From: a virus
Lineage: Duplodnaviria > Heunggongvirae > Uroviricota > Caudoviricetes
Strand: one strand, 5' to 3'
Virus record (IMG/VR): IMGVR_UViG_3300045049_000270
DNA length: 64,000 nt
In this document: positions 1 through 64,000 of the stretch, piece after piece
Layout: each line of letters begins with the position of its first letter
Numbering within the stretch: position 1 is the first letter of the stretch
The notes under the pieces: generated by a model
Told to the model about the DNA's origin: nothing
What the model saw: only the letters and a program-made list of their open reading frames with translations
Databases searched by the model: none
Program-made: the position numbers and the translations under genes

Positions 1-2
1 AA

Positions 3-413
3 TATGCCAGAAAGACGATTGCATATGGTGACTTCAATCGGAAAGCCAATTCAAGTACTGATTTATACGTGATGCTATATGCATTGCGATCAGCTTCTGG
101 TTTTAAGGACCGAGTTGATTCTACCAAGTATTTGAATAAATTGAAGTTAGATTGGTATAATGTAACTGTGTTTTTGCAGGACATTAGTCGTCGTATTCCT
201 CGTAATCACCGATCATTTTTACTTAATTTGGACAGTGGTTTGAACATCAATGATTCTTCCTTGAAAGCCATTCGCCGAACTGTTATGGATTGGGAGCAGC
301 TTCCTGAACAGGATATGCGTCTGGCGCTTGCCAGATTAACCCAGAAGCTGAGATCTTTGGCTCCTAAGAGCGAGATACTACCGCATCTGGAAGCGTTGGT
401 AAGCGCCGTATAG
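3..413 (+). CDS. hypothetical protein, 5'-truncated by window edge
   Basis: frame open from base 3 (YARKTIAYGDF...) to TAG 413; lies in late/structural cluster. Confidence 0.75.
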   Translation, partial: YARKTIAYGDFNRKANSSTDLYVMLYALRSASGFKDRVDSTKYLNKLKLDWYNVTVFLQDISRRIPRNHRSFLLNLDSGLNINDSSLKAIRRTVMDWEQLPEQDMRLALARLTQKLRSLAPKSEILPHLEALVSAV

Positions 414-436
414 TAAATATTAGAAAGGAGTTTGCC

Positions 437-634
437 ATGCGATATTCAGAAATCATTAGAGAAAATGCCAGTTCTGGTGCTAGTTCGTCGGCTAATGTGG
501 CAACCGCTAATAAACCATTTTTCTCATCTGATCCACAAGAAACTGCTGCTCGTAGCATTTACGGTGTTCAGTCATCGGTAAAGACTGAGAAGAAAAAGGA
601 TAAAAAGCCGGTTGTAATTCGTCGAAATGACTAA
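437..634 (+). CDS. small hypothetical protein, probably virion head-associated
   Basis: TAAATA at ~414 and AGGAG RBS; N-terminus MRYSEIIRE. Confidence 0.65.
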   Translation: MRYSEIIRENASSGASSSANVATANKPFFSSDPQETAARSIYGVQSSVKTEKKKDKKPVVIRRND

Positions 635-682
635 CTTTGCTAAATAAGATTAGAAACCCTTTCTTTTAAGGAAAAGATTATC

Positions 683-1108
683 ATGATTACATCCCCAAAT
701 AAGAACGCAGCCGCAGGCTTGTCATTGGGCTCAAAGCTCGATTTCTTCACAATCGAAACAACAGTTGACTTGGTTTCAGGTTCAGCAGCAGCTCAATCAG
801 CACTGAACGTTCTGATCGAAACAATCAGTACAAACGGCCAGCCAGTTATTTCAGCTCTGTCATCAGGTGCTGCATCAGCAAGTTCAGGTTTGTCAGGTAC
901 AACTTCAACACTGAAGTTTGCTGTTGAGCACACAGGTGCTTGGTCAACCGCAACATTGTTGACCGCTATTGAAGCAATTTCTGTTGCTGAACAAGTTGAA
1001 ACAGAAAACTCAAGCGGTGCTTTGACAGGTACAACACTGAACCCAGCAGCTAATGTTGTTTCACCATTCACTGGTTCAAACACAGTTGTTACACAAAACA
1101 CACTGTAA
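683..1108 (+). CDS. putative virion structural protein (Ser/Thr/Ala-rich)
   Basis: TAAATA at ~641, AAGGA RBS, biased codon usage, followed by terminator. Confidence 0.65.
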   Translation: MITSPNKNAAAGLSLGSKLDFFTIETTVDLVSGSAAAQSALNVLIETISTNGQPVISALSSGAASASSGLSGTTSTLKFAVEHTGAWSTATLLTAIEAISVAEQVETENSSGALTGTTLNPAANVVSPFTGSNTVVTQNTL

Positions 1109-1145
1109 TTTGAAAACCGAGTGAATCGGTAATCAAGTAGATATT

Positions 1146-1177
1146 GAAAAGGCTCGTGAAAACGAGCCTTTTCTTTT
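1146..1177 (+). terminator. intrinsic terminator
   Basis: GAAAAGGCTCG-tgaaaa-CGAGCCTTTTC then T-run. Confidence 0.85.
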
Positions 1178-1215
1178 GTCTGCTAAATAATTAAAGACGT
1201 TTACTTAGGACGAAT

Positions 1216-2532
1216 ATGGATGGAAATTTTCTTGATGATCTAAGCAGAATTATTGGAAAGGTTCCTGGTGATATTCAGGATCTTATTGGTGAGATGTCAC
1301 TGGATGATGTCTATACCTTGATGAACTTAGTTCATCAAGGTAGTGATGACAAGGTCAAAGATTTGTTGTCTCCGATGTTACAGAAGGATGGTACATTGGA
1401 TAAGCAACCTACACCGGAGAAGACTGGTAAATATACATCTGAACAGATGGAAGAAATTAGTCGCCAAGGTTTGATGATGCAAGTGAAAGATTCGAATATA
1501 TTTGAATCTGTGCTTGACGAACTAGATGAAAAAAATATTAGTTACCAACTATGTCCTGGTAATAGAATAATTGTTCGTTGTAACACCAACGAACAATTAG
1601 AAAACCTTCATGTCATCAGCCGCCAGGTTGGTGATATGATTAAAGCTAAAAAAATTAAAGAGCAAACGATGGATAAGCCAAAGAAGTTTGACAAGAAGAG
1701 TAATAAGATTCAAATTCCTGCGTCCAAGCCACGTGACACAATGGCGCAGCATATGGCTCTGGGTCAAGCAGCGGGGGCGTATCGCCCAAAGTCAACACCA
1801 AGTAGAAAAGAAGTTTTGGCACGTAAGGCCGAAAAACATAAGGGTCGTTCCTTCAACGAGGGTTTCGACCCTATTTCTTTCTGGACCAATGGTGGTGACG
1901 CATTCACGGTTGTTCTTGAAGGTTACGGCGATTCAGTGACATTTGATGGTCAGTCATTGAATACTGATAATCAGACTTGGGTAAAAATCCAAGAATCACT
2001 TGAAGCCGAAGGTTTCCTTTCCGGCGTAGATTATGGTGTTACAGAAATGAAGAAATCACAAGTAAAAGAAGGCGTGATGGGTATGACTGCGCTCCCAGGT
2101 TTGCGCCGCATGATGGAGTTGGCTGGTATGCCAACTGGTGAAATTGAACAAGTGGCCGCCGACTCAGCAATACCAGCTGCTACTGATGAAGTACCTCCAG
2201 CACTCCCAGCACCAGATGCTGATAATATGGCTGGCGATGATATGGAAATGGATGCTGATCCTTTGACTATCGATCATATCGAAGATGGTGGTATGGACAT
2301 GAATGACGCTGCGATGGGAGATGAATTTGATGCTGGTATTGATGCTGGTATGGGTTCAGACCTTGGTGTAGTAGCGGCGAGTCCTGCATTCACATTGATC
2401 GATGATGCATTGAATAGTATTCAACAGAATTTGCCAGATGTCAAGATCAGCGAATACAAGACATTGATTCAACGTCTTGAAGATCTGCAAGTGCAATTGC
2501 AGCAAATTGGTAAGAGCTATCTGGGCGACTAA
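1216..2532 (+). CDS. acidic putative prohead core/scaffold-like protein
   Basis: 438 aa, acidic low-complexity tract, LRRMMELAG motif, TAAATA at ~1184. Confidence 0.55.
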   Translation: MDGNFLDDLSRIIGKVPGDIQDLIGEMSLDDVYTLMNLVHQGSDDKVKDLLSPMLQKDGTLDKQPTPEKTGKYTSEQMEEISRQGLMMQVKDSNIFESVLDELDEKNISYQLCPGNRIIVRCNTNEQLENLHVISRQVGDMIKAKKIKEQTMDKPKKFDKKSNKIQIPASKPRDTMAQHMALGQAAGAYRPKSTPSRKEVLARKAEKHKGRSFNEGFDPISFWTNGGDAFTVVLEGYGDSVTFDGQSLNTDNQTWVKIQESLEAEGFLSGVDYGVTEMKKSQVKEGVMGMTALPGLRRMMELAGMPTGEIEQVAADSAIPAATDEVPPALPAPDADNMAGDDMEMDADPLTIDHIEDGGMDMNDAAMGDEFDAGIDAGMGSDLGVVAASPAFTLIDDALNSIQQNLPDVKISEYKTLIQRLEDLQVQLQQIGKSYLGD

Positions 2533-2762
2533 TGCGCTATTTTGAAATAGCTGGTGGTTTTCGTATGCCAGTAAATTCTGAAGAACAAGATCTCCTCACT
2601 CTGTTGAAAGAGAGTGAGGAATTCGTTTCTGAAGATGAATTGGATGAGCGCCAGCAAGAATTAGCTAGATTGATGTTGTCTCGTGGTCTATTAAATAGAC
2701 TTCAAAAAGATGGCAAAATATACTACGAACCTAATGGTTTGCCAGACATTTGGAGAATATAA
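2532..2762 (+). CDS. hypothetical protein
   Basis: ORF coupled to upstream stop; MRYFEI N-terminus. Confidence 0.7.
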   Translation: MRYFEIAGGFRMPVNSEEQDLLTLLKESEEFVSEDELDERQQELARLMLSRGLLNRLQKDGKIYYEPNGLPDIWRI

Positions 2763-3424
2763 TGGGTCCAGTTGATAAGAAAGACGTAGATGATATGAAG
2801 CGTCTTATGGATATTATGAATAGCGGAAATATTGCTGATGAACCACAAAATATCCATGAAGCGTATTCACAGCCACGTAGTACTGTTTCGCCGCCTGCAA
2901 TTGCGTCACACCCAGGTACGGCTGGTATGAAGGAAATTCTTCAGCGCTTCTATGAAAGTACACAAGAATCGGTTGAGCGTGTAGTAACGACTAAGGCTGA
3001 ACAAAGTCCCCTTCTTAAAGAAGCGCTTGAAACAAAGCGGACATCATCTGGGGTCCAAGTTGGCTCATGGGAAATTCGTGTAAACGAGGGTAGTTCAGGC
3101 GATAAGACGTATGATGTGGTTAACATTCATACTGATGAACCTATTGCTCATGATCTCAGTTTGTACGAAAGTGCTCTATCACTTACCAAATTGCTTAATC
3201 GCAATGCTGGTATTAACAATCCAAAAGTTCGTGAAGTTTTGGAATTAGAAGAAAATTTTACTCGTCATCGAACCGATGCTGCCCAATTCAAGCGTAAGAT
3301 GACACGCATGCTTAAAGAAGGTGACGATTTTCGTGCCAATGTGGCAGAAGATCGTTATGAACAATGTAAACAAGCTGCTATTGCTTTGCGTTCACGATTG
3401 ATTTCAATCTGCAAAAATCTATAA
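2762..3424 (+). CDS. hypothetical protein
   Basis: GGAG RBS before ATG 2762; 220 aa. Confidence 0.75.
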   Translation: MGPVDKKDVDDMKRLMDIMNSGNIADEPQNIHEAYSQPRSTVSPPAIASHPGTAGMKEILQRFYESTQESVERVVTTKAEQSPLLKEALETKRTSSGVQVGSWEIRVNEGSSGDKTYDVVNIHTDEPIAHDLSLYESALSLTKLLNRNAGINNPKVREVLELEENFTRHRTDAAQFKRKMTRMLKEGDDFRANVAEDRYEQCKQAAIALRSRLISICKNL

Positions 3425-3482
3425 GAACCCAGCAGAATGTCATACAGATAAATAAAGTAATAAGTTATTGCATGGTATCAGT

Positions 3483-3767
3483 ATGAATGTTTCTGATTTT
3501 AAACAGCGGACTCATGAAAAACTCGAGCAATTTAATCGATTACTCGAGCAACTTTATGGGCTCAAGATTGACTGGGATGCTTCTGAAGATCATCTCCGTT
3601 TCGTGTATAACCATTACATGGATCGTAAAAAGATGTTCTTGAAGGAAAATTCCTATTCTTCCGCTGATGCTGAAATGGGTAAAATTGTATTGATTACCGA
3701 AGCTATTCGCGTTTACCTCAGAGAAATAGCGCCTAGCCGCAAAAAGAAATCCCGGAGATCTAAATGA
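3483..3767 (+). CDS. hypothetical protein
   Basis: ORF after TAAATA at ~3450. Confidence 0.65.
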   Translation: MNVSDFKQRTHEKLEQFNRLLEQLYGLKIDWDASEDHLRFVYNHYMDRKKMFLKENSYSSADAEMGKIVLITEAIRVYLREIAPSRKKKSRRSK

Positions 3768-4690
3768 CAAAGAAAATCACATTGAGCGAAAGCTTGATTA
3801 GTCTGATGGAAGACGAAATGGACCGCGCTGAGCTAGTGCTTGCCGCAAAGGCCATCCTTGACAAGCTTCAAAATATGGCTGAAGATCTAGCAAAGGTAGA
3901 AGCTGATGACGTATTGCCATTGTTAGACGGCATCCGTTCACAATTTGGTCCACAATTTGCTGATCAATTGAACAGTGCTGCTACTGAATCTCTGCGTAGT
4001 GCGCTTGAAGCTGTTAAGACAGCAAAAGATCAAATTGGTCAATCTATCCAGAACATGCAAGGTGTAGTTACTGGAGAAGGCTCAAATGATATGGCCACAA
4101 ATACTGGTACTGACGCTGAGATGCAACCTGAACCAGCCCAACCACCAGGTAGTGCTGGTGTAGAAGGAGTGCCAGCAGAAGGTGGTGACCAAGAAGGCGC
4201 GGACGACTTGGCAAACGAGATTGATGATCTGCTTGGCGGTGAAGAAGAAAATGTTGATCAAGGTCCAGAAGGTCGTACAAAGAAAGAATCAGTTTATCCA
4301 TCAGGAGCTATCGTTAACGAGGCTCAGCGCTTCCTGAGTGAACAAGATAATCCAGAAGAGTTTTTGGCTAAGGCCACATTGTCATTCGTGCGCGCAAAGA
4401 AGGTTTCAATTGCTGAATCGGCTCGTCGTCATGCTGAATATTTTGGTATTGATATTGAAGATGTGGTAGCCGCCGTTCGCGAATATGTTGAAGCCATCAA
4501 GATGGACAAACTCTTGGCTGAAAATGCCAAGCTTTGGGCAAAGCAAGCTCTGACATTAGCTCTAGCTATGAAGGAAGGTAAAGCTGTCGATGCTGCTAGT
4601 TACTTGACAGCAGATCGTATAAATGCAGCCAATGCATTGGCTTCAGGTAAGATTACTGAATCACAGTGCATCAAGCTTGCAAAGATTTAA
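3764..4690 (+). CDS. putative prohead core protein (helical, acidic linker)
   Basis: 308 aa; GGAG RBS; helical N-half and E/G-rich linker; structural cluster. Confidence 0.55.
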   Translation: MTKKITLSESLISLMEDEMDRAELVLAAKAILDKLQNMAEDLAKVEADDVLPLLDGIRSQFGPQFADQLNSAATESLRSALEAVKTAKDQIGQSIQNMQGVVTGEGSNDMATNTGTDAEMQPEPAQPPGSAGVEGVPAEGGDQEGADDLANEIDDLLGGEEENVDQGPEGRTKKESVYPSGAIVNEAQRFLSEQDNPEEFLAKATLSFVRAKKVSIAESARRHAEYFGIDIEDVVAAVREYVEAIKMDKLLAENAKLWAKQALTLALAMKEGKAVDAASYLTADRINAANALASGKITESQCIKLAKI

Positions 4691-4691
4691 G

Positions 4692-5054
4692 ATGCGTTAT
4701 TACGAAATATTCGAAGGCTTAAATTCAGACAGCATTATGAACCAAGTCCGTAGTGCTGTTGTTGACATTCTTACTCCATTGGCATCCAACGGTGTACAGT
4801 TTGTGACTGTACAGCAAATTCTTGACGAATTGAAAAACTCCGGCACTGGTGTTGACATTGATCGTTCAATGTTGATGCAAATTTTAGATCCTGACCAAGT
4901 AAAACTCGTTTCTAGCATCGAAGGCGACCGCATCGAACTAAGTAATGGCGACAACAGCCCAGAACGTTCTGTACCGAAACAACAAAAACAACGCGACGAA
5001 GAAAAGATTAAAAATACAGCAGCGCAACAAGCTAAGAAAAACATCGGTGATTGA
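4692..5054 (+). CDS. hypothetical protein
   Basis: ATG right after upstream stop; MRYYEIFE N-terminus. Confidence 0.7.
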   Translation: MRYYEIFEGLNSDSIMNQVRSAVVDILTPLASNGVQFVTVQQILDELKNSGTGVDIDRSMLMQILDPDQVKLVSSIEGDRIELSNGDNSPERSVPKQQKQRDEEKIKNTAAQQAKKNIGD

Positions 5055-5196
5055 TATAACCGTCAGCCACTCCTAGTGATAATGGCTGTCTTGGCAAACT
5101 AAAATTCGCGAAGTTAAATATTGGTGGTAGAAAGAAATTCTTTCTATCACCTTTTTATATTTGGCAATTAGTTGACTCTTTAATATAATTCATTAC

Positions 5197-5877
5197 ATGA
5201 CTATTCTAAATAAGCTGTACCCATATTTTACCATGGATCGCGAAACTATTCCATCTGGAGAACGCGTCTATATCACACCAGGTGGCCCCCTACCAAGCGT
5301 TACGACTATCCTCAGCGGCACTGCTGATAAAAGTGGCCTAGACGCTTGGCGACAGTATGTAGGGGAAGCCAAAGCTAATCAGATACGCGATGAAGCAACA
5401 GGTTTAGGTACCCTGATGCACGAACATTTGGAATGCCATATTCAACAGATTGACCGCCCTCGTGGTAGTAATTTAGTTCGACAAATGGCAAGAAATATGG
5501 CAGACACGATTATCAATCGTGGATTAGTTCATGTTGATGAAGTATGGGGATTTGAAATACCATTGTATTACCCAGGTCAATATGCTGGAACGGCAGACTT
5601 AATTGGGACATGGAATGGAGCTCCATGTATAATGGACTATAAAACCACAAATAAAATGAAAACAAAGGATATGATTACTGACTATTTCTGTCAGGGGGTG
5701 GCTTATGCTAAAGCACACAATTATCTTTTTGGAACTGATATTTCAACAGTTGTTATTTTCATGGTCAGTCGAGACCTAAAATTTGAAGAATTTGTTGTAG
5801 AGGGTGATGAGTTTCATCGCTATATGGCTGAATGGGAAGAACGAGTTAGCAAATTCCACGACGCGGCGCGGCAATAG
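5197..5877 (+). CDS. PD-(D/E)XK-family exonuclease (Cas4/MGME1-like)
   Basis: PSVTTIL, GT.MH, AGTADL, IMDYKT, Q..AY motifs. Confidence 0.85.
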   Translation: MTILNKLYPYFTMDRETIPSGERVYITPGGPLPSVTTILSGTADKSGLDAWRQYVGEAKANQIRDEATGLGTLMHEHLECHIQQIDRPRGSNLVRQMARNMADTIINRGLVHVDEVWGFEIPLYYPGQYAGTADLIGTWNGAPCIMDYKTTNKMKTKDMITDYFCQGVAYAKAHNYLFGTDISTVVIFMVSRDLKFEEFVVEGDEFHRYMAEWEERVSKFHDAARQ

Positions 5878-6193
5878 CATATTCTTCAACTTGAGTATCT
5901 GAGAGAAGTCTTAGTGTTGATTCTATTGGGATCAGTGCTAAGACTTCATGTGCGAATGATGATGCTAGTTCAGTAGCCAGCGTTATTTCACCCAAAGCAT
6001 CAAAAAGAATTCTTTGAGCCAGATGTATACAGCCTAATGTGTACAATCCCCACATAAACGGTAGTTCTGTGGGGGTGGGCTCAAGCACATATATTTCGTC
6101 CACTTTTCCGGTATTACTCAATACCAACACTTTACAGTGTGCTTCTGCACCTAAGACGTAATCTTTAGTGTGAAGTACATACATCTTTTTCAC
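5846..6193 (-). CDS. hypothetical protein
   Basis: 115-aa ORF filling the gap on the opposite strand. Confidence 0.5.
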   Translation of the reverse strand: MKKMYVLHTKDYVLGAEAHCKVLVLSNTGKVDEIYVLEPTPTELPFMWGLYTLGCIHLAQRILFDALGEITLATELASSFAHEVLALIPIESTLRLLSDTQVEEYAIAAPRRGIC

Positions 6194-6309
6194 AATTTAT
6201 AATTCCAAATATCTGATGTTCATCAATCCGAAGCCATACTTTAACAGCACAAGCATATATCAGCAACTATCCGTAGGTGCTAAATAAGTGAATAACAGGG
6301 TAGTTAATT

Positions 6310-6972
6310 ATGTCAACAACACCGATAACAATCACTGGAAAAATGCTCGCTCGTTCGGGTCTCGCAGTAGAATTGCCGGGTCAACCATTGGTGAACACAT
6401 CAGCAATACCGCCTGGTCTAGATCCGGGTGAACTAGGTTTTGCCAAGGATACCGGTGAATTATTCATTGGTTCAGATCCCAACTATCAACTGTTTGACCT
6501 CAACCGTCAATCGCAATTCCCATATTCAAACATTCGAGTATTGACGGAAACTGCTTCGTCAGTTTCCTTCATCAAGGATGTTGTATATCAAACTCAAACG
6601 CAATTCAGCAATATCATGTTACCAGCTAATTCTTCGGGCCCAACAGGCACAACAGATTTGGTATGGAATACTGCACAAATAAATGTGGCCGAAGTAAGAT
6701 ATATGCTATGTTTTCAAAATGTCCCCACAGTTATTAGAAAAGGTACATTATCAATTGCAATGAATCAAAGTGAAGCTACAGTAGTAGATAATCGTGTCGA
6801 TGTGGGCATGGCATATTTTAACTACACTGATCCAATTGCATATGAAAATTTTTCAGTCTTCGAAGTAGCTATGCAGGTAAATGCAGGTGTTGCAACACTG
6901 ACATATACGAATAATACTAATGTCAATGCAAGACTATTTTACTCAGTTGTAACTTTTAACGCTCAGTACTAA
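6310..6972 (+). CDS. putative virion structural protein
   Basis: TAAATA at ~6281; GELGFAKDTGELFIG motif typical of phage fibre/baseplate N-terminal domains. Confidence 0.6.
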   Translation: MSTTPITITGKMLARSGLAVELPGQPLVNTSAIPPGLDPGELGFAKDTGELFIGSDPNYQLFDLNRQSQFPYSNIRVLTETASSVSFIKDVVYQTQTQFSNIMLPANSSGPTGTTDLVWNTAQINVAEVRYMLCFQNVPTVIRKGTLSIAMNQSEATVVDNRVDVGMAYFNYTDPIAYENFSVFEVAMQVNAGVATLTYTNNTNVNARLFYSVVTFNAQY

Positions 6973-6973
6973 A

Positions 6974-7423
6974 ATGAATCCATTCATGTTAGAGCCGTCT
7001 GAACGGCTCAACGAGTGGACAACCTTTCGTGATGGGTTGCCTTCACTCCCAGAATCAGAACAACTTGAAAAAGTATGCCGTTGGTGGGGCCTTGCTCCGC
7101 TTAATAAACGCAGTCTAGATCCATTTGAACCCAAATCGTGGATGACCGTTTGGGAAATGTTGTATTCCGGTGATTTATGCCAAAATTCTTTGGCGGTTGC
7201 TATGGAAGCAACGTTGCGTCTTTCAGGTTGGGATCCTAAGCGACTATCATTGCAATATGTTTATTCTACGGAAGAGAATGCAGAGTTTCTTGTCGTTAAA
7301 ATTGACGATGAGTATCTGTTAAATTATAGTTACGCCACACCTACATTAATATCTGCGGCAAAAGATGACCTGGATATTAAGTTTGAATATCAGTATTCGG
7401 GAAGAAGCTATAAGGCTAAATAG
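6974..7423 (+). CDS. hypothetical protein
   Basis: 149-aa ORF. Confidence 0.75.
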   Translation: MNPFMLEPSERLNEWTTFRDGLPSLPESEQLEKVCRWWGLAPLNKRSLDPFEPKSWMTVWEMLYSGDLCQNSLAVAMEATLRLSGWDPKRLSLQYVYSTEENAEFLVVKIDDEYLLNYSYATPTLISAAKDDLDIKFEYQYSGRSYKAK

Positions 7424-7453
7424 AATTCCCTCCACTAAAGAATAATAAGAAAA

Positions 7454-9907
7454 ATGCAACAAAAGGTTCTAAAACGAAATGGTGAATATGAAGAAGTAAA
7501 ACTTGAAAAGATCGTTAACTCGATTCAACGAGTTTGTACAGGTCTTGGAGAGTTAGACTTTCTTAAAATCGCTATTAAAACTGTTGGAGGCCTGTATGAT
7601 GGCGTACCAACACGAGAATTGGATCTGCTCAGTATCCAAACTGCATTGGGTTTCATGGTTGAAGAACCAGCATACGGGAAGGTTGCTTCTCGTTTGATGG
7701 CAAACTTCATTGACAAAGAAGTTACTGGCCAGGAAATCCACAGCTTCAGCCAGAGTATTCAAATTGGCTATGATAACGGACTGATCGGCGAAGCTACTTA
7801 CAAGCTTGTTATGGATAACAAGCGTAAGTTGAATGCGGCAGTAAAAGCCGAACGTGATGGGGCTTTCGAATATTTCGGTATCAAGACTGTTTATGATCGT
7901 TATTTGCTGAAGCACCCAACGTCACGTCTGGTAACAGAAACTCCTCAATATTTTTTCATGCGTGTGGCTTGTGGTTTGTCAAATACAGCAGCTGAAGCAA
8001 TTGAATTCTACAATTTGCTGTCATCGCATGATTACATGACATCAACACCAACGTTGTTCAATTCAGGAACACGTCACAGCCAGATGTCGTCATGCTATTT
8101 GCTAGATTCACCAATAGATGATCTAGGTGATATCTACAAGCGTTACGGAGATGTAGCAAAACTATCAAAGTTTGCTGGTGGTGTTGGTCAATCATATTCA
8201 CGTGTCCGTTCAAGCGGTTCCTTGATTAAAGGTACTAACGGAAAGTCAAATGGTATCGTACCTTGGCTTCATACGTTGAGTGGTTCTGTTGGTGCAGTTA
8301 ATCAAGGTGGTAAGCGTAAAGGTGCTCTTGCTGCGTATTTGGATGCTCATCACCCAGACCTCATGGAATTCCTTGAATTGCGTGACAATGCTGGTGAAAA
8401 AGAAAAGCGCGCCTACAACCTTAATTTGGCTAACTGGATCCCAGACATTTTCATGCGTCGTGTTAAGGCAGATGAAATATGGTCGATGTTTGATCCAGCA
8501 ATCGCCCCAGAACTGAATGATATGTTCGGTGATGAGTACGAAGCGCGTTATCTGGAGCTTGAAGCAGCAGGTAAGGCAACGTTGCAATTGCCGGCTCGTA
8601 AGATCTTTGCACGTATGATGAAGACTCTGGCTGAAACTGGTAATGGTTGGATGAACTTCCGTGACGCAGCAAACCGTAAATGTAATACTGCGGTGAATGG
8701 GTATGTTGTTCACTTGTCAAACTTGTGTACAGAAATTCTTGAGCCAACCAGTGCAGGTAAGGAAGTCATTATCAAGCGTGAAGACTTTGTGAATATGTCA
8801 GCATATGACCTTATCGAAAAGAACATTAACGTCATTGGGTCCGATGAGAATGGCGACCTGAAAGCAATTCAAGGTTCTGAGGTTGCTGTATGTAATTTGG
8901 GTTCAATCAACGCTGGCAATCACGTTAAGAATGGTAAGCTTGACACCGCTAAATTGCATAAGAACGTTGACATCGCAGTACGCTTCTTGGACCGAGTTAT
9001 TGATCGTAATTTCTATCCAATTCATGAAGCTAAAGCATCAAACAATCACTGGCGTCCAGTTGGATTAGGTTTGATGGGTTTACAAGATCTGTTTTACAAA
9101 TTGCGTCTACCGTTCGAAAGTGATGAAGCAGTAGCATTGTCAGCTCAGATCCAAGAAGAGATTTATTATCAAGCATTGAAGACAAGTTGTGAGCTGGCAA
9201 AACAATTTGGTCCACATCGTGATTTCCACTTAACTCATGCGGCACAAGGCCGACTGCAATTTGATCTATGGGGTATTACACCAAAGGATCTTGCTCGTTG
9301 GGACGCATTGAAAGAAGAAATCAAGAAACATGGTCTACGTAATAGTTTGTTGATTGCTATTGCTCCTACAGCCACAATTGCTTCAATTACTGGCGCACAA
9401 GAATGCATCGAACCAACGAAAGAAAATCTATTCAAGCGTGAAACACTCAGTGGTGAATTCGTTGATGTTAATCGTTATATGGTTGAAGATCTCAAGAAAT
9501 TGGGTCGTTGGAATTCCGAAACTATCAATCTTTTGAAGACTAGCCAAGGTTCGTTGTCTGCTGTTCCTGGTTTACCAGTTGAATTGTATGCTTTGTATAA
9601 GACAGTATGGGAAATCAAGCAGAAGAAGCTTATTGAACATGCTGCCGCTCGTGGGCCTTGGATTGATCAAAGCCAGTCATTGAACTTGTTCTTGGATTTG
9701 AACAAGATTCCAGAAGACAAGCGTATTGCTACGTTGTCAGCAATGTATATGATGATTTGGGAATCTGGTCTGAAGACTAGCTATTATCTTCGCGGTAAGC
9801 CAGCCACAAAGATTGCCAAGACAACTGTTACACAAACAGTGGTTGAGCAAGATAAGGGTGGTGATGCTAATCCCCCAGAGCCAGAGGTGTGTGAGTCGTG
9901 TCAGTGA
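7454..9907 (+). CDS. nrdA: ribonucleotide reductase class Ia alpha subunit with ATP-cone
   Basis: KRNG ATP-cone, TPTLFNSG, SSCYL, SNLCTEI, CNLGS, APTAT, DQSQS, C-terminal CESC. Confidence 0.97.
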   Translation: MQQKVLKRNGEYEEVKLEKIVNSIQRVCTGLGELDFLKIAIKTVGGLYDGVPTRELDLLSIQTALGFMVEEPAYGKVASRLMANFIDKEVTGQEIHSFSQSIQIGYDNGLIGEATYKLVMDNKRKLNAAVKAERDGAFEYFGIKTVYDRYLLKHPTSRLVTETPQYFFMRVACGLSNTAAEAIEFYNLLSSHDYMTSTPTLFNSGTRHSQMSSCYLLDSPIDDLGDIYKRYGDVAKLSKFAGGVGQSYSRVRSSGSLIKGTNGKSNGIVPWLHTLSGSVGAVNQGGKRKGALAAYLDAHHPDLMEFLELRDNAGEKEKRAYNLNLANWIPDIFMRRVKADEIWSMFDPAIAPELNDMFGDEYEARYLELEAAGKATLQLPARKIFARMMKTLAETGNGWMNFRDAANRKCNTAVNGYVVHLSNLCTEILEPTSAGKEVIIKREDFVNMSAYDLIEKNINVIGSDENGDLKAIQGSEVAVCNLGSINAGNHVKNGKLDTAKLHKNVDIAVRFLDRVIDRNFYPIHEAKASNNHWRPVGLGLMGLQDLFYKLRLPFESDEAVALSAQIQEEIYYQALKTSCELAKQFGPHRDFHLTHAAQGRLQFDLWGITPKDLARWDALKEEIKKHGLRNSLLIAIAPTATIASITGAQECIEPTKENLFKRETLSGEFVDVNRYMVEDLKKLGRWNSETINLLKTSQGSLSAVPGLPVELYALYKTVWEIKQKKLIEHAAARGPWIDQSQSLNLFLDLNKIPEDKRIATLSAMYMMIWESGLKTSYYLRGKPATKIAKTTVTQTVVEQDKGGDANPPEPEVCESCQ

Positions 9908-9985
9908 CCACTGTCAATAATATTTTGACGCCATAAATAATAAGCCCAACAATAGATGTTGGGCTTATTCATAAGGAAGAAGAAA

Positions 9986-10261
9986 ATGGACACAATTTTA
10001 TCATTCTTTAGTGGTGATCTATTGTCAATGAAGACACTAGTCATTATGTTGGTTGGTATGTTTATTGGTTGGAACATTCCACAACCTGCATGGGCGAAGG
10101 CTTTGTGGGTAAAAATCACAAAGAAAGCGCCAGCTGTGCAAGTTGCTGCTGATGCTGCGGTTTCAGCAGAGCAAACAGTTGCTGAGACAGTTAGTTCAGT
10201 CGTTGATGCAGCCACAACCACCACACCTGCTGCTCCAGCCGCACCTGCTCAAGGTCAGTAA
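9986..10261 (+). CDS. small membrane protein
   Basis: hydrophobic segment then GWNIPQP; Ala/Thr-rich tail. Confidence 0.6.
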   Translation: MDTILSFFSGDLLSMKTLVIMLVGMFIGWNIPQPAWAKALWVKITKKAPAVQVAADAAVSAEQTVAETVSSVVDAATTTTPAAPAAPAQGQ

Positions 10262-10761
10262 TGGCTGATGTCACTGATCAAACGGTGACTGCCGGGAGCA
10301 TTGCTCCCGGCATTTATGTCGCTGTAAAATTCAAGAAAGAAACTCTCGATAAAATCGATGAGTATCAACGACGTAATAATATTCCAAACCCCGTTCCGAA
10401 AGAAGATTTACATTCAACGATTGTTTATTCTAGAGCCAATATTGATTGGATTCCGGAAGAACGCATAAACTTAAAGGTAAATACAGACACTTCGGTGCTC
10501 GAAACGTGGGATACTCGAGGTGGTAGTCGTTGTTTAGTGTGGCATTACTATAGTTCTTTCCAACATAAACGCTTTGATGAGGCGATGGCAAAGGGCGCTA
10601 CGTATGACTTCCCAGAATACAAATGCCATATCACATTGAGCTATGATGTTGGTGACTTTAATAGTGACGACTTGCATAAGCCAGACTTTCCTATTTTACT
10701 CGACTACGAAATCGTCGAAGAGTTGGATGACCCGGATGCGGATTCGAGTGGTCCAGCATAA
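10261..10761 (+). CDS. acb1: 2H phosphoesterase, T4 gp57B/Acb1-like (anti-CBASS nuclease family)
   Basis: two HxT motifs in 57B-like context: PVP..DLHSTIVYSR and YKCHITLSY. Confidence 0.8.
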   Translation: MADVTDQTVTAGSIAPGIYVAVKFKKETLDKIDEYQRRNNIPNPVPKEDLHSTIVYSRANIDWIPEERINLKVNTDTSVLETWDTRGGSRCLVWHYYSSFQHKRFDEAMAKGATYDFPEYKCHITLSYDVGDFNSDDLHKPDFPILLDYEIVEELDDPDADSSGPA

Positions 10762-10815
10762 GAATAAATTAGCCCACTAAGTGGGCTTTCATAATTAGAA
10801 ATATTTGAGGTAATA

Positions 10816-11823
10816 ATGCCAATTCTCGATCCGGGGTTCAACCACACCCTGCGTCCAATGCGTTATCCAAGTTTGTACAATCACTTTGTTGATGCACAAA
10901 AGAATAACTGGACAGTACAAGAAATTTCTTTCTCAACTGACAAAGAACATTTGCGCGATAAGCTCACCGTAGCTGAGAAGCAAGTAGTTCAATACATTGT
11001 TGCATTCTTCGCTACTGGCGATAGTATCGTTGGCGAAAATGCAGTATTGAATTTGTATAAGCATGTCAACTCTCCTGAAGCTCGATTGTATTACTCACGT
11101 CAAATCTTCGAAGAAGCATTGCATGTTCAATTCTACTTAACCTTGTTGGATGAATATCTGCCAGATCCTGAAGATCGTGCAAAAGCTTTTGCCGCATTGG
11201 AAGAAATCCCAAGCATCAAACGAAAAGGTGACTTCTGCTTCAAGTATCTCGATCAATCAGCAAAGATTGATCGTTTGGAGACCGAAGATGATCGTCGAAC
11301 ATTCTTGTTGAATTTGATTACCTTCGCCGCAGCTATTGAAGGATTGTTCTTTTTTGGTGCCTTCTCATACGTTTATTATCTGCGTAGCAAGGGTTACCTA
11401 CACGGGCTTGGTAGTGGTACAAATTGGGTATTCCGTGACGAATCAATGCATATGAAGGTCGCATTTGAATTGGTTGATCTCATCCGTTCAGAATATCCAG
11501 AGCTTTGGACTGCTGATTTCGAAACAACAGTTAGCGAAATGATCGATGAAGCAATCGCTTGTGAATATCAATTTGCTGAAGAGGCATTGGCATTGGGTGT
11601 TGCTGGTATGACAAAGGAACAAATGCTTGAATATCTCCAATATATTGGCGATGCTCGTCGCATCCGTTTGGGTATGGCACCAAAATACAATAAGAAGAAT
11701 CCGTTCCCTTTCATGGAACTTCAAGATTTGAGTAGTCACACAAATTTTTTCGAGAGAACCGTTTCCGATTACGCGGTGGGTATCGGTGGCGACGTCACAT
11801 TTGACGATGAACTAGATTTCTAA
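10816..11823 (+). CDS. nrdB: ribonucleotide reductase class Ia beta subunit
   Basis: FFATGD, EEALHVQFY, IEGLFF, RDESMH, NFFE motifs. Confidence 0.96.
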   Translation: MPILDPGFNHTLRPMRYPSLYNHFVDAQKNNWTVQEISFSTDKEHLRDKLTVAEKQVVQYIVAFFATGDSIVGENAVLNLYKHVNSPEARLYYSRQIFEEALHVQFYLTLLDEYLPDPEDRAKAFAALEEIPSIKRKGDFCFKYLDQSAKIDRLETEDDRRTFLLNLITFAAAIEGLFFFGAFSYVYYLRSKGYLHGLGSGTNWVFRDESMHMKVAFELVDLIRSEYPELWTADFETTVSEMIDEAIACEYQFAEEALALGVAGMTKEQMLEYLQYIGDARRIRLGMAPKYNKKNPFPFMELQDLSSHTNFFERTVSDYAVGIGGDVTFDDELDF

Positions 11824-11912
11824 TTTGAAATTTCATCAATAATGGCTAGGTATTTTGTGTACCTAGCCATCTTCTTTTATAATCATATCATAACTATTAA
11901 AGGAAGCAATAA

Positions 11913-12245
11913 ATGCTCGTAAATAATTCACAACCTTTCCAAGCACGCGAAGTGATCGTTTTGAAGTTCATGAACGGCGAAGAGATCCTGGCAACATTCA
12001 AAAGTTTCTCTGATGGGAAATACACTGTGACTAAGCCAGTTATCATGCAATTGGTTCCAGTAGGTAATGGACAAGGTGCTGTGCAGTTTGCTCCATTTAT
12101 GCTTGGGCGTGACGATGATGCTGATTATGTCATTCACGAAAACCGCCTGATGGTTGAGCCGGCAGAAGCTCGATCTGATGCTGCTTCTCAATATCGTAAG
12201 GCAACTTCAAGCATTGAACTTGTTGATTCAAATATCAAGCTGTAA
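11913..12245 (+). CDS. hypothetical protein (possible Sm-like fold)
   Basis: LKFMNGEEILA motif. Confidence 0.6.
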   Translation: MLVNNSQPFQAREVIVLKFMNGEEILATFKSFSDGKYTVTKPVIMQLVPVGNGQGAVQFAPFMLGRDDDADYVIHENRLMVEPAEARSDAASQYRKATSSIELVDSNIKL

Positions 12246-12502
12246 TGGGCGGCGTAGCTAGATTGGGAGATCAGATATCCCACGGTGGTAACATTACCTC
12301 CGCTAGTTCTGATGTAACAATTGATGGTATTGGTGTGGCTAGGATTGGTGATTCGGCTACATGTAATATTCATGGAAATGTCACGATTACAGGGGGTTCA
12401 TCCACTGTCGAAACGGATGGTATGGGAACTGCTAGAATAGGTGACCAATTAAGCTGCGGTGCCATAATTACTGGCGGCTCTCCAGATGTTGATTGCGGTT
12501 AG
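12245..12502 (+). CDS. PAAR-repeat protein (baseplate spike tip)
   Basis: three (V/T)AR(L/I)GD repeats with Cys/His ligands. Confidence 0.9.
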   Translation: MGGVARLGDQISHGGNITSASSDVTIDGIGVARIGDSATCNIHGNVTITGGSSTVETDGMGTARIGDQLSCGAIITGGSPDVDCG

Positions 12503-12510
12503 GAAATAAT

Positions 12511-13902
12511 ATGATTGATAGTAGTTTATTGGGCAATGTTCTTCAGATTCCAACAAATGGATTAATTAGCAATCCATTTAGTGGAAGTGCATTTGGAAGC
12601 ATCAATAGTGCAATTGGTGGTCTGCCATCTATGGCAGATTTTACCACTGCGATGCAAACATCAGCCTCATCAATTGGTACAACTGTAACTCAAACTGATA
12701 TAGATAATCTGAGTGCCAGCCTTTCTAGTTTGAATGGCTTGGCTTCTTCTGGTAATTTGTCATCTATGGATCAAATCACAGCTCAGATGACTAGTCATAT
12801 CATTCCTGGTGCTGGTGGATTATCATCAATTCCTAATTCTTTGTTCAGCTATGGTACAGTGACCTCGTCATTGACAACACAAATGGGCGTTCCTAATGCA
12901 TTATCTATGCTGTCATCAGCGCAGAATGCCACTAAGGTTGCTAACCAATTGCAAGGTGGAGTTCAAGGTACCAATCACTGGACTTGTAATATCGCTGCTG
13001 ATATCACTGGGGCGGTACATCAAGTACAATCTGGTATCTCTAGTTTGTATAATGAAGTCAGCTCTGGCATTAATTCACTAGAATCTTCTATTAATGCTTC
13101 AGTAACCAAGTTTGCAAATGCTGTAAAAGCAGCATTACCATCTGTTGGGCCCATCGATCCAATTACTGGTTTACCATCATCAATACCAGGTGTACCGATT
13201 GCGTCGAGTTTATTGAAAGAGATTCATGATGAGATTACATCAGCTGAATCATCAGTTACAAGTGCAATTAAATCAGTAGTCAATACGATTGATGCGGCCG
13301 CCGTATCGATTGAAAATCAAATGAAAGTTGGTATTGCGAATGCATTACATGGTTTGAAGAGTGATCCTTGTTTTGGTAACATTGCTACAACGATGATGAG
13401 TCCGGCATTGACTGCGGTTGCAACCGCAAATACCAGTATGTCAAATGCCAGTGCTAATGTTGCACTGTTGTCAAACGACGTACCGCCAGCAACAACTTCG
13501 CAACTTGCTGAAATTGCAAAAGAATATGGTGATGTATCTTTCGATACTGTTGCTATTACGAACGCGCAGCAACCATATATTGCAAGCCTTTCTGCTTGGC
13601 AAGATTCAGTTAATTATCAGCAAGTAAAACAAGCACAAACACAAAGCCCAGAAGCATTGACCGCATATCAAGCGCTTAGGGCGCAAGCGAACGCACGTTC
13701 AGATACACAAAACCTACAAGCATTAAAAGCACTATCAGATTCAAATCATGCTGCAAAAAACCAATTAAAAGCCCTTTGGGATTACATGAAGAATACTGGT
13801 GTTATTGCGTCAAACCCAAATGGTCCTTGGTCATCCGTGGAGCAAGTAACAATTGATGGTAAATTGTACAACAAATATTCAGTCAATACGAAGCTTCCCT
13901 GA
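12511..13902 (+). CDS. putative virion/baseplate-associated protein
   Basis: 463 aa Ser/Ala-rich ORF directly after PAAR. Confidence 0.6.
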   Translation: MIDSSLLGNVLQIPTNGLISNPFSGSAFGSINSAIGGLPSMADFTTAMQTSASSIGTTVTQTDIDNLSASLSSLNGLASSGNLSSMDQITAQMTSHIIPGAGGLSSIPNSLFSYGTVTSSLTTQMGVPNALSMLSSAQNATKVANQLQGGVQGTNHWTCNIAADITGAVHQVQSGISSLYNEVSSGINSLESSINASVTKFANAVKAALPSVGPIDPITGLPSSIPGVPIASSLLKEIHDEITSAESSVTSAIKSVVNTIDAAAVSIENQMKVGIANALHGLKSDPCFGNIATTMMSPALTAVATANTSMSNASANVALLSNDVPPATTSQLAEIAKEYGDVSFDTVAITNAQQPYIASLSAWQDSVNYQQVKQAQTQSPEALTAYQALRAQANARSDTQNLQALKALSDSNHAAKNQLKALWDYMKNTGVIASNPNGPWSSVEQVTIDGKLYNKYSVNTKLP

Positions 13903-13911
13903 TTGATTCGG

Positions 13912-13948
13912 TTGACGAGTTGCCAATTGTCTAGTACAATTGGCAACT
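13912..13948 (+). promoter_or_regulatory. sigma70-like early promoter overlapped by a 13-bp palindrome
   Basis: TTGACG-N17-TACAAT; AGTTGCCAATTGT...ACAATTGGCAACT. Confidence 0.75.
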
Positions 13949-13967
13949 ATTCATTTAGGAGCAATAC

Positions 13968-14225
13968 ATGACGGACATCGCAGATCTTCGACGAGTAGTT
14001 GATAGTATCAATTCAGTTGTTCAAAAGTATGAAGCTAGCCAGATGACCAGAGAGGAAGCAGCCAAATGGCTTACGGCTTTTGAAAAAGAATTCAAAGCCC
14101 TACCAGGTAACACAATTCCTCTGCAGAACATTGAACAAATGCTTGATATGGCCGATCGCCGTCGCAAGCATAATAGTCAAGCATCTTATGATACGGAATC
14201 AGACGATTCGTCATCTGAATGGTGA
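13968..14225 (+). CDS. hypothetical protein
   Basis: AGGAG RBS, 85 aa. Confidence 0.75.
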   Translation: MTDIADLRRVVDSINSVVQKYEASQMTREEAAKWLTAFEKEFKALPGNTIPLQNIEQMLDMADRRRKHNSQASYDTESDDSSSEW

Positions 14226-14228
14226 TAT

Positions 14229-15149
14229 ATGATTGTTATTGGTTCGCAAGCAATGATGTATTGGGACATACGCGCTGGTCGCGGAATAGCACGCCAACCC
14301 AAAGATCTAGACCTCATTGGCCCATTGATTGCGATTCATCAATGGGCCACAGCTAATAGCGAGCATATCGATTTCATGATTCCGACTTCACCTTGGAAAT
14401 TCAAGTGTAAATTGAAGTCTGGTTTTCAAATTGAATTTGAAGTTTCTGATGTGAATGCAAGTTCAAAGATGCTTTGTGCTAATGAGAAATCTTTTGACGT
14501 CATGATGACGAAGGTACCAATCAAAGGTGGTAGTTTAAGAATTGCTGCTCATGTACCAAGCATTGAATATTTGTATCTGATTAAGCGTAGTCATATCTAC
14601 TGGCCTGTGCATTGGTTGAAGACGATGACTGATATGTCTCGAATGAAGAAATACGTTCGAACCATAACTGATGATCATAAACGTTTCTACGAGGCAAGGT
14701 TAACTGAAAACGAAGCTAAATTTGGGAAACGATTTCAAGCGAATCTCAATCAAGAAAACGAAAAGTTCTTCGCCAAATCGGAACGATCATTGAATCGTAT
14801 TTACGAACACGATGATTTACATGAACTTGTAAAGTATTACGAACGACCCATCTATGCAATGCTAAAGGAAGATCAATCTAAAGCATTGATGAGCAAAAAA
14901 TTGTTTGATGCGGCTACTTTAGAAATGAAGCTGAACGCAATTCGTGAAGAAGCGATGGTAATTGCGCTCGAACGGCTAATTATACCAGGCAAAGAAACAG
15001 ATGGTGTGAAAGCATACCAGTATGGTTTGCAACGTATCTGTACAAATCTAACATCTGGTTGGTTTCGAGAATTCGCCATTGACAATTGGGATAGAGTAGC
15101 CACGCCAGATGTAGATTATGTGAAGAAATTCAATGATGGAATCAATTAA
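14229..15149 (+). CDS. putative nucleotidyltransferase-fold phage protein
   Basis: N-terminal IGS...DLD signature; Y.HDDLHE motif. Confidence 0.6.
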   Translation: MIVIGSQAMMYWDIRAGRGIARQPKDLDLIGPLIAIHQWATANSEHIDFMIPTSPWKFKCKLKSGFQIEFEVSDVNASSKMLCANEKSFDVMMTKVPIKGGSLRIAAHVPSIEYLYLIKRSHIYWPVHWLKTMTDMSRMKKYVRTITDDHKRFYEARLTENEAKFGKRFQANLNQENEKFFAKSERSLNRIYEHDDLHELVKYYERPIYAMLKEDQSKALMSKKLFDAATLEMKLNAIREEAMVIALERLIIPGKETDGVKAYQYGLQRICTNLTSGWFREFAIDNWDRVATPDVDYVKKFNDGIN

Positions 15150-15414
15150 GGTTTATCACTGGCAATTCCACGATGGTTACCATACCATGTATGGTAGAGA
15201 TGGTGAAAAAAAGACATATGATGCGGATATGGTTGGATGGCACTGCTGGGTATATGGTAATATCGAAGATCGTTGTGATTTCATCGAATGGATGAATGAA
15301 ACAATGAATGGTGATTTTAGAGCGTCACACAAATTCAACGGTGGTAATCCTATTGTACTAGTTCACATTAAGGATGAATCTGATGCCGCCGTGTTTAAAT
15401 TAAGATGGTTATAA
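15133..15414 (+). CDS. FKL.W-family small protein
   Basis: EWMNE...DAAVFKLRWL. Confidence 0.75.
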   Translation: MMESIKVYHWQFHDGYHTMYGRDGEKKTYDADMVGWHCWVYGNIEDRCDFIEWMNETMNGDFRASHKFNGGNPIVLVHIKDESDAAVFKLRWL

Positions 15415-15423
15415 GGAGAAAAT

Positions 15424-15786
15424 ATGTGGGAAGGTTTTGAAAAGCAACATTTCGATTGCGATTGTGGTAGCGACGAGCATACCTTCAATTTTGTATTCGA
15501 CAAAGAAGAAGGCGAATTGTATCTTAATGTCTACTTGAATCAGTATCACAATGTATTCAAACGCATCTGGGTGGCAATCAAGTATGTGTTTGGTTATACA
15601 TCGAAGTGGGGTCACTGGGATACAACGATTCTCGATCGTGCTTCTACTGAACGGCTTCGTGATCTTTGCCAGAACTCACTTGCTGTTCGTGCTGCATATG
15701 TTGCAAAAGGTGGTTTGACAGATGAACAAGAACGTGATATTGCTAAGGAACTTGATTTTCCTCAGAACGGTTCAGATTTCGTTTAA
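15424..15786 (+). CDS. hypothetical protein
   Basis: AAGGAG RBS; CDC..EH motif. Confidence 0.75.
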   Translation: MWEGFEKQHFDCDCGSDEHTFNFVFDKEEGELYLNVYLNQYHNVFKRIWVAIKYVFGYTSKWGHWDTTILDRASTERLRDLCQNSLAVRAAYVAKGGLTDEQERDIAKELDFPQNGSDFV

Positions 15787-15851
15787 TTCCTTTGCCGTCT
15801 TGCTAGTTGCCAATTCTATGCTATAATGTGGTATGGCAACTAGGAGATATC

Positions 15852-16091
15852 ATGCACGATGAGAAAGATTTCCTTGCAGCTCATGGCTGCAAAACCACCG
15901 AAGAATACGATCGCAAGCAATTCTTCGAATGGGTCGACGCTATGGAAGACCATTATGCACGCACCGACTCCTTGGTTATCCCAAAAGTCTCTGAAGGGGT
16001 GGTGTTCAAATCAGAGACACCTCTCAAGCCTCTTTCGAAACAATCCCTAATCAAATACAAGCAACCGACAGATGGCAACCAAGCACTTTAA
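15852..16091 (+). CDS. hypothetical protein
   Basis: AGGAG RBS before ATG 15852. Confidence 0.65.
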   Translation: MHDEKDFLAAHGCKTTEEYDRKQFFEWVDAMEDHYARTDSLVIPKVSEGVVFKSETPLKPLSKQSLIKYKQPTDGNQAL

Positions 16092-16284
16092 AACTGTCGG
16101 TGGAGCAGTTCACGCTTTCATTCTTATTATGTTTATGGCACTTTGCATGGCTTGCGTCAGTTATGCTGTTATGTTCATGGTCAAGAAGAGTGTACTGTTG
16201 GCAATTGTTCCGTTCGTTCTGGATTTGTGGATGATTACTCGTCTACCGTACTTGAACAAAACACTTGACAGGTATTGTCATTAG
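16072..16284 (+). CDS. small membrane protein
   Basis: two hydrophobic segments. Confidence 0.55.
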   Translation: MATKHFKTVGGAVHAFILIMFMALCMACVSYAVMFMVKKSVLLAIVPFVLDLWMITRLPYLNKTLDRYCH

Positions 16285-16309
16285 TCGTATCATATGTTTT
16301 GATGCTGAT

Positions 16310-16745
16310 GACATCTAACAGAATAGACTGACTGGACGGGAGTTCGATTCTCCCCCGGTCCACCAAAACAGTCTTTGAAGTTTGAAGGTGACCTGATTCG
16401 CGGTAGGATCACTTGATGACAGGGATTTAGTAGAGCGCCTGCTATCTAAGCAGGCGGTAGCTCTCACAAGTGTCGTGCCCTTGTAAAAGGCCGCGAGTAA
16501 TTGGATTATGCGACGCACTGATAAGGCGTAAGGCGCTGATCCCGTTGGTTTCCTAAAGGACTGTTTTGATGGGCCGGACCTGGTTTCGACATTCGGTAAT
16601 AAAAGTTAGACGAGGCTCCGTTGAGGTGACGCTCGTAAAGCGCACATAAGAAGTAACTGCAAACGACAACGTTTACAGCATGGCAGCCTAATCCTTCGGG
16701 ATTAGGTAATGTCGGGGCAGGAAATGCCTAGCAACAGAAACCACC
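16310..16745 (+). ncRNA. ssrA: circularly permuted (two-piece) tmRNA; tag ANDNVYSMAA
   Basis: T-arm GGGAG-TTCGATT-CTCCC and CCGGTCC-A-CCA (ends 16365) precede the 5' strand GGGCCGG (16571), giving a G3.U pair; tag ORF 16659-16691; TTGACA/TATCAT promoter upstream; 5' boundary approximate. Confidence 0.92.
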
Positions 16746-16777
16746 TAAAAGGGCCACATATGTGGCCCTTTTGTTTT
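16746..16777 (+). terminator. intrinsic terminator after tmRNA
   Basis: AAAAGGGCCAC-atat-GTGGCCCTTTT. Confidence 0.85.
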
Positions 16778-16868
16778 AAGAACGTAAAGTATGTAACCAA
16801 GAGTTGCAGCTTCGCTCAAGCTAAGTACAATAAAAGTTCCCGATAAGGGAATTACTTGGAGAACGTTC

Positions 16869-17003
16869 ATGGCTATGCAAACACAGCAATCAGAACAATC
16901 CCATAACGAAGATAAAAATCAGCAAAAACAAAAACCTGGTCGAAGCGAACCAAGACGTGATCAAGGCCAACAAAGGCATCCTACCCAGCAACCACCAGAA
17001 TGA
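16869..17003 (+). CDS. 44-aa Gln-rich small protein
   Basis: GGAG RBS; MAMQTQQSEQ...QQPPE. Confidence 0.5.
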   Translation: MAMQTQQSEQSHNEDKNQQKQKPGRSEPRRDQGQQRHPTQQPPE

Positions 17004-17043
17004 AAGAATATGAGTTAAATGTCAAACTTCTCAAGGAGATGCT

Positions 17044-17502
17044 ATGTTGGCAGAACTTTTTTCGAAGTTCAATGGGTTGTACATGACTTTTGTAGAGGCC
17101 CAAGTTTCAACGGTTAAAACCGTATTCAATTCTTTCAATTTGTTCACATTGGGTGGTCTTTCACCATATAGCGAAACATTTGAACAATGTTGTAACATTT
17201 ACATGGACAATTGTAAGATGGTGGACAAGAGCTTGATGCATTTTTGGCCATCATTCAAACTAGTTGATACGACTGCTATCATGAAACAGGCCACAGAAAA
17301 TGCTGATCATGTCACAACGAAGGATGGCGGTCCTACTAGAAGTGGGTATGAAAACTTGCGTGATGTGGCAACGAATCAATCAAGGCATAGTATTCTAGAT
17401 GATGACCGACTATGGGAACCAAGTCAAGGTACGAATGCAAAGTCTGCGCATCGCTATGATGCGCAGCAACGTGAACGCATAAGACATCACGAAGTTCACT
17501 AA
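17044..17502 (+). CDS. hypothetical protein
   Basis: AAGGAG RBS, 152 aa. Confidence 0.7.
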   Translation: MLAELFSKFNGLYMTFVEAQVSTVKTVFNSFNLFTLGGLSPYSETFEQCCNIYMDNCKMVDKSLMHFWPSFKLVDTTAIMKQATENADHVTTKDGGPTRSGYENLRDVATNQSRHSILDDDRLWEPSQGTNAKSAHRYDAQQRERIRHHEVH

Positions 17503-17565
17503 TCACTTCATTTGTTGAAGAACTAATGAGCTGCTATAATGGCAGCTCATTCTTTTATTTTTATT

Positions 17566-17919
17566 ATGAGCAAAATCAAAGAACGCCTTTACAATCAAGT
17601 GTATGACGAGTTTGAACTGCAAGCCTTGAGAATTCTGATGACCATCAGAGACAGTGGTGTTGCGAATTTTGACATTGTGGACTCTGACTACTGGTTCAGA
17701 GAAGCGCATTATGCAGGACTACAAGCATCGATGATGCACCAAGTATCGCACTTGACCGGATTAGAGCCAACTTCGTTCACATTCGCAACAAGTGCTCAAG
17801 ACACTGCTGATGTTCTAGCGTATGAATATGTATGGATCCCTAAACGCCTACGTGATTGCACTGATGACTATATGCATGTGATCATGTGTCCAAACAATGT
17901 TATGATCTCCGTAGTGTGA
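17566..17919 (+). CDS. hypothetical protein
   Basis: ORF after TATAAT. Confidence 0.65.
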   Translation: MSKIKERLYNQVYDEFELQALRILMTIRDSGVANFDIVDSDYWFREAHYAGLQASMMHQVSHLTGLEPTSFTFATSAQDTADVLAYEYVWIPKRLRDCTDDYMHVIMCPNNVMISVV

Positions 17920-17982
17920 GTGTTGACTGCTGAATCAAGTGAATGTATCATTTGATTTACGGTAAACAACACAGGAGAGTAA

Positions 17983-18393
17983 ATGATGGACAAGATCATC
18001 TCTTTCGACAAACCGACTGTTCGTCAACTGCGCGACGCTATGAATGAAGAGCTGCAAACTCTCGGCAAGAAATACGGCGTGACGTTCCGTCTCGGCAGCG
18101 CGACATTCTACGAGAAGTCAGTCAACTTCAAGCTGGAGGCGGTTGTCGAAGGTGAAGATAATACGCGCGTTACAAAGGCCAAGAATGCACTCGAAATCTA
18201 CGCGAAAGCATACTTGCCAGGCGTTGATCTCGAGAAGACCTACAATCACCCGAACCCGGAGATCAAAACGTTCACGATTGTTGGTTGGAACACCAAGGCT
18301 CGCGAATATCCGGTGATAATCCAAGCCGCAGATGGCAAGCGTTACAAGAACTCGATCGAAGCAATTCAGCGTTTGATTCGCAAAAGCGCGTAA
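17983..18393 (+). CDS. hypothetical early protein
   Basis: TTGACT-N17-TATCAT promoter, AGGAG RBS. Confidence 0.8.
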   Translation: MMDKIISFDKPTVRQLRDAMNEELQTLGKKYGVTFRLGSATFYEKSVNFKLEAVVEGEDNTRVTKAKNALEIYAKAYLPGVDLEKTYNHPNPEIKTFTIVGWNTKAREYPVIIQAADGKRYKNSIEAIQRLIRKSA

Positions 18394-18515
18394 TTCGACA
18401 GTATGTAGCCATGTTGTTTGAATAAATATTTGCATAGTGAAAGTGTTGATGCTAAAGTGTGATCTCTAGTGAAACACTTTCACTTGTTACTTAAACTTCT
18501 CATAGGAGAAAACAA

Positions 18516-18956
18516 ATGAAACATCTCGATCATAGGTGAGTGCAAGAGTTCCTTCAGAATTCCGCAACGGAAGCTGAAGAGGACCCATACCGTCTGTACG
18601 CCATTACGCGTGGCGATCTCGAAATGTCCACTGGCAAGCTCGCAGCACAGGCTGGACACGCGTATCTCAATGCTTATCTTAAAGCTCTTAACGAGCGTCC
18701 TGAAATCGCTGAATTTTACCAGCGAGATGGCATCGGCACGAAGATCTGCCTAAAGGCCAAGAATCAAGATGCACTGCTCAAAGCTTACGAAGCTGCTAAA
18801 GAAGCTGGTCTTCCGTGTGAATTGATCATCGATCAACATCACATCATTCCCGGCACTGATTTCACTGGTGAACCCATCATTACAGCGTTGGGTATTGGTC
18901 CTGCTCGAAAGCATGAAATTCACCATATCACGAAGAGATTCTCGCTATGTCAATAA
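18516..18956 (+). CDS. pth2: peptidyl-tRNA hydrolase, Pth2 family, with in-frame TGA at codon 8
   Basis: R.DL.MS.GKLAAQAGHA, KICLK, T.LGIGP motifs; AGGAG-ATG at 18516 is in frame across TGA 18537-18539. Confidence 0.85.
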
Positions 18957-19243
18957 AACAATATCCCTATTGGCTGATAGCGGCGGACTACAGCGATAAC
19001 GAGGATTTCTTCCGCGCCAGAGACCGCCAACAAGCTCGTGCGATCTATCTTGGTGTTTATGACATGGAATGGAATCATGGTCAAACCAAACCAGCCGATT
19101 GGAATGGCTATAATTCGGAAAATCCAAGCCCAGGTCATGGTATCAATCAACATTTTTGGCGATTGTACGATGAAAACGATGCAATGACATTTTATCTGGC
19201 TTGCGGTAGCTCAATCAGAAAAATTGAAGGACCTAAAACATGA
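18947..19243 (+). CDS. small protein, FKL.W-family-like
   Basis: DAMTFYLA C-terminal motif. Confidence 0.65.
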   Translation: MSIKQYPYWLIAADYSDNEDFFRARDRQQARAIYLGVYDMEWNHGQTKPADWNGYNSENPSPGHGINQHFWRLYDENDAMTFYLACGSSIRKIEGPKT

Positions 19244-19512
19244 ACATTTATGAAATTAGGACTCCTTTTGGTGCTGATGGCGAAAGCTTCCACAAAGCAA
19301 TGTCTCGTATCAAACGTGAATCGATAATGCAATTATTGATTCGGCCGAAATGGTTAAGAGGACGCGACAAGAAGTCAGGTCGATTCCACTACTGGGAAGT
19401 AGAGGATAGAAATGAAGCTATGGCATTCTTGTTTGCATTTGGTGATCAAATTACAGAAAAAGAAAGAGAAAATCATGTTGAAAGCATTGAAAAAGTTGTT
19501 CGAGAAGAATGA
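19240..19512 (+). CDS. small protein, FKL.W-family-like
   Basis: EAMAFLFAFG motif; ATGA overlap. Confidence 0.65.
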   Translation: MNIYEIRTPFGADGESFHKAMSRIKRESIMQLLIRPKWLRGRDKKSGRFHYWEVEDRNEAMAFLFAFGDQITEKERENHVESIEKVVREE

Positions 19513-19816
19513 GGAAGTAGAAGTGAAAACCGAGAACGACGAATTGGACTTTGATGATTTTGTCGGTGAAGACGAATGGGAAGACTATGTCGCACTCAAT
19601 GACATATTGAAGAAGTATCCGCCAGATTGGTATTTGGTGAAATGTTATGATTTCACATATGGTACAATGGCTGATATGAAACAATGGTGTATTGATAACT
19701 GTAATGGAAAATACGATCACGTGGGTTGGGATAGTGGTTGTTCTTATACAGTTGGTGTGATATTCGAATCACACATCGACGCAGTTCTCTTTAAACTTAC
19801 TTGGAGCGGGGTATAA
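19475..19816 (+). CDS. FKL.W-family small protein
   Basis: WCIDNC...DAVLFKLTWS. Confidence 0.75.
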   Translation: MLKALKKLFEKNEEVEVKTENDELDFDDFVGEDEWEDYVALNDILKKYPPDWYLVKCYDFTYGTMADMKQWCIDNCNGKYDHVGWDSGCSYTVGVIFESHIDAVLFKLTWSGV

Positions 19817-19817
19817 C

Positions 19818-20441
19818 ATGAGCATTTACGGATTGAAACCACATTTCACGACATACGAAGGTTACAAAGAATGGCGCAAACAATGGGCGAGCATCTATAA
19901 AGAAATCACCAAGCGCATTCAATATCAAAAGAAGGAGGTCAGTCTTTATCAAAAGAAGTCTGATACTCATGAGCAAGAATGGTTGGAAACAAAGAAAGCA
20001 GATCCGAAAGCTGTTTATAAGCCCAATCAATACTTTGCTAGGTATGAGAAAGAACGTGATAAGCTTAAAGGTATGTCGGTGGCTGCTCGTAAGCTCTGCA
20101 CCGTGCTTGATGAAGCAAAGATTCGCATGGGCAACATCACGACCATGCGTAAGGCTATGAACGAACATCTGGCATCGTTTCCAATCACAATTGAATACTG
20201 TGATCGAGTGGACTTTCATTTCAACAAGAAGCATTTGGAATTCCCCTGGATTCCCATGTGGGCGTTAAAAACGAAGGGGAAGACGTTTTACGTTAATCAT
20301 GTCAATGCACTGTGCCCGTGGTCTACGCGAGCGACGCCTGACAACGAGAGTACCAAGGGGTCGATTCGATTCAGAGATTGCTCTCTTCATATTGATGCTG
20401 ACGGTATTGCGACGCTTGGTACGGTTATGGTCGAAGCATAA
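19818..20441 (+). CDS. hypothetical protein
   Basis: 207 aa; YVNHV...PWST..TPDN..TKGSI motif. Confidence 0.75.
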   Translation: MSIYGLKPHFTTYEGYKEWRKQWASIYKEITKRIQYQKKEVSLYQKKSDTHEQEWLETKKADPKAVYKPNQYFARYEKERDKLKGMSVAARKLCTVLDEAKIRMGNITTMRKAMNEHLASFPITIEYCDRVDFHFNKKHLEFPWIPMWALKTKGKTFYVNHVNALCPWSTRATPDNESTKGSIRFRDCSLHIDADGIATLGTVMVEA

Positions 20442-20519
20442 TTTGACTGATAATAACAATGTTCGTTAACATGAATATGAATCACACTAGTTTGGTTCAT
20501 AGTCTATAGGAGATTTCTT

Positions 20520-20735
20520 ATGAAATCGTTCATACCTAATTTGGCGGCACATTTGGAGACTATCCTTATGGCCAAAAAGATGACACCGCAAACGTATGCG
20601 AACCTGGGGGTCGTATATACAAATCGTCCAATTACGTATAGGAAGATTGTATCACTGATTCTTAGTCAATACCCTTATGTCAAGCTTGATATCGGCCGTC
20701 AGCGCCGAATCATTAAGCATGTACAGAAAGCGTAA
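20520..20735 (+). CDS. small basic hypothetical protein
   Basis: AGGAG RBS; followed by terminator. Confidence 0.55.
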   Translation: MKSFIPNLAAHLETILMAKKMTPQTYANLGVVYTNRPITYRKIVSLILSQYPYVKLDIGRQRRIIKHVQKA

Positions 20736-20751
20736 GTCACGTTTGAAAAAT

Positions 20752-20780
20752 AAAGATGGCACCACTTTGGTGCCATCTTT
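20752..20780 (+). terminator. intrinsic terminator
   Basis: AAAGATGGCACC-actt-TGGTGCCATCTTT. Confidence 0.75.
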
Positions 20781-20844
20781 GCTTGTGGTTTCAGTTGCCA
20801 TATGTATCATAGAGGTCACAGAAGAATATCAATAAAAGCGCCTC

Positions 20845-21075
20845 ATGAAGACAATTGTACATGTCAATTAACACGTTATCAAAGCGAATGCAAAGACTGG
20901 TGAGCGTGATCCCGTTCTTACAGTGAAGACTTACAAGTCTAACACCTACGCGCATGCGGTTGATATCAAGGATCCATGCCGCGTAGTTTACTCACCAGAC
21001 AAGCCTCTGTCTTGTGGTACCAAAGTTTGGATTGAGACAGAAAGTGAAGTAATTCCAATTTACGATAAACAATGA
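20845..21075 (+). pseudogene. phage hypothetical gene with in-frame TAA at codon 9
   Basis: MKTIVHVN*HVIKANAKTGERDPVLTVKT...KPLSCGTKVWIET; 3' end overlaps next gene (ATGA). Confidence 0.7.
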
Positions 21076-21635
21076 AAGTAAAAATCGGACCATATTTGAA
21101 TTGGTGGGGACCTTATCAAATCGCTGAACTTTTGAAGTACGTTGGTTTTAAAGAAAAGACGTACGAAAAGATTGGTGAAAAACTCGCTGCAACGAAGTTT
21201 GCAGACATCTGTCAATGGATTCACGACAAGCGTAAGCGTAAAGTTGAGATCAAGATTGAACGATATGATGTATGGAACATGGATAGCACACTTGCTCTTC
21301 TTGTTCTTCCCATGCTGAAACAACTTAAAGAACAGAAGCATGGTGCCCCTGCATCTATGGCTGGGTTTGCTCAATTGTCGCAAAACAGCTATCCGCAGAT
21401 GTGCTTTGCCTTCTATGAAGAAGGTGATGAAGCTGCTGACCAAGCTGGGTTTGCTGAATGGGATGAGATCATGAATAAAATGATCTGGTCATTCGAACAA
21501 CTGCTTGACGAAGACTCCGATTCTAAGTTTTTTGAAAACGATACCTATGATCAGAAGGGATATGAAGCATATGCTGCTCGCATGCAAGAAGGCTTCGAAC
21601 TCTTCGGCAAATATTATCAATCACTTTGGGATTAA
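21072..21635 (+). CDS. conserved phage hypothetical protein
   Basis: WNMDSTLA..V.PML and GFELFGKYY..LWD motifs. Confidence 0.8.
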   Translation: MKVKIGPYLNWWGPYQIAELLKYVGFKEKTYEKIGEKLAATKFADICQWIHDKRKRKVEIKIERYDVWNMDSTLALLVLPMLKQLKEQKHGAPASMAGFAQLSQNSYPQMCFAFYEEGDEAADQAGFAEWDEIMNKMIWSFEQLLDEDSDSKFFENDTYDQKGYEAYAARMQEGFELFGKYYQSLWD

Positions 21636-21636
21636 A

Positions 21637-21861
21637 ATGAAAAATCCATTTAGAAAGCCTGAGATCAAATACATCAAGCAAGATGGTTATCCTGATTATC
21701 CTTATGTTGACGATGATTATACCGTATTCAACATCTTGTTTCGTAGCAAGCAGTTAGATGAACTTATCCGCAAATGTGCAGCAGAAATTCATGCAGCTAA
21801 GGAAAAGATGCTTCAAGACAAGATCCGCGCAATCATCCGCAATGAACTAGCAAAACAATAA
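21637..21861 (+). CDS. hypothetical protein
   Basis: 74-aa ORF between neighbours. Confidence 0.6.
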   Translation: MKNPFRKPEIKYIKQDGYPDYPYVDDDYTVFNILFRSKQLDELIRKCAAEIHAAKEKMLQDKIRAIIRNELAKQ

Positions 21862-21867
21862 CAGGTA

Positions 21868-22164
21868 ATGAGCAATAAAATGAACGCAATTGAACAAGCA
21901 ATCCAAGAAGGCAAACAACTCCGCATCAAATATAATGGTGCGGTTCGTATTATCAATCCGCATCTATACGGTACTAATCGTCTCAACGAAGAACGCCTAC
22001 GTGCCACTCAGATCGAATCAAATGGCGTTGCACATACCGCTGATTGGAAACTCTTTGATGTCAAGAAGATTGAGGCGGTCGAAATGCTTGAAACTTCGGT
22101 TGCCGTCGATCCAGCGTATAAGAATACTGATTCGGTGATCGTTAACATTATCACAAAGCTGTAA
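21868..22164 (+). CDS. stand-alone WYL-like domain protein
   Basis: I.Y....R.I.P..Y ... LRA.Q ... WKLFDV.KI pattern. Confidence 0.65.
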   Translation: MSNKMNAIEQAIQEGKQLRIKYNGAVRIINPHLYGTNRLNEERLRATQIESNGVAHTADWKLFDVKKIEAVEMLETSVAVDPAYKNTDSVIVNIITKL

Positions 22165-22267
22165 TGCCAATTTGCATATGGATAATGCTGACATTGACAT
22201 TGTTGATGACAGCATTAGTCGTAGGTTTAGCGCTCTACGTTCTACCACCAATAATAAAAAATCTATA

Positions 22268-22639
22268 ATGAAGCCGTACCTTCACGCAAAGATCTCAGCT
22301 AAGAAGTTTGGTGGTGTACCTGAAGATTACATGGACATTCACCAGTTCATAGATTCAAGCAAAGCGTGCATGCCAGATATTCGCCACCGTGCAATACTCC
22401 ATAGTGCATTTGGTTGCTTCTTGGTTGAGCAGATGTACGGCATCGTTCGCAATAACTCTGAAGGCAAGGAATATAGTCCTCGAGATGTGGCTGAAGAACA
22501 CATCAAAGAAGACTTGGGATTTATTCCCACAGTTGAACAGTACCTGAATAATATGACAATACAACCATGGATGTCAGGTACTGAAAAGGCAAACCCATCT
22601 ACAAATAAGAAATTTATCCCATTTGGTGCGGAAGACTAA
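22268..22639 (+). CDS. conserved phage protein (DUF6915-like)
   Basis: P.LHA..SAKKFGG...DY..IH..ID.SK....RHRA.LH motif. Confidence 0.75.
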   Translation: MKPYLHAKISAKKFGGVPEDYMDIHQFIDSSKACMPDIRHRAILHSAFGCFLVEQMYGIVRNNSEGKEYSPRDVAEEHIKEDLGFIPTVEQYLNNMTIQPWMSGTEKANPSTNKKFIPFGAED

Positions 22640-22640
22640 A

Positions 22641-23093
22641 ATGACAACACAAATTCAAAGATCATCATTCGCCGACACAGTAAAGCGTCTGGAGCGGACA
22701 ATGGAGGAAGCACGTAATCAAGCAAAGATGGCTTTCCTTCAAGAATTGAAGGCTATTTTTGATCGGAATCCTGAACTTAAAGTGATCAAGTGGGTTCAGT
22801 ACACTCCGTACTTCAATGACGGTGATACATGTGAATTCACAGTTCATGACATCGTTGCTGCCAACTATGAAGAAGTCGACGCGTGGGGCGAATGGGAAGG
22901 TGAGGACGACCAACCTCATGATTTTACCCTCTTTACCGGCTATCGTTCACGACGCTTGCCTGACCTAATCGATCTCGAAAGTTTCATGGAGTCATCGATT
23001 GGATATGATGTGCTTCAATTCGCATTTGGTGACCATGTACAAGTAACTGTCACAGTTAATGGTGTGACAGTCGACGATTACGATCATGAGTGA
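22641..23093 (+). CDS. conserved phage hypothetical protein
   Basis: W.QYTPYFNDGD.CEF motif, FGDH..V, C-terminal YDHE. Confidence 0.75.
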   Translation: MTTQIQRSSFADTVKRLERTMEEARNQAKMAFLQELKAIFDRNPELKVIKWVQYTPYFNDGDTCEFTVHDIVAANYEEVDAWGEWEGEDDQPHDFTLFTGYRSRRLPDLIDLESFMESSIGYDVLQFAFGDHVQVTVTVNGVTVDDYDHE

Positions 23094-23155
23094 AATCACA
23101 AAGCTGTTGACTATTTGCCATGTGGCAGTAGAATACAAACTATAGCAAGACGTAA

Positions 23156-23231
23156 CGCCTCTTAGCTCAATTGGCAGAGCAGAAGTCTTCAAAACTTAAG
23201 GTTAGGGGTTCGATTCCCCTAGAGGCGACCA
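23156..23231 (+). tRNA. tRNA with UCA anticodon (opal suppressor, Trp-like loop)
   Basis: 76-nt cloverleaf: CGCCTCT/AGAGGCG-A-CCA, GCTC/GAGC D-stem, loop CTTCAAA (TCA at 23189-23191), GGTTCGATTCC T-arm, short variable loop; TTGACT-N16-TAGAAT promoter. Confidence 0.9.
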
Positions 23232-23249
23232 AATAACAATAAAATTCTC

Positions 23250-23852
23250 ATGCCAGCATTCAACTTTTGTCACTACTGCGGCACGCAGTACTCTCAAGTC
23301 TCAACATTCCCTCGAATCTGCTCTAACGATGCTTGCAAACGTGAAGTTTGGGATTCACCCAATGTAGTTGGTGTTGGTATTGTACCAATGGGTGATGGCT
23401 TGCTTGGTGGTGTTCGTGGTATTCAAGGCTACGGTTACGGCAAGAAAGCACTGATGGGTGGTTTTTCGGAGAAGGGTGAGAGCATTGAAGAAACATGTGC
23501 TCGTGAAATTCTTGAAGAATCTGGTATCAAGCTTGATCCCAACAAATTTTACCAGTTTTATTCTGCACCAACTCCTGGTGGACAAATCTTGTCTTTCTGC
23601 ATTTACGATGGTTCAGTAGATGAATCGTTGTTGGCAACTGCGGTACCTTGTACAGAAACTTTAGAAGTTTTAAAGCTCAGCTTTGACGACGAACTAGCTT
23701 TTCCGTTGCATGAAGAGGCAGTGAAACGATATCAAACATACATGGCTCAGCAGTCAATTCCTTTTCCGGCGAACTTGTTTACGCAAATTCAAGACTTGAT
23801 TAATGGCGTTGATGTAGATCTTGATTCACTATCATCAAACAAAGACGAATAA
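23250..23852 (+). CDS. Nudix hydrolase with N-terminal zinc ribbon
   Basis: FCHYCG...C...C; GGF...GES.EE...REILEESG Nudix box. Confidence 0.9.
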   Translation: MPAFNFCHYCGTQYSQVSTFPRICSNDACKREVWDSPNVVGVGIVPMGDGLLGGVRGIQGYGYGKKALMGGFSEKGESIEETCAREILEESGIKLDPNKFYQFYSAPTPGGQILSFCIYDGSVDESLLATAVPCTETLEVLKLSFDDELAFPLHEEAVKRYQTYMAQQSIPFPANLFTQIQDLINGVDVDLDSLSSNKDE

Positions 23853-23869
23853 TTTGATTAATCTACTGA

Positions 23870-23898
23870 GAAAAAGCCCCAGATGGGGCTTTTTCTTT
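23870..23898 (+). terminator. intrinsic terminator
   Basis: AAAAAGCCCC-agat-GGGGCTTTTT. Confidence 0.85.
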
Positions 23899-23956
23899 GC
23901 TTGATTGTTTCATCAAATGAGCAAATAATGGCAACATTGAAAGACAGGAGAGCGGA

Positions 23957-24607
23957 ATGAGCATAAAGAACATGACGATCGAAGAATTGACCGCGTTATG
24001 CGCGAAAATACGCGTTCAGCTTGATCCATTGGTCGCACAACGTGATGATCTCGACAAACAGATCATTGCGCTCAACAAGCGTCGTAAAGAGGCTGAAGAA
24101 CGCATTGATGCATTGCGGTACGAAGCGATGCAAACTTCTGGTGAAATCAACTGGTCGGTATTGATTGATGCTGGCCCTAGTGGGGACCGTTACTATAAGG
24201 AATCCAAAACTGAAATAGCCAAATTGGCGCCCAGTGGCGGCATCGAATTTTCAGGATATTTCCCAGAAACGCAACAGCATGCTCTGCGTGTAAAATTCAA
24301 ACGAGGTGATAAACAACAGATTGAAGAAGTGGCTACGGTTTTGGAATTATTGATTCCATTGTATAAACCGTTGCCAGACTTCGAAGACTGGGTTATCTTC
24401 GACATCTTCGAAGAATCGTTGAGCGAATTCGGATCGTACAAATTCGCGTACAACTTTGAAACGAAGAAATGGTATTTCGGACCGTGGCGAAGTCACAGTC
24501 GTCACAAGAAGGGTGATATGTTCACAGCAACTTGGCAGTTCGGGCCATACGACACGGCTGAAGAATTGGCGACGCAGATTTCCAACAACATATGGTATGA
24601 AATATAA
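23957..24607 (+). CDS. hypothetical protein with N-terminal coiled coil
   Basis: AGGAG RBS, 216 aa. Confidence 0.8.
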   Translation: MSIKNMTIEELTALCAKIRVQLDPLVAQRDDLDKQIIALNKRRKEAEERIDALRYEAMQTSGEINWSVLIDAGPSGDRYYKESKTEIAKLAPSGGIEFSGYFPETQQHALRVKFKRGDKQQIEEVATVLELLIPLYKPLPDFEDWVIFDIFEESLSEFGSYKFAYNFETKKWYFGPWRSHSRHKKGDMFTATWQFGPYDTAEELATQISNNIWYEI

Positions 24608-24789
24608 CATGAACAACGAAGATGAAAATGAAATGAATAAAGGTGATCCACCATTCATGACACAAAGTGAGATAGCTGGTACATTAATCATTATTGTTCT
24701 TATTGCTTGGATGCTTTTCCATTGATATTCGGGTATTAAAGAGCTGCTGCTATAAAATGGCGGCAGTTCTTTTCATTGGAATTACCAAA

Positions 24790-25125
24790 ATGCACGACGA
24801 ATATAAAAAAGAAATCCTCGACCATCTAGATGCAATGTTGTCACAAGGTGTGATGCAGAGCGTTAATTACACTGTGATGTTGATGGTACGTGATGCCTTG
24901 ATTGCCAAAGGCTTTGATTCAAAAATTGCCGAACATGTGGTTACGAAGGCGCAAATTGTCGTTCATGATGACATTTATGCTGATCGGCAATTTATGGCTA
25001 TTGCTATAGACAAATACACAGATGTCGTTCTTGAAATGTACAAATTTGCCAAATCGAAACTAATGCACGAAGAATTCTTCGAACACTTGGTGGAAGGTCT
25101 CAATTTGGTACTTGTACCAAATTAA
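24790..25125 (+). CDS. hypothetical protein
   Basis: 111-aa ORF. Confidence 0.65.
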   Translation: MHDEYKKEILDHLDAMLSQGVMQSVNYTVMLMVRDALIAKGFDSKIAEHVVTKAQIVVHDDIYADRQFMAIAIDKYTDVVLEMYKFAKSKLMHEEFFEHLVEGLNLVLVPN

Positions 25126-25168
25126 TGCTTGCGTTAGAATTACCAAATTAAAATAATAAGAATACATC

Positions 25169-25765
25169 ATGTCAAGCATCGTTCAAACACTCAGAAAGAA
25201 AGATCTAATCAGCGACGCCCCACAGTTCGTTGTAAGTAATATTTGTTATGAGACTATAATGGGCTCTGAGTCCTATGCAGTCAGTAATGATGACAGTGAT
25301 CGCGACGTATATGGTTTCTGCTTGCCACCAAAGACAATGATTTTCCCGCATTTGTCAGGACATGTTCTTGGCTTTGGTACCAAACCACCTTCATTCGAAC
25401 AATATCAGCAGCATCATATTATCGACAAGGAAACTCGCAAGGAATATGATATCACGATTTACAATATCGTGAAGTATTTCCAGTTGCTGATGGAAAATAA
25501 TCCGAACATGATCGATAGTATTTTCACACCGCGTCGTTGTGTTCTGCATTCCACCAAGATTGCAGAAATGGTACGTGATGCTCGAAAAGAATTCCTTCAT
25601 AAGGGTTGCTGGCACAAGTTTAAGGGATATTCATTTGCTCAAATGAGCAAGATCAAGAACTCGTCGAACCCATTAACTGAATTTATGCGAGAAAAACGCG
25701 TACCAGCTAATGTAACTATGGATGATATTGAAAAAGAGTTAGCTAAACGATCTTTGGTTGTTTAG
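25169..25765 (+). CDS. pol-beta-like nucleotidyltransferase (RlaP-like), N-terminal fragment of a split gene
   Basis: GSESYA...SDRDVYG catalytic motif, NPN..D.LF, F.GY. Confidence 0.85.
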   Translation: MSSIVQTLRKKDLISDAPQFVVSNICYETIMGSESYAVSNDDSDRDVYGFCLPPKTMIFPHLSGHVLGFGTKPPSFEQYQQHHIIDKETRKEYDITIYNIVKYFQLLMENNPNMIDSIFTPRRCVLHSTKIAEMVRDARKEFLHKGCWHKFKGYSFAQMSKIKNSSNPLTEFMREKRVPANVTMDDIEKELAKRSLVV

Positions 25766-26546
25766 GCTTCATACCAATAGTCCACCCTTTAGAAAGCCAG
25801 ATCGGAAGATCATTCTCTGGAACTTGTTTGACTTTGCCAGTAGAAACCTCATGGATATATTTTAATTTTCTGGCTTTCTTCGTATTTTTCATATTTTGAA
25901 TTCGTTGTGCTTCTAACTCAGCTGATTTTGAAGCATGCCAAGCAGCCACCCCAGCAGATTGATTGTTCCACGCTGTTGCTAGATCTTCATCGGATCTACC
26001 CCAATATGATGATTTACAATTGGATTTGAATGTTTCTTTTTCTTCTGTTGACTTGAGAGCTTCTTCTATTTTTCGTCGTTGTCTAGTATTTTCTTGATGT
26101 TCGGCGAGCTGTTTTGGTTTTGAATGCCAAGTATCTTTTTTCTTTTTAGCCAAGGATTTCTTTTCTATTTCCGTCATCGCTGCTAACTTTGCTTTAGAAG
26201 CAGCGCTCATAGCTTGATAAATGCTATTCTTATATTCATCTGATAGATGGTCGTGATTGCGCCCACCGCCAGCTGAACTAGTTAGATTATAGTATTCATC
26301 ATTATTTGCTATGTCTGGAATCTTAGATAGCCATGATTCTTCTAGAGACAATAATTCAGTATGTGAACCAGAGCAGAAATCCAAAATAGTACGTTCAAAA
26401 ATCGACGGATCAAGTTCGTATGCTCTTCTAAAATAGATTCCTGAGCCCACATAACCATCGTCAATCTTGCCATAATGTGAACCGATATATTTCTTATTGT
26501 TGATTTTGTTTGTCCATTGATATACGAAGCCAGTATATTGTTTCAT
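25743..26546 (-). CDS. GIY-YIG homing endonuclease
   Basis: GFVY..TN.INNKKYIG, Y.GSG, E...YYN motifs; TATAAATA late promoter at 26583-26590 on minus strand. Confidence 0.9.
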   Translation of the reverse strand: MKQYTGFVYQWTNKINNKKYIGSHYGKIDDGYVGSGIYFRRAYELDPSIFERTILDFCSGSHTELLSLEESWLSKIPDIANNDEYYNLTSSAGGGRNHDHLSDEYKNSIYQAMSAASKAKLAAMTEIEKKSLAKKKKDTWHSKPKQLAEHQENTRQRRKIEEALKSTEEKETFKSNCKSSYWGRSDEDLATAWNNQSAGVAAWHASKSAELEAQRIQNMKNTKKARKLKYIHEVSTGKVKQVPENDLPIWLSKGWTIGMKPKQPKIV

Positions 26547-26599
26547 TATTGATTTTCCTTGAAATTCACTTATCATGTTGTTTATTTATAAGGTAAGAT

Positions 26600-27058
26600 A
26601 TGTTAGAACATTTGTCTGATGTCGAACTTCTAAAGTTGTACGAATTGAAAAAGAAATACCACTTGAAGGAAAACGAAAAACGTAGGGACGATATTATTGA
26701 ACATGGGTACTCGACCAAGTTTGCATATCACATCGTTCGGTTGCTTAACGAATGCGAACAAATCTTGATGACGGGTGATCTTGACCTTGAGCAAAATCGT
26801 GAACAGTTGAAAGCTATTCGTCGTGGTGAATGGACGCTTGCACAACTTGATGAATGGGCTGAAGACAAGCAAAAGGTGCTCGAGAATCTGTATGTCACAA
26901 GCACACTTCGCCACTCACCAGATGAAGAATATTTGAAGACCTTACTCATCAATTGTTTGGAAGAGCATTATGGTAACCTTGGTAATGCTGTGGTTGAACC
27001 AAACAAAGCTGACAAGCTAGTCGCTGAATTGGATCAACTTATCGCCAAGTACCGATAA
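26600..27058 (+). CDS. nucleotidyltransferase, C-terminal fragment of a split gene
   Basis: GY.TKFAYH.VRLL and LKAIRRGE are C-half motifs of the 25169 family; own RBS and ATG. Confidence 0.82.
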   Translation: MLEHLSDVELLKLYELKKKYHLKENEKRRDDIIEHGYSTKFAYHIVRLLNECEQILMTGDLDLEQNREQLKAIRRGEWTLAQLDEWAEDKQKVLENLYVTSTLRHSPDEEYLKTLLINCLEEHYGNLGNAVVEPNKADKLVAELDQLIAKYR

Positions 27059-27153
27059 GAAAAGTTGGTACTCAAAGCACAAGCTGTGAAAACGGCTTGC
27101 GCTTTTCACCATACCAATGTACCATTTGAACATCTAATGCAAGAGGAGATCAC

Positions 27154-28326
27154 ATGAGCACGTTTGCTGTAAAAGTTCGTAAAATTAGACTGATGTCACA
27201 CCCGGACGCAGATGCTCTTGATATCGCTATTGTTGACGATTATCAATCTTGCATTCGCAAGGGTGATTTCAATGATGGTGATCTTGCAATTTATATTCCT
27301 GAGTCGGCCATCCTCCCTGAAAATATTCTTCGTGCATGTGGTCTATGGGATGAAGTGCAAGGAAAAGGCCGATGCGCCGGTGAATTCGGTAATCGAGTTC
27401 ATGCCGTACGTCTACGTGGAGTACTAAGCCAAGGCGTACTGATGCGCATTACGGATGAACTCAACACAGAATTCAAGCACACCTTCATGAATGTTGAAGA
27501 GGCTCGCAATCTACAAGAAGGTGATGAAGTTGCGGAAATGTTGGGTATTGTCAAATACAAACCCGAGCTACCGCCCTTCATGGAAGGCGACATCATGGAA
27601 CTTTTCGATCATACTCGCCACTTCGACATCGAGAGTGCTCAGCAATTTCCCAATGTGTTGCAAGATGGTGAAGAAGTAGTCATGACGGAAAAGCTACATG
27701 GTGTATTCTGCGAAGTCGGTGTTATAACTGATTTGAACGATCCACGATTGCTAAACGGCAACATGTTTGCCACGAGTAAGGGTTTTGCAAATGATGGCAT
27801 CGTATTTCAAAACACTGAACGCAATGCGCAAGACAACATTTATCAGAAGACCTTATTGAAGCTCCAAAATAAATTCAAGATGGTAGCTGAACGATTACAC
27901 TGCGAATACATGGGCGAAGGAGCTTCGCTCCCTAATGTCTATATTCTGGGTGAAATTTTCGGTATGGGGTCAGGCCAGGATTTACATTATGGTATGAAAG
28001 ATATCGATTTTCGAGTCTTCGACATTTATGAAGGCCCGCCGACTGCTGGGCGGTTCCTCGACTATGACGAAATGGTTGCAGCTTGCGATGGTATTCTGCA
28101 GATTGTGCCATTACTGTACCGCGGTCCTTTCAGCAAGGATGCAATCATCAAGCATCGTGATGGTGTTACCACATTTGGTGGAGCGAATGTACGTGAAGGT
28201 GGGGTTGTGAAACCGGTAATCGAACGACGAGACTTTGAACTTGGACGCGTGATTCTGAAATTTGTGAGCCCCGATTACCTGACTCGAAAGGGTAAGAAGG
28301 GGCAAAAGGTTACCGAGTACGCATAA
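27154..28326 (+). CDS. ATP-dependent RNA ligase (DRB0094-like family)
   Basis: HPDADAL, RLRG.LSQG, TEKLHG (motif I), GEIFG, FDI, REG.V, LK.VS..YL. Confidence 0.9.
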   Translation: MSTFAVKVRKIRLMSHPDADALDIAIVDDYQSCIRKGDFNDGDLAIYIPESAILPENILRACGLWDEVQGKGRCAGEFGNRVHAVRLRGVLSQGVLMRITDELNTEFKHTFMNVEEARNLQEGDEVAEMLGIVKYKPELPPFMEGDIMELFDHTRHFDIESAQQFPNVLQDGEEVVMTEKLHGVFCEVGVITDLNDPRLLNGNMFATSKGFANDGIVFQNTERNAQDNIYQKTLLKLQNKFKMVAERLHCEYMGEGASLPNVYILGEIFGMGSGQDLHYGMKDIDFRVFDIYEGPPTAGRFLDYDEMVAACDGILQIVPLLYRGPFSKDAIIKHRDGVTTFGGANVREGGVVKPVIERRDFELGRVILKFVSPDYLTRKGKKGQKVTEYA

Positions 28327-28380
28327 ACGAACATATATTTCACGTATAATACGGTAATATGGGTGAGTGAGGAATGAATA

Positions 28381-28665
28381 ATGGAAAGCACTGATGAAGA
28401 TTCAATTGATTCCTCCATTCTAGGTGATCTTAAGAAAGAACGCCATCAGGAATGGTGGGACGACAATGTGAATGAAATCGAAGCGTCTGGTGTTCCTCAC
28501 ACCTTCACAAACAACGGCGAATCTGTGCTTTTTCGTGAGAAAGGCAAACCGAAAGTTGATTTCTTCCCATCAACAGGACGCTGGCGTATTGTAGGCAAGA
28601 ATGCAGGAACGATGGGTGGTGGGGCAAAGCGCTTCATCGAATGGTATAGCCAACAGACTGAATGA
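28381..28665 (+). CDS. hypothetical protein
   Basis: VDFFPSTGRW motif. Confidence 0.7.
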   Translation: MESTDEDSIDSSILGDLKKERHQEWWDDNVNEIEASGVPHTFTNNGESVLFREKGKPKVDFFPSTGRWRIVGKNAGTMGGGAKRFIEWYSQQTE

Positions 28666-28937
28666 AGCGATTTAATTCATTAAAAGAAGATGAATGGTTT
28701 GTGTTTCAAACCACATCAGTGTTCAACTCATTCATTGAGTTTTCAGATGAAATACAGTGGCTTAATGATCGTTATGATGACAGTGAATGTTATTCACAGA
28801 AAGCGATGATCTTCTGGGGTCGAAACGATGCTTTCGTTAGATTAACTTGTTTCGATGATGTTTCATTTGATTCGATCGTTGAATTTGGTTTCAAGTCACA
28901 ACTGGAAGCTCTAGAATTTCAGCTTACATTCGCGTAA
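28662..28937 (+). CDS. FKL.W-family small protein
   Basis: QWLN...EALEFQLTF. Confidence 0.7.
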   Translation: MKRFNSLKEDEWFVFQTTSVFNSFIEFSDEIQWLNDRYDDSECYSQKAMIFWGRNDAFVRLTCFDDVSFDSIVEFGFKSQLEALEFQLTFA

Positions 28938-28993
28938 TTTTTACATCTTCGCCAATTCCTCTGCTATAATTGGTGCTCCTCATATTGGAGACG

Positions 28994-29251
28994 ATGATGG
29001 CATCATTAACCAATGCGCTGAAATCAGCAGCAAAATGTTTTGAACCTGTTGTTTTTACCGCAGTAGCTATTCTGGTTACAGCGTTCTTGACTGAAGCCAT
29101 TCATCGAATGACACCAGTTGATTTTAATTGGTTTCAATGTTTTGTATCGCATCATAAACTGGCTTCAAGTTTCACTATTGTATTATTATTTGCAATCGTG
29201 ACTTTCTTCATATGGAAGAAACCAATTGAGCAAATTATTAAAGAACAATAA
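28994..29251 (+). CDS. small membrane protein (2 TM)
   Basis: GGAG RBS, two hydrophobic segments. Confidence 0.65.
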   Translation: MMASLTNALKSAAKCFEPVVFTAVAILVTAFLTEAIHRMTPVDFNWFQCFVSHHKLASSFTIVLLFAIVTFFIWKKPIEQIIKEQ

Positions 29252-29297
29252 AATATGAAAGCGGCTATGCCGCTTTCATACATAGGAAAATAACAAA

Positions 29298-29786
29298 ATG
29301 ATGTTCTTGCCACTTTACGTCGCCGCTTTCGTAGTCATCTGTTACTTTTTGGGACTCTTACATGCAAAGAAAATGAAAAAATGCAAACATACTGATTGCG
29401 CACATTTCATGATCGGCAAAGAGCAGAACTATGCTACAGTTACCATCCCCATCAATTCAGGTATTTTACTGACGTTGGATGATAATCCGTCAACCGGTTA
29501 TATGTGGGAGGTTTGTTCGTATGATTCGAATATCATCATGCAAATGAATCAACCCGAACATCTGCCGATCCAAGCACATTCAGCAACGGGTGATTTATTA
29601 GTTGGTGGCGGTGGTCGTATTCTATGGCGTTTCTGGGCCCAGAAGGAAGGACAGACTACTATCAAGCTGCTTCAGCGGCAACCGTGGGTCCCACCAGGCA
29701 CCGACCCGTATGAAACTGAGTTTTATTGTACAATCAATGTAACAACAAAGAACATTATACCTGCGTTGGAGTCAGTTCATGTCTGA
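29298..29786 (+). CDS. chagasin-like cysteine-protease inhibitor (I42) with N-terminal membrane anchor
   Basis: NPSTGY.W, GGGG...W.F and RQPW loops. Confidence 0.8.
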   Translation: MMFLPLYVAAFVVICYFLGLLHAKKMKKCKHTDCAHFMIGKEQNYATVTIPINSGILLTLDDNPSTGYMWEVCSYDSNIIMQMNQPEHLPIQAHSATGDLLVGGGGRILWRFWAQKEGQTTIKLLQRQPWVPPGTDPYETEFYCTINVTTKNIIPALESVHV

Positions 29787-30096
29787 TATTGATTATCCCG
29801 AACTTTCGAAAGAAGATCTGTGTCTGCTGCTTGCGGCAAGGGATAAAGAATTAGATGAATGGCGCAAATTGCATGATGCCGCGGTTCTTCATCAAAACCT
29901 CATGCGCGGCTTCCCCGCCAAACTTGATAAGAGCCTCTTCCTGCATCTAGCAGGTGCAACTGACTATCAGCACATCTCTCAAGAGCTTGAACAAACCAGG
30001 GCTCTTCTGGCTCGAATTAGACGATATTTGATCAGCGTCAGTCCTCAAACAGTTGAAGTACGAGATCTGCTTCATTCGGTCGAGCAATATCAATAA
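29779..30096 (+). CDS. hypothetical protein
   Basis: 105 aa, GGAG RBS. Confidence 0.7.
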   Translation: MSDIDYPELSKEDLCLLLAARDKELDEWRKLHDAAVLHQNLMRGFPAKLDKSLFLHLAGATDYQHISQELEQTRALLARIRRYLISVSPQTVEVRDLLHSVEQYQ

Positions 30097-30155
30097 ACAA
30101 TAGATCTGGTCTACAAGCTATACTAGACAGTTCCTCATCTCGTCTAGGTGGTCCA

Positions 30156-30389
30156 ATGGAATGGTTGGGTGACAGTGTAACTGACTGGTTCTCCTGCTCA
30201 TATAATCCCGTTGAACCTGGTTGGTACGAAGTTCGAAGGTTCACTGATGAAGGCGAGCCTTTCATACCTGAATGTACCCGCCTTTATTGGGATGAATATT
30301 GGTATTACGACGAAGACTATGACACCTTTGCCATCATGAACCCGGACAATGGCGACTGTTGGAGAGCTCGTACATATACTGTGATGTGA
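30156..30389 (+). CDS. hypothetical protein
   Basis: TDWF....PV..GWYE motif. Confidence 0.7.
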   Translation: MEWLGDSVTDWFSCSYNPVEPGWYEVRRFTDEGEPFIPECTRLYWDEYWYYDEDYDTFAIMNPDNGDCWRARTYTVM

Positions 30390-30597
30390 CACGAACAATA
30401 AAATATTCAAAAAGTTCGCGCCAGTCATTAAAACGGTGTTAGCATTGGCATAAGAAACTCTCGCTCTGGCACCAATCACATTGTTTCGCAAACAATCCAA
30501 TGAGGTTGGAATACTTGCCCTAGAGCCTGTGGACTCTAGGGAGTGTGATGAAACCCAGGCAGAAGTCATGAAAAAATCCACTATTGAGAGGTTGTTA

Positions 30598-30852
30598 ATG
30601 CTTACACCGAAACGATTTATTCTGAATGGTGCCGAATTGGTCGAATCGGCCGAGGGTAATCTGGTCGAATACACATCTTTTGTAGAACTTGCCGCTCATG
30701 CGATCGAAGGCGCTGCTAATAAGGAATTCTTGGATCGTCAAGTTCCTTCGCTAAAGAAAGCGTTGGTTGACATTCTTGTCATTGCGGCATCTTTTGACGA
30801 TGCCGAGATGAGTGAAATCAAAGAGCTCGCGGCACTCGCGTTGGCTCAATGA
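30598..30852 (+). CDS. hypothetical protein
   Basis: GAGG RBS before ATG 30598. Confidence 0.6.
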   Translation: MLTPKRFILNGAELVESAEGNLVEYTSFVELAAHAIEGAANKEFLDRQVPSLKKALVDILVIAASFDDAEMSEIKELAALALAQ

Positions 30853-31001
30853 GTGACAAACGATCCAAGATCGTATTCGGCGAAGCATTCAAGCGATTCA
30901 AAAATCGAGAACCAGCTCAAATGAGCAAGAAAACTCGTGAGTATGCTCGCAAAGTGCTTGAATGTTGTCAAGCGTCTCAAAATGAAGATTCCGAAGCTTG
31001 A
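30849..31001 (+). CDS. small basic protein (50 aa; 67 aa if TGA is read through)
   Basis: ATGA overlap with upstream gene. Confidence 0.45.
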   Translation: MSDKRSKIVFGEAFKRFKNREPAQMSKKTREYARKVLECCQASQNEDSEA

Positions 31002-31130
31002 GCTCAACGAATAGTTGATAGCATGTACTGGAAGAAGAAACCTAAGAAATAGCTTGCCATTTTGGCATTGCAAGCAAAGAATAGAAAGCATAGAATGGCA
31101 AGGGAAACCTTGCCATTCTACCATACATAT

Positions 31131-31388
31131 ATGAAAGGCGTTAAGCTACTTTGGGATCGACACGTGGATCGGGCTGACTTCTGGTGCAAACATGGCTTCA
31201 AGATTGGCTATAATTTTGTGATTGATGTTGAAGAATCATCGAAGCTTGAATTTGAATCATTAGTATCATCCATGTCTTCTGTTCAAGTTCTGTCTAGACT
31301 TGGTCATGGAGATAATCAGATAACTCAAGTGATTCTTATGATAGCCGATGATACAGAAGCTGTTCAATTTAAGATGAGCATAGTATGA
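31131..31388 (+). CDS. FKL.W-family small protein
   Basis: EAVQFKM. Confidence 0.65.
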   Translation: MKGVKLLWDRHVDRADFWCKHGFKIGYNFVIDVEESSKLEFESLVSSMSSVQVLSRLGHGDNQITQVILMIADDTEAVQFKMSIV

Positions 31389-31786
31389 GTCATAATTCAC
31401 TACCTTGGATTCCAGTGGCTGATTTACACCGTTATATGAAAATTTCTCCTCTGAAAATAGCTGGTTTTGGGTACAAGCTTGCTAGTATGATGCCAAGCAT
31501 GCATGCTTATGATAGATGGCTATTAGAGGAACAATACAAAGCAACATTTATGCAAATCAGAAAAGTTCATAATGAATGGCATGTTACCGTTGATAATGCA
31601 AAAGAAAAGATCGAATGGTGTAGAGAAACTTTTGGTGAAGGTGGTAGTAAACCCAAATATAGATGGACTGCAACTTGGTTGGATTTGACTGAGCATAATA
31701 AACTGCTTACGATGCGTAATACAATCACGTTGAAATTCCGCGATAAAGAAGCAATTGCATTATTCAAGCTTCGGTGGATCGAATGA
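31385..31786 (+). CDS. FKL.W-family small protein
   Basis: WCRETFG...ALFKLRW. Confidence 0.75.
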   Translation: MSHNSLPWIPVADLHRYMKISPLKIAGFGYKLASMMPSMHAYDRWLLEEQYKATFMQIRKVHNEWHVTVDNAKEKIEWCRETFGEGGSKPKYRWTATWLDLTEHNKLLTMRNTITLKFRDKEAIALFKLRWIE

Positions 31787-32046
31787 GTGACAAATTCTTT
31801 TCTTATCGAGTGTCTAACGGATGGACTCTTATTTCACCTAAGTACAGATATTCATATGGCTCAATAACAAAGCCTGAAAATGAAGATCTAGTCGCACGCA
31901 TGGAAAAATGGTGCGAAGAAACATTTGGTAATGAGCATTATGGTTCTGGCCCCAATAGTACTTGGTACACGTTACATAATTCATTCTGGTTCTTGAACCA
32001 GTCAGATGTGACAATCTTTGTTCTACGCTGGGTTGATGAAATTTGA
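31783..32046 (+). CDS. FKL.W-family small protein
   Basis: WCEETFG...IFVLRW. Confidence 0.75.
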   Translation: MSDKFFSYRVSNGWTLISPKYRYSYGSITKPENEDLVARMEKWCEETFGNEHYGSGPNSTWYTLHNSFWFLNQSDVTIFVLRWVDEI

Positions 32047-32111
32047 CATAGCGTTCATCTGTTGAATGAATCCGTCATTAGTAGTATAATGATGAATCTT
32101 TAGGAGGAAAC

Positions 32112-32435
32112 ATGATTGACGTTACTGACTATGTGTACCACAATGGTGGAAATATTGCTGGAAATGACAGCTACGATGAACTGCTACAATGGTGTAATGA
32201 TAATGTAGGTGAGAGACTCGATGCTACAAACGGTATGAAATATCAAGCACTTGACGTGATATGGGCCGGTAAAGGTTGGTATTCTGGGATATTCAGAACA
32301 CACAACCCAGAACGAAACCAAAAATTCTTACATTTCTACTTTGCATTCGATGATGAACTTGACGAATTACAATTTAAATTGGCATGGCCTATTTTGACAT
32401 CACATCTACAGCCGTCACATTCAAAACAAGTGTAA
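32112..32435 (+). CDS. FKL.W-family small protein
   Basis: AGGAGG RBS; WCNDNVG...FKLAW. Confidence 0.8.
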   Translation: MIDVTDYVYHNGGNIAGNDSYDELLQWCNDNVGERLDATNGMKYQALDVIWAGKGWYSGIFRTHNPERNQKFLHFYFAFDDELDELQFKLAWPILTSHLQPSHSKQV

Positions 32436-32644
32436 TACGTGAATGGTGCATTGAAAATATTGGCCCAATAACCCATGACGGTCATTTGATTGGCGGTGGT
32501 AACGGTTGGTGGATAGAATATAGTTTCAGTCCACCTGATAAACATGGTTATGTGAAGACAATTAGGCATCTGTTCATATTAAATGATATTGATGCGGTTA
32601 GTTTTAGATTGGCTTATCCAAATGTCCCAATTATAAAAGAATAA
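32384..32644 (+). CDS. FKL.W-family small protein
   Basis: WCIENIG...DAVSFRLAY. Confidence 0.75.
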   Translation: MAYFDITSTAVTFKTSVIREWCIENIGPITHDGHLIGGGNGWWIEYSFSPPDKHGYVKTIRHLFILNDIDAVSFRLAYPNVPIIKE

Positions 32645-32645
32645 A

Positions 32646-32936
32646 GTGGACTTCAACATTACTACGATGTGGTATGAACATTATCATATCACGAGTTTAA
32701 GAAATACAGTTCCAATCACTGATTATTCAGAAATGATTGGATGGCTTGACGAAAATATTGGTTGGGCTATTACTGAAAATAATCGGTTTTTACCATACTA
32801 TGGGCATGGGTGGAGAATTGATATTGATCGTAGTGGTGACGAGCGAGTGAGTGGCATTTGTTTGACTATAGACGATGACACTGCTGCATTAATGTACAAA
32901 CTCGCATATGGCGATAAATGTGATAATAAGAAGTAA
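32646..32936 (+). CDS. FKL.W-family small protein
   Basis: WLDENIG...ALMYKLAY. Confidence 0.75.
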   Translation: MDFNITTMWYEHYHITSLRNTVPITDYSEMIGWLDENIGWAITENNRFLPYYGHGWRIDIDRSGDERVSGICLTIDDDTAALMYKLAYGDKCDNKK

Positions 32937-32939
32937 CAC

Positions 32940-33203
32940 ATGAAAGTATTTGAAATTTCACATATAGTTTGTAACCCAGAAAATGAGAAATGGAATGATT
33001 TGCTTATCTGGTTAACAAATAATATTGGTCCAATTCAATTGGATTTGTTTACAATGCCATATCTTATGAATGGTGATGGGTGGCGAATCAAGATTGATGC
33101 AACGGATGAAGATGATCGCTTATCTATAGCATATTTGCTTGAAATAGATTCAGATGTCTCAGCTGTTCACTTTAAACTTACTGATATATGGTGCATCGTA
33201 TAA
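32940..33203 (+). CDS. FKL.W-family small protein
   Basis: WLTNNIG...AVHFKL. Confidence 0.75.
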   Translation: MKVFEISHIVCNPENEKWNDLLIWLTNNIGPIQLDLFTMPYLMNGDGWRIKIDATDEDDRLSIAYLLEIDSDVSAVHFKLTDIWCIV

Positions 33204-33481
33204 ACGTTCATAGGTATATTCAAAATCATGATGGGTCGATTAATATGGTCGTCTACTATGAAATCATTGAGTGGCTCGAAACCAATTTGGGGCGAGCATA
33301 TCAAGAATATGATGAATTGCATCATGGCCGGCAAATAGCTCGGTGCGGTGAGATTTGGTCATTTCACAAATATCCAGTACCAAGCAAATATGATCCTTTA
33401 TGTGAATCAGAATATGAATGGCAAGTTGCTATGAATTGTGATGATAGTCGTGCTGTTGCATTTAAATTGATATGGTCGTAA
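33188..33481 (+). CDS. FKL.W-family small protein
   Basis: WLETNLG...AVAFKLIW. Confidence 0.75.
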   Translation: MVHRINVHRYIQNHDGSINMVVYYEIIEWLETNLGRAYQEYDELHHGRQIARCGEIWSFHKYPVPSKYDPLCESEYEWQVAMNCDDSRAVAFKLIWS

Positions 33482-33561
33482 TTAGTCTAGAAAATTCGCA
33501 TTGGATGTTAAATATTGACAATGACACACTTGCAGTGGCATTCAAATTAAAATGGCTATAG
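33472..33561 (+). pseudogene. internally deleted FKL.W-family unit (29 aa)
   Basis: MVVISLENSHWMLNIDNDTLAVAFKLKWL keeps only the ends of the family pattern. Confidence 0.65.
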
Positions 33562-33788
33562 ATATTACAAGAATAATTGTCAAACACCTTAATGGACGAC
33601 GCCCCGATTCCATTCCAATGTGCGTAAATTGGTTGTATGAACAGATTGGCGGTAAGCGTAAACCAGAAGCAACACAAGAAGGTCGTTGGTGTGGTCGTGG
33701 ATGGGTAATTCACGAACACGAAGGTAGGTTCTATTTGGAGTGTATTGAATCAACTAGTGAACAGAGATTTTCACTAATATGGTTATAG
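33552..33788 (+). CDS. FKL.W-family small protein
   Basis: WLYEQIG...FSLIW. Confidence 0.75.
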   Translation: MAIDITRIIVKHLNGRRPDSIPMCVNWLYEQIGGKRKPEATQEGRWCGRGWVIHEHEGRFYLECIESTSEQRFSLIWL

Positions 33789-34126
33789 ACATCTCTGAAT
33801 TGATGTGGTCGATTGTTTTAGGCATCAAAAATAACAATCCTATCCAATGGCTTGAAGAAAATGTTGGTCCTCAAATAGATGAACACCCAGATTTTGTGCC
33901 TCAAATGATGGGAGTGCATCAAGAACTTCGTTATCATGGTCGGCAATGGGCGATAACATTTGAAACCTTATTCATTCCCAATCCAGTTTCGGAAGATGAC
34001 TGGGGGCCTAAAAATGGCGAACTCTGGGGTATGATGCCATATTCCAAAACTATTACCACCACACGCTACTTTTTACATCTACTAGATGCTAGTCTAGCAG
34101 TTATGTTCAAATTACTTTGGTTGTAA
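33779..34126 (+). CDS. FKL.W-family small protein
   Basis: WLEENVG...AVMFKLLW. Confidence 0.75.
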   Translation: MVIDISELMWSIVLGIKNNNPIQWLEENVGPQIDEHPDFVPQMMGVHQELRYHGRQWAITFETLFIPNPVSEDDWGPKNGELWGMMPYSKTITTTRYFLHLLDASLAVMFKLLWL

Positions 34127-34372
34127 ATGGCAACAATAGTCACAGACTATCTATTGACTAGTCTCATCCCATCAGATGATAGGCAGCAACGCTATCTTGA
34201 AATAATTGATTGGTTAATAGAAAATGTAGGTCCATCTACACATGTCGGAAATAGACATGGAACGGGTTGGAAACGGTATCCCAGAATTAATGACGCCAGT
34301 GGCCAACTTGAATGGTGTATCGACATTGACGATGATACTTTGGCTGTAATGTTCAAATTGAAATTTGTGTAA
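34127..34372 (+). CDS. FKL.W-family small protein
   Basis: WLIENVG...AVMFKLKF. Confidence 0.75.
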   Translation: MATIVTDYLLTSLIPSDDRQQRYLEIIDWLIENVGPSTHVGNRHGTGWKRYPRINDASGQLEWCIDIDDDTLAVMFKLKFV

Positions 34373-34620
34373 TGAATACGATCGATATATCTAAATACAT
34401 GGTAGATAGTGCCCGAAGTGAAAACTGGCAACCCATGAAATTATGGTTACTCGAAAACGTAGGACCACTCAAAACAGTCCAAGGATCGAAGGCCATTGGA
34501 AAAGGCTGGGAATTAGCAAGACATAGCCAGAAGACACTGACTGGTGCGTATCAGGATACGTACTTCGTAATAATCGAAGACGAATTGCTGGCGTTGGCAT
34601 TTAAGCTTATCTGGTCATGA
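34372..34620 (+). CDS. FKL.W-family small protein
   Basis: WLLENVG...ALAFKLIW. Confidence 0.75.
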   Translation: MNTIDISKYMVDSARSENWQPMKLWLLENVGPLKTVQGSKAIGKGWELARHSQKTLTGAYQDTYFVIIEDELLALAFKLIWS

Positions 34621-34823
34621 TTCACATAACATCTCGATCACATGATTGCATGCTGCATAGCGTATTCCTAAATTGGCTTGTTGCCAATGTGGGGCCGTGC
34701 CATCGCGTCAAATTCGGGATCTTCCAAGGTGACGTTTGGTTGATGTCAGTCACCGCATCAGAAATCAAAGTTTACATTGACGAGCCAGCTCTTGAGGTTA
34801 TGTTCAAGCTGGCTTGTCTGTGA
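34617..34823 (+). CDS. FKL.W-family small protein
   Basis: WLVANVG...VMFKL. Confidence 0.7.
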   Translation: MIHITSRSHDCMLHSVFLNWLVANVGPCHRVKFGIFQGDVWLMSVTASEIKVYIDEPALEVMFKLACL

Positions 34824-35077
34824 ATGCGATCCCTATAACAAAAAACGAAGTTATATTCTTTCCAAGATTGTTGATTGAATGGTTGCACGAGAATATTGGG
34901 CACATCATTCATTCTGATATTTGGTGGTTCGATAGCTATGTTCCTGCAAGCGGTGAAGGATGGCGAATAGTCAAACTTTATCAGAGATTAGGGGATGGAT
35001 CCATCATATCACAATTCTACCTTGAATTCGACCTAGATGTTCATCTTGTTCAATTCAAGCTATCATGGAATTTCTAG
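34814..35077 (+). CDS. FKL.W-family small protein
   Basis: WLHENIG...VQFKLSW; start uncertain. Confidence 0.72.
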   Translation: MSVNAIPITKNEVIFFPRLLIEWLHENIGHIIHSDIWWFDSYVPASGEGWRIVKLYQRLGDGSIISQFYLEFDLDVHLVQFKLSWNF

Positions 35078-35325
35078 ATATTTCAGATCTCATCACCACC
35101 TGCCCGAGATCTACTACTCATGAACTTATCAGTTGGTTGACTGAATGTGTTGGTCCTGTGATAGGTTACCAAATCCCCTGGCCTGCCAGTATAGGTAGCG
35201 GTTGGCAACTTTTTATTGTATCATACCGCTTCAAACTGGCATATCCGGACCTACATGTTAGATCATGGGGTCTTGGGTTAGAAGATGATCGAGATGCTTT
35301 GATGTTTAGACTTAGGTGGCTGTGA
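35065..35325 (+). CDS. FKL.W-family small protein
   Basis: WLTECVG...ALMFRLRW. Confidence 0.75.
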   Translation: MEFLDISDLITTCPRSTTHELISWLTECVGPVIGYQIPWPASIGSGWQLFIVSYRFKLAYPDLHVRSWGLGLEDDRDALMFRLRWL

Positions 35326-35657
35326 TGGCATACGAAATCGACGTTCGATACTTGCTCAATAAAGAGAACTCTTTTGCGAAAATGCTCGATTGGCTAGTAT
35401 CGAATGTTGGCGATTATTTAAATGAACGAATTGCTCCCACACATGGTTCAGTGCATGAATACGATGTAATGGGCCAGGGTTGGAGATATGAATTTCGCAA
35501 ATTTTCTTATGAAATGGCAAACGGTGAAATTGTAACACCAGCACATGATTTGTCTCGATTTGAAATGGTATGCCTGCAAACTGTGACAATTTATTACAGC
35601 AAGTTCGTTTACATCGATGATGAAGATAAAGCAATTCTTTTCAAGTTGAGCATGTAA
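35325..35657 (+). CDS. FKL.W-family small protein
   Basis: WLVSNVG...AILFKL. Confidence 0.75.
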   Translation: MAYEIDVRYLLNKENSFAKMLDWLVSNVGDYLNERIAPTHGSVHEYDVMGQGWRYEFRKFSYEMANGEIVTPAHDLSRFEMVCLQTVTIYYSKFVYIDDEDKAILFKLSM

Positions 35658-35659
35658 TA

Positions 35660-35914
35660 ATGTACCTTGTGGAAATGAGCCGTGAGCATTTTACAGAGAA
35701 TGCTGAAGCATTTGAGGCTTGGCTTGATGAACACATTGGTCCGTTTAAATATCAAAGTGAATCCTTTCATGAGGAACATGAATATATCTATTATGTTGGT
35801 GAAGGATGGACTTTTGTGTTCTATGATCATGTTAAAACTTGGTGTGGTTTCGAATATTTGATGTTTTTCGAGAATGAAGCCGACGCTGTTCAATTCAAGC
35901 TAACATTCCTTTGA
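35660..35914 (+). CDS. FKL.W-family small protein
   Basis: WLDEHIG...DAVQFKLTF. Confidence 0.75.
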   Translation: MYLVEMSREHFTENAEAFEAWLDEHIGPFKYQSESFHEEHEYIYYVGEGWTFVFYDHVKTWCGFEYLMFFENEADAVQFKLTFL

Positions 35915-35987
35915 AATAATAGCTAAAATCTATTGAGTTGTGTTCATATGGTGTTACCATATGAACTATCAATCAATGGAGAATACT

Positions 35988-36257
35988 ATGGGAATACGAG
36001 CATATGTAAACATGCTTGAGGTCGACGAAGATCAAGTAGAGCAAGAACTGCTTGATATGAAATACCCATATGTGACCTTGTCAGCACAAGGTCGTCCGCT
36101 TGAAGAAGGGTATGATATTCACTTCTGGCTTGACGAAAATGTCGGTGAAGAAGATTACTATTATCTAAATATCACCAAATCTCTACAATATCACTCTGTA
36201 TTCTTCACCTATTCAAACGATGCACTCGCCTTCAAACTCGCATTCGGATACAAGTAA
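35988..36257 (+). CDS. FKL.W-family small protein
   Basis: GGAG RBS; WLDENVG...DALAFKLAF. Confidence 0.75.
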   Translation: MGIRAYVNMLEVDEDQVEQELLDMKYPYVTLSAQGRPLEEGYDIHFWLDENVGEEDYYYLNITKSLQYHSVFFTYSNDALAFKLAFGYK

Positions 36258-36321
36258 GGATTCGGTGTATCTGTGGTGGTCCAAGTTTCTATCCTCTTAC
36301 AGTTTCACGTATAGTCTAGAA

Positions 36322-36584
36322 ATGGTGAAACAAGTTGAAGAAGCTGGTCTTGCTATTGTTGCTATTCGCGGACCATATAATGCCGAGCCCGAGGGGCACA
36401 ACTGTCATGGGGTGACGTCCATTCACTATACGAGTGGTTGCAAGAAAACATCGAAAACTACAACTACCTAGTTGAGATTCAAGCAGATGATGATGGCGGA
36501 CAATCATATATCATATTTCCATCACTAGGTAAAGCTGTTGAATGGCGTTTGACTTGGACTGACTATCTTGCAGAACGAACATAA
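36322..36584 (+). pseudogene. frameshifted FKL.W-family gene
   Basis: MVKQVEE...EPEG continues in the -1 frame as AQLSWGDVHSLYEWLQENI...AVEWRLTW; shift near GAGGGG at ~36391. Confidence 0.65.
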
Positions 36585-36647
36585 TAAAATGCTTTGGATG
36601 CATAGTAGTTGGTGCTATAGTAACAAACCAACAACAAGCGCACGACG

Positions 36648-36842
36648 ATGACAAAAGATGATTGTACGGCGTTCATAGTTGAACATTTCGCTGAGCGTCT
36701 GATTTTCACAGCGTCTAGACATTGGTCCATGGTTCGTGAATACGAATTCAATGATGTCATATTTCGTGACTTTCATCACGATGATGGAATAACCTGCTCA
36801 GTGATACAAATTGGCAATATGCTCTTTGCCACCGACGATTGA
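36648..36842 (+). CDS. hypothetical protein
   Basis: 64-aa ORF. Confidence 0.5.
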   Translation: MTKDDCTAFIVEHFAERLIFTASRHWSMVREYEFNDVIFRDFHHDDGITCSVIQIGNMLFATDD

Positions 36843-36881
36843 TGCGTTAAAATGGCGTTCTAATTGACATCATAGTTCAAT

Positions 36882-37163
36882 ATGAACGTTAGAGACTACT
36901 TCAATTCCCAGCGTGCTGATAAAACACAGAATATCACGCAGATACGCAAACTTATGGATGCGCAGCCCTTTGTGCGTCTACCTGTCCCCCAAAATATAAA
37001 GATTGGACCACTTGTTGCATGGTGCCAAGAGAATATCGGGCGTGAAAATTTTGTCATATGTCAGAATACGATCTATTTTGAAGACACTGCGTCAGCTGTT
37101 CAATTCAAGTTACTCTTTAACGAACATTCAATTAAAAATACTAAAAAGAAACGGTGGTACTAA
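36882..37163 (+). CDS. FKL.W-family small protein
   Basis: WCQENIG...AVQFKLLF. Confidence 0.75.
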   Translation: MNVRDYFNSQRADKTQNITQIRKLMDAQPFVRLPVPQNIKIGPLVAWCQENIGRENFVICQNTIYFEDTASAVQFKLLFNEHSIKNTKKKRWY

Positions 37164-37396
37164 TGAAATTAGTAGCATGGGTTGAGGCTCAACCTTCAGA
37201 ACGTAGGGGGACATTTGTCTATTCATCGTTGCTTAAAGCTATGCCACATGAAATTACGATTCCGACTGAGTCGGCAAATGCGGCTGAAGAATGGTGTAAC
37301 AAATGTGTTGCTAATGAAGATTTCGTTTCGGTAGGTTATCGTTTCTTTTTCAAGAACGATAACGATGCACTGATGTTCAAACTAACGTGGTGTTAG
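37163..37396 (+). CDS. FKL.W-family small protein
   Basis: EEWC...DALMFKLTW. Confidence 0.75.
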   Translation: MKLVAWVEAQPSERRGTFVYSSLLKAMPHEITIPTESANAAEEWCNKCVANEDFVSVGYRFFFKNDNDALMFKLTWC

Positions 37397-37451
37397 CAAT
37401 TGCAATAGCCAGTTTTGACGCTTACAATAACGTCAAAATTGGCGATAATAA

Positions 37452-37715
37452 ATGGCATCAGCATTCTTCATTCCTTACAACCACATAGATGAAATAATTG
37501 AAGTTGAACGATGGCTACATGCAAATATTGGACCTCAAATACGTGAAACGATCAAGAATAACATCAAAATCTATAATTGGAAAACTGGAATCACATACGA
37601 CGCTAATTGGGACAGGAGATCAATTAGAGTTATCATTTATGACGATTCACATGCAGTAGCATTCAAGTTACGGTTTGTGGATATTATCAAGAAAACTGTG
37701 CATGGCGACCTTTAG
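37452..37715 (+). CDS. FKL.W-family small protein
   Basis: WLHANIG...AVAFKLRF. Confidence 0.75.
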   Translation: MASAFFIPYNHIDEIIEVERWLHANIGPQIRETIKNNIKIYNWKTGITYDANWDRRSIRVIIYDDSHAVAFKLRFVDIIKKTVHGDL

Positions 37716-37968
37716 TATAGAAGGCATCCAGATTAATAATTACATTTTCTTTAGGAAAGTGAAAGATTGGTTGAATGCCAACATTGGCCCGACTACTTCC
37801 GAATTGCTTGACGACGAAGATAGTGACATTATTTCATACATGAATGGTGATGGGTGGTCAATGAAGTATATATTTGTCTGGGATCAGGCTAGACTGAATA
37901 TAGAATTCAATATTGAAGATGATTGTCAGGCGGTGGCTTTAGCATTGCTGATACGAGATTGGGTGTGA
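37702..37968 (+). CDS. FKL.W-family small protein
   Basis: WLNANIG...GDGW...AVALAL. Confidence 0.72.
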   Translation: MATFSIEGIQINNYIFFRKVKDWLNANIGPTTSELLDDEDSDIISYMNGDGWSMKYIFVWDQARLNIEFNIEDDCQAVALALLIRDWV

Positions 37969-38237
37969 ATGTTATACAGATAACAAAATCAATGCAGGAT
38001 GAAAATGTTCTTGTCTTAGACGATCTGATTGAGTGGTTTACGTTAAGAACATCAACCGAAATTGAAAGAAAAGAGATTAACAGCAACGTTACTTGCACTT
38101 ACGTAAAAGGTGATGGTTGGAGCATCACCTTAACCTTTTTGGTCGGCCAATATAGAAGCTGGTCTATGGTATACCAAATAGAAATAGAAGACAATACACT
38201 GGCTGTTGAATTTGCCCTTGTTAAAGATCGATTCTAA
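37965..38237 (+). CDS. FKL.W-family small protein
   Basis: GDGW...LAVEFAL; GTGA overlap. Confidence 0.7.
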   Translation: MNVIQITKSMQDENVLVLDDLIEWFTLRTSTEIERKEINSNVTCTYVKGDGWSITLTFLVGQYRSWSMVYQIEIEDNTLAVEFALVKDRF

Positions 38238-38323
38238 ATCTACAAGCCATTTATAGGTTTTGTTATAATTAGATTACAGCGATGGTGATAGTACCATTGG
38301 TAAATAACGACCTTGGAGATAAC

Positions 38324-38596
38324 ATGATTTATGAACGGCAGGCTTTTATTGCAAAAAATTCTGATACTACCAAGGATATCTTACTTGCACCTGAACGCTA
38401 TGCAGAATTTGGCATGCCGTGCAAATGCCAGTTTTTTGTTAATATTAGTCTTCCCTGGGATGAAGAAAACTTTAAAAAACGTTTTTGGTTATGGGTTAAA
38501 GCACATATGGAGGGCGAAGTTCGAGTTTTTGGTGACGGAACTTGGATCGGATTCACCAACTATAACGATTCGTTTGAATTCTTCCTTTCCTGGTAA
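38324..38596 (+). CDS. FKL.W-family-like small protein
   Basis: GGAG RBS; WVKAH...DSFEFFLSW. Confidence 0.7.
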   Translation: MIYERQAFIAKNSDTTKDILLAPERYAEFGMPCKCQFFVNISLPWDEENFKKRFWLWVKAHMEGEVRVFGDGTWIGFTNYNDSFEFFLSW

Positions 38597-38616
38597 AGAA
38601 CAAAAAGAATACCAGT

Positions 38617-38910
38617 ATGCGATCATTTGATATAAGCCGAGTAAAATTTTTCATTTGGCCTATACTGCCTAATGACATAACTACTGCCAACAGTGATAAT
38701 TATAACTATATCACAATGATCGCTAGGGTTCAACACTCAGCAGAGCTGAGTGTTCATGAATGGGTTGAGGAAAATGTAGGCCCTGCTGATGTGCATGGCT
38801 GGTCCTTGGATTTTTCTAGAAAAAGTGGTAAAGCAGCAGTATTGACATTTGATAATGATAGTGAAGTAATTGCATTCAAGTTACGTTTTGGGTTGGATCC
38901 ATTCGAATGA
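38617..38910 (+). CDS. FKL.W-family small protein
   Basis: WVEENVG...IAFKLRF. Confidence 0.75.
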   Translation: MRSFDISRVKFFIWPILPNDITTANSDNYNYITMIARVQHSAELSVHEWVEENVGPADVHGWSLDFSRKSGKAAVLTFDNDSEVIAFKLRFGLDPFE

Positions 38911-39182
38911 TTACTCTTTCCGAGGACGATAGTATTAGTGATTTATATGTGTTGCATCGATGGTGGGTAACTTGGCCATCCGACCGACCAATTATGGATC
39001 GACGTTCAACAGAAAGACTTAATCTTATATATGAAATGAAAACCTACCTATATGAGCATGAATGTCAAGCTTTAATGATGTCGAATATTAATGGTCGATC
39101 TGGTTTCGGGTTCATGAACCAAATTGACGCAATCCAATTCTATTTGACATTTTCCGATCGTGGTGACGTGTTGAAGTTATGA
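38907..39182 (+). CDS. FKL.W-family small protein
   Basis: DAIQFYLTF. Confidence 0.7.
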   Translation: MITLSEDDSISDLYVLHRWWVTWPSDRPIMDRRSTERLNLIYEMKTYLYEHECQALMMSNINGRSGFGFMNQIDAIQFYLTFSDRGDVLKL

Positions 39183-39496
39183 AACTAGTGGAGCACCATT
39201 TTCCCTCAGGAACTAAAAATAGTAAGTTTAAACATTGGGTTGTTTGGGTTGAACTAGGTTCGCACCATCCGGCGATCATACCATATCGAACATTTTGGAC
39301 AGAATACATACCAAAGAAACGCAAATTACACAGTGATATGTATGAATGGGTGTTAATCAATCAAATATCAACCCCTAAAAGAATAGAAAAAATACCTGAA
39401 TTAAATGGTGTAGCTTTTGGCTTCGAAACTGCAGGCGAAGCCATGCAATTTTTATTAGTATTTTCAGATCGAATATTAGAGATAGAACTAAAATGA
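39179..39496 (+). CDS. FKL.W-family small protein
   Basis: EWV...EAMQFLLVF. Confidence 0.7.
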   Translation: MKLVEHHFPSGTKNSKFKHWVVWVELGSHHPAIIPYRTFWTEYIPKKRKLHSDMYEWVLINQISTPKRIEKIPELNGVAFGFETAGEAMQFLLVFSDRILEIELK

Positions 39497-39717
39497 CACG
39501 AACAGTCGCGCAAACATATTTTGACGAAGAAAGTGGTGAATTGATGCTTGATTTACCACAAGAGGTCATTGATACATTAGGTTTCGAACCAGGTGACATG
39601 GTGGAATGGGCTATTGATGTTGGTGGTAGAGTCACTTTCTCCAAGTATTATGGTGATGCGGCCGAGGCTAGTGAAAACGTTACAGAAATAGTGTCCAAAA
39701 GCGACAAAACCAGTTGA
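39493..39717 (+). CDS. AbrB/MazE-like swapped-hairpin domain protein
   Basis: L.LDLP.EV...LG..PGD.VEW pattern. Confidence 0.65.
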   Translation: MTRTVAQTYFDEESGELMLDLPQEVIDTLGFEPGDMVEWAIDVGGRVTFSKYYGDAAEASENVTEIVSKSDKTS

Positions 39718-39765
39718 CAGAAAAGGTGCCATACTGTAAAGTATAAATCTGGTATGGGGCCTATC

Positions 39766-39957
39766 ATGGAACAAATTTATGTGACTTGCGATCAAAATGG
39801 TAAAACATTACTCGCAGACGTTCTCTCAAAAACGAAAAACAGCATGAAGGTGGCTGTGGTAGGATCAAACCTCGTGCTTGAGTTACACCGGCAGGGTAAA
39901 GTGTTTGAAGGTCAAGCTGCCGGCCTGACCTTCGAGAGCGTTGGCATAATCGTATGA
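39766..39957 (+). CDS. hypothetical protein
   Basis: 63-aa ORF after TTGACA promoter. Confidence 0.6.
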   Translation: MEQIYVTCDQNGKTLLADVLSKTKNSMKVAVVGSNLVLELHRQGKVFEGQAAGLTFESVGIIV

Positions 39958-40082
39958 AAACTGTTCGTGACACACTAATTTGTGTCTTAATCATCTATAT
40001 GATGATTTCATATTACGATCAGTTTACGATGGGCTTGAGTTACTTACAGATTGCGTTGTCACATTAACAACAAAAGGTAAGA

Positions 40083-40601
40083 ATGTTCAGCAATAATGTG
40101 TTTTCAGATGGCGACGGTTGCGTGGCTGATTTTGATACTGGTTTCGAGACTAGATTTGGTGTCGAAGCAAAAGGTCTGAAGGTCGAAGTCTGGCAACAAA
40201 TGATTGCTGATACTCAAGGTCAGTTCTTTGAAGAGCTGCCACTGATGCCCAATTGGGAATATTATTGGGGAAGCATTCTTCCGTATAAACCACGGATTTT
40301 GACTGGCTGCCCTCGTATTGGCTATGACTTGGCTGCTGATGCCAAGGTTGCTTATTATATGAAGCATCTTGGGCCTTCTTATCGTGAAATGCACGGTGAG
40401 GACCTCAAGGTAATCACATGTCTGAGCAAAGAAAAACCACTCCACATGACGGCACCGGGTGACGTCCTTATTGATGATATGATTTACAACTTGAAAGCGT
40501 GGGAAAAAGCGGGTGGTCGAACTGTCCGTTTCAAGACTGCGAAACAAGCTGTGTATTTCTTCAATAAGGTGATCGTAGATGAACCGATCAAAGCTGCGTA
40601 A
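40083..40601 (+). CDS. HAD-family 5'(3')-deoxyribonucleotidase-like protein
   Basis: D.DG.VADF, ILTG, K, LIDD...N...W..AGG motifs. Confidence 0.85.
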   Translation: MFSNNVFSDGDGCVADFDTGFETRFGVEAKGLKVEVWQQMIADTQGQFFEELPLMPNWEYYWGSILPYKPRILTGCPRIGYDLAADAKVAYYMKHLGPSYREMHGEDLKVITCLSKEKPLHMTAPGDVLIDDMIYNLKAWEKAGGRTVRFKTAKQAVYFFNKVIVDEPIKAA

Positions 40602-40617
40602 ACCATAACGTAAGCAA

Positions 40618-40643
40618 CGAAGGGGAGCGAATGCTCCCCTTCA
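40618..40643. terminator. terminator hairpin between convergent genes
   Basis: GAAGGGGAGC-gaat-GCTCCCCTTC. Confidence 0.7.
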
Positions 40644-40649
40644 CCATGA

Positions 40650-40986
40650 TTATATCATTTTTCTAAAATGATAGTCTTTGTACGGCTTATCAGATCTACA
40701 GGCATGATCAACCATACCATAACTCAATCCATGTTCTTTACAAAACTCTTTTCTATCAGTAACGATGACAGTGCTCTTTAACCGTTAATAGAACTAAGTT
40801 TTCTTTATGGTCTGCACCGCCTATAGTTCTAGGAACTATATGGTGAGATTCATAATATTGATATTCCGGATCAGATCGCTTACGTTTGCGGCGCTTTTCA
40901 CTCAGTGCTCGTTGAATAATAGAAATATACCATTTGGTATATTTGTTTCTGAGGAATGGTAATGAATCGATGCTATAAATAGCCAT
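40650..40986 (-). pseudogene. degenerate HNH homing endonuclease (internal deletion and frameshift)
   Basis: KY..WY..II..A...E.HHI.P...GG....NLV.LT..EH, then out-of-frame tail RKEFCKEHGL... Confidence 0.8.
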
Positions 40987-41113
40987 GCTGATACTTCCTT
41001 ATCAAGTGTTAGAGCCAGTAGGTGTTCCTCCACCGTGACTGGCATTCATTATTTATGGCACACTTGACAATTTGGCTACAAGCTATATCATATAGCTTTC
41101 TTTGAGTAAAAAT

Positions 41114-42151
41114 ATGCGAATCATCAACGAAGTAAAACTCGATTTCAAAGATGTTTTGTTGGTTCCTAAGAGATCAGCATTGTCTTCCCGCAAGGAAGTA
41201 GATATCACGCGTTCATTCAAATTTCCACATACTTCCCAAACATGGGAAGGTGTGCCAATCATCGCAGCCAACATGGATACAACTGGTACCTTCGAGATGT
41301 TTAATGCTCTCAAGGATCATAAAATGATGACTGCGCTTCAAAAGCATTACTCTGAAGCCGATCTACTAGCACATTTTCAATCTGATCTTGCTCAACAGTT
41401 CAGCTTCTACAGCATGGGTATTGGCGAGCACGATTATGCTAAATTTGTTCATGTATACCACAACCTTAAGATTTCAAAGGTTTGTATCGACGTAGCAAAT
41501 GGTTATTCCGAAACATTTGTTGCTTTCATCGAAAAATTGCGTACGAATTACCCAGAGTTGATTATTATGGCCGGCAATGTCGTAACCGGTGAAATGGCAG
41601 AACAATTGATTCTATCTGGCGCCGATATCGTCAAGGTTGGTATTGGTCCTGGTAGCGTTTGTACAACACGCAAGATGACTGGCGTCGGCTACCCGCAACT
41701 TTCTGCTATCATTGAGTGTGCAGATTCGGCACACGGTGTAAAGGGTTTGATTTGCGCAGATGGTGGGTGTACGGTTCCTGGTGATCTCGCAAAAGCATTT
41801 GGTGCTGGTGCTGATTTTGTCATGTTGGGTGGCATGCTTGCTGGTCATGACGAATCAGCAGGTGAAATCGTTACTACTGAATCTGGCGAAATTTTCAAAG
41901 AGTTTTACGGTATGAGTTCTGACACTGCTATGAACAAATATGCTGGTGGTGTTGCGGAGTATCGTGCAAGCGAAGGCAAGACAGTTCAAGTGCCATATCG
42001 TGGACCTGTTGCTAGTACTATCCAGGGAATCCTTGGGGGCGTCCGCAGCGCTTGTACTTATGTCGGTGCTGAAAAACTGAAAGAATTGAGCAAACGCACT
42101 ACCTTTGTGCGAGTGACGCAGCAGTTGAACGAAGTTTTCGGTAAATCATAA
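41114..42151 (+). CDS. guaC: GMP reductase
   Basis: [40 protein letters not shown]. Confidence 0.96.
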
Positions 42152-42165
42152 TTGGTGGTTTGAAC

Positions 42166-42663
42166 ATGCAAGTTGATGATTTTTTGAATGTCGCAGGTTA
42201 CCAGATTCATGAAGGTGGCAAGTATTGTTGGAATTGCTATGGTGATCGCGCGTGGCAATTTGATTTCAAAAATGATGTGAGTATCGTTTTTGATCTCGAT
42301 ACAAAATTGATTTATGAAATCAGTGTGTGGTCTTCCGAACTTGAAAGATCAATGATTTGGGTTGATCCTACTTATGAAGTAACTTTAGTTCGAGAAGCAA
42401 CTGAACGCGGATATCCGATTGACTATCGCTGCCACGTGTTGAGTCATAAATCGATGATGACGCTTGTGGATCAAGCATTTTCTGGCAAAACACTCGATCT
42501 GGATTTAGCAAATTTCATCGATATTGATCTTACTGAAGAAGAGCAAGAATATCTAAAGATGGCGGCAGAACGTGAAGGCGTAACCATTGATGAATATGTG
42601 AACAAGGTTCTTACAGAAGCTGTCGAAAGACACAAGGCGGGCAAGGAATCACTTGCTGACTAA
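42166..42663 (+). CDS. conserved phage hypothetical protein
   Basis: Y.I..G..Y.W.CYG..A motif. Confidence 0.75.
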   Translation: MQVDDFLNVAGYQIHEGGKYCWNCYGDRAWQFDFKNDVSIVFDLDTKLIYEISVWSSELERSMIWVDPTYEVTLVREATERGYPIDYRCHVLSHKSMMTLVDQAFSGKTLDLDLANFIDIDLTEEEQEYLKMAAEREGVTIDEYVNKVLTEAVERHKAGKESLAD

Positions 42664-42702
42664 TTTAAGTCAGATCACGTTCATCTACAAGTGTGTTATC
42701 AT

Positions 42703-43176
42703 ATGCATATTGACTGGTACATTGAGCAATTCAAGTATGAAATTGATGGATCGTCAGTCTTTTCGTGGTCATGTTTCGGAGTCCGTTGTCGCGTTATGGA
42801 CTTCAACAATGTTTCAGTTGTGTTCGATCAAGCAAGACAAAGCGTCTATGCACTGATGATTACGCCAGTCAATGCGCCACACACCATGTATGTTTGGGTT
42901 CGTGATGATAAAGAAGTCGCATTCAAAAATGAAGCTAGAGCTAGTGGGATCGAATTCCTATACCTACACAGCCAGAGTATTGCCAACAAATGGGCGATGG
43001 CTAGTTTCAAGAATTGCGAAGTAGATTTGACTGAAGATGAGTATATCGAGCTTTCACTTTCTAGTGAATATTTGGAAAAACTCAACATGCTTCTTGATCA
43101 AGGAATATCATTTGATAAATTAGTTGAGAACGCTCTCACTAATTTATCAAACGATGATTGCACAACGGATACTTAA
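42703..43176 (+). CDS. hypothetical protein, paralogue of 42166..42663
   Basis: Y.I.G...F.W.CFG and VS.VFD shared with upstream gene. Confidence 0.72.
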   Translation: MHIDWYIEQFKYEIDGSSVFSWSCFGVRCRVMDFNNVSVVFDQARQSVYALMITPVNAPHTMYVWVRDDKEVAFKNEARASGIEFLYLHSQSIANKWAMASFKNCEVDLTEDEYIELSLSSEYLEKLNMLLDQGISFDKLVENALTNLSNDDCTTDT

Positions 43177-43813
43177 ACGAGCAGCTATCCTGCATAAGCA
43201 GGTTTATACCGTACTGGCTGGTTATGCTGGAAAAACTGTCAAAGCGAGTACCCTCCGCGTTGCCCTCAACAAAAAGTTAGGGCGTCAACATGGTTTAATA
43301 TTCAGACAATCTGCAACGCCAGAAGCATATGGAGTTGTGGTTGAAGGAATGTTTGAATATACCGATTCCCATCGCACAACAATTGACATCACACTCTGCT
43401 ATTCAATTGAATTAATTGATATGACAGCAAATATGATTGCTGAACTATGCGTAAAACTAGTTCAGACTATCATACATGAATTAACACATCGTGAACAACA
43501 CAAGAGCATTAGAAAGCGTGGATCTCGTGCTCGTTCGATTTCAATCGCTACCGAATATCTGGCTAATAAACATGAAATCGATGCATATGCTAATGATGTA
43601 GCATATGAATTGTTCGTAACAACCAAGGCTGACTTACTACGCAATGGCAGCAAAGTCAGCCTTGGTGAATGCTTGCATTTGGCTGTGTTCTTTGAACATT
43701 TCAACCCAACAAGTGATGAATATCGTAGGTTCATCAGAAAGGTCTATCGCAATCTTAGTGTTTTGCATTCAACGTTTGCGAATGTAGACATTAAAACTAC
43801 CACCATTCGGTAA
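43154..43813 (+). CDS. putative HExxH zinc-metallopeptidase-like protein
   Basis: IIHELTHREQ...YL....EIDAYA. Confidence 0.65.
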   Translation: MIAQRILKRAAILHKQVYTVLAGYAGKTVKASTLRVALNKKLGRQHGLIFRQSATPEAYGVVVEGMFEYTDSHRTTIDITLCYSIELIDMTANMIAELCVKLVQTIIHELTHREQHKSIRKRGSRARSISIATEYLANKHEIDAYANDVAYELFVTTKADLLRNGSKVSLGECLHLAVFFEHFNPTSDEYRRFIRKVYRNLSVLHSTFANVDIKTTTIR

Positions 43814-44125
43814 TGGTCTGATAAAACGTACATAAGCAGCAAGTCTTGGATTGTCCATCCAAGCTTCAAACTCTTGACGAATTTGACCGCTCTTTCCTGT
43901 GATGATTGTGATTTGATGTAAACTATATTCATAAGCACGAGCACATAGTTTGATTGTATGATCGAATGCTTGCTGAACAGTCATACCGTGTAAGTCATAG
44001 CTCAGAACTTCACGAACTGGTGTCGTATAGACTGGTACATCCTTCTGTGAAATCACTTGTTTTTGTTCTAGGGGTTGCACACCGTTAATGGCTCGCAGCC
44101 ATTCTTCTTTATCTTCGTTTTCCAT
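43769..44125 (-). CDS. Smr-domain protein
   Basis: DLHGMT..QA, IITGKSG, NGG motifs; W....V.PL N-terminus as in SmrA/SmrB. Confidence 0.85.
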   Translation of the reverse strand: MENEDKEEWLRAINGVQPLEQKQVISQKDVPVYTTPVREVLSYDLHGMTVQQAFDHTIKLCARAYEYSLHQITIITGKSGQIRQEFEAWMDNPRLAAYVRFIRPLPNGGSFNVYIRKR

Positions 44126-44136
44126 GATCCACTCAT

Positions 44137-44170
44137 AATGAAAGCCCTAGTATACTAGGGCTTTCATTAT
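44137..44170. terminator. terminator hairpin
   Basis: AATGAAAGCCCTAG-tata-CTAGGGCTTTCATT. Confidence 0.75.
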
Positions 44171-44184
44171 ACTCAAAATCGAGA

Positions 44185-44709
44185 TTAAGCCATCAAACCG
44201 GCGGCCTGCAGAGCTGCCAACAGGGCATTGAAGTTTGCCATAGCTGTCGCATCTGTCCAACCTGATGCATTAGCTTGGTGAGCAGCTTCTTTAACCAAAC
44301 CAGCTGTTGTAGTTGATGCTGTTGGAATAGCTGCGATTGCAGTCTTAACGAAAGCGGTGCTTGCTGCGGCTGTACTGTTGTCTGTTGCCAATGGTGTTGG
44401 CACAGTTACCACACCAGTAAATACTGGGCTTGCTGATGGTGCTCCACCAACGCCTGTAACATCCGCAAGAGTCAGAGTTACAACACCAGTACGTCCATTG
44501 AATGATGTAACTTCTGCACCATCTGATGAGCCGCTAGTAGTGAGATAGTTGAGGCTGTTATAAGCAGTAACACCATCACCAATCTTTACTTTATTGGTAT
44601 CAGTTTCGATACCGATTTCGCCAATAGACAGAACTGGGTTCTCGGCTGTCCATGATGCGGCATCACCTGCCTTACGCAGAGCTTGTGCTTTGTAAATACC
44701 TGTTGACAT
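44185..44709 (-). CDS. putative head/tail fibre protein
   Basis: NPVL..GEIG.ETDT...KIGDG, VTSFNGRTG.V.L, FNALLAALQAAG motifs; TAAATA upstream on minus strand. Confidence 0.75.
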   Translation of the reverse strand: MSTGIYKAQALRKAGDAASWTAENPVLSIGEIGIETDTNKVKIGDGVTAYNSLNYLTTSGSSDGAEVTSFNGRTGVVTLTLADVTGVGGAPSASPVFTGVVTVPTPLATDNSTAAASTAFVKTAIAAIPTASTTTAGLVKEAAHQANASGWTDATAMANFNALLAALQAAGLMA

Positions 44710-44792
44710 TATTTTCTCCAATATTTTGATTAATTTTGTGACTAAACCATTAAAAAATTATAATCTACGTATTTATTAATTTGCGAAAGCGA

Positions 44793-44832
44793 AGAGGCCT
44801 TTGGCGCTCACCCTCTCTAAAATTCTGGTGCC
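44793..44832 (+). promoter_or_regulatory. preQ1-I-like H-type pseudoknot upstream of queD (candidate riboswitch)
   Basis: AGAGG/CCTCT stem; loop GGCGC can pair with GTGCC after an A-rich linker. Confidence 0.45.
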
Positions 44833-44858
44833 TTTAACTATCAATAAGAAGGTAAGAA

Positions 44859-45488
44859 ATGGATATCAAACATAATACAGAGCAAGGTTCTTTCACGGTT
44901 GGCATCGACGATGAATCTATTAAATTGGCTGCATCCATAGGGATTGATGCAGTAGCAGAAATCAATGCCGCTTTGAACAAAGATGCCGCTGAAATGCGTA
45001 CTCAAATGCCAAAGGTTGCCAAGAAATTTCTCTCAACAAAGACATACGGCAATGATCGTGGTCTTAGCTGTTGCTTCCGCCAATGGCGTTCTACCCATTC
45101 CCATTGCTCAATGGTTCATGGTTATTCGATTGGCGTAAAGTTCATCTTCGAATGCGATGAACTCGATGAACGGAATTGGGTATATGATTTTGGCGGGCTT
45201 AAAGATATCAAAGCATGGTTGGAATACATGTTCGATCACACGATGCTAGTTGCCGAGGATGATCCAATGTTACAGTTCTGGAAGCAGACAGTTGCCGATC
45301 ACCCAGGCACCATCGATCTTCGTGTTGTCCCAGGGGTTGGTTGTGAACGTTTTGCTGAATTGATTTTCGACCATGTTACGAAGTACCTAGATGAACATCG
45401 AGACACTATGCTAAACAAGACAGCACGACTGAAATCAGTCGAAGTCTTTGAGCATGGAGCAAATTCTGCCGTTGTAGAACGAGCCTAA
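44859..45488 (+). CDS. queD: 6-pyruvoyl-tetrahydropterin synthase/QueD-like protein with N-terminal extension
   Basis: SHC..VHGY, V.DFG.LK, FDH, E.FAE, VEV.E motifs. Confidence 0.88.
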   Translation: MDIKHNTEQGSFTVGIDDESIKLAASIGIDAVAEINAALNKDAAEMRTQMPKVAKKFLSTKTYGNDRGLSCCFRQWRSTHSHCSMVHGYSIGVKFIFECDELDERNWVYDFGGLKDIKAWLEYMFDHTMLVAEDDPMLQFWKQTVADHPGTIDLRVVPGVGCERFAELIFDHVTKYLDEHRDTMLNKTARLKSVEVFEHGANSAVVERA

Positions 45489-45574
45489 AATCAAATAATG
45501 CTTGACTGCCAATTCAAGTGAATACAGAATTGGCAGCGTTGTTTCTTTCTCAACTTATAGGAGCTATCAACAAC

Positions 45575-46267
45575 ATGAGCACTTCTCTTACTGCCGAAGG
45601 TCTCAATTCGGCTATGCTGAAGGTCTACAATTATGTATTCCTAGCACTGCTGTATACGGGTTTGGTTTCACTTTTCGTTGAAAGCAACAAGGTTCTGCTG
45701 GCGGTCACACAAACCGTCCCTGTTGTGATCGGCTTGATAATCACAAGCTTCATTCTCGTGATCGCAATTAATTCAGTCCGAAAAGGAACGTCGAAATCGG
45801 CACTAACCGGAATGTTTGGTGTATTTGCTACTATCTGGGGCGTGCTACTGGCGAGCGTTGTATCAAGGTATACGACGGCATCTTTGTTCCTTGCATTGTT
45901 CTCGGCAGCGATCCTGTTCCTGTCAATGTCAGGTTACGGATATTTTACCAAACGTGATATCACGTCATTCGGCCAATACTTGTTCATTGCATTGATCGCA
46001 TTGATTATTGCGATGATCATCAATATGTTCGTTGGCAGCTCTGTACTCACTATGGTGATCTCTGCCCTTGCAGTCCTGGTATTCATTGGTATTACCGCTT
46101 GGGACGCCCAGACGATTCGCAATAATCTTTATGCGGCGAGTGGCGATGAAGATGCACTTAACTACGCTACAATCAACGGTGCTTTGTCTCTGTACTTGGA
46201 TTTCCTGAATCTGGCTCTGAACTTGCTTGAATTGTTTGGTGTCAAGGTTCCTGGCAACAGCGACTAA
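45575..46267 (+). CDS. Bax inhibitor-1/YccA family membrane protein
   Basis: ~7 TM; GY.TKRD, AWD.Q.I, GAL.LYLDF.NL. Confidence 0.9.
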   Translation: MSTSLTAEGLNSAMLKVYNYVFLALLYTGLVSLFVESNKVLLAVTQTVPVVIGLIITSFILVIAINSVRKGTSKSALTGMFGVFATIWGVLLASVVSRYTTASLFLALFSAAILFLSMSGYGYFTKRDITSFGQYLFIALIALIIAMIINMFVGSSVLTMVISALAVLVFIGITAWDAQTIRNNLYAASGDEDALNYATINGALSLYLDFLNLALNLLELFGVKVPGNSD

Positions 46268-46285
46268 GTGATCTGAACAATAGAA

Positions 46286-46317
46286 CACAAGATGGCCCCC
46301 TAGGGGGCCATCTTGTC
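46286..46317 (+). terminator. terminator hairpin
   Basis: ACAAGATGGCCCCC-ta-GGGGGCCATCTTGT. Confidence 0.75.
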
Positions 46318-46564
46318 ATCCACATACCTTGAGTCGAATGCTTTATACGAGTACCATGGTGGCTCTTTGGTGACTTTCTATGATTGGTGTGTTATCAAAC
46401 AATTTGGTAAAAACTTAATATAAAGGCTTGTATAGTTGCCAGTCTTATGTAGAATATGACTTACGGTACGCGATGTGCCGAAAGCAACTGGCAAGCAAAA
46501 CGTTCCGCTGCACAGATGCATCCCTTATAAAGTGAACGTCAGCTGTAAATTTGAAATATTCAAA

Positions 46565-46864
46565 ATGGCAACTAAACTCTCAACGCGTAAAGAACTCGAA
46601 ACTTTCTTGTCCAGCCTCGAGCTTCACGTTACACCGTCAATTCACGTTAACGGTAAAGAGCACCCCACCGCAGTAGTCGTTGTTGACTTCGGCGCACCCC
46701 TCAATCAAGTCAAGCTCTCACCCGAGCAGCATCAAGAACTAGCAGGTAAGCTGCGGAAATTCACCAAGGAATTGGTAACGAAGGATACGACAAAGGATCT
46801 TAACGTCCGCATCTCGTCCGACAACTACCTGGGCCTGGTTTTCTGGTCCGCTATGACTCACTAA
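46565..46864 (+). CDS. hypothetical protein
   Basis: 99 aa, biased codon usage, own promoter and terminator. Confidence 0.7.
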   Translation: MATKLSTRKELETFLSSLELHVTPSIHVNGKEHPTAVVVVDFGAPLNQVKLSPEQHQELAGKLRKFTKELVTKDTTKDLNVRISSDNYLGLVFWSAMTH

Positions 46865-46881
46865 GAGTTGCAGCCGTGGTA

Positions 46882-46907
46882 AGAAAAGCCCCAATTGGGG
46901 CTTTTCT
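46882..46907. terminator. bidirectional terminator
   Basis: GAAAAGCCCC-aatt-GGGGCTTTTC between convergent genes. Confidence 0.8.
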
Positions 46908-47218
46908 TACGAGTGAAGTAAATCACAAAATGTCAATTTGAAAAGTACGGCATCGCGTACTCTAACAAATCGAAACTCAAGACGATTATCATCAATCGTT
47001 TGTGTGATAACACCTTGTGCATTTATCCATGTGGTGGTGTTGAAATTCACCCTGACACCACGTTTGCTAACGTTGGTCTGCACCCAATCATATACGTCTC
47101 GGTAAGCATCAGGACTATAGATCAAGCTCACTGAGTGACGATATATGATATGTGCAATGAAAGATAAAATTTTACTGGATGACTTACGGATCATGGCTCT
47201 AAGCGAGGACGGCTTCAT
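46907..47218 (-). CDS. FKL.W-family small protein (array B)
   Basis: DWVQTN...DAVLFKLTF. Confidence 0.75.
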   Translation of the reverse strand: MKPSSLRAMIRKSSSKILSFIAHIIYRHSVSLIYSPDAYRDVYDWVQTNVSKRGVRVNFNTTTWINAQGVITQTIDDNRLEFRFVRVRDAVLFKLTFCDLLHS

Positions 47219-47487
47219 TATACACTACCAGCCTTGAAATCATTCCAACTCAGCTTAAACGCAACAGCATCAGCGTCATTCTTGAACTGAATGAAGAATG
47301 AAACGAATCCATCTTCTTTGCGTCCATGCTCATCAAATACAAGCGCCACTGAAGATGAATCAACATTATTAGTCAACATCCAATTTTTGAACAAATCAGT
47401 TGGACGTGGAACGATAGACACCGAGCCTTGTTCGGCCTCAGTAAGGACCAAGACCATCACAACGTTATCTACTTGTAAAGTAATCAT
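47218..47487 (-). CDS. FKL.W-family small protein (array B)
   Basis: WMLTN...DAVAFKLSW. Confidence 0.75.
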   Translation of the reverse strand: MITLQVDNVVMVLVLTEAEQGSVSIVPRPTDLFKNWMLTNNVDSSSVALVFDEHGRKEDGFVSFFIQFKNDADAVAFKLSWNDFKAGSV

Positions 47488-47765
47488 TAGCTGAATATAA
47501 GCTTTATTTTGACAGCAAGCACTGGATCATTCATTCCAATTCTAACATAGTTCGGATCATCTGGGCTGGCACCATAATACATCCAATCTTTACCCCATAC
47601 ACCAACCTCAGCAACCATTGTAGGCATGATTGCATCGAGTGCATCATAGTTGTAATAGATATTTTGATCTGGCCCCATCGATACCTTCAACCTGGCTTCT
47701 TGCGGCCAAGGAATATCAAATGTAACTTGAAACTCAGACATCTTGCGGGCTGGATATGTTGTCAT
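47487..47765 (-). CDS. FKL.W-family small protein (array B)
   Basis: LAVKIKLIF. Confidence 0.68.
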   Translation of the reverse strand: MTTYPARKMSEFQVTFDIPWPQEARLKVSMGPDQNIYYNYDALDAIMPTMVAEVGVWGKDWMYYGASPDDPNYVRIGMNDPVLAVKIKLIFS

Positions 47766-47766
47766 T

Positions 47767-48168
47767 TTAACCCCACACAATCTTGAATTTGGCAGCATCT
47801 TCGATTTTCTTGAAAACAAAAGTTACTCGTGTTTCATTGTCGTGAATAACTGATTCTACATACCTCAACTTCAAATCGGATTCTCTTACCCATTGGATGG
47901 CATCGTCACGAGAATTTTCTTTGCCCAACAATACTGACACCTTAGGTGGCATATTCTTGAATTGAATCATCTCAGTGCAAATTCCTTTTGAAGCACTGAT
48001 ATTTCTTGGTGTTTCCCAATCTTTCGTATTCATGAAAATCTTACTTTCACTTGTTTTCTTTTTCTTCTTATTCTTATAAGAATACCAACTGGAATATTCG
48101 AATTTAATTGTTACTGTTACGGTATTTGGATAGTAGGAACTAACGTCGTAAATATCGTACATAGTCAT
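47767..48168 (-). CDS. FKL.W-family small protein (array B)
   Basis: QWVRE...DAAKFKIVW. Confidence 0.72.
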   Translation of the reverse strand: MTMYDIYDVSSYYPNTVTVTIKFEYSSWYSYKNKKKKKTSESKIFMNTKDWETPRNISASKGICTEMIQFKNMPPKVSVLLGKENSRDDAIQWVRESDLKLRYVESVIHDNETRVTFVFKKIEDAAKFKIVWG

Positions 48169-48812
48169 GGCAATTCTTTTTCCTCGTTGCCATCAATCCA
48201 TACGAGTTTTGTCATCACTGCTTCGGTTTTTTCTTTTACTTCGGCAATGATTTCAGGTTTGAAACTATGTTTACGAACTTCCCATTCACTAGCCAGATTT
48301 TCTCGACACCATGTCGTGATTTCATTTAGATGATAATCTAACTTTCTTCCTTCTGGGACTGGTAAAACCAATTGATGATCACGTGGTGTACGAATAACTT
48401 GTTGGAAGTCAGTCTGATCATCAAAATGGCAGAATGTTAGGTTCCACAACCCATTCTGTTGGTTTTGAGCATATACTGTATCACGACAATTTTCGAACCA
48501 TTTCTCGAAATCACCTCTCCAGAAATTGTATCTTCGAATATGATCGACATTGACGCCAAATTGAGTAAAACGTTCTTTTCCGAAGAAAAGAATGTGATCA
48601 TTCAACGGATCATAAAACACATTGTAACCACTAGGAGATGAATACACTTGATTTGTCAATGGGTAGAACATTCCGTTGACATTCAGGCTGATATTAGCTC
48701 CATTCAAATTATTAACTGGTGTTGACGGTTTCGCAGTGGCGACATCACCTATTTTGAATAGTTGATCGCTGATTGAAAAAGCTGGTGGAATAATCTGGAG
48801 TTTTGAGGTCAT
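48165..48812 (-). CDS. FKL.W-family protein with two tandem units
   Basis: KWFEN...DQTDF and WCRENL...EAVMTKLVW. Confidence 0.7.
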   Translation of the reverse strand: MTSKLQIIPPAFSISDQLFKIGDVATAKPSTPVNNLNGANISLNVNGMFYPLTNQVYSSPSGYNVFYDPLNDHILFFGKERFTQFGVNVDHIRRYNFWRGDFEKWFENCRDTVYAQNQQNGLWNLTFCHFDDQTDFQQVIRTPRDHQLVLPVPEGRKLDYHLNEITTWCRENLASEWEVRKHSFKPEIIAEVKEKTEAVMTKLVWIDGNEEKELP

Positions 48813-48814
48813 TG

Positions 48815-49072
48815 TTATTGCCAGGTTAACTTGAACCAGATGGCAATTTTTTCATCTGTGAATGCTACATGCCATTTCTGATCCAGTACTTTGGAATAAC
48901 GCCAATTGTAGCATATATCATCGAGATATGTGGTGAAAACTGCCACATTGAATGGTAATTTGTAATCTTCAATAGCATTCTCTTGCATCCATTCTTGTAT
49001 CTCACAGAAATATTCGAAATCCTTTGGATATGGAATTTCCACAATATAGAGGCCTAACAAGTCATCCATCAC
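48815..49072 (-). CDS. FKL.W-family small protein (array B)
   Basis: WMQEN...AIWFKLTW. Confidence 0.75.
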   Translation of the reverse strand: MMDDLLGLYIVEIPYPKDFEYFCEIQEWMQENAIEDYKLPFNVAVFTTYLDDICYNWRYSKVLDQKWHVAFTDEKIAIWFKLTWQ

Positions 49073-49395
49073 AGATATTTTAAACGAAAGTGAAGTGCTT
49101 CAACTTCATCATCTATGATGACGTATTCAGCTATTGTGGCATTGAAGTTGTATCCATCGTACTGCTTTTCTTGTATAGCCCGGATACTTGGGTACTCTTC
49201 TTTGAGGTGTTTGAACAGTGATGATTCTTCTATCGTATGGAATTTGCATTTCCATACGCGAAGTCGTACTAGATATGATTCACGTTGATGTAGAATGCAT
49301 TCCGCTGCTACTCGTTCATGCCATGAACCTTGCACACGTTTGTTCTCACCAGTGATAATCAGTGCATTGCCACATTGCGGAAAATGATGAATCAT
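49069..49395 (-). CDS. FKL.W-family small protein (array B)
   Basis: EALHFRLKY. Confidence 0.68.
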   Translation of the reverse strand: MIHHFPQCGNALIITGENKRVQGSWHERVAAECILHQRESYLVRLRVWKCKFHTIEESSLFKHLKEEYPSIRAIQEKQYDGYNFNATIAEYVIIDDEVEALHFRLKYL

Positions 49396-49396
49396 A

Positions 49397-49648
49397 TCAG
49401 CTCCATTTAAGACGGACGAGCACTGCATCTTTTTCATCCGCTACTTCAAGCCGGACTCTTATTTCGTTTGAAGAACTGAACATCGGTCCGTATTCGAATT
49501 TTACAGTAAAGCCAATTTCATTCTCAACAAGCCAGTCATAAAATACTGGCTCCCAACATTTCAGAAATAAAGTACCCATTTCTGGTGAGTCGGCAAAATC
49601 AAAGAATACATTCTCTGATATGTGAGTGAGAACGAAATTGGTGGTCAT
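49397..49648 (-). CDS. FKL.W-family small protein (array B)
   Basis: WLVEN...DAVLVRLKW. Confidence 0.75.
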   Translation of the reverse strand: MTTNFVLTHISENVFFDFADSPEMGTLFLKCWEPVFYDWLVENEIGFTVKFEYGPMFSSSNEIRVRLEVADEKDAVLVRLKWS

Positions 49649-51006
49649 TTCAACTTTTTAAGCTCTTCCAATTCTTGCTTGTAGATTTCCTTGATACGAT
49701 CGGGTGACTTCAAAATTGCTTTGTAGTCCTTGACATTCGCTTGTAGCCTTGAAATATTGTCCTTCACAGTCACCAGGAAATCTTTTGCCCAACGATAAGT
49801 TGGCAAACTAACGATCTTATCAATTTGGCTTGCATCAAGACCAACCGAAGTTGTGATTGTACTGACATCACTTTCAATATCAGCCTTGTCAGTCTTCTTA
49901 CTCAAGCGCTCTGGTAGTTTTGCGTCGAAACACGCTTTCACACCTTGCCAGTATTTAAGTTCATAATTGTCGTCATCAAGCATCTTTTCATACCGCTTGG
50001 CATACCACTTTAGACGCCATTCAACGAATTCTTTGACTAGTGTTTCAGCGCTGTCATATTGACGAATGCTAGTGCCATTCCAGTCAACAACAACGATACG
50101 CTCAGTTTCACGTTGGCGCAATTTGAAGTAATTGATGATATCATCTTCTGTCCAACCCTTCAATTCACCACGTTTGAATGTTACCTTGATATCGATCACT
50201 TTCGTGCTGTCATCAATAAATGTAACGATTTTGTCTTCCTCTTCCATCTTGACTAAGCGTTTACGGAAGCTATCAAGAGTCATACCTGGTGGTAGTTCTG
50301 TAATCTTCACTTGTGATGTATTGATGATTTCTGCTCTACCAGTGAATTCCCATACATTTGGCTCTAAATTGTGAACACTAACATTCAGATAGTCGTAATA
50401 TGGTTCCAATCCCTTAGGTTCCTTGCCATCCAACACTTGCTGGGTTGCTGCAACTAGTTTCTTGAGATTTCGGGGCAAAATATTTGTCGACCAACCCACC
50501 GCAATACCCTGTACACCATTCAACAGCACTAGTGGTATCAGTGGTAGGAAGTGTTCTGGTTCCTTTACTGAACCATCATAGTTGTCAGTGAGTGGAACGA
50601 TATCCAAGTCTTTATAAAGCAGCATTTCAGCCGCTTTTGCGCGCTTAACATATGTATAACGTGGAGCACCGATACCTTCCTTTGGAGCAACACGAGTGCC
50701 GAAAGCACCAATACCTTCGAAAAGTGGTACATTGTTCAAAAACGGTGCAGCTAATGCTGAGATCGAATCTGATGCTGATGCATCACCGTGAACATATAAA
50801 CCAGAACTAATCATTTCACCTGCTAGGGAAACAGTTTTGATTTTGTCAGAACGAGTGCGCATCAACCATAGTGCTTTACGAGGGCCATCCTTTTGACCAT
50901 CCGCCACACTTGGAATGGCACGCGATTCACAGACGTAAATTGAATATTCACGAGATGTGTCTTTGATATAATCACTTGTTGGTGTTGAAGTTTTCTTAGT
51001 TGTCAT
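49645..51006 (-). CDS. DNA topoisomerase II, GyrA/ParC-like (T4 gp52-type) subunit
   Basis: RAIP...DG.K, YVHGD, APRY catalytic Tyr, P.VLLNG..GIAVGWST. Confidence 0.93.
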   Translation of the reverse strand: MTTKKTSTPTSDYIKDTSREYSIYVCESRAIPSVADGQKDGPRKALWLMRTRSDKIKTVSLAGEMISSGLYVHGDASASDSISALAAPFLNNVPLFEGIGAFGTRVAPKEGIGAPRYTYVKRAKAAEMLLYKDLDIVPLTDNYDGSVKEPEHFLPLIPLVLLNGVQGIAVGWSTNILPRNLKKLVAATQQVLDGKEPKGLEPYYDYLNVSVHNLEPNVWEFTGRAEIINTSQVKITELPPGMTLDSFRKRLVKMEEEDKIVTFIDDSTKVIDIKVTFKRGELKGWTEDDIINYFKLRQRETERIVVVDWNGTSIRQYDSAETLVKEFVEWRLKWYAKRYEKMLDDDNYELKYWQGVKACFDAKLPERLSKKTDKADIESDVSTITTSVGLDASQIDKIVSLPTYRWAKDFLVTVKDNISRLQANVKDYKAILKSPDRIKEIYKQELEELKKLK

Positions 51007-51043
51007 ATTGTATTATTGTTGTTTTGTAAGAATTAAGCAAATG

Positions 51044-51403
51044 TCAGCCAAATGCCAATTTGAACATTACTGCATCCGTTTCACTTTGAAACGAATAAAC
51101 ATGTCCCATAATTCTGGCCACCGGGATATTTAACTCTTTCGGAAAATTGGAATCAATCCAATAGCCACTTGTGTATTCTGAGCACCATTTAGCTTTTTCA
51201 TCCCGATCTTTCCATATAGCATAAATCTCGCTGAGATTATAGCTGTGATGTAAATCGATGCGATGTGGACAAATAGCATAGAACGCATCATTCAATTCAT
51301 CGACCGATACAAGATTCACCAGATTATCAACCCAATAACGAGAAGACAAGCGATTTCGCAAATGCTTGTCTTCAAACAGTTCTATAGGATATGTGAAACT
51401 CAT
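51044..51403 (-). CDS. FKL.W-family small protein
   Basis: KWCSE...DAVMFKLAF. Confidence 0.75.
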   Translation of the reverse strand: MSFTYPIELFEDKHLRNRLSSRYWVDNLVNLVSVDELNDAFYAICPHRIDLHHSYNLSEIYAIWKDRDEKAKWCSEYTSGYWIDSNFPKELNIPVARIMGHVYSFQSETDAVMFKLAFG

Positions 51404-51741
51404 ACTATCACACTGAAATGCGTTGGTATAGGAGCATCTTCTATTGCTTTCGCCATATCTGACGCTAATTCAAATCCCATACAGATGCTATCTAAAGGGT
51501 AAATTCCGGCAATTGATTCTTTTTCTAGCCACCATTTACCTTCACAATTATCCCATGCCCATTTTATGTAAGGAAATAGCTTGTTGACAATCTTTTGTTT
51601 CTGATCTTGTTCTAGTCTTGATGCCATAACCATAATACCACCACTATTGGTTAATGATATTGAAGCGCATGGAATCAAACCTGCTGATATTTCACCTTTA
51701 TTTGGGGCGATGGCCGAAACAGTTATATCCACAATTGTCAT
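51400..51741 (-). CDS. hypothetical protein (weak FKL.W-family similarity)
   Basis: WAWDNC.GKW...GFE..SD. Confidence 0.6.
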   Translation of the reverse strand: MTIVDITVSAIAPNKGEISAGLIPCASISLTNSGGIMVMASRLEQDQKQKIVNKLFPYIKWAWDNCEGKWWLEKESIAGIYPLDSICMGFELASDMAKAIEDAPIPTHFSVIV

Positions 51742-51929
51742 TTGTATTCTTTTTCGATAAATGCATCAACTCCACCCAGTTTTGCATACATGAGAAAGGT
51801 ATCAAGGTCATCTTTATTCATATTCAAAACCATTTCAATTTCAACCTAGTCATGTTTCACTCCAAAACTACCAGCATTTATTCTAGTTGATGTAATGCTG
51901 GTAGTTTTGATGATCGTAAAATCTAGATA

Positions 51930-53807
51930 TTAGAGGCCAATCCACGATTTACGATCGTCTGCTCTTTTTCCATTGAATATGAGGTCCAAACTTTGTTCCA
52001 TTTGACCATCATCAGTCAAGGCAAACAACTTTGGTTGCGCCAAACTATAGGCCCAATCCTCTTCTGTCAATGTACCAAGACCTTTTGCACGAGTAATGCT
52101 CCAACCCTTGTATTGATCAGGATCAAAATCCTGGTGATTATCACTATACCAATACTTACGCTGTTTTCCCTTCTCCGCAATAATGAATGGAGTCATGAAA
52201 ATATGAACAACTGGTTCGTCCTTAGGATCAAATAACTCAGGCCAGAATGTATAGAAAAAATTGGTTAACAACGCACCAATATTCAAACCATCAGGGTCCA
52301 TGTCATGTGCGATGTAGATTTTACCGAAACGCATATTTTCACGTTTCGCTTTCTGCCCTGGAACTAGACCAACTGCATTCATAATGTCTTGTAACGCACC
52401 ATCTTCAAGTACTTCCTTAATCGGAGCACCGTGAACATTCATGACTTTACCTTTCAATCCAAGACCACCGTGAATCTTTGGATCTCGAACGGATGCCATA
52501 CCGCTGATAGCTGACAAACCTTCTGCAAGGAACAAAATACACTTGCTTCGATCATTACCACTTGCATCCATCAGGCCAGCGACTTTGCTGCGAAGTACTT
52601 TCTTAGCCAACTTGCTTGCTTCAGCTGCATCCTTCTTCATTGTGCGTTCTGCACAACGCGCGTAAACTGCATCAATCCAGTCACCATACTTCTTGATGAT
52701 GTTCTTGAAGAAATCAGGATCGTCAAGTGCCTTCTTTACTTGATGCGAAGTTTCTTCATTATTCAAGCGCGTTTTAGCTTGTGAGTTGAAGTTTGGTGCA
52801 TCCATTGTAGTGATGTTGTATAGCAACAAACCATCTGCCAAATCCGAGCGATTGGGTTGCAACTTACGCTTTTTACTTTCACGCTCTAAAGCAGTTAGAA
52901 GTCCAGAGAAGAAATAACGCTTGAATGTATCCATGTGGACACCACCATCAAACGCAGGAATTGAATTGACTAATGAATGTTGATGTTCACCATCTTCGAA
53001 GAAATTGGGAACTAACCAGAAATCACTAGTAAAGGAACCTTCTTGAACACCAATATGGATTGGTTTAATTCCTGGAAACAGATTCTTTTCCAGACCAGTT
53101 TTTACCGTTACTTTAACGCCATTATAGTAAATCTTGATCTTCGGATTACACAGAGCAACTTCGTAGATACGAGCTTTGAGGAATTCTTCTGGCAATGTCA
53201 TGTACTTGAATACTTGAGAGCTCAGCTTAAATGTTACTCGAGTACCAGTTGCTTTGGCCGTATTCTTTCGCTTGATGGATGGTGGTTTTACGACTAAATC
53301 CGAATCCAGTGATGGCCCTTCTGAAAATTCCTGATGGAAGCTTTGATTATCTCGTTCGATATCCAAATGAAACCATTCTGAGCAGAAGTTGACCGCCGAG
53401 GCCCCAATACCGTTCGTTCCACGCAATTGACCTCTTTCGCCAAAATTACGGCCAGCACGAGCATGACTCAAAGCCAGAGTAGCTGCATGCACTTGATGTT
53501 CTTCGTTGAAATCTATAGGAATGCCACGGCCATTATCGGCAACACTGAAAACCATAGTTGATGGATCATATGTGATATCAATCCGATCACCATAACCGTG
53601 GCCAGCTACTTCATCTAGTGAATTATCAAGGATTTCACGGAATGCGGTAAACACTGCTGGAATCCAAGTTTGTTCCTCGGCATATGGTTGACCGTTCTCG
53701 TACTTCAGAACTACTTGAGTGTGTGGATCTCTAGAGCCCAGGTACATTTCTGGCCTTACGCGAACGTGACCTGCTTCTGTGAGTTTTACGATTTTATCAT
53801 TTGCCAT
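51930..53807 (-). CDS. DNA topoisomerase II, GyrB/ParE-like (T4 gp39+60-type) subunit
   Basis: RPEMYLG, EILDN, DNGRGIP, G.NG.GA, AEG.SA, D.DPDG, KGLG. Confidence 0.95.
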   Translation of the reverse strand: MANDKIVKLTEAGHVRVRPEMYLGSRDPHTQVVLKYENGQPYAEEQTWIPAVFTAFREILDNSLDEVAGHGYGDRIDITYDPSTMVFSVADNGRGIPIDFNEEHQVHAATLALSHARAGRNFGERGQLRGTNGIGASAVNFCSEWFHLDIERDNQSFHQEFSEGPSLDSDLVVKPPSIKRKNTAKATGTRVTFKLSSQVFKYMTLPEEFLKARIYEVALCNPKIKIYYNGVKVTVKTGLEKNLFPGIKPIHIGVQEGSFTSDFWLVPNFFEDGEHQHSLVNSIPAFDGGVHMDTFKRYFFSGLLTALERESKKRKLQPNRSDLADGLLLYNITTMDAPNFNSQAKTRLNNEETSHQVKKALDDPDFFKNIIKKYGDWIDAVYARCAERTMKKDAAEASKLAKKVLRSKVAGLMDASGNDRSKCILFLAEGLSAISGMASVRDPKIHGGLGLKGKVMNVHGAPIKEVLEDGALQDIMNAVGLVPGQKAKRENMRFGKIYIAHDMDPDGLNIGALLTNFFYTFWPELFDPKDEPVVHIFMTPFIIAEKGKQRKYWYSDNHQDFDPDQYKGWSITRAKGLGTLTEEDWAYSLAQPKLFALTDDGQMEQSLDLIFNGKRADDRKSWIGL

Positions 53808-53965
53808 ATTTGTTTCTCAAATTAGGTTGTATTTGTAACATTGAATTAGTTTAGTGTCAATTTAGTGCCAAATGGCTGTGAAATTCAGTTTTCACCATTC
53901 CATTTATAAAGTGGCACATAATTATTTAGAAATTCATAAATACAACGACTTAGAGGAGTTTTCCC

Positions 53966-54526
53966 ATGCAAACAATTTACAGCGTATCTATTACACCATA
54001 TACAGTAGATACTACTCAGCAGCAAAATCTGGGTTTCATTGATAACACAACGCCAGCTCAATATCTGGCTAGTGGTACACAGCCATCGGATTTTGATTTG
54101 TCACATTCGTTAGCTAAGACGCAGGCGAATTTCCGTTGGAAATACATTCTCCAGGCTCTAGCATTGATGGCTAACCCTTATGTGATGGATGTCGTGGCCA
54201 CGGGTGCGGCAATGGATACATCAGCCACATCATTTACATTTAATGTTTATTTTGAACGTGACTCAGCTGTTACTATTACCAATAGTAGCAATGTGGTATT
54301 GACTGGTGCTCAAGCAGTACAGTATGCTATTGCCACCGCCCTAGCAACCACATTCACTGATATTGCCGAATATTATGATCCAACGAAAACTACTTCATAT
54401 CAGAATGGCACAACGACCGCAGCTTTTGACTACTGCGATCAGCGTGTTGGTACTGTGACTACTGGGGCGCTGGCAGCATCAGCATCAGCAGCAACAGCAA
54501 ATATCACAGTCAATGTTCTTGCATGA
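53966..54526 (+). CDS. putative virion structural protein
   Basis: TAAATA at ~53937, GAGGAG RBS, Thr/Ala-rich. Confidence 0.65.
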   Translation: MQTIYSVSITPYTVDTTQQQNLGFIDNTTPAQYLASGTQPSDFDLSHSLAKTQANFRWKYILQALALMANPYVMDVVATGAAMDTSATSFTFNVYFERDSAVTITNSSNVVLTGAQAVQYAIATALATTFTDIAEYYDPTKTTSYQNGTTTAAFDYCDQRVGTVTTGALAASASAATANITVNVLA

Positions 54527-54705
54527 AGCCAATTTCACCCGATCTCAAAGCAATATATGAAACAGCAGCCGGTCTGTATAAGGCCGGCGTCATCAATAAA
54601 ACCAAGCTTCGTGAATTTTACGAACTTGTGTACGAAAACAGTCTCAACGAGCACAAATTCTCACAATATTGTGAGAATTTGTTACGCCAAAGTAAGAAAA
54701 AGTAG
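54523..54705 (+). CDS. small protein resembling the N-terminal part of HigA/YiaG-type antitoxins
   Basis: AIYETAAGLYKAGVI.K..LREF; no HTH domain follows. Confidence 0.5.
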   Translation: MKPISPDLKAIYETAAGLYKAGVINKTKLREFYELVYENSLNEHKFSQYCENLLRQSKKK

Positions 54706-54798
54706 TTTTAACCAGTTCTGAGTCCTTGGTTTCCATAAATATTTTAAGCTGGTTGGCAAAACCAGTTATAATACAAAACCAAACTCACAATAACTATT

Positions 54799-54957
54799 AT
54801 GAAACTCTTTTCTGGCATTCTAACTATACTTTTCGCACTCTTAATTTCAGCCACAGCGGCATGGTTTTCAGTCGCTGGTCTAGTAGCACTTTTTGCTGCA
54901 ACCGCGATTCCTGTCATTTTTGAAGTTTATCCCATTCGTTTTCCCAAATTTGAATGA
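54799..54957 (+). pseudogene. orphaned 5' end of the membrane-protein gene at 55887
   Basis: MKLFSGILTILFALLISATAAWFSVAGLVALFAATAIPV aligns with MSKLISALITLISALAISAVAAFVSVSGMMALFSATASV. Confidence 0.75.
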
Positions 54958-55840
54958 GATTAAAACCGGACTTTTCTATCTTCTCGATTTTCTTGAGAGT
55001 ATTTTCATATAATTCACCTAATGGTTTTTTAGATAGAAAATGAATAGTATCATGCGAATGCACATTTGGATTACCGTGATGATAATCACCCCAAAACTCG
55101 TAAATTGTATTGGTTTCAGGGTCAAATGCATCTGCAATTATGAACGACTCATCATATAGGTAAACTCGTTTTTGCCACAATTTCCTATCAATGCCAAGGT
55201 GATCTAACCATTTATTTTGTTTTCCACAAAATTTTTTAGAACAGTATGGACATCCTTGTCCCAATCTAAAGTTTTCATATGTCATATGAAACATTCCATG
55301 TTTCATACATATAATTGGTAATGGGAAGTGATCTAGATGAGTGTTAACAAGGGAAATATCATATAAATCGCCGAATTTGGTAATTAAGCGCGTGATAATT
55401 TCATCCTTAGATAATTTCGATGATTTGCCGGTACGTTCAAAACCACATTTCCTACACCCATTGCCAAAATTAACATGTAGCTCTGGTGATTGTTTAAATT
55501 GTCCGTGATGTGGACATATAATTGTTCCTTTCGTCGTGAAGTTAATATATTTGAATTCACTGTAATCATAAAAATTATCATGTTTCTGTTTGGCTGCATT
55601 TATGAAATCATCAAACGTTTTTCTATTTTTTGAAGCTGCACGTTCAATACCACATGTTGGGCAACCTTGCTTGCAATATAAATGATTACCAACCTTTTGT
55701 TTGAATTCGCCATGTAAATTACAAATGATAGTTATTTTTGATCCAACACCATCAAATGTATCCTCAACATAAGTATAGGTATTTCCATGAATTGATTTAA
55801 CTTTTTCTAAAAATTCATCGTATTGCATTTTTCTTGTCAT
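54914..55840 (-). CDS. putative homing endonuclease (DUF723-like zinc repeats plus Vsr/PD-(D/E)XK-like domain)
   Basis: three I.C..HG.F...GCxxC repeats; D......IYEF.GDY.HG...IWE. Confidence 0.85.
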   Translation of the reverse strand: MTRKMQYDEFLEKVKSIHGNTYTYVEDTFDGVGSKITIICNLHGEFKQKVGNHLYCKQGCPTCGIERAASKNRKTFDDFINAAKQKHDNFYDYSEFKYINFTTKGTIICPHHGQFKQSPELHVNFGNGCRKCGFERTGKSSKLSKDEIITRLITKFGDLYDISLVNTHLDHFPLPIICMKHGMFHMTYENFRLGQGCPYCSKKFCGKQNKWLDHLGIDRKLWQKRVYLYDESFIIADAFDPETNTIYEFWGDYHHGNPNVHSHDTIHFLSKKPLGELYENTLKKIEKIEKSGFNLIQIWENEWDKLQK

Positions 55841-55886
55841 AATTATCACTTATAAATAAACCACATAACAGTATTTAGTTCTAGAA

Positions 55887-57206
55887 ATGTCAAAACTAAT
55901 CTCAGCCCTAATAACGTTAATATCTGCATTAGCAATATCAGCAGTTGCCGCATTCGTATCAGTTTCAGGTATGATGGCTTTGTTTTCCGCCACCGCATCA
56001 GTTGTTTGTGTGATGATGATAGTACTTGAGTCATCAAAATTGGTAGCAGCTGGTTGGCTCCATGCAAACTGGAAAAATCCAAACGTAAATTTCATCCATA
56101 AGACATATCTGTCTTTGGCGGTTGTCGCTTTGATGATCATTACATCAATCGGCATTTATGGTTTCTTATCAAAGGGCCATTTGGAACAAGCCGCTCCTAT
56201 GGCTGGTATTGAATTACAAATCAATGCCAAACAACAAGAAATACAAATGCTGCAAGATGGCAATAATCAATTGATGCAAGAACAAAAGCAACTTGATGCT
56301 GGTGTCAATGCATTCTTGCAAAATGGTTCTCTTAGAGGCGCCCAAGCTGGTTTGAAAGCACGTAATAGACAATCCACAGAACGTGCGAACATTCAAAAAC
56401 AACTGGATGCTAATAATGCTAAGATTCAAGCATTGAATGCTGAAATCCTTCCATTGAAGCAACAAAACGTTGAGGTTGAAGCAAAGCTTGGTCCAGTTAA
56501 ATATGTGGCACAGTTATTTGGATGGCAAGATACTGACAAAGCAGTACGATTGGTTATCTTGACAATAATGTTCGCGTTTGACCCATTAGCAGTTATTTTG
56601 TTGATTAGCGCCACAATCTCTTTTGGTGAATATCTAGAGGAGAAAAGAAAGAAGGCAGAAATTATACCATCAACCATTACTTTAATGCCAACATCAAACA
56701 ATACATCAGTTGATATGGCTTATAGCACGATGAATTCATCATTTGCTGCGGAACCTACCAAACACGAAACTAAAATTGAGAAACAAGTAGCTACAGAATC
56801 CACACCAGAACCAGTAATTCAAGAAACAGTTGAATCTCAAGCTGAAGTGCAACTCGATTCGGCTTCACTAGTTATTCCCGATCAGGAAGATAACTCAACA
56901 ATTGCTGCACTGCGTTCAACTGATGTAATGGCACCCGAGGTGACTGCAAATGCTGTTGATGCTGCACAGGTTGCACCAGAAGTCCCACAAGCTGCTGGTA
57001 AATTGAAATCAGATCCCACTACACAGCCGGCAACGAACGATAAGGAACGTCTTATAGAGATTCTGGAGAGCAGACCTGAATTTCTTCAACAGTTGATTGA
57101 TGTAATTGGTGATCATATTCAACAAAGTCGCACAGTTGATACCCAATCTGCTACACAACCAGTTAAACCAACCGAACCACCGAAACCACAACCTTGGCTG
57201 AAGTAA
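55887..57206 (+). CDS. membrane protein with long coiled coil
   Basis: N-terminal TMs, LE.SKLV, GIYGFLSK.H, GP.KY, FDPLAV. Confidence 0.8.
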   Translation: MSKLISALITLISALAISAVAAFVSVSGMMALFSATASVVCVMMIVLESSKLVAAGWLHANWKNPNVNFIHKTYLSLAVVALMIITSIGIYGFLSKGHLEQAAPMAGIELQINAKQQEIQMLQDGNNQLMQEQKQLDAGVNAFLQNGSLRGAQAGLKARNRQSTERANIQKQLDANNAKIQALNAEILPLKQQNVEVEAKLGPVKYVAQLFGWQDTDKAVRLVILTIMFAFDPLAVILLISATISFGEYLEEKRKKAEIIPSTITLMPTSNNTSVDMAYSTMNSSFAAEPTKHETKIEKQVATESTPEPVIQETVESQAEVQLDSASLVIPDQEDNSTIAALRSTDVMAPEVTANAVDAAQVAPEVPQAAGKLKSDPTTQPATNDKERLIEILESRPEFLQQLIDVIGDHIQQSRTVDTQSATQPVKPTEPPKPQPWLK

Positions 57207-57260
57207 AGATACATAAAGGGCCACATAAATACCTTTACCAGATTTTTAAAAGGAATTTTG

Positions 57261-58502
57261 ATGTCTGAAGTCGACCAAAATCTACATTGCTCCTTTTGCA
57301 CAAAAGGAGCCCAAGAAGTAAAGAAGCTTATCGCTGGCCCCAACGTACATATTTGCGATGAATGCGTAGATCTATGCTACGGTATTTTAAATGTAAGTAG
57401 TGACGGTAAGGCAGTTAGCAATGCGGCAGATTTGGGCGACATTCCAAGTCCGTCCAAGATCAAGAACTTTCTTGATCAATATGTCATAGGACAGGACTAT
57501 GCGAAGATGGTAATCGCAGTAGCGGTGCATAATCACTACATGCGTCTTGCTAACCCAGTCGTAGACGAAGTGGAAATTGACAAAAGTAATATCATGATCC
57601 TGGGCCCATCTGGCTCAGGCAAAACATTGATAGCTCAATCAATTGCTCGTTGTTTGAGTGTTCCATTTGCTATCGCTGATGCAACTGGTCTCACCGAGGC
57701 TGGTTACGTTGGTGATGATGTCGAAAGCATTGTTTCACGTCTTCTGCAGAATGCAGGTGGCGATGTTGAAAAAGCTCAACGTGGTATTATCTACCTTGAT
57801 GAGATTGATAAAAAGAGTAAGAAGGATTCTGCTTCTGGTTCACGTGATGTTTCCGGCGAAGGTGTTCAGCAAGCATTGCTGAAGATCATCGAAGGATCTG
57901 ACATCATGGTTTCACCACAAGGCAAGAAGGGACCAAATGCCGAAATGGTCAAAATCAGCACAAAGAACATCCTGTTTATCGTGGGTGGTGCTTTCGTTGG
58001 TGTTGACAAGGTGGTTGAAAAGGCATTGAACAAAAATAAAGGTCTTGGCTTCGGTGCAAACCTTACAATATCAGCAGACCAAAACGAACTGCTTCGAAAA
58101 GTTGAACCGTCCCATTTGATGAATTTTGGTATTATCCCAGAACTGATCGGTCGTTTGCCAATTATTGCTCCGTTACAAGAATTAAGTAATGAACAATTGG
58201 TAAAAGTATTGACAGAACCAAAGAATGCCATTATAAAACAATTTACAAAGATGTTTGAACTTGAGGGTGCGGATTTGGAATTCACACCTGAAGCACTTAA
58301 TGCAATTGCAGACCTTGCAACAAAACGCAAAACTGGTGCCCGTGGTTTACGTGGTATCATCGAGCGTTCGTTGATGGATACGCAATTCAAACTTCCAGAT
58401 ATGATCGCAGCTGGTGCAACAAAGGTTGTGATCACAGAAGAAACGATCCGTGAAGGTAAAGAACCGCAAGTACTTTACGGTGGAAACTCAACTGCGGTTT
58501 AA
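57261..58502 (+). CDS. clpX: ATP-dependent Clp protease ATPase subunit ClpX
   Basis: CSFC...IC.EC zinc domain, GPSGSGKT, YLDEIDK, RDVSGEGVQQ, LGF loop, GARGLR. Confidence 0.95.
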   Translation: MSEVDQNLHCSFCTKGAQEVKKLIAGPNVHICDECVDLCYGILNVSSDGKAVSNAADLGDIPSPSKIKNFLDQYVIGQDYAKMVIAVAVHNHYMRLANPVVDEVEIDKSNIMILGPSGSGKTLIAQSIARCLSVPFAIADATGLTEAGYVGDDVESIVSRLLQNAGGDVEKAQRGIIYLDEIDKKSKKDSASGSRDVSGEGVQQALLKIIEGSDIMVSPQGKKGPNAEMVKISTKNILFIVGGAFVGVDKVVEKALNKNKGLGFGANLTISADQNELLRKVEPSHLMNFGIIPELIGRLPIIAPLQELSNEQLVKVLTEPKNAIIKQFTKMFELEGADLEFTPEALNAIADLATKRKTGARGLRGIIERSLMDTQFKLPDMIAAGATKVVITEETIREGKEPQVLYGGNSTAV

Positions 58503-58514
58503 CACGGAGAATTT

Positions 58515-59042
58515 GTGACATCTAAAATTGAAATCAACGAACGCATTACTAGTCCCCGCGTTCGTTTGATTGACGCCAATGGCGTTCAGAAGGGTGTTGT
58601 CAGTATTCGAGACGCTCTATGGCAGGCGCGTCAGGAAAACTTGGATCTGGTTAAGATTGCTGATGCAAATCCACCAGTTTGCAAGATAGTTGATGCTGGC
58701 AAGTATGTATATGAGCAAAACAAGGCTAAGAAGGAATTGGCCAAGAAGCAGCGAGCAGCCGCTTCTGAGCTCAAGGAAATTCAGTTGCGACCTGCTACTG
58801 ATACCAACGACATCAAAATCAAGGCACGTAAAGCACGTGAATTCTTGGCTGATGGTGATAAGGTGAAAGTTGTCATGCGTTTCCGTGGGCGTGAAATCAC
58901 GCACAAGGAAGTTGGTCTTGCAGTTATCGATACATTCATCAAAGAACTCGGTGAAGTTCGTATGGAACAACCAGTAACTGAGCAAGGTAATCAAATCACA
59001 GCATTGATTGCTCCTGTGAAAAAAGAAGCAAAAGCGGCATAA
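58515..59042 (+). CDS. infC: translation initiation factor IF-3
   Basis: INE.I...VRLI, LDLV, PPVCKI.D.GK, KEI..RP, GDKVK...RFRGRE; GTG start. Confidence 0.95.
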   Translation: MTSKIEINERITSPRVRLIDANGVQKGVVSIRDALWQARQENLDLVKIADANPPVCKIVDAGKYVYEQNKAKKELAKKQRAAASELKEIQLRPATDTNDIKIKARKAREFLADGDKVKVVMRFRGREITHKEVGLAVIDTFIKELGEVRMEQPVTEQGNQITALIAPVKKEAKAA

Positions 59043-59193
59043 TTAGCTGATTTGTTGCTTTACATAGCGCCTGGGTGCAACTTATCTTTATGATAGGTTG
59101 TCCCAGGCGTTGCTCATTATTCATCAGTCTTAGCTTGACAGCAAATTCATATGAACATACCATATGAGTATGGTAAATGAATAGGAGAGCAAG

Positions 59194-59577
59194 ATGAGTG
59201 TGCCGCTTACTCGCGAAGCTTTCGAAGCGTTGTTGCTCGAAGATTCTCCGCGCGGTATGAAGGCAGTTGGACGTGCGCTAGTTGCGCTTGCACGCCGACA
59301 AACGATTGATGAACGAACGCTCCTGCAAACCAAATATAAGAACCGAATTGGATTTTCAGCTTTCGATGCACGTGTAGGTACTGGTAACGCTGAATTTTTT
59401 CTGCATCACGGATTCCTTACGTCAGCGCAGCTTTCATACTGGCGCAAACCTGATAACAAGGGAAATGTAAGAATTTGTAAATACGCTGAGCAACTACTTG
59501 ATATCGCTCGTGAGAAACAGGGGCGGATCGAAGAAAAACGCAAAGCGAAAGCGGCACAGTTGAGCTTACCACTATAA
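59194..59577 (+). CDS. hypothetical protein
   Basis: TTGACA promoter, AGGAG RBS; RQT.DE...N.IGF. Confidence 0.75.
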   Translation: MSVPLTREAFEALLLEDSPRGMKAVGRALVALARRQTIDERTLLQTKYKNRIGFSAFDARVGTGNAEFFLHHGFLTSAQLSYWRKPDNKGNVRICKYAEQLLDIAREKQGRIEEKRKAKAAQLSLPL

Positions 59578-59742
59578 GAACCTGAGGGATGTATGAACGA
59601 GTATTTGAATGAGGAAATTGAGGACGAAGTCTTAGGCGATGCAGTATTGCTAGGCAGAGTTGATTTGAATGCAATGATGCTTGGTGTAGAAGAATCGAAT
59701 AATAGTACAGAAGCAACCAAGGATTATTAAACGGGAGATCAA

Positions 59743-60144
59743 ATGAGCGGACGACATCACTTACCAATCGCAGGAGCAGCAGGTGGAGGACTTCTTGGCC
59801 TAGCGTTGTATGGTGCATGTCGAGCCATCGGAGGTTTGTTTGGTAGTTCAAATCACAAAAGCAAACGACAAAAGCAAGAGGTCGCTGCCCCGATTCAATA
59901 CGTTGATCAGCAACAATCGATTGATGTAGTAGTGACCCGCGTTTATGATCATCCACTTGATGATCCGCACCACCCCTTCCATCCGGAAAACCAAGTCATT
60001 TTACGTCAACAACACGAAGCAGCAAGGCGTGATTACGAACGACGTACTGCATTCATGAGAACTCCTGAGCATCAAGCAGAAATGGGCGAACTAATCAGTA
60101 ACTTTGATCGTCTGGTAAACAAGCGACTAAATCGACGAAAATAA
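59743..60144 (+). CDS. hypothetical protein
   Basis: GGAG RBS; hydrophobic N-terminus. Confidence 0.65.
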   Translation: MSGRHHLPIAGAAGGGLLGLALYGACRAIGGLFGSSNHKSKRQKQEVAAPIQYVDQQQSIDVVVTRVYDHPLDDPHHPFHPENQVILRQQHEAARRDYERRTAFMRTPEHQAEMGELISNFDRLVNKRLNRRK

Positions 60145-60162
60145 CCCTAACGGAGGTTACAC

Positions 60163-60489
60163 GTGTCGAGCGATGAATACTTTGGGGACTTAGAAGCGCA
60201 AAAAGCCGCTGATCGTGAAGTAGTTGAAAAGATAAAGAAAGCAGCAGAAGAATGGCGTGCAAGATGGCCCAATCACTGCAAAGCATGCCACGGTTGGGGC
60301 GGTAAAATATTCACTCAAAGCCATTCTTATGGAATGGGGTCAGCATCAGAGCAGATATTTGAACCCTGCGACGCAACCGAAAAACTTGAAACATGTCACC
60401 GATGCGGGGAACTAGGATTGAGCGAAGAAGCTGAAGGTCCTTGCAAATTTTGTGAATGGAACTACAATGATGGGGAGCCACAGTTGTAG
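60163..60489 (+). CDS. zinc-finger hypothetical protein
   Basis: GGAGG RBS, three CxxC pairs. Confidence 0.7.
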   Translation: MSSDEYFGDLEAQKAADREVVEKIKKAAEEWRARWPNHCKACHGWGGKIFTQSHSYGMGSASEQIFEPCDATEKLETCHRCGELGLSEEAEGPCKFCEWNYNDGEPQL

Positions 60490-60545
60490 GTAACAGCAGG
60501 GTCTCCTCTCACGCCCCTATTGTTATGGGGCGTCTTTTTGAGTGA

Positions 60546-60878
60546 TTAAAACAACAACGCAAATTCCACTGCAACTATATCATCTTTTATGAATGCTGAT
60601 CCAGAGAATTCATAATCCCTACTAGTAAAATCTTTAGATTGTGCAAGATAAACAACCGCAAAATTAGTCGTTCGACTGACTTCCCATTCCATCACGTTAT
60701 CGTCAATATCAATATTTTGAGGCATGAATTCTCGGTATTCGGCCAAAGCTTCAAAATTAAAACTCCGAATCAGAGGCGAGTTTTCTTGAAAATAGTCGAG
60801 CAACCACTGAGAAGCGTCACGCGACCAGTTTAAACCTTCTGTTCTGGTTTTAAATTTTCTATAAATGGTACCCATCAC
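60546..60878 (-). CDS. array C small protein
   Basis: WLLDYF...VAVEFALLF. Confidence 0.72.
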   Translation of the reverse strand: MMGTIYRKFKTRTEGLNWSRDASQWLLDYFQENSPLIRSFNFEALAEYREFMPQNIDIDDNVMEWEVSRTTNFAVVYLAQSKDFTSRDYEFSGSAFIKDDIVAVEFALLF

Positions 60879-60882
60879 ATCC

Positions 60883-61221
60883 TCAAATGCTCAATAATAA
60901 TTCAATAGCCGACAAATCATCTTCAAGAATTACGATGACCGAATTTCGTCGTATCGTAGAATAGTAAAGACCATCTACGACTGGTATGAAATACAAAAGA
61001 AACAATACCGTCCATGCTTTAGTCTTATGAACAGACCAATTGATAAGCGTGTATTCTGGAATTTTCTCGGTTATCAAACTAGAATATTCCTTTATGGTGC
61101 TAGGCGTATAATCATCAGTGATATCTAGCTTACCATAACGATTTCGTAACCAGTCTCGAACGGCTGGAAACCAAGCGTTTACTTCGCCTTCATGCATGAA
61201 TTGTCGATGAATTACAGTCAT
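60883..61221 (-). CDS. array C small protein
   Basis: WLRNRY...SAIELLL. Confidence 0.72.
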   Translation of the reverse strand: MTVIHRQFMHEGEVNAWFPAVRDWLRNRYGKLDITDDYTPSTIKEYSSLITEKIPEYTLINWSVHKTKAWTVLFLLYFIPVVDGLYYSTIRRNSVIVILEDDLSAIELLLSI

Positions 61222-61529
61222 GATAGTTCTAATTTCATCTGAATAGCAGTTAATTCACTATCAACTTCAATAATCATTACTCGATAGATGCTCTCATTTT
61301 CTTTAAGAACACACTGACCCAAGCTGAATTTTGGTGATATTCCGATATATGAAAATATACCAACTTCACCCAAGCTTTCAACCAAATATGTTTTATATCG
61401 TTCTGGTATTTCAATACTCCATGAAATGTCATCTGTTTGGTAAAACCCAGATAACCAGTCAAAAGCTTTATTGAATGCAGCTCGAGCCCCAGATTGAGGT
61501 GATAATACCTGATGAAAAATATAGCTCAT
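61218..61529 (-). CDS. array C small protein
   Basis: WLSGFY...TAIQMKL. Confidence 0.72.
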   Translation of the reverse strand: MSYIFHQVLSPQSGARAAFNKAFDWLSGFYQTDDISWSIEIPERYKTYLVESLGEVGIFSYIGISPKFSLGQCVLKENESIYRVMIIEVDSELTAIQMKLELS

Positions 61530-61906
61530 ACCAATTCCAATAACATTTGGACAGCAACAGCATCACTTTCAACTAGAACAGTCATAATCGAATAAAAGTC
61601 ATATGTTTTATTCGATTTGAGACATTCAATTATGATTGCCCAATCAGTTGTTTGATGTAAGCAGATTCTATCGCAGAAGAAAAATTCCGGATATAGACTG
61701 GTCGTATCCATATACGCTTCAAATGGTTTCAAATCTAATTCAGAAGCATAATAGTTTGTATGAATTCGTCCACTACCTTGGCTCCTCCAAAAATCCAATT
61801 CCTCATCATGATCAATTCGACCATAATATTGCTCTAACCACTCAGCCATAGCATAGAATTCAGATTCTAGATCTGAAGAAGACTTCCTAATAACACTATA
61901 ACTCAT
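61526..61906 (-). CDS. array C small protein
   Basis: WLEQYY...VAVQMLL. Confidence 0.72.
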   Translation of the reverse strand: MSYSVIRKSSSDLESEFYAMAEWLEQYYGRIDHDEELDFWRSQGSGRIHTNYYASELDLKPFEAYMDTTSLYPEFFFCDRICLHQTTDWAIIIECLKSNKTYDFYSIMTVLVESDAVAVQMLLELV

Positions 61907-62265
61907 ATCGATAACAACATCTCAATGGCTAATAATTCACTCTCGACATACAAAAAATAATCAATAAAACGATCATTTGTGATACAATTCCAATAACTAA
62001 CTGCTATACAATACCACCGACCATTCGAATCACCCTGATACGAACGGCAAATTATATCATAACCAGGATATTCTTGAAATTCAAAACTGATACCAAATCC
62101 CTCAAGAATGGCATGTATCTTCATTCTGTCTGAAGCCGTCTTAATATCAAGATGAGAACAATCATAATGAGATAGCAACCACCTTTTTGCCCTAGTATAC
62201 CAATTCACATGATCGAAATCTAGATTTGGAACATAGGTTCGCTTCACTAAAAATAAATCATTCAC
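61903..62265 (-). CDS. array C small protein
   Basis: WLLSHY...LAIEMLL. Confidence 0.72.
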   Translation of the reverse strand: MNDLFLVKRTYVPNLDFDHVNWYTRAKRWLLSHYDCSHLDIKTASDRMKIHAILEGFGISFEFQEYPGYDIICRSYQGDSNGRWYCIAVSYWNCITNDRFIDYFLYVESELLAIEMLLSI

Positions 62266-62588
62266 TCTAATTCCAATTTCATCTGAACTGCCATCAATTC
62301 ATCCTCAACTGTGGCAAGCACAACTTCACGAAACTCCATACGAAGCCCCATAAACTGAAATGTGAGCAACACTACACTAAACTCAGGAAATAACACCGAT
62401 TCAGTATTGGTCAATCGCCATGTCGGCATATAACGAAAATACTTCTGAAACACATCCTCACGATCATACATCACAGTAGCATTTGTTGTGATACCATAAT
62501 ATCCCTTCAACCAATCAAGTATCCGAGAACCTAATACCACACCACTACCCATAGAATACGGTGGCATCTCAATAACATAGTCATACAT
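62262..62588 (-). CDS. array C small protein
   Basis: WLKGYY...MAVQMKL. Confidence 0.72.
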   Translation of the reverse strand: MYDYVIEMPPYSMGSGVVLGSRILDWLKGYYGITTNATVMYDREDVFQKYFRYMPTWRLTNTESVLFPEFSVVLLTFQFMGLRMEFREVVLATVEDELMAVQMKLELE

Positions 62589-62676
62589 GGCAATCACCCA
62601 CAGAATCCCTCTATGAGAGAAGTCTAACACCATATGCCAAATCACTCATGACAAAACACCAATTATCACCACGAAT

Positions 62677-63374
62677 AATTCATGGAGGTTATTAAGTCTA
62701 CCTAATGACTACACTCGATCAATAGCCAACGACTACCAAACCCAGGTAGAACTCTAAAAACATGAATCACACCGACAATGCCAATTGAACACCCAAGAGA
62801 TCGTTTTCAACTATCGTTGTCACAATCATCGAACGAGTTTTGCGGGATTGCGAGAACTCGAAGCTCAAGTCATCAACTACCTGAATGATAACTACCCAAT
62901 CATCATTGTTATGAATGATAGTACGAATTAATTGTTTACCACCAAACAACGAATCATCCAAATATTCACGATATGGTATCGTTTCACCCAAAGTAGCAGC
63001 ATAATTACTCTCAAAACGTGTATTCACCCCAAAAGCAGATTCATCATTGATGGGATGGCTATAATATCCCTCCAACCACTTAATCACACTTCCAATATAA
63101 TCATCAACTTGTGCATCAATATTGTTGGCAAATACACGTCTAACTACACCCTTCATTATGGTACCTCATAACAATAAATTACCATCATTCTAACAGATTC
63201 CTCTATCATAACCATCATGAGGATGGCTTCCACTAACTGCATTCTTTACGAGGAATTCATGAGGTTGGTATCGTTGGCTACGCCTTCATGGACGATGTCA
63301 AACCCAGGCAGAAGTCAAAGAATTCATGGAGGTTACCAATCAACCCCTAGATGATTACGAAACCCAGAGAACTC
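62677..63374. repeat. three imperfect non-coding repeat units plus an inverted repeat
   Basis: AATTCATG(G)AGGTT...AAACCCAG..AGAA(C/G)TC at 62677, 63254 and 63321. Confidence 0.65.
62767..63156 (-). CDS. array C small protein
   Basis: GAGG RBS; WLEGYY...LGVQLAL. Confidence 0.75.
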   Translation of the reverse strand: MKGVVRRVFANNIDAQVDDYIGSVIKWLEGYYSHPINDESAFGVNTRFESNYAATLGETIPYREYLDDSLFGGKQLIRTIIHNNDDWVVIIQVVDDLSFEFSQSRKTRSMIVTTIVENDLLGVQLALSV

Positions 63375-63439
63375 AGTATATTTGTCTACACGAAACCAGC
63401 TTAAATAGTGGACTGAGCATTACTCAGAGGGAGAGATAA

Positions 63440-63793
63440 ATGGTAGCAGGACCACAATTGGACAGTTTGGTGGCTCGTAATGTGTTCGGATACGCAGTCA
63501 TCATTGATACTCATACTGGAGAGCAATACATCATGGGGAAGGACCATGAGAAGATCGATGTACCAAAGTACAGCTCAGATGTTGAGATCGCTTATCAAGT
63601 AACCGAGCAACTTCATAAGATGGGCTGGCACCTCAATGCCAGCAGCGTCAACCAGAACGGGATAAATGGCTTTCTGGCACTATTCTTGAAACAGGATGGG
63701 CGTGGGTATCTTCCAAGCTTCGCAGAGGATTTGGCAGTCGCCATTTGTATGGCAGGGGTAGCGGCTTGTACAGGTCAGAACATCGCCCGTTAA
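63440..63793 (+). CDS. phage ABA-sandwich-like domain protein
   Basis: G..LD..VA..VFG, P.YS.D...A..V, AIC.A motifs; TAAATA at ~63402. Confidence 0.7.
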   Translation: MVAGPQLDSLVARNVFGYAVIIDTHTGEQYIMGKDHEKIDVPKYSSDVEIAYQVTEQLHKMGWHLNASSVNQNGINGFLALFLKQDGRGYLPSFAEDLAVAICMAGVAACTGQNIAR

Positions 63794-63802
63794 TCAGATA
63801 CA

Positions 63803-63833
63803 GAATGAGCGATGGCTAAACCATCGCTCATTT
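63803..63833. terminator. bidirectional terminator
   Basis: AATGAGCGATGG-ctaaa-CCATCGCTCATT. Confidence 0.75.
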
Positions 63834-63834
63834 C

Positions 63835-63999
63835 TTATTTCTGGCTGTCTTTGTCATCCCCACAACATAGACGCTCAATTATGAGATAATTCTCATACGC
63901 TTCTTTCAAAGCCGGGTAGAGTTCATGTTTCTCTAGAGAAACATCCAGAATACACATACGGCGTTTCATTGTTTCTACAAAGTCAAGCAAAGAATCGAT
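63835..63999 (-). CDS. hypothetical protein, C-terminal part (runs off window)
   Basis: open frame ...YPALKEAYENY..IERL to TAA. Confidence 0.6.
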   Translation of the reverse strand: MDSLLDFVETMKRRMCILDVSLEKHELYPALKEAYENYLIIERLCCGDDKDSQK

Positions 64000-64000
64000 T

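Follow-up and report, generated by a model that had tools for sequence, protein, structure and literature searches.

A family of about 50 divergent small proteins in a giant soil phage, possibly a library of intracellular binders

What use might a phage have for about 50 highly divergent versions of one small protein? The question is raised by a 64,000 nt window of DNA from a giant soil phage, a jumbo phage of the Atu_ph07/Phosso type that also encodes a tmRNA. An earlier sequence-only reading put the share of the family at roughly a quarter of the window, and the 50 candidates (the ORF at 36648 being left out) do occupy 15,219 nt, or 23.8% with overlaps counted twice. The arrays sit outside the virion block, amid metabolic and accessory genes (Table 1).

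Table 1. Family genes and associated features of the window.
Feature	Position	Strand	Remarks
Array 1, run of 28 family genes	31131..39496	+	Leave-one-out HMM; 26/28 same-order orthologues in G005
Array 1 member starts, first half	31131, 31385, 31783, 32112, 32384, 32646, 32940, 33188, 33552, 33779, 34127, 34372, 34617, 34814	+
Array 1 member starts, second half	35065, 35325, 35660, 35961, 36313, 36882, 37163, 37452, 37702, 37965, 38324, 38617, 38907, 39179	+
Copy without G005 orthologue	32940..33203	+	Compared with G005 and sister strain
29-residue remnant	33472..33561	+	Coupled start codon, then just last strand and conserved C-terminal helix
Frameshifted family gene	36313..36584	+	Short G run near 36392; this strain only
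Non-member gene inside array 1	36648..36842	+	0.3 bits; conserved in G005 (65%)
Array 2a, 8 genes	46907..49648	-	Downstream of topoisomerase A subunit; 47487, 47767 borderline
Double-length copy (215 aa) in array 2a	48165..48812	-
Array 2b, 2 genes	51044..51741	-	Between topoisomerase subunits; 51400 supported via orthologue only
Array 3, 7 long-form copies (103-129 aa)	60546..63156	-	Inserted helix
Dispersed member	15133..15414	+	Leave-one-out HMM
Two degenerate dispersed members	18947..19512	+	18947 borderline, 19240 passes
Conserved single-copy member, candidate founder	19475..19816	+	Orthologues: G005 77%, Phosso 48% (at 175789), Atu_ph07 gp258 38%
Dispersed member	28662..28937	+	Leave-one-out HMM; orthologue comparison

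Of the 51 candidate ORFs in the window, 45 outscored all 200 shuffled versions of themselves when tested with a leave-one-out HMM. The ORFs at 18947, 47487 and 47767 were borderline, each being matched by 1-3 of 200 shuffles. The ORF at 51400 failed; its orthologue in G005, a complete but distant relative of 524 kb, scored E 1.6e-7. On the strength of this shared profile, which exceeds chance, all copies are assigned to one homologous family, bearing out the proposed expansion of a single small protein to about 50 copies. The motifs described from the letters were also present: over 191 aligned domains, W (87%), N (47%), G (92%) and a second W (92%) are conserved, as are A (81%), F (86%), K (75%) and L (89%) of the C-terminal motif. 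Six of eight positions in the final helix are hydrophobic, accompanied by a conserved K/R. The family is mostly acidic, with a net charge of -3 or lower in 36 of the 50 copies and only four basic ones. Pairwise identity among the window copies does not exceed 42%; in columns outside the W and last helix, paralogues share about 5-10% and orthologues 30-55%.

No characterised family that might explain the expansion was matched in Pfam (0/53 ORFs at the curated cut-off), NCBIfam (0/38 at the cut-off) or PHROGs, where members gave no credible match and two weak partial rows (E 0.004-0.007). A sequence search of solved structures found nothing (best E 0.3), and the sole matches in word-based homologue searches were the source phage and near strains.

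The main run comprises 29 consecutive plus-strand ORFs, 27 of which beat all 200 shuffles. The ORF at 38324-38596 failed with 1.1 bits; its 73%-identical G005 orthologue scored E 1e-5. Since this ORF is rescued via its orthologue and that at 36648 is a non-member, the run consists of 28 members, one intruder and one remnant. The truncated, frameshifted and double-unit members that had been claimed were found as well. At the place of the 29-residue remnant, G005 has a full-length gene (199659-199901). At the frameshift, the contig of a sister strain has one additional base in the G run, and the G005 orthologue is a single open frame. The copy at 32940-33203, which has no G005 orthologue, differs from the sister strain by 10 substitutions and 2 indels inside 33100-33137, a variable hairpin. 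Translational coupling in the run is tight: at 19 of 27 junctions, neighbouring genes overlap or are no more than 3 nt apart, and a Shine-Dalgarno-like word was found at only 2 of 28 genes. Early expression gained no support from sigma-70-like sites, which were not enriched over 28-41 kb (46 vs 42.5 +/- 8.3), though good matches fall in the gaps at 32062 and 37400.

The array 3 genes pass the leave-one-out test, but by supporting one another. Taken alone, the array is tied to the remaining family via the last 24 columns only (hhalign 41.5%, E 2.7e-4); combined with the G005 long forms, it reached 97.7% in hhalign. G005 has a single such gene at this site compared with seven in the window. The dispersed member at 15133-15414 is 40% identical to a relative from an IMG/VR phage contig, which carries a cluster of five members.

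The count per genome that the sequence-only reading had proposed was obtained by running the profile on relatives, with no reversed decoys at E<1; nearest neighbours of family members were taken by score. It gave about 85-115 copies in G005, 53-73 in the cultured Sinorhizobium phage Phosso and 3-8 in Atu_ph07. In six other giant phages (GAP32, SCTP-2, XacN1, RsoM2USA, XaC1 and LR756502) no matches were found with the window-only profile, which distant single copies may escape. A JGI metagenome match came from one bacterial locus and was judged spurious, and L040 proved to be unrelated.

How old is the repertoire? Same-order orthologues in G005 were found for 26 of 28 main-run genes, and same-position orthologues for 40 of the 50 candidates. 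Silent sites are saturated (pS 0.77, pN 0.33). Repeats at the DNA level in the arrays are confined to motif codons, 60-80% alike, and near-identical copies are lacking, which led to rejection of recent duplication and of a cassette or recombination-site system. Because the copies are at most 42% identical, the repeats cover motif codons only and 40 of 50 copies have orthologues with saturated silent sites, the repertoire is mainly an old, individually maintained one. The ongoing birth and death proposed earlier was therefore overstated. Nevertheless, there is some turnover, as seen in the seven copies versus one at the array 3 site, the remnant and the strain-specific frameshift. Protein change in the family is constrained yet faster than in other small genes, with a median orthologue identity of 45% against 68.5% (p 6e-4); silent divergence is higher too, 0.77 vs 0.67. 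Of the 117 listed differences from the sister strain, the first 40 include 10 changed and 12 silent codons that belong to family genes.

The copies are predicted to fold as a small beta-alpha-beta(3-4)-alpha domain ending in a conserved, mostly hydrophobic helix. Compared by the order of their elements, models of array 1 and array 3 members (pLDDT 90 and 84) both have a strand, a helix, four strands and a terminal helix, but their BFVD Foldseek match lists differ. A Foldseek search with the family model returned no match, and none of 48,161 chains reached Z 8. The best structural matches were a MoaD-related C-terminal domain (1v8c; Z 6.8, rmsd 3.3, 70 aligned) and the TBP-like N-terminal domain of RNase H3 (3vn5; Z 6.6, rmsd 2.2, 62 aligned), followed by the METTL16 VCR (Z 5.5) and an adaptin appendage (Z 4.7). 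Like TBP-like and KA1-like alpha+beta domains, the model has a sheet with helices covering one face, but 6-9% identity and middling Z-scores indicate a similar arrangement rather than demonstrated kinship. An RRM-like fold, suggested by the motif, is disfavored by the structural ranking, with an RRM at Z 4.7. The last helix appears more hydrophobic than would be required for it to pack against one face of the sheet. The earlier picture of one scaffold with a conserved docking helix and a variable surface holds for the predicted scaffold, the conserved helix and the variable remainder; docking is conjectural.

Short conserved segments of the major capsid protein are fused to family domains in G005 and Phosso, in two firm cases and a borderline one; a Phosso fusion lies at 113926-114360. 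Two of these fusions were confirmed by Pfam Gp23 (E about 1e-3). Only the 19-30 residues of the fused pieces are shared with the T4-type Gp23 (PF07068), the family domain having no relation to it. That capsid protein can trigger defence is known from work on CapRel (PMC13728456). The idea of anti-defence decoys gains support from these fusions in relatives, but a recognizable mimic piece was present in three of 258 family queries, none of them from the window. In G005, a ClpS adaptor gene lies immediately upstream of that genome's two capsid-piece fusions. A pair of other ORFs, Phosso 182169 and G005 256426, are Gol-like capsid mimics on a different scaffold and were rejected as members.

The reading preferred here, tentatively and at somewhat less than an even chance, is an old, tandemly duplicated alpha/beta mini-domain family, individually selected, that would supply binders or decoys acting inside the cell against host defence. 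Through the conserved C-terminal helix, all copies would dock on one common partner. Specificity would reside in the variable sheet face, the loops and the end extensions, with which each copy would bind its own host protein inside the cell, most likely a component of anti-phage defence. High column sharing among orthologues and low sharing among paralogues is expected if the copies have separate specificities. Also in favour of the library are the size and upkeep of the family, its fast protein divergence, the hydrophobic last helix, the acidic charge, the capsid-piece fusions in relatives and the absence of four Atu_ph07 members from the virion proteome rows covered. Counting against it are the rarity of mimic pieces, the capsid mimics on another scaffold, and the silent saturation versus G005 with the raised pS in family genes, which keep the fast protein change from demonstrating positive selection. 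The long-stable gene order fits stable functions better than a fast arms race, and the conserved residues may simply form the folding core. That Atu_ph07 lives with merely a handful of copies was also counted against it. A bolder form of the library, which is unlikely, resembles an antibody or F-box repertoire: some 100 variants would feed via the constant helix into one effector, e.g. phage ClpX, their variable faces together with grafted capsid pieces baiting immune sensors for sequestration or destruction. If true, this would be a programmable counter-defence platform, undescribed in phages.

Oligomerization is quite unlikely as an explanation. Here the copies would pair via the conserved helix, giving either a cytoplasmic assembly or homo- or hetero-oligomers in many combinations, tuned by the variable faces, as the hydrophobic last helix, tight coupling and conserved gene order would allow; nevertheless, a single chain is predicted to be a complete, compact domain, and relatives range from <10 to about 100 copies. 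Less probable again are substrate adaptors for phage ClpX or host ClpXP; much as F-box proteins do, they would dock on the protease, here by the helix, and select the victim with the variable part. ClpX was present in all four family-bearing phages and not found in the examined 219 of 359 kb of GAP32, but four genomes against one partial genome make no correlation. The neighboring ClpS gene is consistent with such adaptors; however, phage tmRNA gives ClpX another ready job, and Atu_ph07 has ClpX but few copies. There is little likelihood that the copies are regulators that bind nucleic acids with a TBP-like sheet, each at a different DNA or RNA site, in the role that Iyer et al. (PMC7824862) propose for the phage G zinc ribbons. 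The RNase H3 match points to such a role, but unrelated domains commonly give Z <8, and the mostly acidic copies have no conserved basic face.

A largely dispensable accretion, in which a stable mini-domain duplicates easily in coupled operons under weak selection, is improbable. It would suit the remnant, the frameshift, the uneven array 3 site and the few copies in Atu_ph07, but frames and order are retained despite saturated silent sites, pN is far below pS and there is a silent excess versus the sister strain. The lowest probability is given to virion-packaged internal proteins, for which the helix would be a packaging signal. Small variable proteins that are encoded in arrays and share a constant end recall the variable internal proteins of T4; however, the arrays lie away from the virion block, and the rows covered of the Atu_ph07 virion proteome contain none of the four annotated members (gp232, gp234, gp255 and the founder orthologue gp258); gp38 falls outside those rows, and two further members are unannotated.

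One undescribed domain accounts for 50-115 genes per genome here, and the genes of half-megabase phages are mostly small and unexplained. Since Phosso is in culture with more than 50 copies, an entire repertoire could be screened against Sinorhizobium defences. Should the handle-and-bait arrangement hold, the repertoire would be a source of numerous anti-defence proteins and, at the same time, of a small natural scaffold for binding.

A constant handle with a variable business end, multiplied, is known from the T4 internal proteins IPI-III and from viral F-box/ankyrin adaptor families. Their likeness to the present family is one of design logic alone, the packaging evidence in the covered part of the Atu_ph07 data being negative. 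A closer parallel is the zinc-ribbon expansion of Bacillus phage G, with about 35 copies. Iyer et al. (2021, PMC7824862), who surveyed 224 jumbo phages, called it unprecedented. Both are lineage-specific expansions of one small uncharacterized domain in a jumbo phage. The present expansion is the larger, with about three times the copies of a different domain, and unlike the zinc ribbons it has no conserved cysteines, is acidic, and forms long coupled arrays in which orthology is maintained.

The expansion of one small-protein family is real and large. Each of 51 candidate copies was scored against a profile of the remaining ones and against 200 shuffles of itself, with one alignment built from all rows. 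As the sequence-only reading had proposed, the expansion was borne out, 45 of the 51 beating all shuffles; three were borderline (named by window start, 18947, 47487 and 47767) and three failed (36648, 38324 and 51400). Since the orthologues of 38324 and 51400 in G005, a complete relative of the phage, score well, 36648 is the sole clear non-member, and the main run (array 1), read earlier as about 29 consecutive ORFs, comprises 28 members. Its genes overlap or nearly touch at 19 of 27 junctions, and a Shine–Dalgarno-like word was present at 2 of the 28 starts. Best paralogue identity within the window has a median of 20% and a maximum of 42%. Array 3, with long-form copies, is the weakest link to the family: 41.5% by profile comparison alone and 97.7% once G005 long forms, themselves chosen by the family profile, were included.

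The window and G005 are collinear, at 66–87% DNA identity. Matches were found in G005 for 41 of 50 candidates, 40 at the same position; 32940 matched a paralogue. Array 1 retains the order of 26 of its 28 genes in G005, where it has two additional copies, and a 29-residue remnant in the window is a full gene at that place in G005. Family genes gave pN 0.33 and pS 0.77, against 0.17 and 0.67 for non-family genes; the former pS is saturated, and these values do not show positive selection. Orthologue identity was 45% for the family and 68.5% for small non-family genes (matches for 26 of 29; p = 6e-4). Array 3 has seven copies in the window versus one in G005. A sister strain differs by 113 substitutions over 9.9 kb; it lacks the frameshift near 36392 and shows a dense patch of differences at the 32940 hairpin. 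Ten family codons are changed and 12 silent, among 40 of 117 differences, three codons beside compensating indels being approximate. Orthology, order, pN/pS, identity and copy differences together describe a repertoire that is old, constrained and fast-evolving. The suggested ongoing birth and death is too strong a description: turnover is present (array 3, the remnant, the frameshift), but it is slow.

With a window-only profile, G005 (523,836 bp) gave 86 matches, the cultured Sinorhizobium phage Phosso 53, Atu_ph07 5 and GAP32 none; three IMG/VR fragments gave 2–5 and a fourth none. The same window-only profile found none in five further giant phages, SCTP-2, XacN1, RsoM2USA, XaC1 and LR756502. 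Iterated local profiles, trained partly on the genomes searched, gave between 85 (E<0.01) and 115 (E<1) matches over the 400 of 524 kb of G005 covered (71 to 98 before G005 rows entered the profile), 62–73 in the entire Phosso genome and 3–8 in Atu_ph07, with no reversed decoys under E 1 in these three. The nearest neighbour lay in the same genome for 43 of 62 Phosso members (45% expected), and within 12 kb for 15 of 43 in Phosso (13% expected) and 22 of 46 in G005 (18% expected), pointing to separate local expansions. Copy 19475, a member with clear orthologues in both Phosso and Atu_ph07, is a candidate founder. Four tandem 224–290-aa proteins with a family-like C-terminal domain form a larger-format sub-expansion at G005 244203-247281.

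No characterised family was matched in Pfam or PHROGs (53 ORFs), NCBIfam (38) or, by sequence, solved structures. The ESM Atlas returned unnamed virus-only clusters (TM 0.85, 0.75, 0.68). Matches in BFVD were to one Atu_ph07 protein and, among uncultured phages, to uncharacterised proteins (top TM 0.80); the domain is therefore spread beyond the genomes compared here, yet without a name. Jumbo phages are already known to expand small domains, as with the zinc ribbons of phage G (Iyer 2021, PMC7824862). The passages of that paper on phage G do not mention this family, which its supplements may list. The words 'paralog' and 'duplicat' are absent from the main text of Attai 2018 (PMC6102473; supplement covered, part 3), and 'paralog' from the parts seen of the AP-J-162 paper (PMC11242549). 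As far as the literature searched extends (outside subscription journals, an editorial, PMC13728456, among the sources), the family, its scale and its preserved gene order are undescribed.

Structure prediction for 32384 gave a compact domain (pLDDT 90, pTM 0.78) of a strand, two helices, four strands and a terminal helix; Foldseek found no match to it in the PDB. VIA ranked TBP-like and KA1-like domains on top (Z 6.8 and 6.6), which may reflect merely a common arrangement. The array 3 model (pLDDT 84) has the same element order plus an inserted helix; its BFVD matches do not repeat those of 32384, so that one fold for both arrays is likely rather than established. Conserved places are the helix 1 W, the GW turn and the last strand–helix. 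In this last helix 6 of 8 positions are hydrophobic and a K/R is conserved. Acidic proteins make up 36 of 50 candidates.

An Atlas cluster with 13% Gp23 (major capsid protein) prompted a look for capsid pieces. Phosso 113926-114360 starts with 19 residues that copy a C-terminal strand of the capsid protein, and G005 232734-233162 has the capsid spine helix at its C-terminal end. The adjoining G005 232312-232746 is borderline as a member (3.8 bits versus 3.0) and has at its end the strand motif also seen in Phosso. When 258 family queries (the final one hand-added) were compared blind against 965 large ORFs, the three fusions had E values of 1e-3, 7e-4 and 0.035; two reversed decoys fell under 0.01 and seven under 0.03. 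Pfam Gp23 matched both G005 pieces below its cut-off. Such fusion as a family-wide rule is counted against by its frequency (3 of 258 queries, none in the window) and by two capsid mimics on another scaffold (G005 256426-256953, Phosso 182169-182852), which start with a copy of a Gol-like capsid segment.

We tentatively favour, at somewhat below even chances, a library of binders and decoys acting inside the cell: one docking helix would be common to all copies, while the variable copies might act against host defence. The data show the family and its scale, maintenance, divergence and capsid fusions; the fold is predicted, and docking, targets and the anti-defence role are inferred. Self-assembly of the proteins is unlikely, and a role as ClpX adaptors slightly more so; ClpX is found in all four family-bearing phages, and a ClpS adaptor gene lies two genes upstream of the G005 fusion pair (230323-233162, L087). 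Nucleic-acid regulators, in a family of mostly acidic proteins, are improbable, and weakly selected accretion of copies, set beside the constrained repertoire, is more improbable again. Least probable are virion proteins: Atu_ph07 gp232, gp234, gp255 and gp258 are absent from the virion table in part 3 of the three-part supplement (gp38 falling in another part).

The window is a portion of a jumbo phage genome. Its virion gene 3764-4690 has matches limited to Phosso, Atu_ph07 and GAP32/Rak2-like phages, with neighbouring genes alike there, and Phosso is the sole match of 1216-2532. Encoded products include ClpX, IF3, PTH2, topoisomerase subunits and RNA ligase. Sequencing runs containing this DNA are soil and rhizosphere metagenomes, and the relatives point to an alphaproteobacterial host.

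Coordinates of arrays and other features in the window
Feature	Position	Strand	Remark
Virion-block gene, 65 aa	437-634	+	N-terminal part resembles major capsid protein N-terminal region, E 0.008
Permuted tmRNA	16273-16782	+	two-piece type, with tag peptide
tRNA, UCA anticodon	23156-23231		suppressor tRNA of same anticodon also in Atu_ph07 list
RlaP-like nucleotidyltransferase	25169-27058		split in two
Endonuclease-like ORF	25743-26576	-	splits the RlaP-like gene
Chagasin-type peptidase inhibitor	29298-29786
50-aa gene	30849-31001	+	immediately upstream of array 1; sister strain with 5 changed codons and lost stop codon
Array 1	31131-39496	+
Second small paralogue pair	42166-43176	+	24-30% alike; weak ParD/DUF6290-like tail
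Bax-inhibitor-1 family membrane protein	45572-46267
ClpX	57261-59042	+	with adjoining translation initiation factor IF3
Array 3	60546-63156	-

Both RlaP-like pieces are matched by one G005 ORF, which suggests an intron or mobile insertion.
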